Shown here piece after piece: positions 1 through 64,000 of a DNA stretch of 64,000 nt (the stretch's first letter is position 1; every line of letters starts with the position of its first letter). The DNA is from Bacillota bacterium. Lineage in GTDB: Bacteria; Bacillota; Desulfotomaculia; Desulfotomaculales; Ammonificaceae. The notes under the pieces are model-generated. The model made no database searches, was not told where the DNA came from, and worked only from the letters and a program-made list of their open reading frames with translations. The DNA lies in the NCBI GenBank assembly GCA_040755295.1, contig JBFMBK010000007.1:35932-99931 (forward strand), read 5' to 3'. The translations under genes were made by a program, and so were the position numbers.

Positions 1-2
1 CC

Positions 3-1595
3 CTCGAATCACGCCGCCCGGTAAAGGATTTCGACATCCTCGCCTTCACGCTTCCATACGAGTTGACCTATACCAACGTCCTGAACATTATAGGACTGTC
101 CGGGATTGACCCTGTCGCGGAAGCCCGTAAGAATGATGACCCTTTGGTTATTGCGGGTGGTCCCTGCGTCTTCAACCCGGAACCGCTTGCTTCCTTTATC
201 GATCTCTTCGCCGTCGGCGAAGGGGAGGAAATAATCCAAGAGATCCTGGACGCCTATATCCTTTCCCGTAAAGCCGGGGAAGGACGCCGGGAATTCTTGC
301 GCAGAGCGGCGGGTGTGCCCGGGGTCTACGTGCCTTCCCTGTATCAAGTCGCCTACGTTCAGGGTGAAGTTGAGGGAGTCAGCCCGCTGTACCCGGACGT
401 TCCTGCACGCGTAGCTAAGAGGGTGATACGCGATTTTGATTCCGTTTCTTTCCCGGTTCATCCGGTGGTTCCTTTGATCGAGGCCGTTCATGACCGGGGG
501 ATGCTCGAGGTTTTTCGGGGGTGCACCCGGGGGTGTCGTTTTTGTCAGGCCGGTGTTATCTACCGCCCGGTGCGTGAAAAGAAAAAGGAAACCCTGATTA
601 ACCAGGGTCTTGAGTTAGCGCGGAATACCGGCTACGACGAGATTTCCTTAAGCTCCCTAAGCTCCGTTGACTACTCGAGCCTTTCGCCGTTGATTGACAG
701 GCTGCTGGAGGCTTTCAATACCGAGCAGGTCAGCATATCGCTTCCTTCCCTGAGGGCTGATGCTTTTTCCGTAGGGATTGCCCGGCGGCTTCAGGAGGTG
801 CGAAAAAGCGCGCTTACTTTTGCGCCCGAAGCCGGATCACAGCGACTGCGTGACGTAATCAATAAAAAGGTAACGCGCGAAGCTCTCTTGAGCGCTGCGG
901 AAGCGGCTTTTGCATCCGGTTGGCTGCGGCTGAAGCTTTATTTTATAATCGGTTTACCCACGGAAACGGAAGAAGACCTGGAAGGGATCGGTGTTCTGGC
1001 CAGCGACCTCCTGGCGGTCGGAGAAAAGTGCGGTGTTCCCAGGGGGCGGCTGCAGCTCACCGTAAGCGCGTCCTGCTTCGTCCCCAAGGCGCATACCCCG
1101 TTTCAGTGGGAACCAATGGCTTATACGGAAGCGTTGAACGGTAAAATAACGTTCCTGAAGAACAGACTGAAGGATCGCCGGATCGACTTTGACTGGCATG
1201 ATCCCAGGATGAGTTTTATGGAAGCCGTATTTTCCCGTGGCGACCGCCGGTTGGGCGGGGCGCTTCTGGAAGCCCACAGAAGCGGTTTCCACTTTGACGG
1301 CTGGCGAGAGTATTTTTCGTTGGAACGGTGGGAGGAATCATTTGCCAGAGCCGGGTTGGATCCGGCTTATTACGCTTACCACCGTTACAATTACAGCGAT
1401 GTGCTGCCCTGGGATCATATCGATAGCGGTGTCAGCCGGGATTTCCTAATGGAGGAACACCAGCGGGCCTACCGGATGGAACCCACAGCCGACTGCCGTG
1501 AGGGCGAGTGCGCCGGTTGCGGTGTTTGCACAGTTTTCGAAGTGGAACCGGTTATTTCGGAGGTCGGAGATCGGATGTCGGAAGTCGGACCCTGA
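3..1595 (+). CDS. B12-binding-like/radical SAM protein, TIGR03960-type (5' end lies outside the window)
   Basis: Frame 3 is open to the window edge (..DFDILAFTLPYELTYTNVLNII..), so the N-terminus is upstream. It carries the radical SAM CxxxCxxC motif (CTRGCRFC). It is followed by a TIGR03936-type gene and an Rne/Rng RNase, the usual neighbourhood of this family. The last ~12 codons (SEVGDRMSEVGP) run into an intergenic-type repeat. Confidence 0.85.
   Translation, partial: LESRRPVKDFDILAFTLPYELTYTNVLNIIGLSGIDPVAEARKNDDPLVIAGGPCVFNPEPLASFIDLFAVGEGEEIIQEILDAYILSRKAGEGRREFLRRAAGVPGVYVPSLYQVAYVQGEVEGVSPLYPDVPARVAKRVIRDFDSVSFPVHPVVPLIEAVHDRGMLEVFRGCTRGCRFCQAGVIYRPVREKKKETLINQGLELARNTGYDEISLSSLSSVDYSSLSPLIDRLLEAFNTEQVSISLPSLRADAFSVGIARRLQEVRKSALTFAPEAGSQRLRDVINKKVTREALLSAAEAAFASGWLRLKLYFIIGLPTETEEDLEGIGVLASDLLAVGEKCGVPRGRLQLTVSASCFVPKAHTPFQWEPMAYTEALNGKITFLKNRLKDRRIDFDWHDPRMSFMEAVFSRGDRRLGGALLEAHRSGFHFDGWREYFSLERWEESFARAGLDPAYYAYHRYNYSDVLPWDHIDSGVSRDFLMEEHQRAYRMEPTADCREGECAGCGVCTVFEVEPVISEVGDRMSEVGP
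1557..1592. repeat. GTCGGA-type short repeat run (ggaggtcggagatcggatgtcggaagtcgga) forming the 3' end of the radical SAM CDS
   Basis: GA[AGT]GTCGGA units read directly in the sequence. The same motif recurs at 5571-5579, 9167-9180, 19722-19750 and 37958-37966, and as its reverse complement at 9224-9252 and 19796-19803. Confidence 0.6.
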
Positions 1596-1764
1596 TATAA
1601 TCCGAAAAGTGCTGCTTAACAGTTCCGGCGGTAAGATGAAGCTTCTTAGCGACAAGTCCCGGAAAGGCACGGAGTTTTGAGATAACGGGCATGCACAGAA
1701 GTCAAAGGCGGTTTTGCTGGGGATCGGTCTCCCAAGATTGATTTTTTGCGACAGGGGGACGGTT

Positions 1765-2454
1765 GTGTTTCGTTACAGGGTAACCTTTAGAAAAGAAGGA
1801 CCGGTGCGCTGGATAGGACACCTGGACGTTGTGCGGGCTTTCGAAAGGGCGCTCCGCAGGGCGGCGTTGCCGTTGTGTTACTCGGAAGGTTTTAATCCTC
1901 GGCCGCGTATGGTTTTTGCATTACCGCTGCCCGTGGGTGTATTAGGTTGCCGGGAATTGATGGACCTGTATCTCAGGACGCCGGTCAGTCCTGAGGCGGT
2001 GAAGGCGCGTCTTTCCGATGCCTTCCCGGAAGGGCTGTACGCAGGGATGGTAAGAAGGATACCGCGGAACGCGCCGGCGCTGATGGCTGTGGTAAACCGC
2101 TCAACATACCGGATTGAAGGAGTGATTGACTGCGGGATTTCGCCGGAGGCGGTTGCGGCAGCGGTACAAGCGGTTTTGGATGCAGGGGAGATTAAAATTA
2201 CGCGTTATGGTAAAGGCAAGGTAAAGGAACACGACATCAGACCGGGGATTTTCAGTTTCGAAGCTAAATGTACCTCGGGGAGGGTCAGCGGGGTTATGAC
2301 GGTTAAAGCCGGCCAGCAGGGGAATGTCCGTCCGGAAGAGGTTATTGGGGCCTTCATCCGGTTTGGAGGTTTTTGCACGGACCCGCTTGATTTTATGTAT
2401 TACCGAACCGGCCTTTTTACCGTAACGGCTGATCGCATGATTAGTCTCGGGTAA
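1765..2454 (+). CDS. radical SAM-linked protein, TIGR03936/DUF2344 family
   Basis: The ORF track frame is 1714-2454. A GTG at 1765 sits ~6 nt after aggggga and gives the family-typical N-terminus VFRYRVTFRKEGPVRWIGHLDVVRAFERALRRAALP. The gene lies directly after the TIGR03960 gene. Confidence 0.75.
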   Translation: MFRYRVTFRKEGPVRWIGHLDVVRAFERALRRAALPLCYSEGFNPRPRMVFALPLPVGVLGCRELMDLYLRTPVSPEAVKARLSDAFPEGLYAGMVRRIPRNAPALMAVVNRSTYRIEGVIDCGISPEAVAAAVQAVLDAGEIKITRYGKGKVKEHDIRPGIFSFEAKCTSGRVSGVMTVKAGQQGNVRPEEVIGAFIRFGGFCTDPLDFMYYRTGLFTVTADRMISLG

Positions 2455-2484
2455 AAGTCACAAGGAAAAACGGGAGCGAGAACA

Positions 2485-3735
2485 GTGTTAAAAGAGATAA
2501 TAATTTCGAAAGCGGACGGGGGCAACCGCGTTGCGGTGCTGGAGGAGCACTCCCCGGTCGAGGTTTATTTCGAACCTCCCGGTGCGGAACTGGTGGGGAG
2601 TATTTTTAAGGGTAGAGTAGAAAACGTACTGCCGGGTATTGAAGCGGCATTTGTTGATATAGGGCTTGAAAAAAACTCCTTTCTGTACGTGCATGACGCG
2701 CGGGCTGTTGCCGAGAACCAGGGACGGCGTTTCAGAATAAAGGAATTACTCCGGACGGGACAAGAGGTAATCGTTCAGGTGGTGAAAGGACCCTTCGGGG
2801 CGAAGGGGCCTCGGGTAACCACGCAGATAACGCTTCCGGGGCGATACCTTGTACTGGCGCCTACGATGCAGCATACGGGCGTCTCCCGTCGCATCGCACC
2901 ACCTGCGGAACGCGAACGTCTGCGGCGGCTTGCGGTAAATCTTTGCCCCCCCGGAATGGGGCTTATTGTCCGGACGGCGGCCGAAGGCGTGGGTGAGGGG
3001 GAACTGCAGCACGACCTGGAAACCCTCTTAAAGGAATGGGAAGATATCCGCCGGAAGGGCCGCGAGCCCGGGCCAAGGGCGCTGTACAGGGATATTGAAC
3101 TTCTGCCGCGTATCCTGCGCGACTTTTTTACCCTTGATGTCACGCGTTTGATCGTCGACTCTACCGAGCTTGAGGCGCAGGTATTTGCCATCATGGATGA
3201 ACTTGGGCCGGGACTGAAGGACCGGGTTCAACTGGAAACCGGCCGGGATTTGATGGCCGCCTACGGTGTAGACCGTGAGGTTGAACGGGCGTTGAAACGC
3301 AGGGTATGGCTCAAATGCGGCGGTTATATCGTTTTCGACCAGACAGAAGCGCTTACTTCGATAGACGTTAATACAGGGAAATATGTGGGTTCGCAAAGCC
3401 TTGAGGAGACGGTGGTAAAGACAAACCTAGACGCGGCGCGTGAAATCGCGCGACAATTAAGGTTGAGGAACATCGGCGGCATAATTATCATTGATTTTAT
3501 CGATATGGTTGAAGAAAAACACCGGCAGGAAGTGTTGAACACTTTAGATGAGGCGCTTAAACGGGACCGCGTCCGCTCGCACATCCTCGGAATAACCAGA
3601 CTCGGTCTGGTGGAAATGACGAGGAAGAAGGCTCACCCCGGGCTTTCGGAGATGCTGCTGAAGCCGTGTCCGTATTGCGAGGGTACAGGTCGTCTTTCCA
3701 TTGATGAAGAAACAGATTCTTTGCCGTTAGGGTAA
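2485..3735 (+). CDS. rng: Rne/Rng-family ribonuclease (RNase G-like)
   Basis: 416-aa ORF with an N-terminal S1 domain (GSIFKGRVENVLPGIEAAFVDIG) and the catalytic core motif IDVNTGKYVG..NLDAAREIARQLRLRNIGGIIIIDFIDM. Confidence 0.85.
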   Translation: MLKEIIISKADGGNRVAVLEEHSPVEVYFEPPGAELVGSIFKGRVENVLPGIEAAFVDIGLEKNSFLYVHDARAVAENQGRRFRIKELLRTGQEVIVQVVKGPFGAKGPRVTTQITLPGRYLVLAPTMQHTGVSRRIAPPAERERLRRLAVNLCPPGMGLIVRTAAEGVGEGELQHDLETLLKEWEDIRRKGREPGPRALYRDIELLPRILRDFFTLDVTRLIVDSTELEAQVFAIMDELGPGLKDRVQLETGRDLMAAYGVDREVERALKRRVWLKCGGYIVFDQTEALTSIDVNTGKYVGSQSLEETVVKTNLDAAREIARQLRLRNIGGIIIIDFIDMVEEKHRQEVLNTLDEALKRDRVRSHILGITRLGLVEMTRKKAHPGLSEMLLKPCPYCEGTGRLSIDEETDSLPLG

Positions 3736-3934
3736 ATAGGCGGTTTATGCCGGCCTTATCCTCAGAACTGTTGACTTTCGTACCGGGCTCGCCGTAGTTA
3801 AAAACATTTACAGCCCGGCATCACGTGTTCGGTTTGGGCGGGTTCGGGTCTCTTGTCATTCTGTGACAACTTTGTGTCTGAGCCTAAGCATATCTTATGC
3901 TTTAAATGTTTGAAATGACCGGAGGTGTAACCAG

Positions 3935-5416
3935 TTGATTGCTGGCGTACGGGTTCGGTTTGCTCCGAGCCCTACAGGTAGCCTGCATATAGGGGGAGCG
4001 CGGACGGCCCTCTTTAACTATCTTTTTGCCCGCGCTAACGGTGGCAGGTTTGTGCTGCGTCTGGAAGACACCGATTTTGAGCGCCGTATTGCCGGGGCAG
4101 AAGAAGGGATTATTCACAGTTTACGCTGGTTGGGCTTGAACTGGGCTGAGGGGCCGGACGTCGGGGGTGAATATGGTCCTTACCGCCAATCCGAACGGCT
4201 TGACGTCTACCGCCGGGAGGCCGAGCGCCTCCTGACGGCGGGATTTGCTTATCGCTGTTACTGCACACCCGAAGAACTTGCCGCCGATCGGGATGAAGCC
4301 CGGCGCGCGGGGCGCGCGCCCCGTTATAACGGCCGCTGCCTTCGGATCACCGCGGATGAGGCGGCCGGGAAGGCTGCGGCCGGTATCAAACCGGTAATCC
4401 GCTTAAAAGTACCCGAAAGCGGCCGGACTACGGTTGAGGACCTTATACGGGGTTCGGTGGTCTTTGAGAACTCTACGCTGGATGATTTTATTATAATGAA
4501 ATCCAGCGGGGTTCCCACCTACAATTTCGCATGTGTGGTCGACGACGCCACGATGATAATCACCCACGTCATTCGTGCGGAGGAACACCTTTCAAACACA
4601 CCTAAGCAACTTCTGATTTACCAGGCGCTTGATTATCCCGCACCGGTTTTCGCGCATGTTCCTATGATTCTGGCGCCGGACCGGGCTAAGCTTTCCAAGC
4701 GCCACGGGGCAACCGGGGTGGAGGAGTTCCATTCGCAGGGCTACGTTCCGGAAGCGCTCTTTAACTACCTGGCTCTGCTGGGATGGTCACCGGGCGACGA
4801 ACGGGAAATACTCGGCAACGATGAGATCATACGGGAGTTTTCTTTGGCGGCGGTCTCCAAACATGCCGCCATCTATGATGTTCAGAAGCTCACCTGGCTT
4901 AACAGCCAATATATCAGCAGCATGGGGTTGGAGCAACTATACGAGCTTGCATTGCCTTTCTGCGTGGAAGCTGGTCTGGTCAGCGCTCAATCTGCGGTCA
5001 CGGAGCGGGAGTACCTTCTCAGGGTGCTTAAAGCGGTGCGCTCACGCTCACGGACCCTGCGGGAACTGGCCGATATGGCCTCTTACTTTTTCCGGGACGA
5101 CTTTGTTTACGACCCCAAGGGCGTTAAGAAGGTCTTCACTGCGCAGGGGGTGCCGGAACTGCTGCGCGAGGGTGGGAAGGCGCTTGCGCCGGTGGAGCCT
5201 TTCGAAGTCAGCAGCGCCGAAACCGCTTTCCGGGAGCTGATTGAAAAACGCGGGATAAGCGGCGGTACGCTGATTCATCCGACACGACTGGCCTTAACGG
5301 GGCGTACGGTCGGCCCGGGCCTCTTCGACGTTATCGCCCTCCTCGGGAAAAACCGGACTCTTGAAAGACTTCAACGAGCCGCTGCGTGGATCGAGCGAAA
5401 CGTGGCACCTAAGTAA
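3935..5416 (+). CDS. gltX: glutamate--tRNA ligase
   Basis: HIGH-type motif (PSPTGSLHIGGARTALFNYLFAR) and KMSKS-type motif (KLSKRHG). TTG start 9 nt after ggagg. 493 aa. Confidence 0.95.
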   Translation: MIAGVRVRFAPSPTGSLHIGGARTALFNYLFARANGGRFVLRLEDTDFERRIAGAEEGIIHSLRWLGLNWAEGPDVGGEYGPYRQSERLDVYRREAERLLTAGFAYRCYCTPEELAADRDEARRAGRAPRYNGRCLRITADEAAGKAAAGIKPVIRLKVPESGRTTVEDLIRGSVVFENSTLDDFIIMKSSGVPTYNFACVVDDATMIITHVIRAEEHLSNTPKQLLIYQALDYPAPVFAHVPMILAPDRAKLSKRHGATGVEEFHSQGYVPEALFNYLALLGWSPGDEREILGNDEIIREFSLAAVSKHAAIYDVQKLTWLNSQYISSMGLEQLYELALPFCVEAGLVSAQSAVTEREYLLRVLKAVRSRSRTLRELADMASYFFRDDFVYDPKGVKKVFTAQGVPELLREGGKALAPVEPFEVSSAETAFRELIEKRGISGGTLIHPTRLALTGRTVGPGLFDVIALLGKNRTLERLQRAAAWIERNVAPK

Positions 5417-5475
5417 CTCGGGGCAGTTTCTCTTGCCACGGATAACAGCTTTATTGTATAATAAATTTTGTGAAT

Positions 5476-5549
5476 TGCGGGATGGTGTAACGGTAGCACG
5501 CATGGCTCTGGACCATGTAGTCTAGGTTCGAATCCTGGTCCCGCAGCCA
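5476..5549 (+). tRNA. tRNA-Gln (anticodon CTG), CCA encoded
   Basis: Hand-folded cloverleaf: acceptor tgcggga/tcccgca with U1-A72, anticodon stem catgg/ccatg, loop ctCTGga, T-loop ggttcgaatcc, 3' gcca. Confidence 0.9.
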
Positions 5550-5554
5550 ATTGG

Positions 5555-5633
5555 GAAGTTAGAAGTGAGAGGTCGGAGGTTGGATTATAGAATTTAGAAT
5601 TCTATTCTAACCTTGAACGTTGAACCTTGAACG
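5555..5633. repeat. intergenic repeat element between the two tRNAs
   Basis: Purine-rich arm gaagttagaagtgagaggtcggaggttgg, a central 10-bp perfect palindrome tagaattcta (5597-5606), and a pyrimidine-richer arm ccttgaacgttgaaccttgaacgg. The ttgaacgtt motif recurs as the palindrome gttgaacgttcaac at 30085-30098. Confidence 0.55.
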
Positions 5634-5679
5634 GACCCCGAGATTCAATCCGTCTAAGCTTAACTTAACTCGGTTATAT

Positions 5680-5755
5680 GGCGCTATCGTCTAGGGGCCC
5701 AGGACACCGCCCTCTCAAGGCGGAGACACGGGTTCGAATCCCGTTAGCGCTACCA
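5680..5755 (+). tRNA. tRNA-Glu (anticodon CTC), CCA encoded
   Basis: D-arm, anticodon arm and T-arm are nearly colinear with classical bacterial tRNA-Glu (UC GUCU AGGGGCCC AGGA C). Anticodon loop ctCTCaa. The acceptor closes with a G1-U72 wobble. Confidence 0.88.
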
Positions 5756-5769
5756 TTTCGAAAGACACA

Positions 5770-5795
5770 CCCCGACTTGCCGGGGATATTTTTTT
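5770..5795 (+). terminator. probable rho-independent terminator after the tRNA pair
   Basis: Short hairpin ccccg-acttgc-cgggg followed by atattttttt. The 5-bp stem gives only moderate support. Confidence 0.45.
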
Positions 5796-6368
5796 ACAAA
5801 GGAATTATGCCGTCACCCTTTTGCGGACAACCTGTCCATTTATGACATGCTAGGAAAGGGTGTCCTGATATTCTGTGTTTATGCAGTGTGTGTCCGGACG
5901 GGGCCTGAATAGCTGTCCCGCCGGTTCCGGGGAGGTATCATCAAGCAGATCGACTTTTTCAAGGAGTATTACTCTGTATATTGGAATTAGGAGAGAAGGG
6001 AGTAGTGGTTTAATAGAACTGTATCACCTTCAGGAATTCTGTTATCATCAGCCCCGCCAACAACACCCAAAAGATCAGTTGAATCGAACTGCCCGGTTTG
6101 CAAAGCAAACCTGCTATCAGAAATATCATTCCGGATACGATTATAACAAAAGTAAAACTCTCTGATGGAATCAATCTTGTACACCTGCCACAATATGGTG
6201 ACATAGGATTAATTTATTGTATATTACCATAACCTGAACTAGTTGAGCTATTATAATATTTTTCAAGCTTGAGGTAATATCGTAAAGATACTGAGGATGT
6301 GCCTGTAGGAATAACAACGAAGGCATCTTATCCGACACCCGGCGGGTGGGTGCCTTGCGTGCCGGCAG

Positions 6369-8576
6369 CTAAACCATTCTCTCCGGGGCCTCAAACTTAA
6401 CGTAAAAGACGGTGCCTTTGCTGCTTGTATCGACCTTTATTCTTGCGTCGTGACGGTAAGCGATGCTGTAGCACACGGGCAGACCAAGACCGGTCCCTTC
6501 CTTCTTTGTGGTTAAAAACGGCGTGCCCAGTTTATCGAGAACCGCGTCTTCTATACCCGGACCCTGGTCTTCTACGGCCAGAACAACCGCTTTCCCTTCG
6601 ACATAAGTCCTGATGGTGAGCAGACCGCCCGGATTCATTGCCTCCAGGCCGTTGCGGGCCAGGTTAAGAATTATCTGACGCATGTCGTTTTCGTTAAGAA
6701 GCAGATCGGGAATTTCCCCCAGTTCCTTTTTAATGGCTTTACCGGCGGCCGCGGCGTCCGACTCTATTAAGGGATACAGCGTTTCCACCGAGGAATTGAG
6801 GTTATGGGCGGATTTATTTCCGGGATTATCCCTGGTAAGACACAGGAATTCCCGTATTATGGAATTAACCCTGTCAAGTTCCTCAATCATCAGGGCGGAG
6901 TAGTTCCGGTACCAGGTACACTGTCCTTCTTCCCGGATGCCGGCCAATTGAAGGAAACCTTTGACGCTGCTGAGCGGGTTCCTTATTTCGTGGGCCATAG
7001 CTGCCGCCATTTCCGCCGCAAGAATGAGACGGTCCAGACGCGCGATTTCTTTTTCGAACCGTTTCCGTTCAGTAACGTCAGCGATCATTCCCAACGCGCC
7101 CGAGTATTCCCCGTCCTTACTAAAGATAGGACTTACGGACGCGATTGTCCAAAGCTCATCACCGTTTTTCCGCCGGTACTTGAAATCGAGTTTTTCGCAT
7201 ATACCTTTCCCGCGCCTCCGTATGTTGGATTCCGCGATTTCTTCCCATTTGTCTTCCATGAACTCCAGTAAGGGACGCCCCAGCATTTCTTCAACGGTGT
7301 AACCAAGCATTTCAGCCATCTTTTTGTTGACAAAGACAGTTTTGTTGTCGGCGTCGATGATCCAGGTCCCTTCGTTTGCGGTTTCAAGGATCTGTCGGCA
7401 CCGCTCCTCACTCATCTTTAAGGAGTCTTTGGCCCATTTAAGTTCGGTGATATCAACCGTTACGCTGAGGATACATTTCTGGTTGTTTAAGGTAATTATT
7501 TCCGCGGAAATAAGCCCTTTATGTATTTCTTGTGATTCCGAACGAAACTCTACCTCAAGATTGCGAACCACCCCGTTTTGCGCTAAAGTCCTGGCTATTC
7601 TGCCGCGGTCACTCGCGCTCAACCAGATATTAAGTTCATCTGCCTTATGTCCGATCACCCTTTCAGGGCATGTGCCCATTGAATGGTAGAAGCTGTCGTT
7701 TACGCTAATGAAGCGCCAATCCTTACAGGTGGTAATGACCGTTAGATTGGGGTTGGCATCAAAAGTCTTTTTATAACGTTCTTCTGACAGCTTCAATTCC
7801 GAATATGGGTGTTTCGAAGAAAGGAAGATGATCCCCCTTAAGACAAAGACATGGCTTAACAGATTAAAATTGTGTCCCATTATTCCGTAAACGCCTGCAG
7901 GTTCCGCTGTAAATAGTGCCGTTCCTGCGGCGCAAAGGATGGCAAGGGCAAAAATATTTAAAACTTCACCCCTTCCGGTATTACATTTGAATAAAAGGAG
8001 TAGCAGATAGCCGCTGCAGTTGAGACACAGCCACCATGTTCCCAGGGGGGTGAGCCCGCCGCCTGTCGTATAGACCGGCGGGATGTTGCGCAAGGTGAGC
8101 AGTATGGTAATAACCGCAAAAGCTGTAACCAGGCTGAGAACCAGGAGTTGTGATTTAGGGCGCCCGGTTTTATAATCGGCTGCGGCAGCCAGGAAGGCCA
8201 GACCTTCGACGCTTTGACCTATATTCCGGAACCATGCCCACAGGTGGGGGTTCTTGTTGAAAAAGCAAGGGTACGAAATCATGTGCATAAACGGGAAAAT
8301 AACAACGAGAAGAAAAGCGAATCCAAAAAGCCTGCCCAGAGGGGTTTCTGCATCGTAATTAAGCCACGAAACTAAGAAAACGGTCACTGCAACGGTAATG
8401 CATACGGTTTCCACCGCGAAGTGCCATACTAATTCCTGATGAGCGGACAGAAAGGGGAATATGGCTTTACTGAGTAAATAATTCGATATGCATATCAGAA
8501 GGAAAAACCCCAGATTCTTAGTGCGGGGAATCTTGCCCCAGGTTTGCCGACCGACGGTTAGTTCCATGGTTTCCAT
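6369..8576 (-). CDS. membrane sensor histidine kinase with two PAS domains
   Basis: 735 aa. The first ~260 aa form a multi-pass hydrophobic domain, followed by two PAS-like segments. H-box MAHEIRNPLSSVKG, N-box ILNLARNGLEAM, G1 DQGPGI, G2 GTGLGLPV. Confidence 0.85.
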   Translation of the reverse strand: METMELTVGRQTWGKIPRTKNLGFFLLICISNYLLSKAIFPFLSAHQELVWHFAVETVCITVAVTVFLVSWLNYDAETPLGRLFGFAFLLVVIFPFMHMISYPCFFNKNPHLWAWFRNIGQSVEGLAFLAAAADYKTGRPKSQLLVLSLVTAFAVITILLTLRNIPPVYTTGGGLTPLGTWWLCLNCSGYLLLLLFKCNTGRGEVLNIFALAILCAAGTALFTAEPAGVYGIMGHNFNLLSHVFVLRGIIFLSSKHPYSELKLSEERYKKTFDANPNLTVITTCKDWRFISVNDSFYHSMGTCPERVIGHKADELNIWLSASDRGRIARTLAQNGVVRNLEVEFRSESQEIHKGLISAEIITLNNQKCILSVTVDITELKWAKDSLKMSEERCRQILETANEGTWIIDADNKTVFVNKKMAEMLGYTVEEMLGRPLLEFMEDKWEEIAESNIRRRGKGICEKLDFKYRRKNGDELWTIASVSPIFSKDGEYSGALGMIADVTERKRFEKEIARLDRLILAAEMAAAMAHEIRNPLSSVKGFLQLAGIREEGQCTWYRNYSALMIEELDRVNSIIREFLCLTRDNPGNKSAHNLNSSVETLYPLIESDAAAAGKAIKKELGEIPDLLLNENDMRQIILNLARNGLEAMNPGGLLTIRTYVEGKAVVLAVEDQGPGIEDAVLDKLGTPFLTTKKEGTGLGLPVCYSIAYRHDARIKVDTSSKGTVFYVKFEAPERMV

Positions 8577-9162
8577 TCCTCAATGGCTTCGCAAAGACGT
8601 ACACCAACATCATTCATGCGCAATAAATGAGGTGCAAATAACAATGTAATTAATGGGCGCTTGAAGAGACCGAGAAGCGGCATGAAGGCCCTGAAAATTA
8701 CATAATACTGTTTCTTAGTCAGTGTATTCAAGTCCTCAATTTGCTTTATCTTGCTATTATTTAATTTTAATGGAAAAGTATGTTATTGCAATAACCAAAT
8801 AATGTTGACGTATGCCGCTTCATGGAGAATTACGACTGACTTCGCGGTTATCGTACGCCATGAAACATGAAATATCGTTGCTATTCCTGCTTTTTGATAC
8901 AATCTGTCAGTTCATGAAGGAAATAACCCGGCAAGCACGAATTTATTGAATTATGAAGCAATTAACATAATGCAGAATCTTCGGTCTATAACTTGTGCAA
9001 AGGCGATATTGGAAAATTTACTCCTGATCCATTACGGAACGGTTTGGTTCCAACCCCTGAGATATTCGGACAGCCGCCTGCAGCCAGGTGCAATCCCGTT
9101 CCTGAGTGAACAATGAGACTACGGGCGGTTTTCACTGTTTTTACAACCTCAGTGGTTTTAGG

Positions 9163-9257
9163 CAGAAGTCAGATGTCAGATTTGACGTGGGAATTTCATA
9201 ACCGAGAATGCCATCAAAAACTCCGACTTCCGAAATCCTGCACCCGACTTCTGAAAC
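9163..9257. repeat. imperfect-palindromic intergenic element with CAGAAGTC termini
   Basis: The left arm is cagaagtcagatgtcagatttg. The reverse complement of the right arm is cagaagtcgggtgcaggatttc. The arms are separated by ~35 nt, and the element ends ..gacttctgaaac. Confidence 0.65.
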
Positions 9258-9434
9258 AGACAGGCTCCGTTTGGCAACAGCCTCCTAAAGAGCATTAAGC
9301 CCGTGTAATATATAATCGATAGATGTTGGATCTATTGAAGCGTGTGTTTCTTAATATGAAACGTAACCTTAAGGCTTTTTCTAATATTACCGGTACTCCG
9401 AAACTAATTTAGACTCCTCTGGAGGAACCCTAAT

Positions 9435-12400
9435 ATGACTCTTCGCAAAAAAACGCTTCTGATCGTCGGGGTAGTACTGGCTTGCATGGTGGCGGTATTA
9501 AGTATCGGATCCCAAAGACTGCTTATGGAGGGCATTTCCAATATCGAGGATCAGAAAATCGAAAAAAACCTTGGCATATCGTTAAACGCCTTGTCGGGAC
9601 TGTTGGAAGACCTGGATGTTAAACTGGCTGATTGGGCCGCGTGGGATGATACCTACGCTTTTATGGAGAATAAGAACAGTGAATACATCAAATCAAACCT
9701 TGTGGATTCGTCGTTCTTGAACCAGGATATCAACTTAGTTGCGTTTATCGATTCCTCAGGCCGGATTGTATTTGCTGGATGCTTTGATCTTGATACAAAA
9801 ACTGAAACGCCCGTACCTCAAAGCCTCAAGAAGTACCTTTCTCCGGGCAGTCCGGTTTTCCGTAAGGAAGAGAGCGTAAAGGGGATAATCAATCTGCCCG
9901 AAGGCCCCCTGCTTGTGGCGGCACGGCCGGTCTTGACCAGTCAGGGCAGCGGGCCCAGCCGCGGGACGGCAGTGATGGGAAGATACCTCGACGACTCGGT
10001 AGTTGCGCAACTCGCGGAAACCACCGGTTTGTCGCTTACGGGACATTATTGGGACGACCCCCGAATGCCGCCTGACTTCCAAGAAGCGCGGGGTTTGTTA
10101 ACCAACCGGACGTATCTTCTGTCACTACCTGCCGACGAGGCAAAAGCAACCGGATATGCGTTGGTAAAGGACCTTAACGGCCAGCCGGCTTTCATACTAG
10201 GGATGGAGACGCAGCGGGAGTTGTATTCGTTAGGCCGGGATAACATGCGCCGGTTTGTCTTATTCTTCGCAATGCTGGGGCTTGTACCCGGCTTTGTGGC
10301 CTTATTGTTTTTAGAAAGGGTTGTTTTGTCCCGTTTAGACCGTCTTGGCAAGGAAGTTCGCGGCATCGGCGCCAGCGGTGATCTGTCGGCACGCATACCG
10401 GTGACCGGCAAGGATGAACTATCGGGCCTCACAAGTACGATCAACGAGATGTTGGACGGTCAGGAGCAGTACCAACGGAAAATACAGGAGAGCGAGGAAT
10501 TGTTTAAAACCTTGTCGGAAAGCTCCCAGACCGGTATTTACATTGTTCAAGAGGGAAGGTTCAAATTTGTTAATCCCCGTTTCCCAACACTTACCGGTTA
10601 CAGCCCCGAAGAGTTGGTGGACATGGAATCATACCGACTGGTCTTTCCAGAGGATAGAAGCATGGCCAGGGAGAATGCGGTGGAAATGCTGAAGGGCAGG
10701 CGTCTTGTCCCATACGAATTCAGGATTCTGACCAAGGACGGTGAGATAAGGTGGATGATGGAAACGGTCAGCTCAATCCGATATCAGGGGAGACAGGCGA
10801 CCCTGGGAAACTCCGTGGATATAACAGAGTACAAAACGGTTGAAGAGGCGCTGCGCGAATCGGAGGCAAAATACCGGACTGTTTTCGAAAACACCGGGAC
10901 CGCTCTTGCTATTATCGAAGAAGATACAACACTGTCCCTAATAAATACGGAGTTTGAGAAACTCACGGGTTTTTCCAAAGGGGAAGTTCAGGGAAAGAAA
11001 AGTTGGACGGAGTTTGTATCGGACAGAGTGCTTTCTAAAATGCTTCAGTTTCATCGCCTGCGCCGGATTGACCCTGATGCCGCCCCGAGGGATTACGAGT
11101 TCGAGTTCGTTGACAGGAACGGTATGGTCTTGAATGTCCTGATTACCATCGCGATGATCCCGGGGACGAAAAAGAGCGTCGCTTCTCTCCTTGAAAACAC
11201 CGAGCGGAAGCGGGCCGAGGAGGCGTTAAAGGAAAACGAGGCGCGCTTGCGCCAGATTACGGACAACATGCTGGATATCATCAGCCAAACGGACGTTGAG
11301 GGAGAGCTTCAATATATAAGCCCGTCGCATAGATACGTCCTGGGGTACGAACCGCAAGACCTGCCGGGAAAGACCGTGTTCGACTACGTACATCCGGATG
11401 ATCGAAGCGGCGTGGTGGAAGCCTTTAGAAAGGTTATCGAAACCCGGTTGGGAACGCGGACGGAATATCGTTACCGGCATGCTGACGGGCATTATGTTTG
11501 GCTGGAAGCAAGCATAACGCACATGCTTAATGAGAATGACAGGGTAGCCGGGGCTGTTATCGGCGCCCGTGATGTTTCGGAACGGAAACAGATGGAGGAG
11601 CAGTTAGGGAACGCCAAGGCGCTTTTAGAGGGAGTGTTGGACGCCATACCGGACGCCGTCGGCATTCAGGATCCCGACCACCGGATCATTCGGCTGAACC
11701 AGGCCGGTTACCAGTTGCTGAACCTCACCCCCGAAGAAGCCCAGGGGAAAAGGTGTTATGAACTAATCGGCCGAGCTAACAGGTGCCGGCCGTGCGCCAC
11801 CGAGCGGGCGTGGAAAACGAAGCGGTTGGAGAGGGTGGAGAAGTTCGTTCCCGAGCTTGGCTTATATCTGGACTGCCGGAGCAATCCCATCCTTGACGAG
11901 AATGGCGAGATACAGATGGTAGTGGAACAGTTTTACGATGTCACTGAGCGCCGGCGCATGGAGGAGCAGTTGTGGCACCTGAGTCTGCACGACAACCTTA
12001 CCGGTCTATACAGCCGTACATACTTCGAAGAAGAGATGCGCCGGTTGGAGGGAAGCCGCCATGCCCCGATAGGTGTGATTGTCTGTGATGTGGACGGGCT
12101 TAAGCTTGCAAACGACACCCTGGGCCACAGTGCCGGAGACAGGCTGCTGATGGCCGCGGCTGAAGCAATCCGTAAATCTTTCCGCCCGGAAGACATGGTT
12201 GCAAGAATCGGCGGCGATGAGTTCGCCGTCCTTCTTCCCAACAGCGGAAGAACTATTGTGGAAGAAGCCTGTCGCAGGGTTCGTGATGCCGTCGCCGCGT
12301 ACAATACACAAAACCCCGAGGTTCCCCTTAGCATTTCTGTCGGATTTGCGGTAAGCGATGAAAAGGGCGCCAACATGGTCGACCTTTTTAAAGAAGCCGA

Positions 12401-13013
12401 CAACAATATGTACCGGGAAAAGCTGCACAGCAGCCAGAGCGCCCGCAGCGCCACCGTTCAAACCCTGATGAAGACACTTGAGGCAAAAGACTTTATCACC
12501 GAAGGACATGTTGATCGCCTGCAAAACCTGGTGGCTAGTCTGGCGGCTGCTGTAGGCGTTCCAGAGAGTAAGATAAACGATTTGCGTCTTTTGGCTTTAT
12601 TCCACGACATCGGCAAGGTGGGCGTATCGGACCGCATCCTGCTTAAGCCGGGGCCCCTGACACCTGAGGAACGAGTCGAAATGCAACGACACTGCGAGAT
12701 AGGGCACCGCATCGCCCAGTCCATTCCCGACTTGCCGCCGATTGCCAATTGGATTCTTAAGCACCATGAATGGTGGAACGGGGAAGGTTATCCTTTGGGG
12801 CTGGAGGAAGAAGAAATCCCGCTTGAGTGCCGGATCCTGGCCATTGCAGATGCCTATGACGCCATGACCAACGACCGTCCTTATCGCAAGGCGATGAACC
12901 GAAAGGAGGCTCTTGATGAACTGCAAAGGTGCGCCGGTACTCAATTCGATGAAGAGTTGGTTGAAGTATTCGTAAAAATGATCGAAGAAGAGTCAGTAAA
13001 CTCGGAAGAATAA
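9435..13013 (+). CDS. CHASE4-HAMP-multi-PAS-GGDEF-HD-GYP signalling protein (c-di-GMP synthesis plus hydrolysis domains)
   Basis: N-terminal TM segment, then a CHASE4-like signature LADWAAWDDTYAFM, a second TM plus HAMP, and about four PAS repeats. The GGDEF motif is intact (RIGGDEF) with an RxxD I-site (RPED) five residues upstream. The HD-GYP module has LFHDIGK and HHEWWNGEGYP. Confidence 0.9.
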   Translation: MTLRKKTLLIVGVVLACMVAVLSIGSQRLLMEGISNIEDQKIEKNLGISLNALSGLLEDLDVKLADWAAWDDTYAFMENKNSEYIKSNLVDSSFLNQDINLVAFIDSSGRIVFAGCFDLDTKTETPVPQSLKKYLSPGSPVFRKEESVKGIINLPEGPLLVAARPVLTSQGSGPSRGTAVMGRYLDDSVVAQLAETTGLSLTGHYWDDPRMPPDFQEARGLLTNRTYLLSLPADEAKATGYALVKDLNGQPAFILGMETQRELYSLGRDNMRRFVLFFAMLGLVPGFVALLFLERVVLSRLDRLGKEVRGIGASGDLSARIPVTGKDELSGLTSTINEMLDGQEQYQRKIQESEELFKTLSESSQTGIYIVQEGRFKFVNPRFPTLTGYSPEELVDMESYRLVFPEDRSMARENAVEMLKGRRLVPYEFRILTKDGEIRWMMETVSSIRYQGRQATLGNSVDITEYKTVEEALRESEAKYRTVFENTGTALAIIEEDTTLSLINTEFEKLTGFSKGEVQGKKSWTEFVSDRVLSKMLQFHRLRRIDPDAAPRDYEFEFVDRNGMVLNVLITIAMIPGTKKSVASLLENTERKRAEEALKENEARLRQITDNMLDIISQTDVEGELQYISPSHRYVLGYEPQDLPGKTVFDYVHPDDRSGVVEAFRKVIETRLGTRTEYRYRHADGHYVWLEASITHMLNENDRVAGAVIGARDVSERKQMEEQLGNAKALLEGVLDAIPDAVGIQDPDHRIIRLNQAGYQLLNLTPEEAQGKRCYELIGRANRCRPCATERAWKTKRLERVEKFVPELGLYLDCRSNPILDENGEIQMVVEQFYDVTERRRMEEQLWHLSLHDNLTGLYSRTYFEEEMRRLEGSRHAPIGVIVCDVDGLKLANDTLGHSAGDRLLMAAAEAIRKSFRPEDMVARIGGDEFAVLLPNSGRTIVEEACRRVRDAVAAYNTQNPEVPLSISVGFAVSDEKGANMVDLFKEADNNMYREKLHSSQSARSATVQTLMKTLEAKDFITEGHVDRLQNLVASLAAAVGVPESKINDLRLLALFHDIGKVGVSDRILLKPGPLTPEERVEMQRHCEIGHRIAQSIPDLPPIANWILKHHEWWNGEGYPLGLEEEEIPLECRILAIADAYDAMTNDRPYRKAMNRKEALDELQRCAGTQFDEELVEVFVKMIEEESVNSEE

Positions 13014-13020
13014 ATGCACT

Positions 13021-13056
13021 AAGGTCAATCCTCCTTGAGCAGGATTGACCTTTTCC
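13021..13056. terminator. bidirectional hairpin terminator between convergent genes
   Basis: 12-bp stem aaggtcaatcct / aggattgacctt with an 8-nt loop, T-rich on the + side. It lies between the stop at 13013 (+) and the stop at 13082 (-). Confidence 0.6.
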
Positions 13057-13081
13057 GTGTTGGGGTTTAGCAGGGCTGCTG

Positions 13082-13435
13082 TTAAGGTTCGACTTTCTCC
13101 GACCGGAGCAGGTATTGATGGAAAAAGTACTCTCCAAGCGCGATCAGTACTCCAAAAATAAGCAGTGAAAGAAGAGTGGTCCGAAAAGCCGGAACAAGAA
13201 GGTCAACCACATAGGCGGTTATTACGCCCATAAGACCGTCACCTATTGCCGCCACGATGTTGCCGAAAGCAGGAAGAACCAGCAGGTCGCCCACAAGATA
13301 ATTAAGGGCGGTTGCTATAATGGCGACAACAATTACCCATCCCCAGGTATTCCCTCTAATGAAGCCCAGTGTAGCAGACGCAAAAACGAAAGTCATGACC
13401 AATTTGACCAGAAGAGCTGATCCTGTCTTACTCAT
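13082..13435 (-). CDS. small 4-TM membrane protein, DUF2512/YndM-like
   Basis: 117 aa and almost entirely hydrophobic helices (..NYLVGDLLVLPAFGNIVAAIGDGLMGVITAYVVDL..). The family call is from memory of DUF2512-type sequences. Confidence 0.55.
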   Translation of the reverse strand: MSKTGSALLVKLVMTFVFASATLGFIRGNTWGWVIVVAIIATALNYLVGDLLVLPAFGNIVAAIGDGLMGVITAYVVDLLVPAFRTTLLSLLIFGVLIALGEYFFHQYLLRSEKVEP

Positions 13436-13766
13436 GCTTTCACCCCCAATGTATTTTTTCCACGGAGGTGTTTTTTTATCCGGCGGTTCTGTCTTCCCGC
13501 TCTCGCGGGAAGATGCGGCTTTGTTGCGGACTAAAAAGCGAGCTGTTTTTAACGGGCTGAACTTTTTTGACGTTAAAAGGCGAATGGCAGTGAATTATCG
13601 TGATAATTAAAATATAATAATGGGGCAAGAGACAGAGTGGCCATGTTTTACCCGCGTCGTTGTGTATACGAATTATAGGAAAGTCATAAAGGAAATTCCG
13701 GCAGCTGTTATTTCGGGAGGAAATGAATTGACAGGAAAGAGGCCGAAAAAGCGAAACGACCAGAGC

Positions 13767-14588
13767 ATGGGGAAAGACGAACGTATCGCAGACGGCGCCT
13801 GCGACGGCGGCCGCTCTTCCGGGCGGTCCCCCCGGCTGTTTATACCCCGGAAGGATTGGCGGGAAGATGTTGTTCCGGTGCGCGGGGAAGATGTGCGCTA
13901 CCTTACGCGTGTCTTGCGGCTGGGCACCGGTGATGCCGTAACCGTTCTCGACGGTCAGGGGAGAGAGTTTAGCGCGGTCATAAAGACCGTCAGCAAGGAG
14001 GCGGTATTACTCGCCCTTGTAAGGGAGATTACGCCGGATACCGAAACGGGGGTTAAGGTTACGCTTTTTCAAGCCGTTCCCAAAGGGGACAAGATGGATC
14101 TTGTGGTCCAAAAGACAACGGAACTCGGCGCGTTCCGCATTGTGCCGGTTATCACGGAAAGAGTGGTCGTGCGTCCTGATGAAACGCAGGCTGCAAGGCG
14201 GCGGGACAGGTGGCAGCGGATAGCGCGCGATGCGTCGAGGCAGTGCGGCCGGTCCGTGGTGCCGGCGGTGGAATCCTTTCTTTCCTTCCAGGCGGCGCTG
14301 GAACTGCATCATGACGCTTCTCTTACGGGGATAATGCCATGGGAGGGAGAAGCGGATCTCTCGTTACGCGGTTTCTTGACGGGCGTCCTCAACGTTCCGC
14401 CCGCGGAAAGAAGAGGCGGTATTTCCATCTTTATCGGACCGGAGGGCGGTTTCAGCCTGGCTGAGGTTGAAGCCGCGCGTATGCTCGGGGTGGTAACGGT
14501 CAGTTTAGGGAAACGAATCCTTCGTACCGAAACGGCGGGAATGGTCACACTCGCCTTGGTGCTTCATGCGTTCGGCGAATTAGGATGA
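13767..14588 (+). CDS. rsmE: 16S rRNA (uracil1498-N3)-methyltransferase
   Basis: C-terminal SPOUT motifs (FIGPEGGFSLAEVEAA..LGKRILRTETAGMVTLALV) and the N-terminal PUA-like PRLFIP..G. The ORF is open from 13620. The ATG at 13767 is the nearest start before the conserved N-terminus, but the start remains uncertain. Confidence 0.8.
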   Translation: MGKDERIADGACDGGRSSGRSPRLFIPRKDWREDVVPVRGEDVRYLTRVLRLGTGDAVTVLDGQGREFSAVIKTVSKEAVLLALVREITPDTETGVKVTLFQAVPKGDKMDLVVQKTTELGAFRIVPVITERVVVRPDETQAARRRDRWQRIARDASRQCGRSVVPAVESFLSFQAALELHHDASLTGIMPWEGEADLSLRGFLTGVLNVPPAERRGGISIFIGPEGGFSLAEVEAARMLGVVTVSLGKRILRTETAGMVTLALVLHAFGELG

Positions 14589-14600
14589 TAGGGGTGTCAC

Positions 14601-15899
14601 ATGCCGAGTGTTGCTTTTTATACCTTGGGGTGTAAGGTGAACCAGTACGAAAGCGCGGCCCTTGCCTCGCTTTTTGCCGGTCACGGCTATCATATCGTCG
14701 ACCCCGGGACGGGGGCGGATGTTTATGTAATCAATACCTGCACCGTCACCGGCACGGCGGATCAGAAGTCACGACAGGCCGTAAGGCGCGCCGTTCGACG
14801 GAATCCAAACGCTACGGTGGTGGTAACCGGCTGCTACGCCCAACTTTCGCCGGAAAAAGTAGCCGCTATTCCCGGTGTTGATATAGTGATCGGAACCAGT
14901 GGGCGCAAAGAAATGGTCAAAATGGTAGAGAAAGCGATGACGACCGGGTCCCGGATCGTGAGGGTTCACGATTTTACAGACGATTGCGCTTTTGAGGAAA
15001 TCCCCGCCCTTTTTGAGGCCAGGACGCGAGCCTATCTCAAGATACAGGAAGGCTGCCGGGATTTCTGTACCTATTGTCTTGTTCCATACGCCCGGGGGCC
15101 GCTGAGAAGCCGGTTCCCGGATGCGGTCCTTCAGGAGGCGGAGCGTTTAGTCGCCGCCGGATTCAAAGAGCTGGTCCTGACCGGTATCAACATCGGAAAC
15201 TACGGAATTGAACTCAGCCCGACGGTCGGACTGCATAGGCTGATTTCGCTAATCCTGGAGCTCCCCGGCGTCGCCCGGGTACGTCTGAGTTCGATCGAGC
15301 CGGGGAATGTCGTACCGGGTTTAGGTGATTTAATGGCGGATGAACCGCGGTTCTGCCCGCACCTTCACCTGCCGTTGCAGAGCGGTGACGATGACATACT
15401 TAGACTAATGGGCCGAAGGTACCGTACGGCGGATTACCGGGCTATGGTCGGTCGTCTGCGCGAACGTATGCCCGATGTTTCGGTTAGTACGGATGTGATG
15501 GTCGGCTTTCCGGGCGAAACCGAAGCAGCGTTTACAAATACGGTATCTTTTATCCATGAAACCGGTTTTTCCGGGCTTCACGTTTTTAAGTTCTCGCCCC
15601 GGCCGGGTACGCCTGCTCAGACCTTTTCGGGCCAGGTGCACGGGCGGGAAAAGGAAAGACGTTTGCGTCTGCTGCTTGAGGAAAGCGGGGATTTAACGGC
15701 CGCCTTTGCCGCCCGCTTTGTCGGCCGGGTGGTGCACGTGCTGGTGGAAAGGATGTGTCCCGAAGGGTTTTGCGAGGGGTTCAGCGAGCACTACCTTCCT
15801 GTTGCTTTTGAGGGGGCGGAAGAATCTGCGGGCCGTATCGTACCGGTAAAAATCTCTGCGTTCGATAAAGGAGTTCTTAACGGATTTTCCTCTTTTTAA
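14601..15899 (+). CDS. mtaB: tRNA methylthiotransferase, MtaB (YqeV)-type radical SAM enzyme
   Basis: UPF0004 N-domain (FYTLGCKVNQYES), radical SAM motif CRDFCTYC and a C-terminal TRAM-like region. It follows rsmE, as in the Bacillus yqeU-yqeV arrangement. Confidence 0.85.
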   Translation: MPSVAFYTLGCKVNQYESAALASLFAGHGYHIVDPGTGADVYVINTCTVTGTADQKSRQAVRRAVRRNPNATVVVTGCYAQLSPEKVAAIPGVDIVIGTSGRKEMVKMVEKAMTTGSRIVRVHDFTDDCAFEEIPALFEARTRAYLKIQEGCRDFCTYCLVPYARGPLRSRFPDAVLQEAERLVAAGFKELVLTGINIGNYGIELSPTVGLHRLISLILELPGVARVRLSSIEPGNVVPGLGDLMADEPRFCPHLHLPLQSGDDDILRLMGRRYRTADYRAMVGRLRERMPDVSVSTDVMVGFPGETEAAFTNTVSFIHETGFSGLHVFKFSPRPGTPAQTFSGQVHGREKERRLRLLLEESGDLTAAFAARFVGRVVHVLVERMCPEGFCEGFSEHYLPVAFEGAEESAGRIVPVKISAFDKGVLNGFSSF

Positions 15900-15978
15900 A
15901 ATAAAAGGGTCTATCTGTTGCAGTGCGGAAGGATTTTTTATAAACATGTGGAATATTCACATTTTGGAGGTGTAGTGC

Positions 15979-16323
15979 GTGGAAGAATGTCTCTTCTGCC
16001 GGATAATCAACAAAGAGATTCCGGCAACGGTGGTATATGAAGATGAAGACATCCTGGCCTTCAACGATATAAACCCCGTAGCGCCGATACACGTACTGCT
16101 TATTCCCAAGAAGCATATCAGCACTTTTTTCACCATGGAGCCGGGGGATGAAATCCTGGTGGGCAAGCTCCACCAGGTTGCCACGCGCGTAGCACAGAGC
16201 TTGGGCCTGACCGAAAAGGGATTCCGCTTGGTGTCCAATTGCCAGCGGGGTGGGGGGCAGTTGGTTTTCCACCTTCACTTCCACCTGATCGCCGGACGTC
16301 CTTTCGGATGGCCGCCCGGATAG
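15979..16323 (+). CDS. HIT-family nucleotide hydrolase/transferase
   Basis: Histidine triad HLHFHLIAG. GTG start 8 nt after ggagg. 114 aa. Confidence 0.85.
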   Translation: MEECLFCRIINKEIPATVVYEDEDILAFNDINPVAPIHVLLIPKKHISTFFTMEPGDEILVGKLHQVATRVAQSLGLTEKGFRLVSNCQRGGGQLVFHLHFHLIAGRPFGWPPG

Positions 16324-16352
16324 TTGACAGGACCAAGAATTTAGGCTAAAAT
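16324..16352 (+). promoter_or_regulatory. sigma-A-type promoter for rpsU
   Basis: TTGACA (16324-16329), a 17-nt spacer, then TAAAAT (16347-16352), ~120 nt upstream of the rpsU start. Confidence 0.55.
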
Positions 16353-16473
16353 TTTTATATTTATTACTACTGGCAATTGGTTTTTCTTAGAATCACGGAC
16401 AGTTCTGTTTTTAGTTCTAGTTTGGGGTTCAACCCCCGTGTTGTTAAGTTATTTGAGCGGGGGGAGGGGTGGT

Positions 16474-16659
16474 ATGGCAGAAGTTAAGGTTGGCAAAAAC
16501 GAAACCTTGGACAGCGCCCTTAAGCGGTTTAAGCGATCCTGCCAACGGGCCGGCATTTTAGCTGAAGCCCGCAGGCATGAGCATTACGAAAAACCGAGCG
16601 TGCGTCGGAAAAAGAAGTCCGAAGCGGCTCGGCGGCGGCGACGGTCGTTTAGCACTTAG
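16474..16659 (+). CDS. rpsU: 30S ribosomal protein S21
   Basis: [55 protein letters not shown]. The RBS ggggagggg lies 5 nt upstream of the ATG at 16474. Confidence 0.95.
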
Positions 16660-16677
16660 GGACTAATAACTCTGAAC

Positions 16678-16712
16678 AAAAAGTTGCCTTGTACATAAGG
16701 CAACTTTTTTAT
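16678..16712 (+). terminator. rho-independent terminator of rpsU
   Basis: Stem aagttgcctt / aaggcaactt with loop gtacat, followed by ttttttatttt. Confidence 0.8.
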
Positions 16713-16756
16713 TTTTAGCATTCAGGCATCTCCCTACAGGAGCGTAGATAAGCTTT

Positions 16757-16856
16757 CGGATGTCAGGTGTAGGCGGTAAGAAGTTGAATTTCTCGAAGAT
16801 TCGCTGTTGCGAATTACTCTGTTGGGTCTGACTCTGATCTTTGGCTTCCGTCATCT
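16757..16856. repeat. intergenic element with central attcgc-NNNN-gcgaat hairpin (paralogue of 19696-19808)
   Basis: Purine-rich arm cggatgtcaggtgtaggcggtaagaagt, centre gattcgc-tgtt-gcgaatt, then actctgttgggtctgactctgatct. The architecture and core match the 19.7-kb copy. Confidence 0.6.
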
Positions 16857-17080
16857 GAATTTGGTACGTTCAGCGCTGCCCAGGCCGCTTTCACGTTCTG
16901 CTTGCGTCGATAATTTTTTATTTTATCTCTCCCACGGGCATAGAGATCTATAGGAGCGCCGTAAATCTTTTAGTCGGCCTTAAATGTGTCCCGGAGCAGG
17001 GACTGCGGGCTGGAAGGAACTCTTGACTGTCCCCCTTACTTCGCAGTAATAAAACGGCCTTCTTGCGGAGGGATTTTTTT

Positions 17081-17362
17081 ATGCATTTTCGGGATATGCA
17101 GCAAAAAATTAAAAGGAAGGCTGTCAGCGTATTGGAGTTACCAAGTGACGTGGCCTTGGACCTCCCTAAAATCATCATTACGGGAAATGTCCATGTTTTA
17201 ATTGAAAATCACCGGGGTATTTTGGCTTACAGCCGGGAGACAATCAAGGTTCTGGTACAGGTAGGTGAAGTGATTGTGTCAGGCCGGAACCTGGTTATTC
17301 GCAGTATCGCCGCCGACGAGGTGGCGGTTGAGGGAGAAATTCAGGGGGTGACTTTCAGTTAA
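17081..17362 (+). CDS. yqfC: sporulation protein YqfC
   Basis: LELPSDVALDLPKIIITGNVHVLIENHRGILAYSRETIKV..VSGRNLVIRSIAADEVAVEGEIQGVTF. The ATG at 17081 lies 8 nt after ggaggg and gives 93 aa. The ORF track frame opens at 17063. Confidence 0.85.
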   Translation: MHFRDMQQKIKRKAVSVLELPSDVALDLPKIIITGNVHVLIENHRGILAYSRETIKVLVQVGEVIVSGRNLVIRSIAADEVAVEGEIQGVTFS

Positions 17363-17460
17363 GTTGCGAGTTGCGAGTGACGAGTTCCGGGTTTCGCGTT
17401 CCGGGTTTCTTGCTTCCAACTCGCAACTCGTACCCCGTAACTCGAGACTCGCGACTTCTG
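17363..17460. repeat. structured repeat element filling the yqfC-yqfD junction
   Basis: gttgcgagttgcgag (17363-17377) pairs with caactcgcaac (17417-17427). The loop contains the tandem gttccgggtttc x2 with a 14-nt period. The right end is cgcgacttctg. Confidence 0.65.
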
Positions 17461-17477
17461 TTTTAGGAGGGTTGATC

Positions 17478-18680
17478 TTGCGCTTCATTTCTTACCTGAG
17501 AGGTTATGTTTCTCTAGTAGTCGAAGGAAGGGCGCTTGAACGTTTCATAAACATGGCGGTGAGCCGTGGTATTAAGTTTTGGGACGTAGCCCGTTTGGAC
17601 AAAGAAAGGTTGATCCTCCGGGTCCGCCTCGGCGCCGTGGGTTCTTTGAGGCATATAGCCCGCCGCACGGCCTGCAGTTTTAAGGTAACGGAGAAGATGG
17701 GACTTCCTTTTATGATTTGGAGCATGCGTAAACGCAAGGCGTTGTATGGCGGGGCGCTCTTCTTTTTCGCTGTGTTGTACTTTTTGTCTTCATTCGTCTG
17801 GTCGGTCGAGGTTCACGGGGCGAAAAGGACGGATCCGGCGGTTGTCCGCCGGGTCGCGGCTGAAGCCGGTTTAAAGACCGGTACACTTAGATATCGTGTC
17901 CGGGAGACGGAAGTTGAACAGTTGATAATGGAGAAGTTGCCCGACATCGCCTGGGTCGGGGTTGATGTACAGGGCAGCAAGGCCAGGGTCACCATAGCGG
18001 AGAAAAAGCTGCCGGTGAGGTTCCCGACAACCCCGGCGCATGTCGTCGCCCGAAAGACGGGTCTGGTAAAAGAGCTTCTTGTGCTTGAAGGCCAGCCCCT
18101 GGTCAGCGAAGGGGACACGGTGATTGCGGGACAGGTATTGATATCGGGTGTGGTGGTTCCGGAAGAGGTTGGGGAATCCGGGACTGTTCCCGGCCCGCCC
18201 GTTTATGTACGGGCCAAGGGGCTCGTTCGGGCACGTGTTTGGTATCAGGGTTACGGGGAGGCGGCACTGTTGGAAAAAGGCAGCCGGGATGGAAAAGTTG
18301 CGCGGACCTTGTTTATAAAGACAGGAGAACGTGAAATCAGGCTGGTTGGTCCAAGACAACCGCCTTTTCGATCCTTCAAGGTCCGGAAGACGTCAAAAAG
18401 GCCTATGCAATGGAGGAATTTTGGCGTTCCCGTGGAACTGATAATAAAAGAATACGTTGAGCTTGTACCTTATGAAACCCGGCGCAGCCGGGCCCAGGCC
18501 CGAGAGCTTGCGGAAAAAAGGGCGCGGTCGGCCGTAAGCTCTTCCTTACCGGGACAAAGGCTTATACTTAGGCAAAACGTGGAGGAAATCCGTACGGCGC
18601 AGCCCGAAGGCCTGGTCCGGGTGAGGCTTAAGGCGGAAGTCCTCGAAGAAATAGGTGTGGTAAAAGACTTTAATCCTTGA
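17478..18680 (+). CDS. yqfD: sporulation protein YqfD
   Basis: The N-terminus LRFISYLRGYVSLVVEGRALERFINMAVSRGIKFWDV is typical of YqfD. TTG at 17478, 7 nt after aggagg. The 38 codons upstream in the track ORF (from 17364) are the repeat element read in frame. Confidence 0.85.
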   Translation: MRFISYLRGYVSLVVEGRALERFINMAVSRGIKFWDVARLDKERLILRVRLGAVGSLRHIARRTACSFKVTEKMGLPFMIWSMRKRKALYGGALFFFAVLYFLSSFVWSVEVHGAKRTDPAVVRRVAAEAGLKTGTLRYRVRETEVEQLIMEKLPDIAWVGVDVQGSKARVTIAEKKLPVRFPTTPAHVVARKTGLVKELLVLEGQPLVSEGDTVIAGQVLISGVVVPEEVGESGTVPGPPVYVRAKGLVRARVWYQGYGEAALLEKGSRDGKVARTLFIKTGEREIRLVGPRQPPFRSFKVRKTSKRPMQWRNFGVPVELIIKEYVELVPYETRRSRAQARELAEKRARSAVSSSLPGQRLILRQNVEEIRTAQPEGLVRVRLKAEVLEEIGVVKDFNP

Positions 18681-18698
18681 GGGGGTTAGTAATACAGT

Positions 18699-19664
18699 TT
18701 GACAGAGATTGAAATCAGGGTACCGATTGAGAACCAGACCGCAGCCGAGGAGATTCTCGGGCGTTTTGATGAAAACCTTAAGGTGATCGAAAAAGCCACA
18801 GGTGTTAAGATGGTTTTGCGTGACGGCGATTTTGTATGTATGGGGACGCCGTTTCAGGCCGAACAGGGGCAGGAGATATTGAACAGGTTAAAGGATTCCT
18901 TCCAAATGCGGGGAGAGATCACACCTCAGGATTTAAGCCGTGTTATTCAAGCGGTGAAGAGTGGTGAGGCTTCCGAGGAGAAGTCTTTGGGAGACGTGTT
19001 GCTTACGACGCCGCGCGGCAAGCAGGTGCGTCCGAAAACCGCGGGACAGCGCCGTTATGTGGAGGCGATGCGCCGGTATGATATTACGTTTTCAATCGGA
19101 CCGGCGGGAACCGGAAAGACGTATCTGGCGGTGGTAATGGCGGTGGTCTGGCTCCGCCAGAAAAAGATAAGCCGGATCATTCTTACGCGGCCGGCGGTGG
19201 AGGCGGGTGAGAGGCTCGGTTTTCTACCCGGAGGACTGGAGGAGAAGGTTGATCCATACCTTCGCCCCCTTTATGACAGTCTTTACGACGTATTGGGGCT
19301 AGAAAACACCGAGCGTTACCTTGACAGGCGGGTGATCGAAATAGCGCCTCTGGCGTTCATGCGCGGCCGCACCCTTGAGGATGCATTTATCATCCTCGAT
19401 GAGGCTCAGAATACCACGCCCGAGCAGATGAAAATGTTTCTTACGAGACTGGGGTTTGACTCCAAGGCCGTGATTACCGGCGATGTTACGCAGGTAGACC
19501 TCCCGCGGGGACAGGAGTCCGGGTTGATCGCGTCCCACCGGATACTAAGCGGGGTGGAAGGCATCTCCTTTCAGTTCCTGACAGGGGCGGATACCATAAG
19601 GCACCCGCTGGTGATGGAGATTATTCAAGCATACGAATCGGCAGGCGAAAAAGCCGATAAGTAA
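18699..19664 (+). CDS. phoH: PhoH-family ATPase
   Basis: Walker A GPAGTGKTYLAV, plus RIILTRPAVEAGERLGFLPG and FIILDEAQNTT. Confidence 0.9.
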   Translation: MTEIEIRVPIENQTAAEEILGRFDENLKVIEKATGVKMVLRDGDFVCMGTPFQAEQGQEILNRLKDSFQMRGEITPQDLSRVIQAVKSGEASEEKSLGDVLLTTPRGKQVRPKTAGQRRYVEAMRRYDITFSIGPAGTGKTYLAVVMAVVWLRQKKISRIILTRPAVEAGERLGFLPGGLEEKVDPYLRPLYDSLYDVLGLENTERYLDRRVIEIAPLAFMRGRTLEDAFIILDEAQNTTPEQMKMFLTRLGFDSKAVITGDVTQVDLPRGQESGLIASHRILSGVEGISFQFLTGADTIRHPLVMEIIQAYESAGEKADK

Positions 19665-19695
19665 CTATTCAGACCTGTATTACACTAGCGGAACG

Positions 19696-19808
19696 CGGTG
19701 AGATGCAAGCAGAGAAAAACAGATGTCGGATACAGGATGTTAGAGGTCGGAATCTTCGTAGAAATTCGCTAATGCGAATTTTCCCCGGATTACTCTGACT
19801 TCTGAAAC
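19696..19808. repeat. intergenic element with central aaattcgc-taat-gcgaattt hairpin and GACTTCTGAAAC terminus
   Basis: Purine-rich arm gcggtgagatgcaagcagagaaaaacagatgtcggatacaggatgttagaggtcgga, a perfect 8-bp central hairpin, and a pyrimidine-rich arm ccggattactctgacttctgaaac. Confidence 0.65.
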
Positions 19809-19870
19809 GGCTATGCGCAGCCTGTCGCCGCGCCCAACGAAGTGCCTGAATAGTTTCAAGCCGATAAGGA

Positions 19871-22000
19871 GTGAAGTTTGTGCTGAGTCGCTTGGCCGAA
19901 CGGGCGAGCGTTCTATCCGATAAATTTAAAACGACGTTTAAAGAACCGAGGTTGAAACGGGCGGGAGCGGCCCTGTTTTTATTTATTGCTCTTACACTGC
20001 TGATCGCGGTCAAATTCTATCCTGAAAGGGTAAGCCTGGAGGCCGGGCAGGTGGCTCCGCGTACCATCAAGGCCCCGCGCTCGGCGGTGTTTGAGGACAA
20101 GGCACGGACCGACGAACTCCGGCGGGAAGCTGCAAATAAGGTTCAGAAGATGTACGACGTCGACCCAAAGGTGGTCGAAACAGTTAAGAAGGATATAGCG
20201 GAGCTGATTCGCAAGGTTATCGTAGTCGGAAAACAACAGGAGAAAAACCAGGCGGATAAGGAGACGGCCCTCAAAGAAGCGCTTCCCTTCACATTGCCGG
20301 ACAAAACCCTGAAGCCGCTTCTTGAGATACCGGAAGCCCGTTTAAAGCGTCTTAACCAGGAATTGAACCGTATCGTCGACCAGGTGATGGCTCCTCCCGG
20401 GATTCGTCAGGAGGATCTGACGAGTGTTGAAAAAACCTTCAATGACAGGCTCGGCCTGCTCAGCCTGGAACCTGCGGAAGAGGTTTTTGCGCAGAATATA
20501 ATACTCTATACCGTCCGTCCGAACAGCTTCTACAACGCCGCCCGCACCGAAAAACTGCAGCAGGAAGCGATGGATGCGGTACAGCCTGTAGAAATTACCG
20601 TACGGACGGGGGAAAAGATAATCGGTGAGGGGGAAGTCGTTACACAGGAACATATTGCCAAGCTGAAGGCAGCAGGGCTTTACCAATCCACGTTCCGCGT
20701 GGGGGCGATATTAGGGGTTTCCTTTGTGGTCCTTTTGTTGGTCGGCGCTTTATTCTATTATCTTTTTCAGCAGCACCGTGAGGTTTACCTTGATCCGATG
20801 CACCTTTACCTGATCTCTCTGGTTATAGTGGGGGTGCTTCTGGTAGCTAAGATCGTCTTTGCCATCGATATAAGGCAGTGGACGGGGGTGACCTCACAAC
20901 TGGGATATGCCGTGCCGGTGGCCACGGCCGGGATGCTGATCGCCATTTTGGTTGATTCGCGGATCGCATTGATGGTGGTATTCATGACCGCTATTTTTGC
21001 CGGGTTAATGACGGACAACCAGCTTCGTTTTGTATTGGTGGGTTTCCTGACCGGTATTACAGGCGTGTACAGCGTTTCTCACCTGAGTCGCCGGGGTGAC
21101 TTAGTCCGGGCAAGCCTTTATGTGAGCGTTGCGGCCATTCTGGCGGCGCTGACGGTAGGACTTGCTTCGGGCACGCCGCTGTCGGTGCTTCTCCCGGTAG
21201 GCATCGGGCTTGGGCTCATAAACGGTCTACTTTCTTCAATCTTGACGAACGGCGCTTTACCGGTTCTTGAATATACGTTTGGAATAACCTCGCCGGTGAA
21301 ACTGCTGGAGTTGACCAACCCGGGGGAGCCGTTGCTGAAGCGTCTGCTTATGGAAGCGCCGGGTACTTACCACCACAGCATAATTGTAGGCAATCTGGGT
21401 GAAGCCGCCGCGGAGGCGATCGGTGCGGATGTGCTTACGGTACGGGCGGGCGCGTATTACCACGACATCGGCAAGCTCCGGCGGCCGTATTTCTTCATGG
21501 AAAACCAGATGGGACAGAATAACCCGCATGACAAACTTGCGCCCACGCTGTCAACGCTCATCATCACCTCCCACGTCAAGGACGGGATCGAGTTTGCGCG
21601 TGAGAACAAATTACCGGAAAAGATAATAGGGGTTATCGAACAACATCATGGTACGAGCATGGTGGGTTTCTTCCACCAGAAGGCGCTGGAGTCGGACCAG
21701 AAGGACCTGGTGAGTGAAACGGATTTCCGTTACCCCGGGCCGAAGCCCCAGACACGCGAGGCGGCGATCGTTATGCTGTCCGACGCGGTTGAAGCGTCTG
21801 TCCGATCACTGAACCAGCCGATGCCGGGACAGATTGAAGGCTTGATACACCGCATTGTTAAAGACAAGCTGCAGGACGGGCAGCTTGACGAGTGCGCGCT
21901 TACCTTCAGGGATCTCGAATTAATCGGCGGCGCGTTCGCCAGGGTGTTGAGCGGCATCTTCCATCACAGGGTGGAGTATCCGCGACAGGACGAGAAATAG
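19871..22000 (+). CDS. pgpH: 7TM-receptor HD-domain phosphohydrolase (YqfF/PgpH-type, c-di-AMP phosphodiesterase family)
   Basis: Extracellular N-domain, 7 TM helices and a C-terminal HD domain (HHSIIVGNL..YYHDIGK..EQHHGT). The start may instead be the GTG at 19880, 9 nt after aaggag. Confidence 0.85.
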   Translation: MKFVLSRLAERASVLSDKFKTTFKEPRLKRAGAALFLFIALTLLIAVKFYPERVSLEAGQVAPRTIKAPRSAVFEDKARTDELRREAANKVQKMYDVDPKVVETVKKDIAELIRKVIVVGKQQEKNQADKETALKEALPFTLPDKTLKPLLEIPEARLKRLNQELNRIVDQVMAPPGIRQEDLTSVEKTFNDRLGLLSLEPAEEVFAQNIILYTVRPNSFYNAARTEKLQQEAMDAVQPVEITVRTGEKIIGEGEVVTQEHIAKLKAAGLYQSTFRVGAILGVSFVVLLLVGALFYYLFQQHREVYLDPMHLYLISLVIVGVLLVAKIVFAIDIRQWTGVTSQLGYAVPVATAGMLIAILVDSRIALMVVFMTAIFAGLMTDNQLRFVLVGFLTGITGVYSVSHLSRRGDLVRASLYVSVAAILAALTVGLASGTPLSVLLPVGIGLGLINGLLSSILTNGALPVLEYTFGITSPVKLLELTNPGEPLLKRLLMEAPGTYHHSIIVGNLGEAAAEAIGADVLTVRAGAYYHDIGKLRRPYFFMENQMGQNNPHDKLAPTLSTLIITSHVKDGIEFARENKLPEKIIGVIEQHHGTSMVGFFHQKALESDQKDLVSETDFRYPGPKPQTREAAIVMLSDAVEASVRSLNQPMPGQIEGLIHRIVKDKLQDGQLDECALTFRDLELIGGAFARVLSGIFHHRVEYPRQDEK

Positions 22001-22367
22001 GTATTATCGGAGGGGATTCCCGGCGTCTTAACGAAAGCAAAAGTGAAAGATAAACGAACGCCGCGACAAGCAAAAGAAGTACTATTTTCAGTGGAGTTCG
22101 ACATGCCGCCGAGGGCGGTCCAAATGAAGAATGAAAATGGGGCGACCCGTAAGCTGGTTATCAGATGCAGAAGAGTAACATAAACGGAACGTGACGAAGA
22201 GCGAGCGGTACAGGAATCTAGCACTCAATTCAACTAGGAAAGTAGCAGTTTCATAAAACGCTAAATGTCGTCAAAACCGCTTGTTTTTTTGCCAGGATAA
22301 GTTTGAGTGATGGGAGACGGGCCGGAGCGTGAGGGAAATATGTGAGGACCCGGCCGGTGAGCCTGAC

Positions 22368-22426
22368 GAAGTAATGCGACGCTTATCGCCCACGATCTAA
22401 GGAAGAACGCTTATTGTATGGGGAGG
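22368..22426 (+). repeat. ~58-nt leader cassette, copy 1 (supplies the ybeY RBS)
   Basis: gaagtaatgcgacgcttatcgcccacgatctaaggaagaacgcttattgtatggggagg. It aligns with 22958-23015 at roughly three quarters identity by eye. Confidence 0.7.
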
Positions 22427-22894
22427 AAAATCCGGGTGACGGTAATAGTACAAAATCTGCAGGATACAATACCGGTGACGGAGGAGTTGATGGCGACCGC
22501 CCAACGTGCCGCTGAAACCGCTTTGACTTTGAACGCGGCTCCGAAAGAGGCGGAACTCGGCGTCACTTTTCTTGATGACGCCGAGGTTCATGAACTTAAC
22601 CGGAAGTATCGCGGGATGGACCAACCTACCGATGTCCTTTCCTTTTCTATGGGGGAGGAGGAGCCGCAGGAGGACGGTACGACAGTGCTGCTCCTCGGTG
22701 ACGTGGTGATTTCAATCGAGACCGCCTCGCGACAGGCGGCGGATTCGGGGCGCGATCTGGCGATGGAAGTGGCGCAGCTTGTCATTCACGGAACACTCCA
22801 TATCCTGGGTTACGACCACCAAACGGACGAAGAAGAGGCATTGATGAGAGCCCGGGAAGAAGAGATGCTGAGTAGAATAGGAAATCAAGCATGA
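22418..22894 (+). CDS. ybeY: rRNA maturation endoribonuclease YbeY
   Basis: QPTDVLSFSMGE and the zinc motif HGTLHILGYDH. The GTG at 22436 (8 nt after ggggagg) is an equally good or better start than the ATG at 22418. Confidence 0.9.
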   Translation: MGRKIRVTVIVQNLQDTIPVTEELMATAQRAAETALTLNAAPKEAELGVTFLDDAEVHELNRKYRGMDQPTDVLSFSMGEEEPQEDGTTVLLLGDVVISIETASRQAADSGRDLAMEVAQLVIHGTLHILGYDHQTDEEEALMRAREEEMLSRIGNQA

Positions 22895-22957
22895 AAAACT
22901 TTATTTTTAAAGGAGTCGCCCGGGCCGCGTTGCTGCATAAAGAAATCTGAAAATGGA

Positions 22958-23015
22958 GAAGTAATGCGAAACTCATCGACACGCCTCACGGAAGAACGCT
23001 TATTTTTGGGGGAGG
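22958..23015 (+). repeat. ~58-nt leader cassette, copy 2 (supplies the cdd RBS)
   Basis: gaagtaatgcgaaactcatcgacacgcctcacggaagaacgcttatttttgggggagg. Confidence 0.7.
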
Positions 23016-23021
23016 TACAAA

Positions 23022-23405
23022 ATGTCGGACGACTCTGAGCTGATTTTAATGGCTCTCGCGGCTCGCGAAGGCGCCTATGCCCCGTATTCAGGCATCCGCG
23101 TCGGGGCGGCGCTTCAAACAGGGGACGGCGCGATTTTTACCGGGGCAAACGTAGAAAACTCCTCGTACGGCGTGACGATCTGCGCTGAGCGGGTGGCTGT
23201 GGCGAAAGCGGTAACCGCCGGGCATCGGGGTTTCACAGTACTTGCCGTGACCTGGAACCGGGAAGGTTTTTGCCGTCCGTGCGGCGCCTGTCGCCAGGTT
23301 CTTCGTGAATTTGGTCCTTCGGTGCGGGTCTTGATGGCAAATGCGATGGGCGAATACGAGGAGGAAAGGCTGGAGTCGTTGTTGCCGAAGGCTTTCGGGA
23401 AATGA
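23022..23405 (+). CDS. cdd: cytidine deaminase (homotetrameric type)
   Basis: CAERVAV and CRPCGACRQVL zinc motifs. 127 aa. Confidence 0.9.
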   Translation: MSDDSELILMALAAREGAYAPYSGIRVGAALQTGDGAIFTGANVENSSYGVTICAERVAVAKAVTAGHRGFTVLAVTWNREGFCRPCGACRQVLREFGPSVRVLMANAMGEYEEERLESLLPKAFGK

Positions 23406-24451
23406 GCGAAAACGATCACCGTTCCGGGTTTGTGAGCATTATCGGCCGGCCGAATGTCGGGAAGTCCACGCTGCTAAACCGGCTGGTAGGTTCTAAGGTG
23501 GCTATTATCTCAGATAAGCCCCAGACCACCCGGCACAGGATCCAGGGGGTCTTGACCCTTCCTGACGCCCAGATTATTTTCCTCGATACGCCGGGTATTC
23601 ACAAGCCGCGGCACCAGTTGGGTCAATACATGGTGAAGGTAGCGCTGAACACCCTCCGGGAAGTGGGACTCGTGTTGTTTTTAGTGGAGGCGAACGCCGC
23701 CTTCGGACCGGGTGACGAGTATATCCTTGAACGTCTGATAAGTGCGAAAACCCCTGTCGTGCTTTGCATTAACAAGATCGACCTGATGCCCAGGGAATCA
23801 CTGCTTCCTCTCATCGCCGACCTGCAGCAGAAACATAATTTCGAAGCTATTGTGCCCTTATCCGCATTTTCGGGCGAAAACACGGACAGGCTTATGCAGG
23901 TTATTCTTTCCCACCTGCCTCCGGGACCCCGCTACTATCCACCCGACGAGGTCACCGACCAGCCCGAGAAAGTGGTGATCGCGGAGTTGATTCGTGAGAA
24001 AGTCCTGCACTTGGCCCGGGAAGAGGTCCCGCACGGGGTGACGGTCACGGTCGAAGAAATGGAACTGCGGGCAGGAGGCAAGGCAAGAAAAGACGGTTCA
24101 CCGGGGATGCCGGATGCCGGGGGGAAAAGGCCGGAAATCACCCGGGTTTCGGATGCACAAAGCTCAATAAACCCCGAATCTCTTGGCCGAAAGGCCGGGA
24201 ACGAAGCTCTGATGCGTCCTCCCGGTGAAGTATTGTTTATCCGGGCGGTGATATACACCGAGAGGGATTCACATAAAGCGATTATTGTGGGCCGCAAAGG
24301 GCAGATGCTTAAGAATATCGGTCAGCTTGCCAGGGAAGAGATTGAGGCTCTTTTCGGATCCCGGGTCTACCTGGACCTTTGGGTGAAGGTCAAGCCCAAC
24401 TGGCGCCGGAACGGAACATTTCTCGGCCATTTCGGCTACCAGCAGGATTAA
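23402..24451 (+). CDS. era: GTPase Era (with a ~45-55 aa insertion before the KH domain)
   Basis: G1 GRPNVGKST, G3 DTPG, G4 NKID, KH domain VIYTERDSHKAIIVGRKGQMLKNIG. ATGA overlap with cdd. Confidence 0.92.
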   Translation: MSENDHRSGFVSIIGRPNVGKSTLLNRLVGSKVAIISDKPQTTRHRIQGVLTLPDAQIIFLDTPGIHKPRHQLGQYMVKVALNTLREVGLVLFLVEANAAFGPGDEYILERLISAKTPVVLCINKIDLMPRESLLPLIADLQQKHNFEAIVPLSAFSGENTDRLMQVILSHLPPGPRYYPPDEVTDQPEKVVIAELIREKVLHLAREEVPHGVTVTVEEMELRAGGKARKDGSPGMPDAGGKRPEITRVSDAQSSINPESLGRKAGNEALMRPPGEVLFIRAVIYTERDSHKAIIVGRKGQMLKNIGQLAREEIEALFGSRVYLDLWVKVKPNWRRNGTFLGHFGYQQD

Positions 24452-24507
24452 CGGGCATGGGACCCGGCGCAGGGGTTTCTGCATGGTATTGCAGCGTATT
24501 TAGTAAG

Positions 24508-24536
24508 TTGACATACGGACTTCAGACTGCTAGAGT
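24508..24536 (+). promoter_or_regulatory. sigma-A-type promoter upstream of mgtE
   Basis: TTGACA (24508-24513), a 17-nt spacer, then TAGAGT (24531-24536). Confidence 0.5.
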
Positions 24537-24556
24537 GGAAATTGTTATATGAGTTG

Positions 24557-24596
24557 AAAAAGCCTTCCAAGTGCAGTAATCGAGGGCTTTTTTTTT
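24557..24596 (+). terminator. terminator-like hairpin in the mgtE leader (era terminator and/or attenuator)
   Basis: aaaaagccttc / gagggcttttt forms an 11-bp stem with one G-U pair and a 14-nt loop, followed by a T-run. It lies 12 nt before the mgtE ATG and downstream of the putative promoter. Confidence 0.55.
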
Positions 24597-24608
24597 GAGG
24601 CGAAAGAA

Positions 24609-25967
24609 ATGACCGTTGAGTCGAAAAACGTATTGGCTAAAATTCGAAACTTCCTGGCTGCCGGACCCAACGAAGGGTTAAGGAAACTCTTGCGTGAAGT
24701 GCATTATGCGGACCTTGCCGAGGCGCTTCCCGAACTTAATACGCCGCACCAAATAAAAATCATCCGCATGTGCGAGCCCGCCAAAGCGGCGGCTGTACTT
24801 TACGAGCTTGACCGTTCCGAGGTGGCGGCGCTGCTGGAGGGACTGGGCGAATGGCGGGTGGCGAGTATCCTCCGGGAGATGTCTCCCGATGACGCGGTTG
24901 ACCTGCTAGGGGGTATGCCGCGCGAGGAGCAGGAGCGTTTCTTGACCCTGATGGGATCGACGGAAGCCGAAGAAGTCCAAGGGCTGCTTGAATACGGCCC
25001 GGAGACCGCCGGCGGCATCATGACCACCGAGTATGTAGCCGTCCGTGACGACATCAACGCCCGCGAGGCGCTTGAAAGCCTTCGGGCTACCGCTCCCGAC
25101 GCCGAAACGATATATTACGTTTACGTGGTCAACAAGGGAAACCAACTGGTAGGCGTGGTTTCTTTGCGCGAGTTGATTCTTTCCTTGCCCGCCACACGGG
25201 TGGCCGATGTAATGCGCACCGAGGTTGTCAGTGTTGGCGTTCAGACGGACCAGGAAGAAGTCGCGCGGATTGTCGGGAAATATGACTTCCTGGCGGTTCC
25301 GGTGGTTGACGACCGGCGCGGATTACTCGGTATTATAACCTTCGACGACGTCCTCGACGTGGTGGAGGAAGAAGCGACGGAAGACATCCTCAGGCTGGCG
25401 AACGTCGAATACGAGGGGAGTTACTTTGAGACTGCCATCCTGAAAAGGGCCTGGAGCCGTCTCCCCTGGCTTATCGTATTGTTATTCGGCGAACTCCTTG
25501 CCGGCCGTGTTATTGAGAACTTCTCCTTTACTCTGCAGACAGCCACGGCACTGGCCTTTTTTATGACGGTGATGGCCGGCGGGCCGGGGAACCTCGCGAC
25601 CCAGACGCTGACCGTAATCGTGCGCGGTCTGGCCACCGGGGAGGTCCACCCGCGGGAGGTCCTGTCGGTGATACTTCAGGAAATCAGGGTCGCGGTGATT
25701 ATCGCTTTGGTTTCGGGGTTGGTCCTTACCGGAATTGCTTTCGTGTGGCAGGGACAGCTTATCATCGGTTTCATCGTTGGGGTGTCTCTGGCTTTGAGTA
25801 TGACGGCGGCGGCCGTTGTGGGGAGTTTCGTGCCGCTGGTGATTAACCGGCTGGGGGTGGACCCGGCCCTTGCTTCAGGACCTTTCATCGCCACGCTGAT
25901 GGATGTATGCAGCATGTTGATCTACTTGGGTTTTGCCACCTTCACGCTGCACCGCTTCGTGACCTGA
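24609..25967 (+). CDS. mgtE: magnesium transporter MgtE
   Basis: N-domain, CBS pair (..VYVVNKGNQLVGVVSLRELI.. / ..LAVPVVDDRRGLLGIITFDDVLDV..) and a 5-TM C-terminal domain ending GPFIATLMDV. Confidence 0.92.
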   Translation: MTVESKNVLAKIRNFLAAGPNEGLRKLLREVHYADLAEALPELNTPHQIKIIRMCEPAKAAAVLYELDRSEVAALLEGLGEWRVASILREMSPDDAVDLLGGMPREEQERFLTLMGSTEAEEVQGLLEYGPETAGGIMTTEYVAVRDDINAREALESLRATAPDAETIYYVYVVNKGNQLVGVVSLRELILSLPATRVADVMRTEVVSVGVQTDQEEVARIVGKYDFLAVPVVDDRRGLLGIITFDDVLDVVEEEATEDILRLANVEYEGSYFETAILKRAWSRLPWLIVLLFGELLAGRVIENFSFTLQTATALAFFMTVMAGGPGNLATQTLTVIVRGLATGEVHPREVLSVILQEIRVAVIIALVSGLVLTGIAFVWQGQLIIGFIVGVSLALSMTAAAVVGSFVPLVINRLGVDPALASGPFIATLMDVCSMLIYLGFATFTLHRFVT

Positions 25968-26135
25968 TCTTCTCACATTGTTTTTCAAGGGTTACGCGGG
26001 TCCGGCATCACCCTGTTCGTGATAATGTAGATAAAATGCCGGGTTGCCGAGCGGAGTCCTTCGAGCAATGCGCCGGAAAAACGACGTAACTACTATAAAT
26101 GACAATAAACAAGAAATACAATAAAGGATGAAAAC

Positions 26136-26771
26136 ATGCAGGGGTTTTTTCTGGGACTGGCCAACGGGACAACCTGTCTTGCTTACTGTGCGCCGGTATT
26201 GGTCCCTTACCTTCTCGGGGAAGGAAAAAACGTCCGGCGGAATATCGTCGCAATGGGGCAGTTCCTGGGGGGCAGGCTTTGCGGTTACCTTTTCTTCGGC
26301 GTGCTCGCCTGGGCCACAAACCAGGCAATCCTTCGGGAGGCGGGTTTACGCGACTTGCTTTTTGGTCTGATGTATACGGTACTGGCTGCCCTGCTATTCG
26401 TCTACGGCTTTTCAAACCCGCCGTCGGCCTGCACGGGAGGCCTCGCCGGTCGTCTTGCTCCTTCGCTGTTGTCCCGGCGGCAGTACCTGCTGCCGGCAGC
26501 TCTCGGACTCCTAACCGGGCTTAACCTCTGCCCGCCTTTTTTACTGGCGTTTACGGGGGCGGCGGGCGCGGGAAGCCTTTATAAAAGTCTGATGTTCTTT
26601 TTCAGCTTTTTTTTGGGAACCTCGGTTGTTATACTACCGGCGGCGTTCCTCGGCGCCTTAACAAACTTAAAGCCAATACGCACCGTCGGCAGACTGTCGG
26701 CGGCATGCGTAGCCCTATACTATCTATACCTGGGGATTGTAATCATCGGAGGAGGGATCGGTGGTCGATGA
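26136..26771 (+). CDS. polytopic membrane protein, DsbD_2/TauE-SafE-like
   Basis: 211 aa with about six hydrophobic helices and an N-terminal GLANGTTCLAYCAPV motif resembling DsbD_2-type proteins. The family call is tentative. Confidence 0.45.
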   Translation: MQGFFLGLANGTTCLAYCAPVLVPYLLGEGKNVRRNIVAMGQFLGGRLCGYLFFGVLAWATNQAILREAGLRDLLFGLMYTVLAALLFVYGFSNPPSACTGGLAGRLAPSLLSRRQYLLPAALGLLTGLNLCPPFLLAFTGAAGAGSLYKSLMFFFSFFLGTSVVILPAAFLGALTNLKPIRTVGRLSAACVALYYLYLGIVIIGGGIGGR

Positions 26772-27940
26772 GTGATGCTCCGGCAGAGGTTCAACCGCTC
26801 CTCCGGAAGGCCGGTCTTTTTAAAGACATATTATTGAACCTTCCCATGATGCTGTTGACGGCCATGATGCTGACCGGCGGGCAGGCGCCCGGGGATCTCC
26901 TGCACCGAACGACGCTGGCCGTAACCTTTATCTTCGTCAACCTGTTGTTCTTTTTAATGGTGCGAACCGGTAAGACCCATAAGTACCGTTCGTCTTTGTT
27001 TATCATCATCGCGGTTTGTTTCGTTATTTCTTTCGTTTCGAACTTGATCGAAGTGAGGGGGAGCATGGTCTTAACCGCGGAGGACATGTACAGCGGCGAA
27101 ACCCCTTTCTGCCACCTGGTTATCCCGATGATAATCATTCCCGCAGCGTTGACGCGAACCATTATTTTCCCCGGTTCTATGCTTGAAGGTTTTGCCTCCA
27201 TAGCCTCTATGATTGTTTTATGGACCGGTGCTTCCCTTGTGCTGGGCCGCGCCTGGTGCAGCTGGGTCTGTTTCTTCGGCGGGATGGACGAGGGGTTTTC
27301 CCGTTTGTGCCGCAGGCCTGTCATTAAGCGGATTGACCGCAAATGGACCTATTTGCCGTACGCGGTATTACTGGCGGTGGTCTTGACCTCGGCCCTCACC
27401 CTCAGTCCCACATACTGCGAGTGGCTCTGTCCCTTTAAGGCGGTCACTGAGTTTGTGGAGATCAACTCCTTCAAGGTCATGGTGCAGACCGTTATCTTCG
27501 TTTCTTTGTTCGTCGGGCTGGTTGTCGTTTTGCCGGCGTTGACCCGGCGCCGGATACAGTGCGGTCTGTTCTGTCCTTTTGCGGCCTTTCAGTCGCTGAC
27601 CAACAAAATAAACGTCTTTGACGTCCGCATCGACCGGGATAAGTGCAACCTCTGCAAACGGTGCATAAACGCCTGCCCGACTTTTTCCCTCGATGAACAA
27701 AGCGTCCGAAACGGCCGTACGTGCCTGTCGTGTACAAAATGCGGCCAATGCGTGGATAACTGTCCCCAGCAGGCGGCTTCCTTCCACATCAAGGGCACGC
27801 CTGTCGCCGTCGGCGGGAAGGCGCGCATGCTGTTCCTCTACCCGGCCTTCCTTTTCGCCGTGATTATCGGTGGGGGAATGATTTCAGACGCGCTGGCGCG
27901 TATAATCAAGCTGATTTCAACCGGAAGCATGATTCATTAG
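26768..27940 (+). CDS. membrane-bound 4Fe-4S ferredoxin-domain protein (NapH/MauN-like)
   Basis: CxxC-type motifs in membrane loops (CSWVCFFGG, CEWLCPFK, CGLFCPF) plus two ferredoxin motifs (CNLCKRCINACP, CTKCGQCVDNCP). The ATG at 26768 overlaps the preceding stop (ATGA). Confidence 0.7.
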   Translation: MSDAPAEVQPLLRKAGLFKDILLNLPMMLLTAMMLTGGQAPGDLLHRTTLAVTFIFVNLLFFLMVRTGKTHKYRSSLFIIIAVCFVISFVSNLIEVRGSMVLTAEDMYSGETPFCHLVIPMIIIPAALTRTIIFPGSMLEGFASIASMIVLWTGASLVLGRAWCSWVCFFGGMDEGFSRLCRRPVIKRIDRKWTYLPYAVLLAVVLTSALTLSPTYCEWLCPFKAVTEFVEINSFKVMVQTVIFVSLFVGLVVVLPALTRRRIQCGLFCPFAAFQSLTNKINVFDVRIDRDKCNLCKRCINACPTFSLDEQSVRNGRTCLSCTKCGQCVDNCPQQAASFHIKGTPVAVGGKARMLFLYPAFLFAVIIGGGMISDALARIIKLISTGSMIH

Positions 27941-27962
27941 CTGACAGGGGAAGGATGAGGAG

Positions 27963-28439
27963 ATGCTCCGTCTAAAAAAAGTTTTGGGATACGCCGTGGC
28001 AACCCTGGCCGTTCCTCTGATAATGGCGACCTTTATTGGAATGGATACCTGGACTCACGGGCTGGTATCCGTTACGGGAATCACCGTTTCGCCTTGGTTT
28101 ACCGGTGGCGAGGTGATCAGGACGATAGAGCATGGGAGGTACCGTACCACGCTGCACCGCCCGGTTTTCGACGGCTTGCTCGGAGAAAGAAAACAGGGGT
28201 TTGTACAGGTGGACTGGTCGCCGCCGGAGGCGCTGCCCGAGTATGTCTGCGAAGATGTCGATTACGACGGTGACGGCTTCAGGGATTTCTCCGTTAAAAT
28301 CAATACCAGAACCTGCGCCGCCACTTTAATGCCCTGCGGTCCTACTGTGATATCCCTGGAGGGAAGCTACCGGCTCAAAGACGCGTTGGCGGTCAGGGTG
28401 CTGCTCAGGGGGCGGGAATGGCCGCGTGAGGCGCGCTAA
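27963..28439 (+). CDS. hypothetical protein with N-terminal TM/signal segment
   Basis: 158-aa ORF, tightly spaced after the 4Fe-4S gene. No recognisable motif. Confidence 0.45.
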   Translation: MLRLKKVLGYAVATLAVPLIMATFIGMDTWTHGLVSVTGITVSPWFTGGEVIRTIEHGRYRTTLHRPVFDGLLGERKQGFVQVDWSPPEALPEYVCEDVDYDGDGFRDFSVKINTRTCAATLMPCGPTVISLEGSYRLKDALAVRVLLRGREWPREAR

Positions 28440-29002
28440 GGCTCTTTAGTTTCACCCCAACGGTAGGTCGGCCGGTTTTTCAAACCCAAGAGATCAAGCA
28501 GGCGGCCCACGGTGAAGTCGACAAGGTCGCTGACGGTTTCCGGCCGGTGGTAGAAAGCGGGCACGGGCGGGGCGATTACCACGCCCATTCGCGCAAGCTT
28601 GAGCATATTTTCGAGGTGAATGGCGCTCAAAGGCGACTCCCGCGGCAGGAGAATGAGGCGGCGGCCTTCCTTCACGGTTACATCCGCGGCGCGCTGGATG
28701 AGGTTTTCGGCGTAACCGGCGGCGATACCGGCGAGGGTCTTCATGCTGCATGGCGCGACGACCATCCCGTCGTGCAGGAAAGAACCGCTGGCCACGGGTG
28801 CGATGAACTCGTCTTCAGTATACGTGTGGGTGGCGAGCGCGCGGATGTCCGCCGGGGAGTGCGAGGTTTCCAACGCGGTTATGACTTCGGCCTGGCGGCT
28901 GATAATAAGGCGGGTTTCTACCCGGCAATCGTTCAGCGCCTTCAAGAGCGTTATCCCATAGATAACCCCCGAGGCGCCGGTGATACCGACAACGACTCTC
29001 AA
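28436..29002 (-). CDS. ubiX: UbiX-family flavin prenyltransferase
   Basis: MRVVVGITGASGVIYGITLLKAL..APCSMKTLAGIA..RRLILLPRESP. Confidence 0.9.
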   Translation of the reverse strand: MRVVVGITGASGVIYGITLLKALNDCRVETRLIISRQAEVITALETSHSPADIRALATHTYTEDEFIAPVASGSFLHDGMVVAPCSMKTLAGIAAGYAENLIQRAADVTVKEGRRLILLPRESPLSAIHLENMLKLARMGVVIAPPVPAFYHRPETVSDLVDFTVGRLLDLLGLKNRPTYRWGETKEP

Positions 29003-29352
29003 AGGTGACCTCCTGTCCTCACAACGTAACCATTCAGATCCCGAGTGGGCGCGGTAATAAGCGGCGCATGGCTGAACAGTTACCTAATAACAAGTTTTTC
29101 GGGCGAACTGTGGTTTGCTGACCGGCGCCCTTCGCTGCGTTTAATGGTTTCTCTAATGATTGTAGCCAAAACCGAGCCGATTTCCAAGGATTTTTACTGT
29201 AATGCCCTTTGAGTTTTTTCAAACGCCGCATTAGATTTAAGTATGGGGTTGGCGGGTCCTTGGCATATCGTCCGTCAATTGATAGAATTAAAATGCAGGC
29301 TTCCGGAAAATGATGCGGTTGAGTCCATGGAAGGAGAACGTTAAGGTCTATC

Positions 29353-29724
29353 ATGCATTGGTGTGACAAATTGAGGGTGTACCTGGACGAGTACCAGGAG
29401 TTCGAGCCTACTTCGATAGCGCCGCCGCGTTACTTTACTCCTTATAAGCATGTCTATCCCAGGTGGGATTTGGCGATAAAGGCAAGACTTCCGGAATTAG
29501 GTGATGTGGTCCTGGCAGTGATGCGGGACCAGCCTCCGGGAATGGGCTCGCTGGCCGTTCAGGATGACAGTTGGTTCCTTCTGAAAGGCAGGACGATCGT
29601 TTCCCTGGATTTATGCGACCTGACCGAGGTTTCGCCGCAGACCGTTCTTTGGACGGGGCTTGCGGCATGGAAGAAACACCGGATAAAAGACATCTCTGAT
29701 TTGCTCGACCAATTTTCACGGTAA
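29353..29724 (+). CDS. hypothetical protein
   Basis: 123-aa ORF with no recognisable motif and a weak RBS context. Confidence 0.35.
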   Translation: MHWCDKLRVYLDEYQEFEPTSIAPPRYFTPYKHVYPRWDLAIKARLPELGDVVLAVMRDQPPGMGSLAVQDDSWFLLKGRTIVSLDLCDLTEVSPQTVLWTGLAAWKKHRIKDISDLLDQFSR

Positions 29725-30089
29725 CTCGTTCTCCGATGTCACCCTTCAACATCTTGCGTTGTTTCCCCTTTTACTTTCCCTCCGGGGACCGTTAATCGCG
29801 CAACGCTGTATCTCCAACAATGCTTTTAGGGCGAATGCAGGTTCTTCCGCCCATTCCTGACGTTAAAACGGTACGGTTCCATTCATGCAAGTAAAATGCG
29901 AACCCCCCCGGCAGATGTTGCGTCATATATAGTATTGATGCGTCCTTATGGGATATTGGCCCAGCGGCGGGAGGCTTCGCTCACCCGGTCCAGACGCCGT
30001 ATCGTGCCTTGTAGCGTAACACGCACCTTATAACTGAGCCCTACGAAAGGACGCTTATTTGCTGTACTTCAGTTTTTTATAAACGTTGA

Positions 30090-30508
30090 ACGTTCAACCG
30101 ACCCCACCCAGCACTTAGAGCAGCTTTTAAGCTTCGGTGCGAAGACCTTCATCAGCCTAAAGGAAGTGATGGCTTTTCGAAGCGTAAAGATAATACTGAG
30201 TGCCGGGCTGTCGGTATACGGTTTAATGTCCTGGTAAGGATCCTGGAAGAGATACGGGCGGCGGCGGGACATAAACCGGTAATCGTTCACTCATGGAACC
30301 GATGTGCGAAGCAGAAAAAGACGGTAGAGGGGCAACCTGACAGCCAGCATTTATACGGCACAGCGGCGGATGTTTCCATCGACGGGGTACCGCCGGCGCA
30401 GCTCGCAAAACTTGCAGCAAACTGCGGTGCGGACGGCATCGGCACGTACCCGAAACGGGGGTTTGTACACGTTGATGTGCGAGGTTATCGGGCAAGGTGG
30501 GAGGGCTG
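30090..30508 (+). pseudogene. peptidase M15A (YcbK/DUF882, D-Ala-D-Ala carboxypeptidase-like) fragment without a start codon
   Basis: My own translation of the + strand gives ..LVRILEEIRAAAGHKPVIVHSWNRCAKQKKTVEGQPDSQHLYGTAADVSIDGVPPAQLAKLAANCGADGIGTYPKRGFVHVDVRGYRARWEG*. The zinc motifs H-x6-D and VHVD are intact. There is no in-frame ATG/GTG/TTG after the stop at 30087. The nearest ATG (30169) is in another frame that stops at 30235. Confidence 0.55.
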
Positions 30509-30635
30509 ATTAAAGACAAGAGATATTTATGAGGGACCTTGTAGAACCGGTGTCTGTAAACATATGCCATAAAAAATATTTTTCGGCAAATGTCGCAACA
30601 CGGGTAAATACTGACCCATGTCCGGTGCAACCGTT

Positions 30636-30661
30636 ACCGGGACTAGCCAGTCCCGGTTTTT
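30636..30661 (+). terminator. rho-independent terminator
   Basis: Stem ccgggact / agtcccgg with loop agcc, followed by ttttt. Confidence 0.7.
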
Positions 30662-30924
30662 GTTATAGTATAGCGATTAGTCAGCCATAATCCTAAGGCG
30701 GGTGCCGTTTCCCGGCACACCTTTGGAACAACCGGTTCAATACTTAAAGGATGGTCGAGAATTAATGTTTTAAAAACCTGGTTTGAGGTTGGAATGTGAT
30801 GACTGATAATGTCAAAAACCACATGCTCATACGGGAATTTGTATTCAAAAAAAAGAAGGGGTAAAAATTGAATTGTCTAATTTCGGGAATGAATGGTTTA
30901 TTTTTAGTTCGATAAAGGCCCGGT

Positions 30925-31251
30925 GTGAAAGAAATGGTCGACTATTATAAAGACCTAGCGGACAATATCTGGAGTAAAATGGTGAACCTTATTGGGGTTC
31001 ATACCGTAATGGTTTTGGTCCAGAGGGCGGTATGGATTACAGGCCAGAATTACGACGAAGCCAAGTCCATTCAATTCAACAAGGAGGGTATTACCTTTCA
31101 ATTCGAAGGGGTTGAACGCGGACGCGCCAAAGCTGTATTTGAGGAGTTTATTGCGTCGCTTGTTGAAATTCTGACCAGGCTTGTCGGCAGGGATATCGTT
31201 CAAAGAATCATCGAAATAGATGACACGATAAAAAGCAGGGGAATCCAATGA
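30925..31251 (+). CDS. hypothetical 108-aa protein translationally coupled to the KaiC-like gene
   Basis: The ORF ends in an ATGA overlap with the next start (31248). No recognisable motif. It is not KaiB-like by eye. Confidence 0.5.
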   Translation: MKEMVDYYKDLADNIWSKMVNLIGVHTVMVLVQRAVWITGQNYDEAKSIQFNKEGITFQFEGVERGRAKAVFEEFIASLVEILTRLVGRDIVQRIIEIDDTIKSRGIQ

Positions 31252-32677
31252 AGCGTTTAAGAACCGGGATACACGGCCTGGATAGGATTTTGTCGAGTGG
31301 AATCCCCGAATACTCATCGGTATTTATCGCCGGGGCGCCGGGTACGGGAAAGACCATTTTGACACAAAACATCCTGCACAACCTGGCTAAAGAGGCGAAG
31401 GTCCTGTACATCTCCACATTGTCGGAGCCGCAGATAAAGGTTATCCGCTACCAGCAAGAGTTAACGTTCTTCGATCCCGATGCGTTTATGAAGCGCGTTA
31501 TTTACCATGATATCGGCGGTATTATAAGGCAGGATGGCGCAAGGCGGGGGTTGGAGGAAATAGAAAGGCTGGTGAGGGAACACCGGCCTATAGCCGTCGC
31601 CGTTGACAGCATAAAGGCGATCGTCGATCTTATCGGTTCAAACCTCGAGTTCCGGGAATTCATTTCTGACCTGACGGTAAGACTTGCCGCCTGGGAGTGC
31701 ACCGCTCTTTTTGTCGGGGAGTACTCGGAAGATGAGCTTGCCTCACGTCCAGAGACCGCTATCGCCGACGGTATCTTCTTTATTTACGGGATGGAAGAAA
31801 AGAAACACCAGAAGCGTTACCTGAGGGTGCTGAAGATGCGGGGGGCTGACTACGCGTCCGGGGAACACCTTTTGAAAATAACAAAAGACGGTGTAAAAAT
31901 CTATCCGCGGCTCAACCCCGTCGTTGCCGACCAGAGTTATCTTGCTTTCGGCAATCGTCAGGCCACCGGGGTTTCCGGCCTCGACCGGATGCTGGGGGGC
32001 GGTATTCCCGCCGGTGCGACGACACTTATCGCGGGGAGCACAGGTACGGGGAAGACGCTGCTGGGTTTGAGTTGGCTTATACAGGGCGCAAGAGAAAACG
32101 AATCAGGGATGATCGCAAGCTTTGAAGAGAACCCGCTTAACTTAAAATGGTGCACCCGCACATTCGGCTGGGAGCTTGATTCTCTCGAAAAACAGAATCT
32201 CATTCGTTTCTTTCATTTTTCCCGATCGAATTGGACGTTGACGAGCACGTTTGTATCCTGAAGGAAATGGCGCGGGAAAGGAACGTGAAGCGGATAGTCG
32301 TCGACAGCATCTCTGCTTTTGAAACAGGGATGCCGGACAAACAAAAGTACACGGACTTTATCTGGGGCATGGCGGATTTTTTTAAGACACAGGGCATTTC
32401 GCTTTTGCTCACGCAAGAAAGTTGTAATCTGTTCGGTACGCCTAAGATATCGGATCACGGTATCTCCTACATCGCGGACAACATCCTGTTAATCCAGTAT
32501 ATAAGAAAGGAATTTGAACTTCACCGGTTCATTAACGTCCTGAAGATGCGCGGAAGCGGGCATGACAATCGTATGAAGGAATTGATAATCGGCGATAAAG
32601 GGCCGGTGGTACTCGACAGGCCGGGGTGGAACAACGGTTCCGATGCGTCCGGTTGCGCAAGCGCCGACGTTCAATAA
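31248..32677 (+). pseudogene. KaiC-family double RecA-like ATPase, interrupted by a -1 frameshift at 32216-32223
   Basis: Domain 1 has GIHGLDRIL..FIAGAPGTGKT. Domain 2 has GVSGLDRMLGGGIPAGATTLIAGSTGTGKT. The reading continues in the -1 frame (..FHFS / PIELDVDEHVCILKEMARERNVKRIVVDSIS..LKMRGSGHD) after a T5C3 homopolymer. The track shows two ORFs, 31248-32261 and 32231-32677. Confidence 0.75.
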
Positions 32678-32690
32678 CAGGAATTAGACA

Positions 32691-34706
32691 ATGACCGATT
32701 GGATCCTATCGCCCAAGTGGCGTGAATTTCAAGAGTCAATCGCGTGGACGTCCGGATTGACCATCGGGGTGATCGGCCGGAAGGGGGAGTTGGAAACCCT
32801 CTATAACCGGTTGCCGCCGTTTTCCGGCTTTGAGGATGATCCGGCGCTCGCCGCCGTTTACAAAGAATTTTTTCGGAATGTGCCACGGCTTTTACACGGG
32901 TCAAAGGGGAAAATATTCATACATGATCCGTTGAAACTCCCAAGCGCGTTTATTCCTCTGGGCAACGGTTCCTTTCTTTTCCTCAACGGTGGTTTCCACG
33001 AATCATATCAAGATCTTCGGTCTGCACCTGATGCACAGGACTCGGACGGTCTTTTCACTGAGAACGGCCGCCGGGATCGTATTTCAGCCGTCAAAATGAA
33101 CGACTTAAAGAACAAAACAAAACGTATAGAGGCGGTATACGAGCGGATAGGCCGTTCTGCAATTGAAACCACGGAATTCGGACAGCAAATGGTACTCCTT
33201 TCAGCGATAGAGGAGATTAACAAGCTTATGGTGAGCCTTTTTTCCCCGGACAGGTTTGACCTGCAGCGCGTTCAGGATCTGGCGGTGAATTCGCTTGTAA
33301 TCCTGCTGGATGCCGAGGGAGCATGTGTTTTTACCAACTACGGCAACGGTCAAATAACCACCGCATCCAAAGGACTGCACAAAGAACTCTTGGACGGGCT
33401 GAAAAAGGAATGGGCGGATACCGTTAGCCGTAGCGGGGAATCGGCGGGAGTCGTCCGGTGGCTCAGCGGGGGGAGGAATATTGATTCAAGATTCAGGATT
33501 GAAGCGGAATTCATGCGAAACAAGGGTTCCACAATTTTTCTGGGGGTTATTAATTCCGGGAATAAGTACGTGCGTATGGTTATTGAGGCTTTGGCCAGAC
33601 AGGTTACCATCGCCGTCGAGGTGGCCGTGCTTTACGCCATTATCCGGCAGCAGATGGGAACGGTTATAAACTCGGTGCGTCACGGAATAGTTTTGATAAA
33701 CTCCGAAGGTGAAGTAATCATGTTCAACCGCGCTGCTTCGGATACCCTGACGGTTTTGGGGATAAGCCTTGATTTCGGCTGTTCGATATTCGGGCTGGGG
33801 CTGAACCGGGGGATGGAAACCGCCATAAGAAAAGCGGTATCCACCGGCGACGCCTTTCTTCAGAAAAAGGGTGATTTCAGGAACGGGAAGGGCATGCTTC
33901 ATTTGAAATGGGATGTCACCCCTCTTTTGGACGATAACGGCGCTATCACCGGCGCAATTCTGATTTTTGAGGATGTAACCGAGGCGGTAACCCTGCGGCG
34001 AAGGATGGAGGACTGCGAGCGTCTTATCACTGCAGGGGAGGTAGCCGCGGGCCTGGCCCACGAAATCCGCAATCCCCTAGCGGCGGCGGCGGGCGCCATA
34101 CAGCTTTGCGAGATGATATCCGACCCGGCCAAGCAGCAGGAGGTACTAAGGAAACTGCGCGGCGAGTTGGACCGGATGAGCAAAGTGCTCACGGACTTCC
34201 TGCGTTTCGCCAAGCCCGGGGGAAAAGTGGACATCCAGCCGATAAACCTGGTCGCCCTGGTGAACGACCTGGAGTTCCTCATACGCAGCGAGGCTCTGCA
34301 GTATGAGGTTGCGTTAATCTTTAGTGAGGCTCCGGAGGTGTTTCCTATAGTGAGGGGCGATGAGAATAATCTCAAACAGGTATTTATTAATATTGCGAAG
34401 AACGCGATTGAAGCCATGCCGGAAGGCGGCCTGCTTAAAATCTCGTGGCTGCGCAATGACAACCGTGCGGGGGTACAGTTTGAGGATAACGGTCCGGGAA
34501 TTCCCAGGGAAAACCTGCCGATGATCTTCCGGCCTTTTTATACCACCAAGCTCGGGGGCACCGGATTGGGGTTGTCGATATCCTCAGCTCTCATCAAGGA
34601 TATGGGAGGGGAAATGAACCTGAAAAGCGTTCCGGGAAAGGGAACGACCATACAGGTGATGCTTCCGACCTGCACGGAATTAATAGGAGATGATTACAAA
34701 CACTAA
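32691..34706 (+). CDS. cytoplasmic sensor histidine kinase (unknown N-domain, PAS, HisKA, HATPase)
   Basis: H-box GLAHEIRNPLAAAAG, N-box FINIAKNAIEAM, G1 DNGPGI, G2 GGTGLGLSIS. No obvious TM helices. The start is 14 nt after the KaiC-like stop. Confidence 0.85.
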   Translation: MTDWILSPKWREFQESIAWTSGLTIGVIGRKGELETLYNRLPPFSGFEDDPALAAVYKEFFRNVPRLLHGSKGKIFIHDPLKLPSAFIPLGNGSFLFLNGGFHESYQDLRSAPDAQDSDGLFTENGRRDRISAVKMNDLKNKTKRIEAVYERIGRSAIETTEFGQQMVLLSAIEEINKLMVSLFSPDRFDLQRVQDLAVNSLVILLDAEGACVFTNYGNGQITTASKGLHKELLDGLKKEWADTVSRSGESAGVVRWLSGGRNIDSRFRIEAEFMRNKGSTIFLGVINSGNKYVRMVIEALARQVTIAVEVAVLYAIIRQQMGTVINSVRHGIVLINSEGEVIMFNRAASDTLTVLGISLDFGCSIFGLGLNRGMETAIRKAVSTGDAFLQKKGDFRNGKGMLHLKWDVTPLLDDNGAITGAILIFEDVTEAVTLRRRMEDCERLITAGEVAAGLAHEIRNPLAAAAGAIQLCEMISDPAKQQEVLRKLRGELDRMSKVLTDFLRFAKPGGKVDIQPINLVALVNDLEFLIRSEALQYEVALIFSEAPEVFPIVRGDENNLKQVFINIAKNAIEAMPEGGLLKISWLRNDNRAGVQFEDNGPGIPRENLPMIFRPFYTTKLGGTGLGLSISSALIKDMGGEMNLKSVPGKGTTIQVMLPTCTELIGDDYKH

Positions 34707-34732
34707 AATCCACGCATTTTTTACGGAGGGAG

Positions 34733-35110
34733 ATGGAGATTCAAATGAGCAAGGTTGACGTGGTTGTTGTTGATGATGATAAAAGCGTACGCTGGTTATT
34801 GGAGGAAATGCTTTCTTTCGGTGAGATCAGTCATCGTGTTGCTGCCTCCGGTCCCGAGGGAATTCGTCTTATTCAGGAACACAAGCCGCGGCTCGCCATC
34901 GTCGACGTACGGTTGGGGTCAATGAACGGCCTCGATGTGGCTAGGCGGACCACCAACGGCGGCACCAAGGTCATTTTTATGACCGGTTATGGAGACGTCA
35001 TCAAGGATAAGGTTGAAGATGATTTACCAGTGATCAGTATTATAGAGAAACCCTTCGATATTCAGGGTTTGCTGAGAATTGTCCGAAACGTTCTTGACGA
35101 AACAGCTTAA
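34733..35110 (+). CDS. single-domain (CheY-like) response regulator
   Basis: VVVVDDD..AIVDVRLGSMNG..KVIFMTGY receiver motifs with no output domain. The start may be the ATG at 34745. Confidence 0.8.
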   Translation: MEIQMSKVDVVVVDDDKSVRWLLEEMLSFGEISHRVAASGPEGIRLIQEHKPRLAIVDVRLGSMNGLDVARRTTNGGTKVIFMTGYGDVIKDKVEDDLPVISIIEKPFDIQGLLRIVRNVLDETA

Positions 35111-35214
35111 CCCCTTCAGGGGGTATGTTACCAAGAGGTTACAGGCCCTATGGCCGGAGATGAAGTGCATAAACGCACGGGCACGGTTGTCGGGATACGA
35201 GCTGTGTTCGGTCT

Positions 35215-36066
35215 TCACCGGCTTGCTTCTTTGTCTATGGCATCGACAAGAGGCGACAGTTCCGTCAAGCGGTTTTCGGCCAAAAGAGCCTGCATGATCT
35301 GAATATGGTTGATAAAATCATGGCGTTGTTTCCTTACTGTGTCAATTTGTTTCCGCATTTCCGCGGCGGGCGCCTCCTGGGCGATTACCGCCGCTTCTCG
35401 TTCGGACAACTGAAGAATCCGCCAGATGATAAACGGCGGGAACAGCAATGCCGCTATCAACACGATAAAGGTGACGGTTTCGGTCGCTCGGTTGGCTTCG
35501 TCAAAACTTGAGCTGAAAAAAAATTCATTAATAACGGCGCCTAAGAGAATTACTTGGATCACCAGAGGCAATACGGTTTTTACACGGAACCCTAAATTTG
35601 CTTGTATCCATAAAAATCCGCCATTTTCTCCGGTAGCTGATATAGGCAAGAATCGCGGTAGGAATATCTATTGAAGGAGGGAAAAGAATTCTTTTAATGG
35701 GTGAAGCGAGGTAGTCAGCGGTAGAAACGCCGAGGACATAGTGCCAGGCAAAGGAACCTCCTACCTGGGTTATCATAGTAATAAATTCAAATAGGAAAAC
35801 GACCAGGAAGACTTTAGGAAGGCGAAATAAAAACTTAATCATTAAGATATCAAGCATAATCGCTATAGCAACTCGTAATGATTGAGGACTGTAGAAAGCA
35901 ACGGTACCGCAAACTCCGGAGATTACGGCAAAAGCCAATATCTATATCTGCTTTCATACACGTTATGCCTGGTGAGAACAAGGGCAAAGGGTAAACACAC
36001 CAGAGGACTCAGAACTGATGTATAAAAAATTAATCCAAAATCAAGCATTGAAGGCGTGTTCACCAT
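35215..36066 (-). pseudogene. decayed AgrC/SpoOB-type sensor kinase: membrane domain plus H-box, at least 2 frameshifts, ATPase domain missing
   Basis: Three consecutive minus-strand frames. The first, 36066 down to ~35925, is my translation MVNTPSMLDFGLIFYTSVLSPLVCLPFALVL... The second, 35938 down to ~35640, is hydrophobic. The third, 35649-35215, ends ..RKQRHDFINHIQIMQALLAENRL..*. No N/G1/G2 boxes follow. Confidence 0.6.
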
Positions 36067-36310
36067 ATGATTCCTTTACCTATCATGAAAATCACCCAAC
36101 CTCTTTAATGTCCTTCCTTAATATCCCAAGTATGATGTATATTCAGAATAAAAAAGTATCTTACCTAAAAAATCTGAATGATTAATTTTTCTTTTTAATA
36201 TTAAAGTACTGGGAAAATACTAGAGCGAGATTTAAAAGCTCTATTTAAGTTCATTGTACTTTGGTGTATTATTTTATACAACAGTGTTTATGTTTTCCAA
36301 GGAGGTCATT

Positions 36311-37075
36311 ATGTCCGACAGAGCTTTTAAGGTTGTGGTCGCGGATGATGATGAACCGACCCGCAGTCTTTTAAAGACCATGCTGGAGACCTTTGAGAGG
36401 GTAACGGTTGTCGGTATGGCCGACAGCGGCAGGGGTTTGCTCAAGCTGGTGGAAGATACAGCCCCGGAAGTGATTTTTGTAGACGTTCAAATGCCTGATC
36501 TTGACGGGTTGAGTGCGGTCTTTCGTCTTCAAAAAGAACACCCGGATGTTTTTGCTGTTTTCATAAGCGCTCACGCTCACTATGCCGCCGAGGCGTTTGA
36601 CCTTGATGCCGTGGATTACGTGGTGAAGCCGCTGAACCGGGACCGAGTCGGGCGGGCACTGGCAAAAGCGAGACGATTCGTTGAGTTGCGATCTATAGTC
36701 GCCGCTGCAGATTTCACGTTGAACGGTCCGGACAATACAAAAAGACTTGTGCTGAAGTGCGGTCATGGCGCAACCGTGGTAAAAACGGATGATATATTTT
36801 TCATTGAAAAAATGGGGAAAAGGTGCATCATCCACACGGACGGCAGCCGGTACGATACTGTGGACAGGCTTTCTTCTATAGAACGACAGCTTGATGCAAG
36901 GTTCTTCCGCTGCCATAAAAGTTTTATCATTAACATCAACCGGGTGGAGAGGGTTATTCCTTACGCGGACCGGGCATACGAGATCTCATTCCGCGGTTAT
37001 CCTTATAAGGTCACGATGCGCCGTGACCGGTTTGAGGATTTCTGCCGGTTAGTCAAGAACGAAAAGAACGCGTAA
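36311..37075 (+). CDS. LytTR-family response regulator
   Basis: Receiver domain (VVVADDDEPT..FVDVQMPDLDG..) plus a LytTR domain (..IFFIEKMGKRCIIHTDGSRYDTVDRLSSIERQL..FFRCHKSFIININ). The ATG at 36311 follows aggagg. Confidence 0.88.
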   Translation: MSDRAFKVVVADDDEPTRSLLKTMLETFERVTVVGMADSGRGLLKLVEDTAPEVIFVDVQMPDLDGLSAVFRLQKEHPDVFAVFISAHAHYAAEAFDLDAVDYVVKPLNRDRVGRALAKARRFVELRSIVAAADFTLNGPDNTKRLVLKCGHGATVVKTDDIFFIEKMGKRCIIHTDGSRYDTVDRLSSIERQLDARFFRCHKSFIININRVERVIPYADRAYEISFRGYPYKVTMRRDRFEDFCRLVKNEKNA

Positions 37076-37107
37076 CAGGTGCCGTCACGAATTCGTGAAG
37101 GGGTCAG

Positions 37108-37953
37108 GTGGCAGTTATGTATTGGCGAATATCAGGCCGGAATGCGGTCTTTATTGTGGCTTTTTCCCAGTTGGTGCTGCTGTTTGTGGCTTATTACGTG
37201 CATTTCCAGGGAAAAGTCGTTTTCTCCCCAGGCCGGCTGGTTGTCCCGGTTGCCTTCGCGGCAAGCATACTGCTCGGTTTATACATCGCCAAGAGAATGG
37301 TTAACCTTTATGAAAAAGATGCTCTACTATCCACCAGAGCCGCTATGGCCGAGAGCTTCACCAGCCTGGCCCAATCGACGTATGCTCAGAACCGGGAGTT
37401 TACACGGCACATAGAGAGGATTTCATCCCTCTGCAGGGAAAACAGAGTTCAGGACCTGTCCGATTACCTCGCAGAAATGTCGGGGAACATCTCCGTGCTT
37501 AACAGCGTGTTGAAGGTGGACAATCCGATAATCGGCGCCCTTTTAAAAGCAAAAGCGACCGAGGCCGATATCAGGCGCATCAAGCTTGAGATCGATGTTT
37601 CAACCTCGCTTGATCATTTAGGGATAAGGGCTCTTGCGGTAGCGCGAATCATCGGCAACCTTATCGACAACGCATTTGATGCGGTTTCCGGTTTACAGGC
37701 GAACAGAAGGGTTGATGTGAGGCTCTACCGGGAAGGACCCCTGCTGCAGATTATGATCAGCAACCAGGGCCCGGCGATAAGTGCGGACGCCGCAAACCTT
37801 ATTTTCAACCCCGGTCACACCACAAAGGGAGAAGGCCACAGCGGCCTCGGACTGCATATAGTAAAGACCCTTACAGAAGAACTGCTCGGCAAAGTCGATG
37901 TTATTTCGGACGAAGCAAAGGGGACGTGTTTTACAGTGACCCTGCCGGCGTAG
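37108..37953 (+). CDS. GHKL sensor kinase (SpoOB/AgrC-type) with 2 TM helices and an atypical H-box
   Basis: N-box IGNLIDNAFDAV, G1 SNQGPAI, G2 GHSGLGLHIV. The H-box region reads AQNREFTRHIE, with Arg where RHDF-type kinases carry the phospho-His. Confidence 0.8.
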   Translation: MAVMYWRISGRNAVFIVAFSQLVLLFVAYYVHFQGKVVFSPGRLVVPVAFAASILLGLYIAKRMVNLYEKDALLSTRAAMAESFTSLAQSTYAQNREFTRHIERISSLCRENRVQDLSDYLAEMSGNISVLNSVLKVDNPIIGALLKAKATEADIRRIKLEIDVSTSLDHLGIRALAVARIIGNLIDNAFDAVSGLQANRRVDVRLYREGPLLQIMISNQGPAISADAANLIFNPGHTTKGEGHSGLGLHIVKTLTEELLGKVDVISDEAKGTCFTVTLPA

Positions 37954-37965
37954 TTTAGAGGTCGG

Positions 37966-37993
37966 GTGAGATGTGAGAGGTGAGATGTGAGAG
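37966..37993. repeat. perfect tandem 14-mer x2 (gtgagatgtgagag) within a GAGGTCGGG-type repeat
   Basis: Read directly: 37966-37979 is identical to 37980-37993, preceded by gaggtcggg. Confidence 0.8.
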
Positions 37994-38249
37994 GAAACCA
38001 AGAATAACCGCGGCATGTATTATATAACCTTACCGGGTTGAAAAACCAAATCCGTTCCACAAGGAAGTTTATTATTTTCCCCGTTGATGCTTTACGCTTC
38101 TACGCAGTATAATGCGGTTGGAGAAAGGCTGCGGCATAGACGACGAATCGCTGCCGATTGGCTTTCCAGCCGTCGTCTTCATAGATGCTCCTGCCGTTAA
38201 ACCGCTGGAGTAATTACTGTATGTTTTTGTTTTAGGAGGAAAATAGCGC

Positions 38250-39836
38250 ATGAGCATCAGGCATAAAATCCTAGCCGGTTATCTCAGCGTGTTTTTGATA
38301 TTTGTGGTTCTGGGTTTCATGGCGCTGTCAAGCATGCACCGGATGCAACGTTCCTATGACGACCTTATTGTTCACCGGGCCGGTACGGTAAGCAAAACAA
38401 AGAATCTTTTACTGGCGGTTGAATATGAGGCTTTGATGCTGCGAACATACCTCCTGACCGGCAGTCGGGAGTATCAAACCGAATTCCGGCGGCAGGCAGA
38501 CCAGGTGGACCGGCGGCTTGAAGAACTCGAGAAGGATCTGCGAACAAGCGATGAAAAAGCGCTTTTTAAGAATTTAAAACAAACGGTAGACGGTTTCACC
38601 GAGGTATACGCGCAGAGCATCGTTGCGGTGCGCGAGCGTCGGGACCTTACGGACCAGGAAAAGCTGACCGAGGTGGTTCGTCTTACGACGGCCCAGCGGG
38701 GTACGGTTCGCGGCGTAATCGCCCAGGGGCAGGCGTTCATCGACTACCAGCAGCAATTAATGGACGAGAAGGCGAAGAACAACGCCAGGCTGGTGAACAG
38801 AATTACCACCGTCGCCACCGTGCTCGGGCTCTTTTGTCTTCTCCTCGGAATCGCTGCGGCTCTTTATATTTCGAGGATGATCGCCGACCCTGTCCGGCGC
38901 ATTGAAGAGCAGGTGAAGCGTATTGCGGCGGGCGACCTGACGCCGCAGGAACTTGAGGTCGCTTCCAGGGACGAGATAGGGCGTTTAGCTCGATCATTCG
39001 GGGTTATGCTGATGAACCTGCGGCGTCTCACCGGAAGGCTTCAAGCCACAACGGAAGAGATGGGCAATTTTGCCGCCGATTTGCGGGAAAAGGCTCAGGA
39101 AGCAGCGGCAGCGTCCAGCCACACCACAGCCGTTCTCAACCGGGCTCTTTCCGCTATAGAGGATGTATGCAGCCGAGCGCAGAAACTGTCCGGGGTTTCA
39201 GAGCGCACCACGGAACAGTCCGAATACATCCAGGAAACGGCGACCCGCGTTTTAAACCAGATGGAATCGACGGTCCGAATCGCCGCCAGGGCCAGCAAGG
39301 GGGTTCGGGACCTCAGCGCGGCGCTGACGGATGTAAAGCAGATTATCGAGTTCATCTCGCAGTTTGCCGATCAGGCTGACCTCCTGGCCCGGAAGGCGAC
39401 AGACGAACTCACGGTGGAAGGAAACAGCGGTCAGACGCAAGGAGTCTTCGTGGATATGGCGCATGAAATCCGGACGCGCGCGCAGGAAGCCGCCCGCACC
39501 ACCCTTGATGTCGCAGGCCTGATCACGGCGGTACAGGAACATACGCGCGAGGTTATTTCCTCGGTTGACGAGGACTGCCGCCTGGTGGGCGAAGGGCGCA
39601 GCGCTACAAGGAAAGCGACGGAGGCCTTAAGCGGGCTCGTGAAGGAAGTGCGGGAGGTCACCGCGCAAATAAAGGAGACAGCGGAATCCAGCCGTGACTT
39701 CAGCGCCGCGCTTGAAGGTGTAACATCCGCTTCGAAGGCGCAGACGGCGCTGGTGGAAGGGGTCGCAAAGGCCTGCAGCATGCTGGACGACCTGGTCGTC
39801 GAACTGCAAGAGGCGCTGGCTGCGTTGAAGCTTTAG
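38250..39836 (+). CDS. MCP-like transmembrane protein (4HB-type sensor, HAMP, degenerate signalling domain)
   Basis: TM1, a helical periplasmic-type domain, TM2 and HAMP (ADPVRRIEEQVKRIAAGDL..DEIGRLARSFGVMLMNL), then a long coiled coil. The hairpin-tip consensus ([18 protein letters not shown]) is replaced by QADLLARKATDELTVEGNSGQ. Confidence 0.7.
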   Translation: MSIRHKILAGYLSVFLIFVVLGFMALSSMHRMQRSYDDLIVHRAGTVSKTKNLLLAVEYEALMLRTYLLTGSREYQTEFRRQADQVDRRLEELEKDLRTSDEKALFKNLKQTVDGFTEVYAQSIVAVRERRDLTDQEKLTEVVRLTTAQRGTVRGVIAQGQAFIDYQQQLMDEKAKNNARLVNRITTVATVLGLFCLLLGIAAALYISRMIADPVRRIEEQVKRIAAGDLTPQELEVASRDEIGRLARSFGVMLMNLRRLTGRLQATTEEMGNFAADLREKAQEAAAASSHTTAVLNRALSAIEDVCSRAQKLSGVSERTTEQSEYIQETATRVLNQMESTVRIAARASKGVRDLSAALTDVKQIIEFISQFADQADLLARKATDELTVEGNSGQTQGVFVDMAHEIRTRAQEAARTTLDVAGLITAVQEHTREVISSVDEDCRLVGEGRSATRKATEALSGLVKEVREVTAQIKETAESSRDFSAALEGVTSASKAQTALVEGVAKACSMLDDLVVELQEALAALKL

Positions 39837-40164
39837 ACACTTGTTTCTATAAATAAATAGGACCACAGGCTCATAATAAGACCCCTTTCCCGTTCTACTC
39901 TTATGGGCGGGAACCTATTGTTGTTCTGCTTTCCGCTTTACCTCACCCTGATTACAGGTCTTACCTCAGAGAACAGCATCGCCTTTCCATATTTGATTCA
40001 GTTCTGCTGCGGGATTTGTGTTCCGGTAGAAATTACCTTTAAAGACGTCACGTCAATTATCCGAATATTTATAAAGGACTATGTACCGGCGGAATTAGGC
40101 TTGTACCCTCCTTTTACACAATTATTAAAAAACAAGGCTGTAGTCCTGGAAGAAATGAGACCAT

Positions 40165-40199
40165 AGTCCCATGTGTGGGGTGAACGCGGCTGGTATAAT
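40165..40199 (+). promoter_or_regulatory. extended -10 promoter for the surface-protein operon
   Basis: TGgTATAAT at 40191-40199 with a weak -35. The RBS aaaggagg is 8 nt before the ATG at 40233. Confidence 0.5.
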
Positions 40200-40232
40200 A
40201 ATGTCGAAAAATAACGAAAGGAGGCGTTCTTA

Positions 40233-40748
40233 ATGAAGAAAGTAATTGCCATATTCAGCGTCCTGCTCCTTGTCTTAGGTATACCGGCAACAGCCCTTGC
40301 GGCTACGGATACAACCAATGTTACGGGAGACATCGCAGAAACGATTTCCATCAGCACGCCGGCAACGATCGCTCTGGGCGCCCTGACGGTAGCAGCGAAC
40401 AACACGAGCGCCGACCAGACGCTTACCGTTTACGCCAACAACTCGAGCAAGACGGTGTCTCTCACGGTGTGTGACAACAATCAGGTTGCCGACATCGGGA
40501 AAATGGCGTCAGGGGCAAATATTCTGACTGACCCGCTTAACGTAAAAGGCGGGGACGTGGCCGCTTACACCGCCCTGCCCGAAGTCGCAGCCAGTACGAT
40601 CACCTTGGAGAATGCGGGTGCGGTAAACGGCGCCACGGGACAGTACCAGGTTACTGATTTCAGCGTGAGGCAGTACGTGTACTGGAGCGATGAGCAGGCT
40701 GCCGGTTACGCCATCACCCTGCTCTTTACAACCGGTTACACCACTTAA
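40233..40748 (+). CDS. secreted 171-aa protein consisting only of the CTD shared with the three giant proteins
   Basis: Signal peptide MKKVIAIFSVLLLVLGIPATALA/AT. The mature part aligns by eye along its length with the last ~135 aa of the giants (ISISTPATIALGAL~ISIIAPDGVSGWSL; VRQYVYWSDEQAAGYAITLLFTTGYTT~FKQTVGWVDQPLSGGYSYKIVVTFTASVTV). Confidence 0.85.
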   Translation: MKKVIAIFSVLLLVLGIPATALAATDTTNVTGDIAETISISTPATIALGALTVAANNTSADQTLTVYANNSSKTVSLTVCDNNQVADIGKMASGANILTDPLNVKGGDVAAYTALPEVAASTITLENAGAVNGATGQYQVTDFSVRQYVYWSDEQAAGYAITLLFTTGYTT

Positions 40749-41299
40749 CGGTTTGGGGGCGGTTATCGCCCTTCAGGATACCGGGCGTGAGGGCTTGAAG
40801 ACTTAACGGTGCCGGGATGCGCAGAATGCTGACCGGCACCCTCCAATTGGCCTGTAAGGTTCCGTCGGCGGTGGAAACGTTGAGCGCCCCGGCAACATGG
40901 GAACCCCTGCCGTACTCAGGAACATTCACGCGAAGCAGGTGTCTAAGTGATGTGAGGGTTGTTTCGATTAAGCCGGTACAGATAAAGACAGGCGGAACTT
41001 AGAAGATAAAAAGGGAGGTCGTGTGGCAGGGGAGGTGTTTACAATTCCGAGGAAGCGCCCGGACGGTGGGTTCGGTTTCGTTCATTAACTTATGGCCTCT
41101 CCCGCTTTAAACCATTTGATTGTCGCGGAGGGGAATGCCGTGAACGGACAGCCGCCTGGTTATAAGACAAGTCCATGTGCGACAACTTCCGGATTCGAGC
41201 CGAATGCCGGCAGGGTTGTCTTTTGCTTTTTACGGGCGGGTTCTGCATGTCAGACGCAATTATTCTACCATTATCGGGCTTTGGCAAGGGGGTAAAAAG

Positions 41300-42688
41300 T
41301 TGAGAAAGACGTTATCAGGGATTGTCGCTGTTTTGACGTTTATGTTAATTGTCGCCGTCTTTGGGGTTGAACGGGCCGGCGCGGCCTTCAGCGTCGGCGG
41401 CGCCATGGTGGACATGGAGGCTTCTCCCGGAACATATAAACATGTAATGCAGGTAAGCCTGGGACCCGACGACGCCGCCACCGATGTCCAGGTGATACTG
41501 GGGGGCCTCGGCCAGCAGTCCGACGGGGTCGTGAAGGTCCTGTCGCCGGCTGAAGACACCAGCCCTTATTCGGCATGCGGCTTCATCAGTCTGGACCAAA
41601 GCCGGTTTCACGTCGGACCGGACCAAAGCGTTCAGTTCAACGCCTTTATTAACATTCCGGAGAGCGTGGGCGCGGGGGGCAGGTACGCCGCTATCCGGGT
41701 CTGCACCGTTCCCTCGGGCGGGGGTACGCTGCAGGTTGCATCCGGGGTGGACATCCCCGTCAAGCTCACCATTAAAGGAACGAGTCTGACGCATACCGGT
41801 GAGATTAACGGACTCGGCGCCGGACCCGTAACCGTAGGAAAACCGGTAGAGATATCTACAACATTCAGAAACACCGGAAACCACCATTTCAAAATTAAGG
41901 GCTTTGTCACGGTAAGCAACGCCGACGGGCAGACGATCGGCAGCGCATCCATCCCTCTTACGGCTGCCAACGTGATTCCGACCATGTCCCGGCTGCTGAG
42001 ATCGACCGTTACGCCCGTAAGCGTTCTCACTGCAGGTGAATACACGATACATGCCAAGATAATGGCTGAGGACGGCGCCGTGCTGGACGAGGCCGAGACC
42101 AAATTCACCGTGAACCCGGAGGAAGACTTCACAGATATCGCCGGGCACTGGGCTGAGAATGATATTAAAACAATGGCGCGACTGGGCATCGTCAGGGGCA
42201 TGGGGGATAAAAGGTTCAACCCCTCGGGTGCGGTAACACGGGCGCAGTTCGCCGGTTTTCTTATCCGTAGTTTAAACATCCAAGAAACCCGGCCTTCTGA
42301 GGGCTATTTCGAGGATGTACCCTCGGACGCCTGGTACTATGGGGCGGTGGAGACGGCCTACGCCAACGGACTTGCCTTCGGTTACGGAGACGGGACCTTT
42401 AAGCCCGATGCGAACATAACGAGGGAGGAACTTGCGGCGATGGTGGTGAGGGGCCTTAATAAAGGTGGAAAGACAGTGGCCCCGGCGGACCATAAGGTTC
42501 TGTCGCAGTTCGTAGATAAGTGGAAAATAAAACAGTGGGCGCGGGATTCGGCAGCTATCGCCGTCAGGGAAGGCCTCATAAAGGGTCAGGAAGGCAAGCG
42601 GTTTGCGCCGTCTAAAAACGCTACCAGGGCGGAAGCGGTTGTAATGCTGAAGCGGATGCTGGTCAGCCTTGGAAGACTGTCCGGATGA
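41300..42688 (+). CDS. S-layer-homology (3x SLH) anchored protein with two-beta-domain N-terminal region (DUF916/DUF3324-like), paralogue 1
   Basis: TTG at 41300 after aaggggg. Signal peptide LRKTLSGIVAVLTFMLIVAVFGVERAGA/AF. The C-terminal SLH repeats are FTDIAGHWAENDIKTMARLGIVRG.., FEDVPSDAWYYGAVETAYANGLAFGYGDGTFKP.. and ..WARDSAAIAVREGLIKG. It is a paralogue of 48240-49697. Confidence 0.85.
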   Translation: MRKTLSGIVAVLTFMLIVAVFGVERAGAAFSVGGAMVDMEASPGTYKHVMQVSLGPDDAATDVQVILGGLGQQSDGVVKVLSPAEDTSPYSACGFISLDQSRFHVGPDQSVQFNAFINIPESVGAGGRYAAIRVCTVPSGGGTLQVASGVDIPVKLTIKGTSLTHTGEINGLGAGPVTVGKPVEISTTFRNTGNHHFKIKGFVTVSNADGQTIGSASIPLTAANVIPTMSRLLRSTVTPVSVLTAGEYTIHAKIMAEDGAVLDEAETKFTVNPEEDFTDIAGHWAENDIKTMARLGIVRGMGDKRFNPSGAVTRAQFAGFLIRSLNIQETRPSEGYFEDVPSDAWYYGAVETAYANGLAFGYGDGTFKPDANITREELAAMVVRGLNKGGKTVAPADHKVLSQFVDKWKIKQWARDSAAIAVREGLIKGQEGKRFAPSKNATRAEAVVMLKRMLVSLGRLSG

Positions 42689-42827
42689 GTGAGGGGGAAC
42701 CTATAGCTTAAAACGTAGGCAAAGACTGAAGGTCGTGACAGGCGGCGTTGCGGAGCTTTATTACGAGCGAAGCGGCGACGGTCCGAAGGCGAATCGCTCT
42801 GCGAGGAAAAGGACGGAGAAATTACCC

Positions 42828-45800
42828 ATGGTACTCTTGATGCGGCAAAAACCGAAGCATAGAAACCGCTATTTGTTATTGCGGCAAAGTCTGATGACAG
42901 CCGTAATGGTTGCTTGCTGCTTTATCTGCACCGGCACCGCCGCCCTGGCCGCGGGCTGGAGGACCGAGACGGTGGACAGCGGCGGGGTTGTCGGAGAATA
43001 CACGGGCATAGCCGTAGATTCGTCCGCGTACGCGCACATCAGCTATTACGACGGCACCAACACCGACCTGAAGCACGCCTACCAGGACAGCAGCGGCTGG
43101 CACACCGAGTTCGCGCAGGCATCGGCCGCAAACGATATCGGACAATGGACGTCGATAGACCTGGATGGGTCCGATTACCCATACATAAGCCACTACGGCG
43201 CGAGCGGCAACAACCTGAAATATACCTACCAGAACGTTTCGGGCTGGAACAACGAGGGACCGGATTCGACGGGCGACGTGGGCAAGTACACCTCCACAAA
43301 AGTGGATGCGTCGAATTACCCACACGTCAGTTATTACGACGCTACCAACATCTACCTGAAGTACGCTTATAAGGATGCCGGCGGCTGGCACATAGAGACG
43401 GCGGACACCGGTGCGGGGACATGGACTTCCCTGGCGCTCGACTCGTCAGGCTACCCGCACATCAGCTACAAATATTCCGGGACCAGTGATCTGAGGTACG
43501 CCTATAAAGACGCCGGCGGTTGGCACATCGAGAGCGTGGATACCGCGGGCAACACCGGGGGCCACACCGCTATCGTCCTGGACGGCTCGAACTACCCGCA
43601 CATCAGCTATCGCGACATCACCAACGCCAAATTGAAATACGCCTACAAGGACGGTTCGGGCTGGCATATCGAAGACGTGACCGTGGCCGGCAACGATGCA
43701 TGGTATACCTCGATTGCGCTTGATTCGTCGGGTTATCCGCATATCAGTTACTATGACTACGTAAACTTTGACCTCGGTTACGCTTATAAGGACGGCTCGG
43801 GCTGGCACATCAGTACCGTGGACGGCACAGGGGACGTCGGGGCGTACACCGCGATAGCGCTGGTGTCCGATATCCCCCGGATAAGCTACTACGACGGTAC
43901 CAACGGCGACCTGAAGTACGCCTGGTGGGACCCCGATACCGTCGCGCCTACGGTACAGAGCACCGACCCGGTTGATAGCGCTACCGATGTGATCGTCGGG
44001 AAAACAATTACCGTAACCTTCTCTGAGAATATCCAGGCCGGCTCGGCTTACGCGAGCGTAAACATAAAGGACCAGACCGGTGCGGATGTGGCGTTTGCCA
44101 AGAGCATCGCCGGCGATGTCCTCACCATCGACCCGACGAGCAATTTGAGTTATAGCGTGAGTTATACCGTGTATGTGCCCGCGAATTCAATAAAGGACAT
44201 GGGGGACAACGGCCTGGCGGCCGACTGCACGTTCAGTTTTACGACCGAAGCCGACACAACGCCGCCGGCGGTGCAGAGTACGGACCCGGCCAACGGCGCT
44301 GCCGGCGTGGTCGTGGGCAAAACGATCACGGTCACATTCAGTGAAAACATCCAGGCGGGCGACAATTACGCTCAAATCACATTGAAGGATAATAACAACA
44401 ATAATGCCGCTTTCACCAAGAGCATCGCCGACGCGGTGTTGACCATCGATCCGACCGGCGACCTCAACAGCAATTTAACCTACACCGCATCGATTCCCGC
44501 GGGTGCCATCAAAGACTTACTCAACAACGCGACTACAAGCGAATACAGCTTTAGCTTTACCACCGAGAATACGGGTTCCACCGCGACGGTGGACAGCACG
44601 GGCAACGTCGGGCAGTACACATCCATCAAGGTGGACGGGTCAAACAATCCTCGTATCAGTTACTACGACGTCACCAACGCCGACCTGAAGTACGCTTACA
44701 AGGACGGCAGCGGCTGGCACACCGAGACTATAGATAGTACAGGCACTGTGGGTTTGCATACCTCACTTGCCATTGACGCTTCCGGTTACCCCAGGATCAG
44801 TTATTCCGACAATACGAACTATGACCTGAAGTACGCTTACAAAGACGCCGCCGGCTGGCACACGGAAACCGCCGATAGTGGCGGCAGTGTGGGGCAATAC
44901 TCTTCTATTGCTCTTGACGGTTCCGGCTACCCGCATATCAGCTATCATGACTGGATTTTCAACTACGACCTCAAGTACGCTTACAAAGACGCCGGCGGCT
45001 GGCATGCCGAAACGGTGGATGGTGCAGGGAGTACAGGTACATATACCTCCATCGCGCTTAGTGTTTTGAATTACCCTTATATAAGCTACTACGATTACAC
45101 CAACTATGACCTGAAGCTGGCTTACAAGGACGCCGGCGGGTGGCATACCGAGACCGTGGACGGCGCGACCTACATGGTGGGTTCTTATACCTCCATAGCG
45201 CTTAATGGTTCCGGTTATCCGTGCATCAGCTACTATGACGATTCCAACGACGATCTGATGTACGCCTATAAGGACGCCGGCGGCTGGCATACAGAGACCG
45301 TTGACAGCACGGGCAGCGTGGGATCGTATACATCATTGGCCCTCGATACTTCCGGTTACCCGCATATCAGCTATTATGACGGCAGCCCACTCGATTTGAA
45401 ATACGCTTATAAGGACGGCTCCGGGTGGCATCTTCAAACCCTGGACAGTAACGGCACCGTAGGGCAATATACGTCGATAGACATCGACTCATCCAATTAC
45501 GCGCACATCAGCTATTACGACACGACCAACGGTGACCTAAAGTATATCTGGACGGGCGACACCAGTGCGCCGACGGTGAGCAGCACGGGCCCGGCATCCG
45601 GCGCGACCGGCGTACTCGTCGGTCAGACAATTACCGTCAATTTCAGCGAAAACGTGCAGACCGGGGACAATTACGCAAGCATCAACCTGAAGGATGAATC
45701 CGGCAATGACGTGGCCTTTGTCAAAAGCATCAACGGTGCGGCGCTTACGATCGACCCGACCAGCAACCTTGATTACAGCGTAACCTACACGGTCTACGTC

Positions 45801-48227
45801 CCGGCCGGCTGCGTCGAAGACATGGTAGGCAGCGCCCTGGCCGCCGACAACAACTTCAGTTTCACCACGGAGGCGGACACTTACGGGCCCACGGTGAGCA
45901 GCACCAATCCCGGTAACGGTACGGGTTGCGTGCCGACAGGCCAAACCATTACCGTTACCTTCGGTGAAAACGTCCAGGCGGGAAGCAGCTATGCGAGCAT
46001 CAACCTGAAAGACCAGTACGGCAATAACACGGCTTTTGGCAAGAGCATCAACGGCCAGGTGTTGTCCATCGACCCTACCAGCAACCTTAAGTATTCGGTG
46101 ACCTACACGGTCTATGTTCCCGCGGACTCGATCGACGACCTGCTGGGGAACGGGACGGACAGCGACTATACCTTCAATTTCACCACCGGAACCGGCACCG
46201 GTGACATGACGATCGTTGACGGCACGGGCTCGGTGGGGCAATATGCGTCGATAGCACTTGACGGTTCCGGCTACCCGCACATCAGTTACTACGACAGCTT
46301 CGTGAACTACGACCTTAAGTATGCCTATAAGGACGCCGGCGGCTGGCACACCGAGACGTTGGACAGCGCTGGGAGCGTGGGTACGTATACTTCTTTGGCT
46401 CTCGACGCATCCAATTATCCGCACATCAGTTATTACGACGGCACGAACTACGACCTCAAGTACGCCTATAAGGACGCCGGCGGCTGGCACACCGAAACCG
46501 TGGACAGCGCGGGGAGCGTGGGACAGTATACGTCGATCGCCCTTGATAATTCAAATTACCCGTATATTAGCTATTACGACGCTACTAACTATGATCTCAA
46601 GTATGCGTATAAGGACGCCGGCGGCTGGCATGTAGAGACCGCGGAGGGCGCCAACAGCGTGGGAATGTTTACGTCCATATCCCTTGATGCGTCGAACTAC
46701 CCGCACATAAGCTACTACGACAACGTACCCAACTACGATCTGAGGTACACGTACAAGGACGCCGGCGGCTGGCACGCCGAAACCGTGGACAACAGCGCTA
46801 CCTATCCCGGCCAGTACACGTCGATAAAGCTGAACGCGTCCGGTTACCCCCACATCGGCCATTACGACGGTTCCAGCGCCGACCTCAAGTACGCCTATAA
46901 AGACGCCGGCGGCTGGCACTTGGAAACCGTCGACAGCGCGGGGAGCGTCGGATCTTATACATCATTGGATCTCGACGCGTCGGACTACCCGCACATCAGT
47001 TATTTTGACGGCGGTAACTGGGACCTGAAATACGCCTTTAAGGACGGCAGCGGGTGGCATACATACACGGTTGATTGCACGGGGATGGTCGGACAGTTCA
47101 CGTCGCTGGTCCTCGACACGAACGACGTGGCGCATATAAGCTACTACACGGTAACAAACGCCGACCTAAAGTACGTTAGTTGGTCGCCGGGAAGCAGCCC
47201 GGCGGTAGACAGCACCGACCCGGCGGGCGGGACCGTTGACGTGGTGGTCGAAAAAACCGTTACCGTTACCTTTGACGCGGACATTCAGGCCGGCGACAAC
47301 TACGCCCAGATAGACGTGAAGCACCAGAACGGCACAAGCATTCCCTTTACAAAGAGTATCGCGGGCGCGGTGCTGACGATCGACCCGACCGGCAACCTGG
47401 CCAACAGCGTCAGCTACACGGTGTACGTCCCGGAAAACGCGGTGAAAGACCTAAACAACAACGGACTGGCCGACGATTACACCTTCAGCTTCACCACCGA
47501 GGCGGACGCCGGCGCGCCGACGGTGCAGAGCACCGACCCGGCAAACGGCGCCACCAGCGTGGCGATAGACAAGACCATAACCGTCACCTTCAACGAGGAC
47601 ATCCAGGCGGGTGACAACTACGGACTTGTCAACCTGAAGGACCAGGGGGGCGTCGATGTGGCGTTTACCAAGAGCATCGCCGGCGCGGTGTTGACCATCG
47701 ACCCGGACAGCGACCTCAGCAACAGCGTTACGTATACCGTTTACGTTCCAGCGGGCTCGGTGAAAGACCTTACAAACAACGCCCTTGCTGCCGACTACAC
47801 CTTCAGTTTTACCACCATAAGCGGGTCGACCACCATCAGCATCATCGCGCCGGACGGCGTCAGCGGTTGGAGTCTGGACCCGTCCGCCGGCCAGCCCGAG
47901 ACAGAGTCCGGCACCCTTTCCGTTACCGTTGATCCTGCCGGCACACCCTGGGAGGTCACGGCGGCCGACAGCGACACCGTCAATACCAACGGGAGGATGA
48001 CCGCCTGGAACGGTTCCTACGACACCGACAGCAAACTGCAGAACGCGATGAAGATTGCGGGAGATTACGAGGTGACTTTGCCCAGCGGCGGTAAGATCGC
48101 CGACGGCGCCGGGGGAGGGTCCGTCCCGGTGACCTTCAAACAGACGGTGGGCTGGGTGGACCAGCCGCTATCGGGGGGCTACTCCTATAAGATTGTTGTC
48201 ACCTTTACCGCATCGGTCACGGTGTAG
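42828..48227 (+). CDS. giant secreted protein 1: [7-bladed propeller - Big_5 - Big_5] x3 - CTD
   Basis: The ORF is open from 42735. The ATG at 42828 gives the signal peptide MVLLMRQKPKHRNRYLLLRQSLMTAVMVACCFICTGTAALA. It has 21 copies of the ~47-aa repeat (G.YTSIALD.SGYPHISYYD..N.DLKYAYKDAGGWH.E.VD) and 6 Big_5-type Ig domains (P.V.STDPANGA.GV...TITVTFSENIQAG.NY..I.LKD....V.F.KSI.G.VLTIDP...L....YTVYVP....KD...N.LA.D..FSFTT). No SLH, LPXTG or TM anchor. Confidence 0.9.
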   Translation: MVLLMRQKPKHRNRYLLLRQSLMTAVMVACCFICTGTAALAAGWRTETVDSGGVVGEYTGIAVDSSAYAHISYYDGTNTDLKHAYQDSSGWHTEFAQASAANDIGQWTSIDLDGSDYPYISHYGASGNNLKYTYQNVSGWNNEGPDSTGDVGKYTSTKVDASNYPHVSYYDATNIYLKYAYKDAGGWHIETADTGAGTWTSLALDSSGYPHISYKYSGTSDLRYAYKDAGGWHIESVDTAGNTGGHTAIVLDGSNYPHISYRDITNAKLKYAYKDGSGWHIEDVTVAGNDAWYTSIALDSSGYPHISYYDYVNFDLGYAYKDGSGWHISTVDGTGDVGAYTAIALVSDIPRISYYDGTNGDLKYAWWDPDTVAPTVQSTDPVDSATDVIVGKTITVTFSENIQAGSAYASVNIKDQTGADVAFAKSIAGDVLTIDPTSNLSYSVSYTVYVPANSIKDMGDNGLAADCTFSFTTEADTTPPAVQSTDPANGAAGVVVGKTITVTFSENIQAGDNYAQITLKDNNNNNAAFTKSIADAVLTIDPTGDLNSNLTYTASIPAGAIKDLLNNATTSEYSFSFTTENTGSTATVDSTGNVGQYTSIKVDGSNNPRISYYDVTNADLKYAYKDGSGWHTETIDSTGTVGLHTSLAIDASGYPRISYSDNTNYDLKYAYKDAAGWHTETADSGGSVGQYSSIALDGSGYPHISYHDWIFNYDLKYAYKDAGGWHAETVDGAGSTGTYTSIALSVLNYPYISYYDYTNYDLKLAYKDAGGWHTETVDGATYMVGSYTSIALNGSGYPCISYYDDSNDDLMYAYKDAGGWHTETVDSTGSVGSYTSLALDTSGYPHISYYDGSPLDLKYAYKDGSGWHLQTLDSNGTVGQYTSIDIDSSNYAHISYYDTTNGDLKYIWTGDTSAPTVSSTGPASGATGVLVGQTITVNFSENVQTGDNYASINLKDESGNDVAFVKSINGAALTIDPTSNLDYSVTYTVYVPAGCVEDMVGSALAADNNFSFTTEADTYGPTVSSTNPGNGTGCVPTGQTITVTFGENVQAGSSYASINLKDQYGNNTAFGKSINGQVLSIDPTSNLKYSVTYTVYVPADSIDDLLGNGTDSDYTFNFTTGTGTGDMTIVDGTGSVGQYASIALDGSGYPHISYYDSFVNYDLKYAYKDAGGWHTETLDSAGSVGTYTSLALDASNYPHISYYDGTNYDLKYAYKDAGGWHTETVDSAGSVGQYTSIALDNSNYPYISYYDATNYDLKYAYKDAGGWHVETAEGANSVGMFTSISLDASNYPHISYYDNVPNYDLRYTYKDAGGWHAETVDNSATYPGQYTSIKLNASGYPHIGHYDGSSADLKYAYKDAGGWHLETVDSAGSVGSYTSLDLDASDYPHISYFDGGNWDLKYAFKDGSGWHTYTVDCTGMVGQFTSLVLDTNDVAHISYYTVTNADLKYVSWSPGSSPAVDSTDPAGGTVDVVVEKTVTVTFDADIQAGDNYAQIDVKHQNGTSIPFTKSIAGAVLTIDPTGNLANSVSYTVYVPENAVKDLNNNGLADDYTFSFTTEADAGAPTVQSTDPANGATSVAIDKTITVTFNEDIQAGDNYGLVNLKDQGGVDVAFTKSIAGAVLTIDPDSDLSNSVTYTVYVPAGSVKDLTNNALAADYTFSFTTISGSTTISIIAPDGVSGWSLDPSAGQPETESGTLSVTVDPAGTPWEVTAADSDTVNTNGRMTAWNGSYDTDSKLQNAMKIAGDYEVTLPSGGKIADGAGGGSVPVTFKQTVGWVDQPLSGGYSYKIVVTFTASVTV
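42954..43931 (+). repeat. propeller array 1 of giant 1 (7 blade repeats, velcro-type closure)
   Basis: It starts with an isolated GWRTETVD strand and ends after DLKYAWWD without one. Seven ~47-aa units were counted by eye. Confidence 0.75.
44577..45560 (+). repeat. propeller array 2 of giant 1 (7 blade repeats)
   Basis: TATVDSTGNVGQYTSIKVD... through ...DLKYIWTGD. Seven units counted by eye. Confidence 0.75.
46200..47185 (+). repeat. propeller array 3 of giant 1 (7 blade repeats; most uniform copies)
   Basis: MTIVDGTGSVGQYASIALD... through ...DLKYVSWSP. Adjacent units share long identical DNA stretches, for example tataaggacgccggcggctggcacaccga at 46325 and 46466. Confidence 0.75.
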
Positions 48228-48239
48228 GGGGAGCGTATC

Positions 48240-49697
48240 ATGTGTCTAAAGTCTTTTATAGCATGCCTGCTGGCATTTTCACTAAGCCTTGCGCCAGCAA
48301 ACACTTGTTTTGCGAATCCCGGTTTGGTGGTCGGTGGGGCCACCATCGACAGGGAGGTCGGTCCCGGTATTTACAGCCACGTAATCGCGGTCAGCCTGGG
48401 GCAGGGAGACCCGGCCACCGACGTCCAGGTTAATGTGAAGGGTTTCGGGCAGAAATCCGACGGCGTCCTGGAACCTGTTTCGCCTGCTCTTGACACCGGT
48501 CCGTACACGGCGCGCGGCTTTATCAACGTAGACAGCGCGTCGTTTCACCTTGATCCGGGAGAATCGAAGGACGTTAACGTCACTATCAACGTTCCCGGCG
48601 GCGTCGGTGACGGAGGAAGGTACGCGGTGATAAGCGTTTGTTTGTCTCCTCCCGCCGGGGGAGACGTCAATGTGGCGTCCGGCATAGTCGTCCCCGTCGT
48701 ATTGACCATTCAGGGGAGTGAGTTTGTTCACAGCGGGGAGATAAGCGGCCTGTCCGCCAATGTTGCAAACGAGGGACAGTATGTAGAAATAATGACCGGT
48801 TTTCGAAACACGGGGAACCATCACTTTAAAATTAAAGGAGAGGGTACGGTATACAGCGCCGGCGGACAGGCGCTCGCAACGATAAGCGAGCCGCTTGCCG
48901 CTTCTTCATTGATCCCCGCCATGTCCATGCTGCTTAAGGCAACTTACGCGCCGGCGGGAGGACTCAGCCCGGGTAATTACTCGGTCCTTTCTAGGGTGAT
49001 GCTTGAGGACGGCACCCTGCTGGACGAAGCCACCGGGCAGTTTACGGTGACTGTTAAGACGCCCGGACCCGCAGGCGGCGGTTACTCAGGTTTGCCGGGG
49101 AGAAACCCAAATGTCAATACGCCATTATCCCCGGCATTTAACGATATCGCCGGGCACTGGGCTGAAAGCGACTTAAAGGTAATGTCCGGGTTGAGAATCG
49201 TCCGCGGGGTCGGCGGCGGAAAGTTCTGTCCGGACAGGCCGGTTACCAGGGCGGAGTTTGCGGCCTTTTTGATCCGGAGCCTGGGTATCGAAGAAGTCCA
49301 ACCGAAGGGCGGTCATTTCAAGGATGTCCGGGACGGCGATTGGTATTACGGGGCGGTGGAAGCGGCTTTTAAGGCGGGACTGCTGCGGGGATACCCGGAT
49401 GGTTCCTTGCGGCCGAACGCCCGGATTACCAGGGAAGAGATCGCCGCAATCCTGGCACGGGTTTTGACCCAGAACCAGAAACAGGCAACAACCGATATCG
49501 AGACGGTGTTAGCGCGATTCACCGATCGGATAAGGATCGCCATTTGGGCCCGAAAGGCAGCCGCGCTGACCGCGCAGGAACGCATAATCGAGGGCCGGAG
49601 CGGTGGGCTGTTTGCGCCAAAAGAGAACGCGACCCGGGCGGAAGCGGTTGTCCTGCTGAAACGGATGCTGGTCAGCCTCGGGAGGCTGTCTTGTTGA
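48240..49697 (+). CDS. SLH-anchored (3x SLH) protein, paralogue 2
   Basis: ATG 12 nt after the giant-1 stop. Signal peptide MCLKSFIACLLAFSLSLAPANTCFA/NP. The domain order matches 41300-42688 (..GRYAVISV.., ..FRNTGNHHFKIKGEGTV.., SLH FNDIAGHWAESDLKVMSGLRIVRG..). Confidence 0.88.
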   Translation: MCLKSFIACLLAFSLSLAPANTCFANPGLVVGGATIDREVGPGIYSHVIAVSLGQGDPATDVQVNVKGFGQKSDGVLEPVSPALDTGPYTARGFINVDSASFHLDPGESKDVNVTINVPGGVGDGGRYAVISVCLSPPAGGDVNVASGIVVPVVLTIQGSEFVHSGEISGLSANVANEGQYVEIMTGFRNTGNHHFKIKGEGTVYSAGGQALATISEPLAASSLIPAMSMLLKATYAPAGGLSPGNYSVLSRVMLEDGTLLDEATGQFTVTVKTPGPAGGGYSGLPGRNPNVNTPLSPAFNDIAGHWAESDLKVMSGLRIVRGVGGGKFCPDRPVTRAEFAAFLIRSLGIEEVQPKGGHFKDVRDGDWYYGAVEAAFKAGLLRGYPDGSLRPNARITREEIAAILARVLTQNQKQATTDIETVLARFTDRIRIAIWARKAAALTAQERIIEGRSGGLFAPKENATRAEAVVLLKRMLVSLGRLSC

Positions 49698-49724
49698 TTA
49701 GTTAAGATAGCCGCAGGTTAAGAA

Positions 49725-49800
49725 GAGGCATGAAGAAACAGTGGGGGGCGGTTACTCCTACAGGATAGTGGTCACCTTTACCGCATAGGTTGTTGTTTAA
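49725..49800 (+). pseudogene. relic of the 3' end of a CTD-encoding gene (last ~15 codons only)
   Basis: ggcggttactcctacaggatagtggtcacctttaccgca (49748-49785) encodes GGYSYRIVVTFTA. This is nearly identical to the giant-2 end (ggcggttactcctacaggattattgttacctttaccgca). The sequence upstream has no further similarity to the giants. Confidence 0.75.
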
Positions 49801-49851
49801 CCATACTTTAAGACATGCGGATACTTTAACCGCTTCAGTTTTTTCACAAGT

Positions 49852-49886
49852 CCTGCTTTTAAATTAGTAAGCAGGTCTTTTTTTTA
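49852..49886 (+). terminator. rho-independent terminator after the relic
   Basis: Stem cctgctt / aagcagg with a 10-nt loop, then tctttttttt. Confidence 0.7.
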
Positions 49887-50049
49887 GTCCCAAAATGGTA
49901 TTATCCGTTGTATATTTAGATAAATCCAGGGTGAAAATTATAAATCCGATATGGAAACGGCGTCAGTTGTTGCCACGTGAAAAGACAATTATACGTGAAA
50001 AGTAAGGACAAAGCAGACGAGTAATTTTAATTAAAGGAGAGGATGCCGA

Positions 50050-51294
50050 TTGAAACCATCAAAACCCAAAGTCGAAGTAAACGGTTGGACAACCAGGCGG
50101 TTGACCTGGCGTGGTTCCCTGATCTCGGCCGTTGTGTTTGCGCTTGCGCTCGTTGCCGCGTTTACGGACGGCGTGGCCGCAGCCGGCGCCTGGAACATTG
50201 AAACGGTGGACAGCGGGGGAAGTGTCGGGAAGTGGACCTCTATGGCTATTGACCCGGCGGGATCCTCCCACATCAGTTACTACGACCGGACCAACGGGGA
50301 CCTGAAATACGCCCGCCAGGACGGAGGCGCGTGGGTCATTGAGTTTGCGAAACAAGCCGGCGCCAACGTGGGGAAGAGCACGTCGGTCGCGCTCGACGCG
50401 TCCGGTTACCCGCACATCAGTTACTGTACCGGCGGTACACCCACTAAATTAATGTACGCTTATAAAGACGCTTCCGGTTGGCATTCCGAGCTCGTCTGGG
50501 GAGGTACGGTAGACGTCGGCGAATACAACTCGATAGCGGTAGACGCGGACGGATACCCCCACATCAGCTTCTACAATTCCCAGGGCCGTTTGATATATGC
50601 GTACAAGGACGCCGGCGGCTGGCATTTCGAGGGGGTGGACGCATCGGTGAATGTCGGCGGCGCTTGGAATTCCCTGGTCCTCGACAGTGCCGGCAACCCG
50701 CATATCAGCTACAAGCGCATCACCTGTTGGTCAAAAAGAACCTACAATTGGACCCTAAAGCGCTGGATCTATAAGGAGTGGCTCGAACACAATCTGGCAT
50801 ACGCTTACAGGGACGGCGCCGGCTGGCACGTTGAAATCGTGGACAGCGGCAACAGAATGGGCCCGTATGACCACCTGATAGATACTACTTACGTGGAGGA
50901 AATGGAAAAGCCGAGAACGGGCAGCCACGGCTCGATATGCCTTGACGCCTCCGGTTTACCGCATATCAGCTACCGCGGCGGCGCGGCCTTGAAGTACGCT
51001 TATAAGGACGCCGGCGGCTGGCACGTCGAAAAGGCCGATGATGCAGCTACGGCCAATTTCACTTCAATAAAAGTGGGGGGTTCCGGCAGGCCGCAAATCA
51101 GCTATTACGACATTGTAAATTGCGATCTGAAGTATGCTACGAGGGATGCTTCCGGCTGGCTCATTGAAACGGTAGACTCCATCGGTGTTGTCGGCAAGTA
51201 TTCGGCCCTGGCGCTGGACGCCGGCGAGAATCCCCGCATCAGCTATTATGACGAGACAAACGCTGATCTGAAATACGCCTGGCAGGCCCCGTAA
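50050..51294 (+). CDS. secreted/membrane-tethered stand-alone 7-bladed propeller protein (same repeat family, no Ig, no CTD)
   Basis: TTG start after aaaggagagg, then a hydrophobic N-terminal segment SLISAVVFALALVAAFTDGVAA. There are seven blade repeats, one of them carrying a ~35-aa insertion (..KRITCWSKRTYNWTLKRWIYKEWLEHN..). Confidence 0.85.
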   Translation: MKPSKPKVEVNGWTTRRLTWRGSLISAVVFALALVAAFTDGVAAAGAWNIETVDSGGSVGKWTSMAIDPAGSSHISYYDRTNGDLKYARQDGGAWVIEFAKQAGANVGKSTSVALDASGYPHISYCTGGTPTKLMYAYKDASGWHSELVWGGTVDVGEYNSIAVDADGYPHISFYNSQGRLIYAYKDAGGWHFEGVDASVNVGGAWNSLVLDSAGNPHISYKRITCWSKRTYNWTLKRWIYKEWLEHNLAYAYRDGAGWHVEIVDSGNRMGPYDHLIDTTYVEEMEKPRTGSHGSICLDASGLPHISYRGGAALKYAYKDAGGWHVEKADDAATANFTSIKVGGSGRPQISYYDIVNCDLKYATRDASGWLIETVDSIGVVGKYSALALDAGENPRISYYDETNADLKYAWQAP

Positions 51295-51326
51295 ATGCGG
51301 GTGTAAACTAACAGACGTGAGTAAAA

Positions 51327-51358
51327 AGAGCACCGCGGGCGCGGTGCTCTTTATTTTG
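51327..51358 (+). terminator. rho-independent terminator
   Basis: agagcaccgc / gcggtgctct GC-rich stem followed by ttatttt. Confidence 0.75.
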
Positions 51359-51558
51359 CTTTAAGGTTTCCGGGTGGAAAAAGCGTAAAATAATTGGTTT
51401 AAACGCTTCAATGACTTTGCGCTGAATTTAAAATACTGCTGGAAAATTACCGGGCAAGAAGGAAAAATGCGAATAAAGGCGAAAAGGTGAATAATCGGCT
51501 ATCAGTACACAACATTTCGCGGGCCGTTACGGGTGGCTTCAGCCTAAACGAAAACTGA

Positions 51559-54500
51559 TTGAAAGCTGGTCGAACTATGGTTCTCGTAAGGTGGGTAACC
51601 CGTTTCGCTTTCAGGTGTTGTCTGCCCAGACGCAGAATGGTACTGGGGACGGCGCTTTTTTTCTTTATACTTGCGGTTGTTGGGACGTGTGACGTTGCCT
51701 TGGCGTTTCAGACTCCGGGATACTGGGCAACGGAGTACGTCGCCTACGAGGGGCACACCGTAGGAAGGTTTTCATCGCTTGTACTTGACGGGTCAGGAAA
51801 TCCCCACATCAGCCATTACGATGCGACTAGCGGCGACCTGCTCTATTCATACGAAGACGGCTCAGGCTGGCACACCGAAAACGTGGACGGCGCCGGGAGC
51901 GACGTGGGGAAGTACACGTCCATCGTCCTTGACGGCAGTGGTTACCCCCATATCAGCTACTACGACACCACCAACGGCAACCTGAAATACGCTTACAAGG
52001 ATGCCGGCGGCTGGCACGCGGAGACCGAGGACCAGGACACGGCCGGCAACGTCGGGCAATATACGTCGCTGGCCTTGAACGGGTCCGGGTATCCATGCAT
52101 CAGTTACTACGACGTTAGCAACACCAATCTCAAGTATACCTATAAAGACGCCGGCGGCTGGCATGCCGAGAACGCCCATGGTTCGGCCAACGATGTTGGG
52201 AAGTACTCGTCCATGAAGCTGAACGCGTCCGGGTACCCCTGTGTCGGCTACTACGATGCGACGGCCGGCGACCTGAATTACGTCTATAAAACCGCCGGCG
52301 GCTGGCAGGCGCCCGCCCAGGTGGACGGCGCCACGAACAACCAGGGGCAGTACTCGTCGCTGGCGTTTAACGCCTCCGGGTATCCGTGCATCAGCTACAT
52401 CGCCGTTGCCAACAACAATATCAGGTACGCCTGGTGGGACGGCGCAGCCTGGAACAAACAGGCCGCATCCGCCGGGATCTTTCAGGGCACGGATACGTCC
52501 CTCGCCTTTGACAACAGCGATCTGCCTGCGATCAGTTATTGCGATTTGTCCGGTGACCTGAGTTACGTGTACAAAGACGCCGGCGGCACCTGGTGGTCTC
52601 AACACCCGAACGTAGCTTGTGGATCAACTTATCAAACCTCTTTGAAATTCGACGCTGACGGCAACCCACGCATCAGCTGTTACTACTCGACCACAGGGAT
52701 ATTAGGTTATGCTCGGTGGGTCTACGATGCCGCTGCGCCGACGGTACAGAGCACCGACCCGGCAAACGGCGCCACCGGCGTGGCGCTTAATAAAACCATT
52801 ACCGCCACTTTCGACGAGAACATTCAGCAGGGCGCCAACTGGAGCAGCATCGCCCTAAAAGACCAGGCCGGCGCCGACGTTGCTTTTGCCAAGAACATCG
52901 CCAACAGCGTCCTTACCATTGACCCGTTTAGCAATTTCAACTACGGCGTGACCTACTGGGTGTACGCCGTGGCCGGTTCGGTAAAGGACATGGCCGAGAA
53001 CGGTTTGGCGGGCGACTACGTGTTCAGCTTTACCGCCGTGGCTGATACGACGGCCCCTACCGTCAGCAATACGAACCCTTCTAACGGCGCCATGTACGTT
53101 CCCCTGACCAAGACGATAACCGTCACTTTCAACGAGAACATCCAGGCCGGGGACAACTACGGCAGCATTACCTTGAAGGACAGTGCGGAAACAACCGTGG
53201 CTGTCACCAAAAGCATCAACGGTGCCATACTTACAATCGACCCCGACGGCAACCTCGACTATAGCGAAACCTATACGGTGCGGCTTCCGGCCGGTGCTAT
53301 CGAGGACGTGTGGGGGAACGGCCTTGCCGGTGACTACACCTTCAGCTTCACCACGTCAGGCTGGTGGACCGAGACCGTGGACGGCGCAAGTGCCAACGTG
53401 GGGCAATGGACTTCGATTAAGATCGATGCTTCCGGTTATCCGCATATCAGTTATTACGACACCACCAATACCGATCTTAAATACACTTACCAGGACGCCG
53501 GCGGCTGGCACACCGAGACGATCGACGGCGCAGGTGTCAGCGTGGGGCAGTATACGTCCTTGGCCCTTGATACTTCCGACTATCCGCGCGTAAGCTATTA
53601 CGACACGACCAACGGCGACCTAAAGTATGCATATAAAGACGGGTCTGGCTGGCACACTGAGCAGGCGTCCGGCGCCGGCGTCAACTCGGGTTTATACACC
53701 TCAATAATTCTTGATGCGTCCGGCTACCCCCATATCAGCTACCTTGAGTGGTACAACTCTGGTCCATACGGAGAACCTTTATATAATCTCAAGCATGCTT
53801 ATAAGGACGCCGGCGGCTGGCACACCGAGACGGCGGACGGCGGTGATTGTTTCGGCGACACTACTTCGATCGACCTGGACGCGTCCGGTTATCCCCACAT
53901 CAGCTATTGCAGCGCGATATACGATGTGTGGCAGGATACTTATGTCGCCAACCTCAAATATGCGTACAAGGACGGGTCGGGGTGGAACTTGAGTGCCCCT
54001 GATAGTGCGGGTGACATCAGCGGTCACTGGCCGTCTCTGACCCTGGATGATTCTGATTATCCTCATATAAGTTATCAAGATAGCGCCCACCTGGAGTACG
54101 CATATAAGGACGGTAGCGGCTGGCATTACACCACTGTCGATAACTCAGCGGGTTCATGTACGTCTATCAGCCTGGACGTTTCCGGGTATCCGTGTATAAG
54201 TTACAGCGGCGGGCTTAAATACGCCTATAAAAACGCGTCCGGCTGGCACACGGAAACCGCGGACAGCGCAGGCTACTATACGTCGTTTGCCTTCGACACG
54301 TCCGGCCTCCCTCATGCCAGCTACTGGGACAACGCCAACGGCGACCTGAAGTATGCTTACCGGCCGGCCGATGTCTACCTGCCGACGGTACATAGCACCA
54401 ACCCTGCCGATGCGGCCGTTAACATCCCGGTAACCAAGACCGTCACGGTCACCTTCAGCGAAAACGTGCTGGCAGGCGCCAACTACGGACTGATCACCCT

Positions 54501-56400
54501 GAAGGACGGGGACGGCGCCGACGTGGCGTTTTCCAAGAGTATCAACGCCGCGGTGCTGACCATCGATCCGAACGGCGACCTTGAACGTAGCGTCACCTTT
54601 GCGGTTTATCTTCCTCCCGGAGCGGTCAAGGACACCGCGGATAATGCACTGGCCGACAGCTGCAGTTTCAGCTTTACCACCACGGCCTGGCAAATAACTA
54701 CCGTGGACGGTTCAGGGGGAGGTTATACGTCAATAGCTCTCGACGTATATGGGTATCCCCACATAAGTTACACAGCCGGCAGTACGTTGAAATATGTCTA
54801 TCAAAATGCCTCAGGCTGGCATACGGAAAACGTGGCAAACGCCCGCGTGGACGCTATGTGGACTTCAATCGCCCTGGATGCGTCGGGGAAACCGCATATT
54901 AGTTTCTGTGACTATTATTGGGATGAATTCTGGAACTATGATGGAGACTTAATATACGCTTTCAAAAACGGAAACTGGCAGACATACAATGTGGATAGTG
55001 CCGGCGACGTTGGTTATTACAATTCAATAAAAGTAGACTCAGGGTACCCGCACATCAGCTACTTCGACGATACCAACAACGACCTGAAATACGCTTCCAA
55101 GGACGCCGGCGGCTGGCATACGGAAACCGCAGACAATACAGGCAACGTAGGTAAAAACACGTCAATAGCCATTGACGGTACCGGGTATCCGCACATCAGC
55201 TACTTCGACGATACCAACTACGACCTTAAATATGTATACAAGGACGGCGGCGGCTGGCACGCCGAGACCGTGGACAGCGCCGGCAACGTGGGTTCGTACA
55301 CTGCGATCGCTTTGGATGCTTCGAATTACCCCCATATCAGCTATTACGACTATACCAATACCAACCTTAAATACGTGTACCAGGACGGTTCCGGCTGGCA
55401 CGCCGAAACCGTGGACGGCGCAAGCGCAACCGTAGGTTGGTACACATCAATAGCTTTGGGCCCTTTTAATTACCCGCGCATCAGTTACTATGACAATACC
55501 AACGGCGACCTCAAGTACGCGTACAAAGACGGTTCGGGCTGGCACGCCATGCAGGCGGACGGAACGGAAAGCAGCGTAGGCACGTACACGTCGCTGGCTT
55601 TGGACGCCTCGTATAACCCGCATATAAGCTACTACGACGGCGCCAATTACGACCTGAAGTACGCTTATCGGGATTTCTCTGCGCCGACAATCCAGAGCAC
55701 CGACCCGGCAAACGGCGCCACCGGGGTGGCTGTAAACAAGACCATTACCGTCACCTTCAGCGAGGACGTCCGGGCGGGCGGCAACTATCCGCAAGTTAAT
55801 TTGAAGCATCAAGACGGCAGCAACGTCGCATTTACCAAGAGCATCGCCGGCGCGGTGCTCACCATCGATCCCACAAGTGACCTGAGCAACAGCGTCACCT
55901 ACACCGTTTACGTTCCGGCGGGTTCGATAGAGGACTTAACCGATAATGCACTCGCCGCCGACTACAACTTCAGCTTTATTACCACTTCCGGCGGCGGCGG
56001 ACCAACCATCTCCATTACCCCCCCCCCTGGTATCAGCGGCTGGAGCCTGAACCCGTCTGCAAGCCAGCCCCAGACACAGGCCGGGACTCTTATCGTCGGA
56101 GTGGATCCCGACGATGAGTCCTGGGAGGTTACGGCGGAGGACGCCGACACCGCGAACACCAACGGCAAGATGACAGCCTGGAACGGTTCTTACGACACCG
56201 GCAGCAAATTACAGAACGCGATGAAGGTAGCGGCGGAATACGAGGTGACGCTGCCCGTCGGCGGCAAGATCGCGGATAATACCGGCGACCAGTCTGCTGA
56301 TGTGACCTTCAAGCAGACCGTAAGTTGGGCGGACCCGCCGCTGTCCGGCGGTTACTCCTACAGGATTATTGTTACCTTTACCGCATCGTTAACGGTATGA
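51559..56400 (+). CDS. giant secreted protein 2: propeller - Big_5 x2 - propeller - Big_5 - propeller - Big_5 - CTD
   Basis: 1613-aa ORF with alternative starts at 51577 and 51637. Signal peptide ..MVLGTALFFFILAVVGTCDVALA/FQ. The propellers lie at about 51718-52728, 53356-54372 and 54683-55674, and the CTD at 55987-56397. Confidence 0.9.
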   Translation: MKAGRTMVLVRWVTRFAFRCCLPRRRMVLGTALFFFILAVVGTCDVALAFQTPGYWATEYVAYEGHTVGRFSSLVLDGSGNPHISHYDATSGDLLYSYEDGSGWHTENVDGAGSDVGKYTSIVLDGSGYPHISYYDTTNGNLKYAYKDAGGWHAETEDQDTAGNVGQYTSLALNGSGYPCISYYDVSNTNLKYTYKDAGGWHAENAHGSANDVGKYSSMKLNASGYPCVGYYDATAGDLNYVYKTAGGWQAPAQVDGATNNQGQYSSLAFNASGYPCISYIAVANNNIRYAWWDGAAWNKQAASAGIFQGTDTSLAFDNSDLPAISYCDLSGDLSYVYKDAGGTWWSQHPNVACGSTYQTSLKFDADGNPRISCYYSTTGILGYARWVYDAAAPTVQSTDPANGATGVALNKTITATFDENIQQGANWSSIALKDQAGADVAFAKNIANSVLTIDPFSNFNYGVTYWVYAVAGSVKDMAENGLAGDYVFSFTAVADTTAPTVSNTNPSNGAMYVPLTKTITVTFNENIQAGDNYGSITLKDSAETTVAVTKSINGAILTIDPDGNLDYSETYTVRLPAGAIEDVWGNGLAGDYTFSFTTSGWWTETVDGASANVGQWTSIKIDASGYPHISYYDTTNTDLKYTYQDAGGWHTETIDGAGVSVGQYTSLALDTSDYPRVSYYDTTNGDLKYAYKDGSGWHTEQASGAGVNSGLYTSIILDASGYPHISYLEWYNSGPYGEPLYNLKHAYKDAGGWHTETADGGDCFGDTTSIDLDASGYPHISYCSAIYDVWQDTYVANLKYAYKDGSGWNLSAPDSAGDISGHWPSLTLDDSDYPHISYQDSAHLEYAYKDGSGWHYTTVDNSAGSCTSISLDVSGYPCISYSGGLKYAYKNASGWHTETADSAGYYTSFAFDTSGLPHASYWDNANGDLKYAYRPADVYLPTVHSTNPADAAVNIPVTKTVTVTFSENVLAGANYGLITLKDGDGADVAFSKSINAAVLTIDPNGDLERSVTFAVYLPPGAVKDTADNALADSCSFSFTTTAWQITTVDGSGGGYTSIALDVYGYPHISYTAGSTLKYVYQNASGWHTENVANARVDAMWTSIALDASGKPHISFCDYYWDEFWNYDGDLIYAFKNGNWQTYNVDSAGDVGYYNSIKVDSGYPHISYFDDTNNDLKYASKDAGGWHTETADNTGNVGKNTSIAIDGTGYPHISYFDDTNYDLKYVYKDGGGWHAETVDSAGNVGSYTAIALDASNYPHISYYDYTNTNLKYVYQDGSGWHAETVDGASATVGWYTSIALGPFNYPRISYYDNTNGDLKYAYKDGSGWHAMQADGTESSVGTYTSLALDASYNPHISYYDGANYDLKYAYRDFSAPTIQSTDPANGATGVAVNKTITVTFSEDVRAGGNYPQVNLKHQDGSNVAFTKSIAGAVLTIDPTSDLSNSVTYTVYVPAGSIEDLTDNALAADYNFSFITTSGGGGPTISITPPPGISGWSLNPSASQPQTQAGTLIVGVDPDDESWEVTAEDADTANTNGKMTAWNGSYDTGSKLQNAMKVAAEYEVTLPVGGKIADNTGDQSADVTFKQTVSWADPPLSGGYSYRIIVTFTASLTV

Positions 56401-56450
56401 TTGCTGTATAACATAAGCTTGCAGAAAACCTTAAAGGTTCTTTGCGGAAT

Positions 56451-56484
56451 ACAAACCTGCAGTTAAATGCAGGTTTGTTTATTA
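56451..56484 (+). terminator. rho-independent terminator
   Basis: acaaacctgca / tgcaggtttgt 11-bp stem with loop gttaaa, followed by ttatta. Confidence 0.75.
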
Positions 56485-56879
56485 TAACAGTTGTTTGGCC
56501 CGCGGTTTGCCGAACCGGCAGACCGCCAAGCCACCGGGGTTCTATAATCAGTCGTACGACTCTGATGGATACCGAATGCGCCTGGCGACTTAAAATTGTC
56601 AAAAAATTCTGACAAATAAAACCAGAATTTTCTCTAAAGAAACACAACCGCAATAACGAAAATTATTATGTAAATAAGTATGGCCTCCTAACATATCACA
56701 ATTAAAACCGTAGCCTATTGTACCATATTGCGAAAAATAATTTCTAACGCTCGCAGCCTATTCAATATTACTAATCCAAAGACATTAAGGTGTTGCCTGA
56801 AGACTTTCTAAGGCTGAAAGGCTTTAGCGGGAGGGCGAGGCGAGTGGTTCCAAGAGAACCGGCCGGGCAAATAATCGGC

Positions 56880-59800
56880 ATGTATCGGAAATTCGCCAGT
56901 ATAAGTTTTGTCCTGGCATTGGCATTCTTTTTTCTTTTGCTGAGCGCCGGCCCCTGGAGTGTCCACACAACGGCTTTGGCCGCGCCCGCTGTTCTTAATA
57001 CCGACCCGGCCGACGGCGCTACCGGCGTAGTAACGACCAAGACGATCACAGTTACTTTTGACGTATACATACAGGCCGGTTCCGCCTACGACACCATCGC
57101 TCTGAAAGACCAGAGCGGCGCCGACGTGGCGTTTAGCAAGAGCATTACCGACAACGTGCTCACGATAGACCCGACCAGTCTTCTCGAATGTAGTGTGACT
57201 TACTGGGTTTATATACCGGCTCTATCTGTAGAGAACCTTTCCGGCGAGCCTTTGCAGAGTGACTACAACTTCAGCTTTACCACTGAAGCGGCGCCTGTGG
57301 TGAGCAGCACCGATCCCACCGACGGCGCCACCGATATCAGGGTAAACAAAACCGCAACGGTTACCTTCGGTAAAAACATCCAGGCAGGCGCTGCTTACGC
57401 TGCTATCGCTCTTAAGGATCAGAGCGGCGCCGACGTTCCTTTCGCAAAGACCATCGCCAGCAATGTGCTCAGCATCGACCCGACCAGCGACCTGAATTGC
57501 AGCGTCAGCTACTGGGTCTACGTTCCCGCCGGCGCTATCGCCGACACGTCAGGAAATCCTACGGCGGCCGACTGCAACTTCAGCTTTACTACCTCTCCGG
57601 GCAAATGGTATTGCGAAATTGCGGATGCGACGGCCGACATCGGTCACTGGACCTCCTTAGCTTTAGATGTATATGGTCAGCCGCACGTAAGTTACTACTA
57701 TGTTACCGGCGGTGACCTGATGTACGCGTACAAAGATACCGCCTGGAATACGGAGACTGTGGACAGCGGAGACAGCGTGGGGCAGTACACCTCGATGGCT
57801 CTGGATGACGCGAATTATCCCCATATCAGCTACTACGATGTTACAAATACCGCTCTTAAATATGTCTATAAGAACGTTTCAGGTTGGCAAGTGGAGACCG
57901 TCGACGGCGCCGGCGACGTAGGCACGTATAATTCCCTAAAACTGGACTCATCGGGGTACCCGCACATCGCTTATTGCGATACGACCAACGGCTACCTGAA
58001 GTACGCTTACAAAGACGCAACCGGCTGGCACATAGAAAGTGTTGTCCGAATCGGCGGCGCCAGCGCCTGGATTTCTCTCGCTATTGATGCTAATGGATAC
58101 CCGCATATGAGTTACCTTTACTCCGATAATTGGGACCTCAAGTACACGTACAAAGACGTTTCCGGCTGGCACACCGAGACCGTGGAAAGTTCCGGCTATC
58201 CCGGGTATTACTCATCACTGGCCATTGATGCGTCCGGCCGTCCACATATCAGTTACGTAAAAGGCGCTGAGGCCATAGGTGGTCCGACCAACGACCTGAA
58301 GTACGCCTACAAAGACATTGACGGCTGGCATATCACGGCGGTGAACACTCCCGGTTGGGACTACTACTCGTCTTTGGTTCTTGACAGGTCGGGGTATCCG
58401 CATATCGGCCACTGGGACGCATCTAATAAATATCCCAGATATTCGTATCAGGATGTTTCCGGCTGGCACAAAGAGACCGTGCCCGACGGTTTCTATTCCG
58501 GCGAGTTTGTTTCTCTCGCTCTTGACGCTTCCGATAATCCGCGGATGACTTACTACAGAAGCGTCGGCGACGACCTGAAGTACGCCTGGTGGCTGACCGA
58601 CGCGCCGACGGTGACCGGAACCGACCCCCGCCGCGGCGCCGCCGATATCGCAATCGGCAAGACGATCTGCCTGACCTTCACCGAGGATGTGCAGGAAGGT
58701 GACAACTACGGTTCGATCACCTTGAAAGACGGGGGCGGCAGCGACGTTTCATTCACCAAGACGTTAAGCGGGAAGACGCTGACCATCGATCCCGACAGCA
58801 ACCTGGCCAACAGCACGACCTTCACGGTGACGATTCCAGCCGGCGTGGTGAAGGACGTGACGAACAACGTACTGGTAAGCGACTTCAGCTTCAGCTTTAC
58901 CACAGAACCGGCCCCTGCAGTCAGCGCCACGAACCCGGAAAGCGGCGCCACCGACGTCCGGATCGACCAGACGATTACTGTAACGTTCAATAAAAACGTC
59001 CAGGCCGGCGACAACTATGGGCAGATAAACCTGAAGGACGGAGACGGCGGCGATGTGGCTTTCAGCAAGAGCATCGCCGGCAGCGTCCTTACCGTCGACC
59101 CGACCGGCGTTCTCGAATATACCGTTACTTATACCGTGTACATTCCGGCGGGATGTGTAAAAGATGCTTCCGGCACCGGGCTGCCGGGGGATAACGACTT
59201 CAGCTTCACCACCGAAGCGCTGCTTGCGGTGTGGGACACCGATCCCGCCAGCGGCGCCGTAAATGTCCCGTCGGCCCAGACGGTCACTGTTACCTTCAGC
59301 CAGGACATACAGGCACATACCAACTATGCCTCGATCAATCTGAAACACCAGGACGGCAGTGATGTCGCTTTCACCAAAGGCATCAACGGCGCCGTGCTTA
59401 CCGTCGATCCTAACACAGACCTCAGCTACGGCGTGACGTATACGGTCTACGTGCCCGCCGATTCGGTCGCCACACTGGGTGGCAGCGGGCTGCCGTCGGA
59501 CTATAATTTGAATTTTACCACAGAGGCCGGAGGCAGCTGGCAGTTGCAAATCGCGGACGAATGGGGCCTGACCGGCTTGTGGACGTCCATAACCCTGGAT
59601 GTCTATGGGTACCCTCGTATCAGTTATTATTACGATTCCAGCGACGACCTGAAGTATGCGTATAAGGACTCCTCCGGCTGGCACACGACGACCGTGGATT
59701 CCGGGGGCGGTGTGGGGACGAATACTTCCATAGAAATGAATTCCGCCGGCTATCCCTGCATAAGTTACCGTGACGACACCAATGCCAATGTCAAGTACGC

Positions 59801-61580
59801 TTACCAAGACGCAAGCGGCTGGCATATGGAGCTTGTGGATGCGGAATACAGCGCCGGTTCCAATCAAACCGGTCTGGGTTTTGATTCTACCGGCTACCCC
59901 CATATCAGTTATCTTAGAATGATAGATGCCGGCACTTATCGCCTGATGCACGCATGGAAGGAGGCTGACGGCTGGCATAACGAGATCCTGGACTCCGATC
60001 TCAGCAGACCGGGACAGTGGTCATCCCTCGCCATAGATTCTTCCGGCGGAATCCATATCAGTTACTATCTTATCGGCGGCAACGCAACGCTGAGATACGC
60101 CTATAAACCGTCGGGCGGCGCCTGGAGCATTACCGACGCTGACCCCAGCGCGTGGATAACAGGTGAGTACTCGTCAATAGCCCTGGACGAATCGGGTTAT
60201 CCTCATTTCAGTAGTTCCGACCGCACCAACTGGGACCTGAGGTATGTTTATAAGGACGGCGCCGGCTGGCACAGGGAGAACGAGAATATTGACAGCGCCG
60301 ACCAGGTCGGAACGTGGACATCGATAGGGGTGAAAAACGGCTATCCGCATATAAGTTATTATGACATCACCAATACAGCCTTGAAATACGCCTATAAAGA
60401 CGCTTCGGGCTGGCATGCGGAAACAGTGGACAACAGTGCAAGTGTCGGCCAGTATACCTCAATTGTCCTGGACGTTTCCGGAAGCCCGTATATCAGTTAC
60501 TACGACGCGACTAATTTTGACTTGCGGTGTGCTTATTGGCTGCCCGCCAAACCAATGGTCGCCGGCGTCGATCCCCTCCGGAACTCTGCAAGCGTTACAC
60601 TGGACAAGACCATCACCGTCGGTTTCACCGAGGATGTGGTTTCGGGCGACAACTACGCCGGTATCGCCTTGAAGGACCAGAGCGGCGCGGACGTCCCGTT
60701 CACCAAGACGCTAAGCGGCAGGATGCTGACCATCGATCCGAACGACGATCTTAGTTACAGCGTTACCTATACGGTCTACGTCCCGGCAGGTTCGGTTAAA
60801 GACTCAGGCGGCAACGCCCTGGCCGGAGACTTCGACTACAGCTTTACAGCAGAACCGGACATATACCCGCCGGCCGTAAGCGGCACCGATCCGGCGAACG
60901 GCGCTACCGGCGTGACACTCGACAGAACCATAACAGTCACTTTTGATGAAGACATTCAGGCAAGCGCCAACTATGCCTCAATCAACCTCAAGCACGAGGA
61001 CGGCAGCGATGTTGCGTTCGGCAAAAGCATCGCCGGCGCGGTACTCATCATTGATCCGGACGCCAACCTAAGCGGCAGCGTCACCTACACCGTTTATGTC
61101 CCGGCAGGCTCAGTAAAGGACCTTGCCGACAATGATCTGGCTGCCGACTTCAACTTCAGTTTCACCACGGAGGCGCCGTCAGCCACCATCACGATCACCG
61201 CGCCCGCCGCTATCTCAGGCTGGAGCCTCAGCCCGGCTTCAAACCAGCCCCTTACGCAGTCCGGAACGCTTTCGATTGACGTCGAACCCGGCACTGAATC
61301 CTGGGAGGTTACCGCCTCCGACGCGGATACCGTGAATACGAACGGAAAGATGACCGCTTACAACGGTTCATACGATCTTGCGAAGAAGCTGCAGAACGCG
61401 ATGAGCGTGGCGGCGGGTTTCGAGGTGACCCTGCCCGCCGGGGGGAATATCGCTGAAAACACCGGCGACCAATCGGTGGATGTAACCTTCAAGCAGACGG
61501 TGGGATGGACTGACGAAATACTGTCCGGGGGTTATACCTACCGGATCGTCGTCACCTTCATCGCGTCGATTACGGTTTGA
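56880..61580 (+). CDS. giant secreted protein 3: Big_5 x2 - propeller - Big_5 x3 - propeller - Big_5 x2 - CTD
   Basis: The ORF is open from 56790. The ATG at 56880 gives the signal peptide MYRKFASISFVLALAFFFLLLSAGPWSVHTTALA/AP. The propellers lie at about 57597-58596 and 59530-60546, and the CTD at 61170-61577. Confidence 0.9.
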   Translation: MYRKFASISFVLALAFFFLLLSAGPWSVHTTALAAPAVLNTDPADGATGVVTTKTITVTFDVYIQAGSAYDTIALKDQSGADVAFSKSITDNVLTIDPTSLLECSVTYWVYIPALSVENLSGEPLQSDYNFSFTTEAAPVVSSTDPTDGATDIRVNKTATVTFGKNIQAGAAYAAIALKDQSGADVPFAKTIASNVLSIDPTSDLNCSVSYWVYVPAGAIADTSGNPTAADCNFSFTTSPGKWYCEIADATADIGHWTSLALDVYGQPHVSYYYVTGGDLMYAYKDTAWNTETVDSGDSVGQYTSMALDDANYPHISYYDVTNTALKYVYKNVSGWQVETVDGAGDVGTYNSLKLDSSGYPHIAYCDTTNGYLKYAYKDATGWHIESVVRIGGASAWISLAIDANGYPHMSYLYSDNWDLKYTYKDVSGWHTETVESSGYPGYYSSLAIDASGRPHISYVKGAEAIGGPTNDLKYAYKDIDGWHITAVNTPGWDYYSSLVLDRSGYPHIGHWDASNKYPRYSYQDVSGWHKETVPDGFYSGEFVSLALDASDNPRMTYYRSVGDDLKYAWWLTDAPTVTGTDPRRGAADIAIGKTICLTFTEDVQEGDNYGSITLKDGGGSDVSFTKTLSGKTLTIDPDSNLANSTTFTVTIPAGVVKDVTNNVLVSDFSFSFTTEPAPAVSATNPESGATDVRIDQTITVTFNKNVQAGDNYGQINLKDGDGGDVAFSKSIAGSVLTVDPTGVLEYTVTYTVYIPAGCVKDASGTGLPGDNDFSFTTEALLAVWDTDPASGAVNVPSAQTVTVTFSQDIQAHTNYASINLKHQDGSDVAFTKGINGAVLTVDPNTDLSYGVTYTVYVPADSVATLGGSGLPSDYNLNFTTEAGGSWQLQIADEWGLTGLWTSITLDVYGYPRISYYYDSSDDLKYAYKDSSGWHTTTVDSGGGVGTNTSIEMNSAGYPCISYRDDTNANVKYAYQDASGWHMELVDAEYSAGSNQTGLGFDSTGYPHISYLRMIDAGTYRLMHAWKEADGWHNEILDSDLSRPGQWSSLAIDSSGGIHISYYLIGGNATLRYAYKPSGGAWSITDADPSAWITGEYSSIALDESGYPHFSSSDRTNWDLRYVYKDGAGWHRENENIDSADQVGTWTSIGVKNGYPHISYYDITNTALKYAYKDASGWHAETVDNSASVGQYTSIVLDVSGSPYISYYDATNFDLRCAYWLPAKPMVAGVDPLRNSASVTLDKTITVGFTEDVVSGDNYAGIALKDQSGADVPFTKTLSGRMLTIDPNDDLSYSVTYTVYVPAGSVKDSGGNALAGDFDYSFTAEPDIYPPAVSGTDPANGATGVTLDRTITVTFDEDIQASANYASINLKHEDGSDVAFGKSIAGAVLIIDPDANLSGSVTYTVYVPAGSVKDLADNDLAADFNFSFTTEAPSATITITAPAAISGWSLSPASNQPLTQSGTLSIDVEPGTESWEVTASDADTVNTNGKMTAYNGSYDLAKKLQNAMSVAAGFEVTLPAGGNIAENTGDQSVDVTFKQTVGWTDEILSGGYTYRIVVTFIASITV

Positions 61581-61754
61581 AGTTAAGGAAATACAGCGGG
61601 CATTAATTCAGATAAGTTGGGGTATCCGAGTTAATTAAAACCAGACATAGGGTAAGGCAATCAACCGAGCCGTTAAAAATACTTTTCTTTATTGTTTTAA
61701 CAACATGTTAAAATAAAGATTAAACAACAATTCATTATATAATTATCTACTAAA

Positions 61755-62246
61755 ATGATACAGGGCTATACTATAAGACCCTTTAAGCACGGCGATCTCG
61801 GGCAGGTTCTATACCTCCACGGCCTTGTTTACAGCAGTGAGCATGGTTTCGATCTGAGCTTCGAGGGGTATGTGGCGGCAGGGATCGCTGAGTTCGCCTG
61901 TTCGTTCAAGGAAGGAAAGGACCAGCTTTGGGTAGCGGAGGCGGACGGGCAGGTTGCCGCTTCCATCGCTGTCTTCGGCCGCTCGGAGTCCGAGGCGCAG
62001 CTTCGCTGGTTTATCGTTCACCCCGCTTACCGCGGTTTAGGCATGGGAAAGGCTCTCCTCAAAGAAGCGCTCGAATTTGCAAAAAGATGCGCCTACACGA
62101 CTGTATTCCTTTGGACGCTGGGCCACCTTGACGCGGCGCGCCACCTATACAAGTCGGCTGGTTTTGTCCTGGCCGAAAAGAAGACGCACGTTCTATGGGG
62201 GAAGCTGCTTACGGAGGAGCGTTACGATTTAAGCCCGAACCCTTAG
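61755..62246 (+). CDS. GNAT-family N-acetyltransferase
   Basis: Acetyl-CoA motif A, QLRWFIVHPAYRGLGMGKALLKEALEFAK. 163 aa. Confidence 0.8.
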   Translation: MIQGYTIRPFKHGDLGQVLYLHGLVYSSEHGFDLSFEGYVAAGIAEFACSFKEGKDQLWVAEADGQVAASIAVFGRSESEAQLRWFIVHPAYRGLGMGKALLKEALEFAKRCAYTTVFLWTLGHLDAARHLYKSAGFVLAEKKTHVLWGKLLTEERYDLSPNP

Positions 62247-62403
62247 TTCCCCTGCGGTTTTGGACTAGGTATCTACTTCGAACTTTTTAATAATAATGTT
62301 ATTGCCCTTCAATGGGTAGCCACGATGGATGCTGATGTATTGACAGGCAAAATTCCGACGAGTTAATATTTACCATAGCGGAATTTAAAGAGGAGGTGGC
62401 GCC

Positions 62404-62778
62404 GTGAAGAAGATCGCCTTAATAAGCTGCACCATGGTCAGAAAGAGGAACCTTTGTCCCGGCGACGTGAGATGCCTGGTGGCGATGAACCGGAGGGAAG
62501 GGGAGTTCGAGCGGTATAAGGATGAGGATGTGGCGGTGGTCGGTATTGTGGACTGCGGCGAATGCGAAGGGAACAAAAGCGGCAGGGTGGTGTTGAGCCT
62601 GGCTACGTTAAAGGGACCGCTTGCGATGCTTAACGAAACACTGGACGTCATCCATATCGGAACCTGTATCATGAGCTTCTGCCCGCGGAAAGACGATATC
62701 CTCAAAGCCGTCAGGGATAAGGTGGGGATAGACGTCGTCGAGGGAGGGCACAAGTATATGCCGCCGAAAATCTTTTAA
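62404..62778 (+). CDS. Cys-rich small protein, CGGC-domain-like
   Basis: Cysteine pattern ISCTMV..CPGDVRC..VDCGECEGN..IGTCIMSFCP. The family call is tentative. Confidence 0.5.
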   Translation: MKKIALISCTMVRKRNLCPGDVRCLVAMNRREGEFERYKDEDVAVVGIVDCGECEGNKSGRVVLSLATLKGPLAMLNETLDVIHIGTCIMSFCPRKDDILKAVRDKVGIDVVEGGHKYMPPKIF

Positions 62779-62909
62779 CTGACAGGCAGGCATTTGTTCT
62801 TAAGTTGCGTGTAGCGCAAGTAAAGTTATCGGTATGGAATCCTGTGCTTGCTGTTTGGGAACAGGTTTACGTCCTTGTGACGAACTTGTTTTGCAGCACT
62901 CTTATAAGA

Positions 62910-63605
62910 CTACTTGGCTATTTTACAGTTGGCGCCGAGCTTTTCGAGCGCTCTTTTTTCGATTCTGGACACATAACTGCGGGAGATGCCGAGCACGTTG
63001 GCGATCTGGTGCTGCGTAAAGCACTGTCCGTTTAGGAACCCGTAGCGCGCGATGATGATCTTTCGTTCCCGGGAGGAGAGGTGGGAGAGTTTTTCGCGCA
63101 GCGACTTTTGTTCAAGGTGCTGTGAAACCTGGTCTATAACGGAATCCGGCTCGCTTCCCAGGATGTCGATGAGAGCTACCTCGTTCCCTTCCTTGTCTAC
63201 GCCCACCGGTTCATTGAGCGAAACCTCGGCGCGATTCTTCTTGGCGGCACGGAAAAACATGAGGATTTCATTTTCTATGCACCGGGCGGCATAGGTAGCA
63301 AGACGTGTGCCCTTATTGGGGTTGTACGTTTTGATGGCTTTGACAAGACCCACCGAGCCTATGGAAATCAAGTCTTCTGCATCGTACCCGGACCCTTCAT
63401 ACTTCTTCACGATATGAGCCACCAGGCGCAGGTTGTGTTCTACGAGGATGTTCCGGGCGGATTCATCACCGCGGAGCATCTGCCGGATATGTTTCTTTTC
63501 CTCTTCTTCCGAAAGCGGGCGGGGAAAGGAGTTGTTCGTAACGTAGCCGAGAAGCGGAAAAAACCCACTCGCCAGGGATATGGCCGTGGCAAATGCTGCT
63601 ATCAT
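62910..63605 (-). CDS. sigK: sporulation sigma factor SigK (pro-sigma-K), uninterrupted
   Basis: ..GYVTNNSFPRPLSEEEEKKHIRQMLRGDESARNILVEHNLRLVAHIVKKY..TRLATYAARCIENEILM..ISRSYVSRIEKRAL is closest to the Bacillus sigma-K pattern. The ATG at 63605 follows aggagggg. The track ORF start at 63719 is rejected. Confidence 0.88.
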   Translation of the reverse strand: MIAAFATAISLASGFFPLLGYVTNNSFPRPLSEEEEKKHIRQMLRGDESARNILVEHNLRLVAHIVKKYEGSGYDAEDLISIGSVGLVKAIKTYNPNKGTRLATYAARCIENEILMFFRAAKKNRAEVSLNEPVGVDKEGNEVALIDILGSEPDSVIDQVSQHLEQKSLREKLSHLSSRERKIIIARYGFLNGQCFTQHQIANVLGISRSYVSRIEKRALEKLGANCKIAK

Positions 63606-63901
63606 TAAACCCCTCCTGAAGATGTCAATCTCCGGACGACGATGCATATCGTCGACATTTACTGCAGATTTGCGGCGGCCGGTTCGGCATCGGCCAAGGG
63701 ATTGTGATGCCCGCTCCAACCGGACGAAAGGGGCCGAGCCGGCGGCAATGTCATAAAGGAATGTATTTTAATGTTACGCTTCGTGAAAATTGATTGTGCC
63801 TGTCCGGTCGATTTTTGTCTTCAACCTCTGGCGATTCAGGCAGATTTGGGTTAAGCTAAAAAAATGGGAAACGCTGAGCGGCTGAATATTTGCAAATGGG
63901 G

Positions 63902-64000
63902 GTGGAGCTTGTAGAAGCGACTGCAGTAATCCTGGCCGGGGGCAGGAGCACCCGTATGGGAACGGACAAGGCCTTTCTGGAGGTTGAAGGGCGCAGGCTT
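63902..64000 (+). CDS. MobA-like nucleotidyltransferase (molybdenum cofactor guanylyltransferase family), 5' fragment
   Basis: My own translation from the GTG at 63902 gives VELVEATAVILAGGRSTRMGTDKAFLEVEGRRL, which contains the LAGGxSxRMGxDKA signature. The gene continues beyond the window. Confidence 0.55.
   Translation, partial: MELVEATAVILAGGRSTRMGTDKAFLEVEGRRL

Follow-up and report, generated by a model that had tools for sequence, protein, structure and literature searches.

A pilin-like C-terminal domain encoded beside a WxLIP-related partner in Bacillota, Dehalococcoidia and methanogenic archaea

Introduction

What is the function of a domain that closes three giant proteins of one gene cluster and that also makes up nearly the whole of a small secreted protein encoded upstream of them? 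The window, a stretch of 64,000 nucleotides from a Bacillota bacterium (contig JBFMBK010000007.1), contains four genes for proteins with this domain and two genes for a partner protein with SLH repeats. An earlier note on this DNA had described the C-terminal domain (CTD) and proposed that it is a terminal all-β docking or strand-complementation module, with an analogy to WxL proteins. Among the alternatives tested such a module fits the evidence best, but that CTD and partner touch, that they do so by strand complementation and in which stoichiometry they combine is what we infer from this evidence.

The gene cluster and its products

All genes and domains described here lie on the + strand. 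The small secreted protein (40233..40748; 171 aa), identified by open reading frame, translation and the family HMM (E 4e-42), consists of a signal peptide of about residues 1-24 and a single family domain up to the stop, and is identical to P0003 of the MAG Bacillota bacterium AB1500_07000; within the cluster it is the protein made of the domain alone and corresponds to a small WxL protein. Partner protein 1 (41177..42688; SLH E 2.6e-41, partner HMM E 5e-123) has 503 aa as listed, its annotated start being probably over-extended, and carries after its signal peptide a WxLIP-like two-domain module (residues 69-314, nt 41381-42118) and C-terminal to this module three SLH repeats (about nt 42128-42685). 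Giant 1 (42735..48227; 1830 aa; Big_5 E 2.4e-137, family HMM E 1.3e-27 with --nobias) starts with a signal peptide, continues with arrays of 47-aa repeats interleaved with pairs of Big_5 Ig-like domains and ends in the family domain; its DNA carries 141-nt tandem repeats. In partner protein 2 (48240..49697; 485 aa; SLH E 4e-35, partner HMM E 4e-120) the signal peptide is followed by a module of the same kind (residues 27-271, nt 48318-49052), and a linker separates this module from the three SLH repeats (about nt 49137-49694). The next gene (50050..51294) encodes a protein of 414 aa that, according to its translation, consists solely of 47-aa repeats and is devoid of the family domain. It is matched neither by Pfam nor by the family HMM and is a member of the cluster by position; a homologue of its gene follows the second SLH partner in locus L007. 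Giant 2 (51559..56400; 1613 aa; family HMM E 5.5e-29, envelope 1463-1613) and giant 3 (56790..61580; 1596 aa; family HMM E 9.2e-29, envelope 1449-1596), the latter matching P0018, have an architecture of the same style as giant 1.

Translation confirmed all four domain copies in frame. The intervals originally given for them hold as quoted in three cases, but the one for giant 1 (47818-48224) is 2 nt out of frame and gives stops; the correct frame is 47820-48224, which is the part modelled below, with the stop codon at 48225-48227. The proposed extent of about 135 aa describes a C-terminal domain that is indeed shared, but the domain is slightly longer when judged by the HMM envelopes, which span 47769-48224 in giant 1, 55945-56397 in giant 2 and 61134-61577 in giant 3.

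One domain family

Are the four copies members of one family? The CTDs of the giants, with a domain length of 135-150 aa, are 64-71% identical to one another, and the small protein shares 27-31% identity with them across about 135 residues. Pairwise BLASTP of the small protein against the giants was not significant (E 0.2); Smith-Waterman scores stood 5.8-9.9 SD over 500 shuffles, none of which scored as high. Moreover, when the CTD and small-protein sets were compared profile to profile (hhalign), the result was 89% probability and an E of 2.3e-6 over 131 columns, and an HMM made from 106 further members of the family recovered all four copies of the window with E values between 4e-42 and 3e-26, that of giant 1 only with --nobias. 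The four-way alignment proposed earlier thus survives shuffling, profile-profile comparison and an independent family HMM, and the 171-aa protein is genuinely, though distantly, homologous to the giant CTDs. The middle block of the CTD had also been called nearly invariant although the passengers differ. Since the Big_5 domain immediately before the CTD is 68-79% identical among the giants, this was overstated; the CTD, with 64-71% identity, is no more conserved among them than its surroundings.

An HMM built from the copies and an exhaustive profile search among 1.84 billion proteins retrieved a large family of 1085 cluster representatives at E<=1e-3, 357 of them at E<=1e-10. This overturned a reading as orphan domain, suggested by a word-indexed search with one CTD that had given 2 proteins. 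About 80% of the representatives are secreted proteins of 150-195 aa made up of the domain alone; in about 20% the domain is the C-terminal domain of diverse larger proteins, the passengers including Big_5/repeat giants, subtilisin-like proteases and one trypsin-like protein. When 165 copies were examined (130 free-standing and 35 C-terminal), the domain ended at most 3 residues from the stop in 164. The alternating hydrophobic last strand that had been noticed in the window is real and family-wide: within the last 25 residues the pattern Y-x-h-x-h-x-[FLYW] is found in 159 of the 165 copies, and the C-terminal strand of the family reads Y-x-I-x-V-T-F. The conserved tryptophan of the family is the one in SWEVTA (W in 114/165; V or L at +2 in 151/165). 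The ISGWSL tripeptide, which had been taken as pointing to WxL domains, proved to be a subfamily trait, as W occupies that column in 55 and G in 73 of the 165 copies, and it has no counterpart in the canonical dual WxL motifs. Typing of the domains as A or B by C-terminal motif was also tried and is too crude outside Bacillota for a rule of one of each per cluster.

A known enzymatic or sorting domain that would explain the CTD was looked for among Pfam models, NCBIfam models and PDB sequences, and none matched. Pfam and NCBIfam matched no shared family in the four copies and the 106 family members, and the family profile had no match among PDB sequences; scattered weak matches of family members to PKD_6, MarB and EF0750_LPXTG were set aside as noise or as due to the signal peptide. 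In the literature on donor-strand systems, SLH proteins, the archaeal sheath and WxL-plus-archaea no description of the family was found. The family domain is a previously undescribed one, and it is pilin-like.

Predicted fold of the domain

The CTD of giant 1 (nt 47820-48224) was modelled alone with AF2 (pLDDT 79.9, pTM 0.73). The core is predicted with confidence (pLDDT about 90); residues 1-30 are at about 50, with the N-terminal strand poorly placed and linked to the core through a long, poorly ordered segment. In a Foldseek search against the PDB, chaperone-usher pilins (FimA, FimG, PapA, CfaB, CS20) made up nearly all of the top 50, with a probability of about 1.0, E values from 4e-3 and modest TM scores (0.45-0.55). 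Two archaeal donor-strand fibres, CanA cannulae and Hyper2 (9h8b, 9bab), were also matched, more weakly. The family domain is thus predicted to be a β-sandwich, and incomplete-Ig pilins of chaperone-usher pili are the nearest solved relatives of the model.

The partner protein and its anchors

Partners 1 and 2 are 52% identical over the module, and comparison beyond the window shows what it is related to. Aligned by hhalign, 53 partner modules and 9 DUF916-DUF3324 proteins gave 95.8% probability and an E of 6.7e-9, the aligned 226-232 columns extending through both domains; with the reversed control E was 0.77 and with the best of 20 column shuffles 0.19. On small alignments both this comparison and that of the family domain with WxL domains reached 2-3% probability, and the partner comparison alone became significant with deeper profiles. 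In addition, of 22 diverse partners 9 are matched by the Pfam model WxLIP_PGBD (PF06030; best E 5.4e-4) and 1 by WxLIP_HBD (PF11797; E 0.016), all below the curated thresholds; the two window partners gave no match to the Pfam WxLIP models at E<=1-10. EfmWxLIP1 was not retrieved when the HMMER partner profile was searched against PDB sequences. It was also absent from the Foldseek matches of an AF2 partner model from a two-sequence alignment (pLDDT 48), in which domain 2 is a confident β-sandwich and domain 1, at about 30, is unusable; these matches were generic Ig/CARDB-like sandwiches. Taken together, the profile comparisons show remote homology between the N-terminal two-domain module of the partner and WxLIP (DUF916-DUF3324).

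What follows the module differs between lineages. Partners of Bacillota carry three SLH repeats, those of L003, Dehalococcoidia and Methanoregula a C-terminal transmembrane helix with a basic tail, and those of Methanolinea and Methanocella PGF-CTERM; the partners of Methanothrix are two-domain proteins of 262-276 aa without an anchor. The anchor of the partner is thus swapped by lineage on a conserved module.

Linkage of family and partner genes

How tightly are the two genes linked? Using the partner module alone 43 loci were retrieved and then scanned for family-domain genes. In 41 of them the partner has such a gene on its own strand at a distance of no more than 600 nt; as to the two exceptions, a contig end truncates one, and in the other the family genes are 1.8 kb off. 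Several of the archaeal loci belong to complete chromosomes (2.4-3.6 Mb). Across Bacillota, Dehalococcoidia and methanogens the synteny of the two genes is near-obligate. Two family genes with one partner gene are the commonest arrangement (20 of 44 clusters, the window counted). Many clusters contain large CTD proteins and one anchored partner alone, as in the pattern of CTD-bearing protein, partner and CTD-bearing protein (FPF) in Methanolinea and Methanocella, and Methanothrix loci have 3-5 small family paralogues. In locus L006 the small protein is kept with no partner nearby.

Proposed mode of action and alternatives

A pilin-like domain encoded beside an anchored, WxLIP-like partner suggests that it is the plug of a plug-and-socket surface display. 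We consider it probable that the display system consists of two halves joined non-covalently, that the CTD is the half carried by the cargo and that it is completed by a strand from the anchored partner. The anchor half would be the WxLIP-like Ig pair fused to an anchor appropriate for the envelope; in the window this anchor is made up of the three SLH repeats, whose ligand is the secondary cell-wall polymer. After Sec export the sandwich of the family domain could be completed by domain 1 of the partner, which would place a strand or hairpin next to the domain's N-terminal strand. The giants would then be tethered by their C-terminus with their passengers of propeller-like repeats and Big_5 domains facing outward, and the 171-aa domain-only protein may take a second site on the same platform. 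The 2:1 ratio of family to partner genes suggests, by analogy to what is proposed for small WxL proteins, that the small protein is a second co-resident subunit rather than one that would cap, prime or compete for the site, as the earlier note had considered. In support of docking are the pilin-like fold, the extreme C-terminal position, the adjacency of the partner and its WxLIP homology; against it count the weak similarity to WxL domains, the modest TM scores with pilins, locus L006 without a nearby partner and the four-to-two ratio of the window. Moreover, since Methanothrix partners have no anchor, tethering cannot be the universal role of the pair.

This last finding, together with the Foldseek matches to chaperone-usher pilins, archaeal cannulae and Hyper2, brings up another possibility, that of a donor-strand-exchanged fibre in which the small proteins polymerize head to tail, the giants are tip adhesins, built like FimH with the receptor-binding part ahead of the pilin domain, and the partner acts as PapD-like chaperone, as basal anchor or as both. 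The monomer model leaves the first 30 residues unplaced, which suits a donor strand, the 3-5 small paralogues of Methanothrix resemble major and minor pilins, and the unanchored Methanothrix partners are about the size of a chaperone. In the chaperone-usher pathway the chaperone clamps the C-terminal carboxylate of the pilin, and the strictly free C-terminus of the family is reminiscent of this. However, an usher or other assembly machine is absent from the loci, many clusters (FPF, Methanolinea, Methanocella) lack a candidate major subunit, and the giants retain the N-terminal strand region, which would be superfluous in a tip subunit. Furthermore, the partner is homologous to WxLIP and not to PapD, and the modal 2:1 gene ratio suits a complex more than a polymer. 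We therefore regard such a fibre as unlikely. A broader version, for which we see somewhat less reason still, would be a hitherto unknown and ancient usher-free donor-strand pathway common to monoderm bacteria and archaea that builds fibres or lattices from domain-only proteins, with CTD enzymes and adhesins as tips or decorations, the partner as chaperone and base and the Gram-positive WxL clusters as a late and specialized offshoot.

Could the domain instead bind the cell wall itself, be it peptidoglycan or a secondary polymer, with the partner merely stabilizing it? Methanogenic archaea and Dehalococcoidia, which are not known to have peptidoglycan, possess the family and its partner in abundance; as many of the hosts belong to these groups peptidoglycan binding is unlikely as a general role. 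In addition, the feature that depends on the envelope is the anchor of the partner and not the family domain. These points make direct wall binding improbable, even though the logic of the clusters is the same as that of WxL clusters and WxL domains are reported to be peptidoglycan binders (PMC10599100; PMC9772566). The strict C-terminal position on very diverse passengers and an all-β domain of roughly the right size would also be compatible with a cleavable secretion or sorting signal that is read by a dedicated machine in the manner of a T9SS CTD, a sortase or an exosortase. However, about 80% of the members consist of just the domain and a Sec signal peptide, leaving nothing to sort, neither the window nor related loci contain sortase-like, T9SS or other export genes, and models of known sorting domains do not match. 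A T9SS-like sorting signal was rejected on these grounds, and we give this whole class of explanations hardly any credence.

Comparison with known systems

The preferred reading of the CTD as cargo-borne half of a display pair shares features with several known systems. In structure the CTD model is matched best by chaperone-usher pilins (FimA, FimG, FimH, PapA, CfaB), the order of passenger and pilin domain in FimH is that of the giants, and chaperone-usher systems likewise have two Ig-like domains in the partner and a functionally exposed C-terminus. In contrast to these systems, there is no outer membrane here and neither a PapD-family chaperone nor an outer-membrane usher is encoded in the window or related loci; the partner is anchored and WxLIP-related; and similarity of the CTD to the pilins is limited to TM scores of 0.45-0.55 and about 10-15% sequence identity. 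TasA, the AbpA bundling pili, CanA cannulae and Hyper2 are also small secreted all-β subunits of monoderms or archaea that assemble without chaperone, but they have no conserved two-domain partner and are not fused C-terminally to large passengers. These differences and the lack of any match of the 106 family members to Peptidase_M73/camelysin/TasA models led to rejection of a TasA-like identity.

The closest parallel is found in the WxL clusters of Lactobacillales and Bacillales, which comprise a small and a large WxL protein together with WxLIP (DUF916-DUF3324-TM) (PMC9772566; PMC10599100). For the system as a whole the WxL analogy was a useful lead because the partner is a remote WxLIP homologue, but the tripeptide first cited for it was wrong and similarity between the domains themselves seems weak at the sequence level. 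The Pfam WxL model (PF13731) matches neither the three CTDs and the small protein (E<=1) nor the 106 members (E<=0.01), and the NCBIfam equivalent does not match the family. Comparison of the family with 15-26 WxL sequences by hhalign gave E 0.0012-0.018 and a probability of 3-20% (column shuffles E>=0.15-0.5), and a WxL HMM found 6 of 109 family sequences at E<0.01, whereas 20 shuffled sets yielded 0-1. Most strongly shared is an N-terminal I-x-I-x-x-P-x-x-I-x-[FL]-G hairpin, the register being ambiguous elsewhere. The family domain has no dual W-x-L motifs, and its last strand reads Y-x-I-x-V-T-F where WxL has T-W-x-L. Both domains occur as sole domain of small secreted proteins or at the extreme C-terminus of large ones, and in both an N-terminal strand is joined to the core via a long irregular segment (for WxL, Hassan & Williamson 2023, PMC9772566). 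AF2 predicts that a DUF916 hairpin fills a gap in the WxL sandwich beside its N-terminus (PMC10599100). The window partners end in SLH repeats in place of the transmembrane helix of WxLIP and lack its N-terminal motif NQIDKxxxYFDLK. At the level of gene clusters, both systems combine a domain-only secreted protein, large proteins that have the domain at their extreme C-terminus and an anchored protein whose two Ig-like domains lie in tandem, and in both a 2:1 ratio of domain to partner genes is modal, 98 of 179 WxL clusters having two WxL and one WxLIP (Hassan, Chaudhuri & Williamson 2023, PMC10599100). A small LPXTG protein and a sortase are absent from the cluster in the window.

The family offers a first testable handle on more than 1000 unannotated cluster representatives, members of which, it appears, fasten giant adhesin-like proteins and proteases to cell surfaces that do not lend themselves easily to study, for instance SLH-bearing walls and archaeal S-layers, and a portable plug-and-socket pair could serve surface display. 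WxL clusters have so far been regarded as special to lactic acid bacteria and Bacilli, with an occurrence described as nearly restricted to Lactobacillales and Bacillales, and their function has been explained by peptidoglycan binding. The same three-part logic, with a partner that is demonstrably homologous, is found far beyond these groups, in uncultured Clostridia-like Bacillota known from MAGs, in Dehalococcoidia and in several orders of methanogens. As the anchor alone varies with the envelope, this comparison points to the dock between the CTD and its two-domain partner as the conserved core.

Architecture of the gene cluster

The cluster at 40.2-61.6 kb, all of whose genes lie on the + strand, opens with a small secreted protein of 171 aa (40233-40748), followed by SLH protein 1 (41177-42688), giant 1 with 1830 aa (42735-48227), SLH protein 2 (48240-49697), a 414-aa protein that consists solely of 47-aa units and lacks the C-terminal domain of the giants (50050-51294) and, as sixth and seventh genes, giant 2 (51559-56400) and giant 3 (56790-61580). 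SLH protein 1 probably starts further downstream than the listed GTG (41177-41380), as a hydrophobic signal peptide begins at about residue 40 and the mature module, encoded by 41381-42118, at about residue 69. The passengers of the giants (42735-61580) are arrays of the 47-aa (141-nt) unit, for example at 44673-45013, 46242-47059 and 55045-55664, that alternate with paired Big_5 domains. With the consensus YPHISYYD..N.DLKYAYKD..GWH.E.VD..G.VG.YTSIALD, the unit matches neither a Pfam family nor a PDB sequence, and looks like a propeller blade. Antisense open reading frames of 267-404 aa within the giants and an SLH gene (58764-59978, 45537-46490 and 41345-42148, all on the - strand) are most likely not genes but a side effect of repetitive, GC-rich coding sequence. 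Directly upstream of the small protein lie a LytTR response regulator, a histidine kinase and an MCP/HAMP protein (36254-39836); since their order is also conserved in a related locus (L007), they may regulate the cluster.

A family of C-terminal and free-standing domains

The C-terminal domains (CTDs) of the three giants share 64-71% identity with each other and 27-31% with the small protein. BLASTP alone does not detect the latter relationship with significance (E 0.2). Smith-Waterman scores, in contrast, lie 5.8-9.9 SD above those of 500 shuffles, none of which scored as high, and profile-profile comparison yields a probability of 89% (E 2.3e-6, 131 columns). Moreover, an HMM of 106 further family members matches all four copies (E 4e-42 to 3e-26), giant 1 being removed by the bias filter of HMMER and recovered with --nobias. 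The relationship of the four copies proposed in the earlier note is thus confirmed, with the first copy, placed there 2 bases out of frame, at 47820-48224; the HMM envelope extends this domain to 47769-48224. The other three intervals translate as given. The near-invariance of a middle block of the CTD among the giants, also noted there, does not set the domain apart: the preceding Big_5 domain is 68-79% identical between the giants and the CTD no more so. The tripeptide in ISGWSL, described in the note for the giants, is a subfamily trait: only 55 of 165 members have tryptophan at this position, as compared to 114 of 165 for the tryptophan of SWEVTA, which is the conserved one.

How widespread is this domain? 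A word-indexed search with one CTD returned two proteins, one of them a free-standing secreted version (P0002); the small protein found five close relatives and a joint profile five more. When 1.84 billion cluster representatives were searched exhaustively with HMMER, 1085 proteins matched at E<=1e-3, 357 of them at E<=1e-10. About four fifths of the matches have 150-195 aa and consist of a signal peptide and the domain alone. In the remaining fifth the domain is C-terminal in proteins of 239-1801 aa, with Big_5/repeat giants, subtilisin-like proteases and a trypsin-like protein as passengers. The domain ends at most 3 residues before the stop codon in 164 of 165 sequences, and 159 of them have a last strand of the pattern Y-x-h-x-h-x-[FLYW]. 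The 106 diverse members have no Pfam or NCBIfam family in common, and searching PDB sequences with the family profile found no solved structure.

An AlphaFold2 model of the CTD from a 16-sequence alignment (pLDDT 79.9, pTM 0.73) has a confidently predicted all-beta core (about 90), to which a single short N-terminal strand is tied via some 25 poorly predicted residues. Almost all of the top 50 Foldseek matches of this model in the PDB are chaperone-usher pilins (FimA, FimG, PapA, CfaB, CS20, Caf1), accompanied by two archaeal donor-strand fibres. As the pilin matches reach a probability near 1.0 with only modest scores (E about 4e-3, TM 0.45-0.55), the modeled fold is described as pilin-like and is too distant to be called a member of the pilin family.

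The partner protein

Three related loci (L001, L007, L013) likewise have a small protein, then an SLH protein, then a Big_5 protein with a CTD. In a further locus (L003) the gene after that of the small protein encodes 322 aa, with 38% identity to the N-terminal portion of the SLH proteins; its product carries a C-terminal transmembrane helix and a basic tail in place of the SLH repeats. A syntenic site flanked by sspH and an HTH-S24 repressor gene encodes only the small protein in one MAG (L006:1791-2300) and, in its relative, also the SLH partner and a Big_5-CTD protein (L001:10001-14407), which looks like insertion or deletion of partner and cargo genes.

Searching with the N-terminal two-domain partner module only, with one genome per species, yielded 43 loci: four in Bacillota MAGs, six in Dehalococcoidia/Chloroflexota and the others, several of which are located on complete chromosomes, in Methanoregula, Methanolinea, Methanothrix, Methanocella and Methanosarcinales. 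Of the 43 loci, 41 have a family-domain gene in the same orientation as the partner gene and no more than 600 nt from it, the two exceptions being a contig edge and a 1.8-kb gap, and the modal arrangement is two family genes per partner gene. The anchor varies: partners of Bacillota end in three SLH repeats, those of Dehalococcoidia and Methanoregula in an extra domain and a transmembrane helix, and those of Methanolinea and Methanocella in PGF-CTERM, whereas Methanothrix partners have no anchor. The PGF-CTERM-like end (L041, L043, L045, L047, L050, L052), with ..PGFG.., a hydrophobic stretch and ..RKGG, implies archaeosortase-dependent lipid anchoring of the putative socket protein. The anchorless partners of Methanothrix and Methanosarcinales (L034, L035, L044, L049, L055) have 262-276 aa and alternate with 3-5 small family paralogues.

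To which known proteins is the partner related? WxL-interacting proteins (WxLIPs; DUF916-DUF3324) were taken from reference clusters on annotated plasmids of Enterococcus, Listeria, Melissococcus, Lactiplantibacillus, Lactococcus and Bacillus. Aligning 53 partner modules with nine WxLIP proteins in hhalign gave a probability of 95.8% (E 6.7e-9) across both domains, as compared to E 0.77 for the reversed control and 0.19 for the best of 20 column shuffles. In addition, Pfam WxLIP_PGBD matches 9 of 22 diverse partners, all below threshold. Based on both lines of sequence comparison the partner is accepted as a remote homologue of WxLIP. Structures have been solved under the name EfmWxLIP1 (PDB 9i1y, 9i25); no WxL-domain chain is present in the PDB copy searched.

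A proposed plug-and-socket model for surface display

Anatomy and synteny are most economically read as a plug-and-socket system for surface display, in which the C-terminal domain would be the plug and the WxLIP-like module the socket, held on the wall polymer by the SLH repeats. The small protein is best seen as a second resident of this platform rather than a cap. Binding would likely occur by strand complementation, given the pilin-like fold, the unsettled N-terminal strand of the monomer model and an AlphaFold2 prediction in which a DUF916 hairpin fills a gap in the WxL sandwich beside its N-terminus (PMC10599100). In the partner, the conserved GLGQ..DG...DTSPYSA region of domain 1 is the candidate for a strand that would line up with the N-terminal strand of the CTD.

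The principal alternative is a donor-strand fibre in which the giants would be tip adhesins. The pilin matches of the CTD model and the multi-paralogue Methanothrix loci would fit such a fibre, and the anchorless partners, which misfit simple tethering, speak most strongly for a fibre or a soluble complex. However, there are clusters that contain only large CTD proteins and one anchored partner, and no assembly machine was found in the loci. Direct binding of the domain to the wall is unlikely as a general role since many hosts, methanogenic archaea and Dehalococcoidia, have no peptidoglycan. Also unlikely is a sorting signal: the C-terminal position would suit one, but most family members are the domain alone.

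Comparison with WxL clusters

WxL clusters encode a WxLIP (DUF916-DUF3324-TM) together with a small protein that is a WxL domain alone and a large one that carries such a domain at its C-terminus, most commonly with two WxL proteins to one WxLIP (PMC10599100). In WxL domains, a long stretch of irregular structure lies between the N-terminal strand and the core (PMC9772566). On pXO1-like and pBc10987-like Bacillus plasmids such a trio of small WxL, DUF916 and large WxL protein (L059:4298-6059, L064:1822-5541, L065:1771-5489) lies within a T4SS-like transfer region adjoining CpaF/VirB11; these clusters may be mating adhesins.

Is the family domain itself a WxL domain? WxL domain models match neither the CTDs nor the small protein nor the 106 family members. 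In hhalign, enlarging the WxL alignment lowered the E-value from 0.018 to 0.0012, always better than shuffles, with a probability of at most 20%, and reciprocal HMM searches gave six matches at E<0.01 as compared to 0-1 in shuffled sets. The clearest common element is an N-terminal I-x-I-x-x-P-x-x-I-x-[FL]-G hairpin, with an ambiguous register near the WxL motif. The sequence similarity is therefore weak and WxL-family membership not established. That the family domain plays the same part as a WxL domain is well supported by gene context; the docking interpretation of the earlier note is supported in part. The cluster of the window has the same three-part cast as WxL clusters, and their modal 2:1 ratio is likewise that of the family/partner loci. 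With its SLH anchor and a pilin-like cargo domain not described before, it is a divergent cluster of the WxL/WxLIP type and part of a system that spans Bacteria and Archaea.
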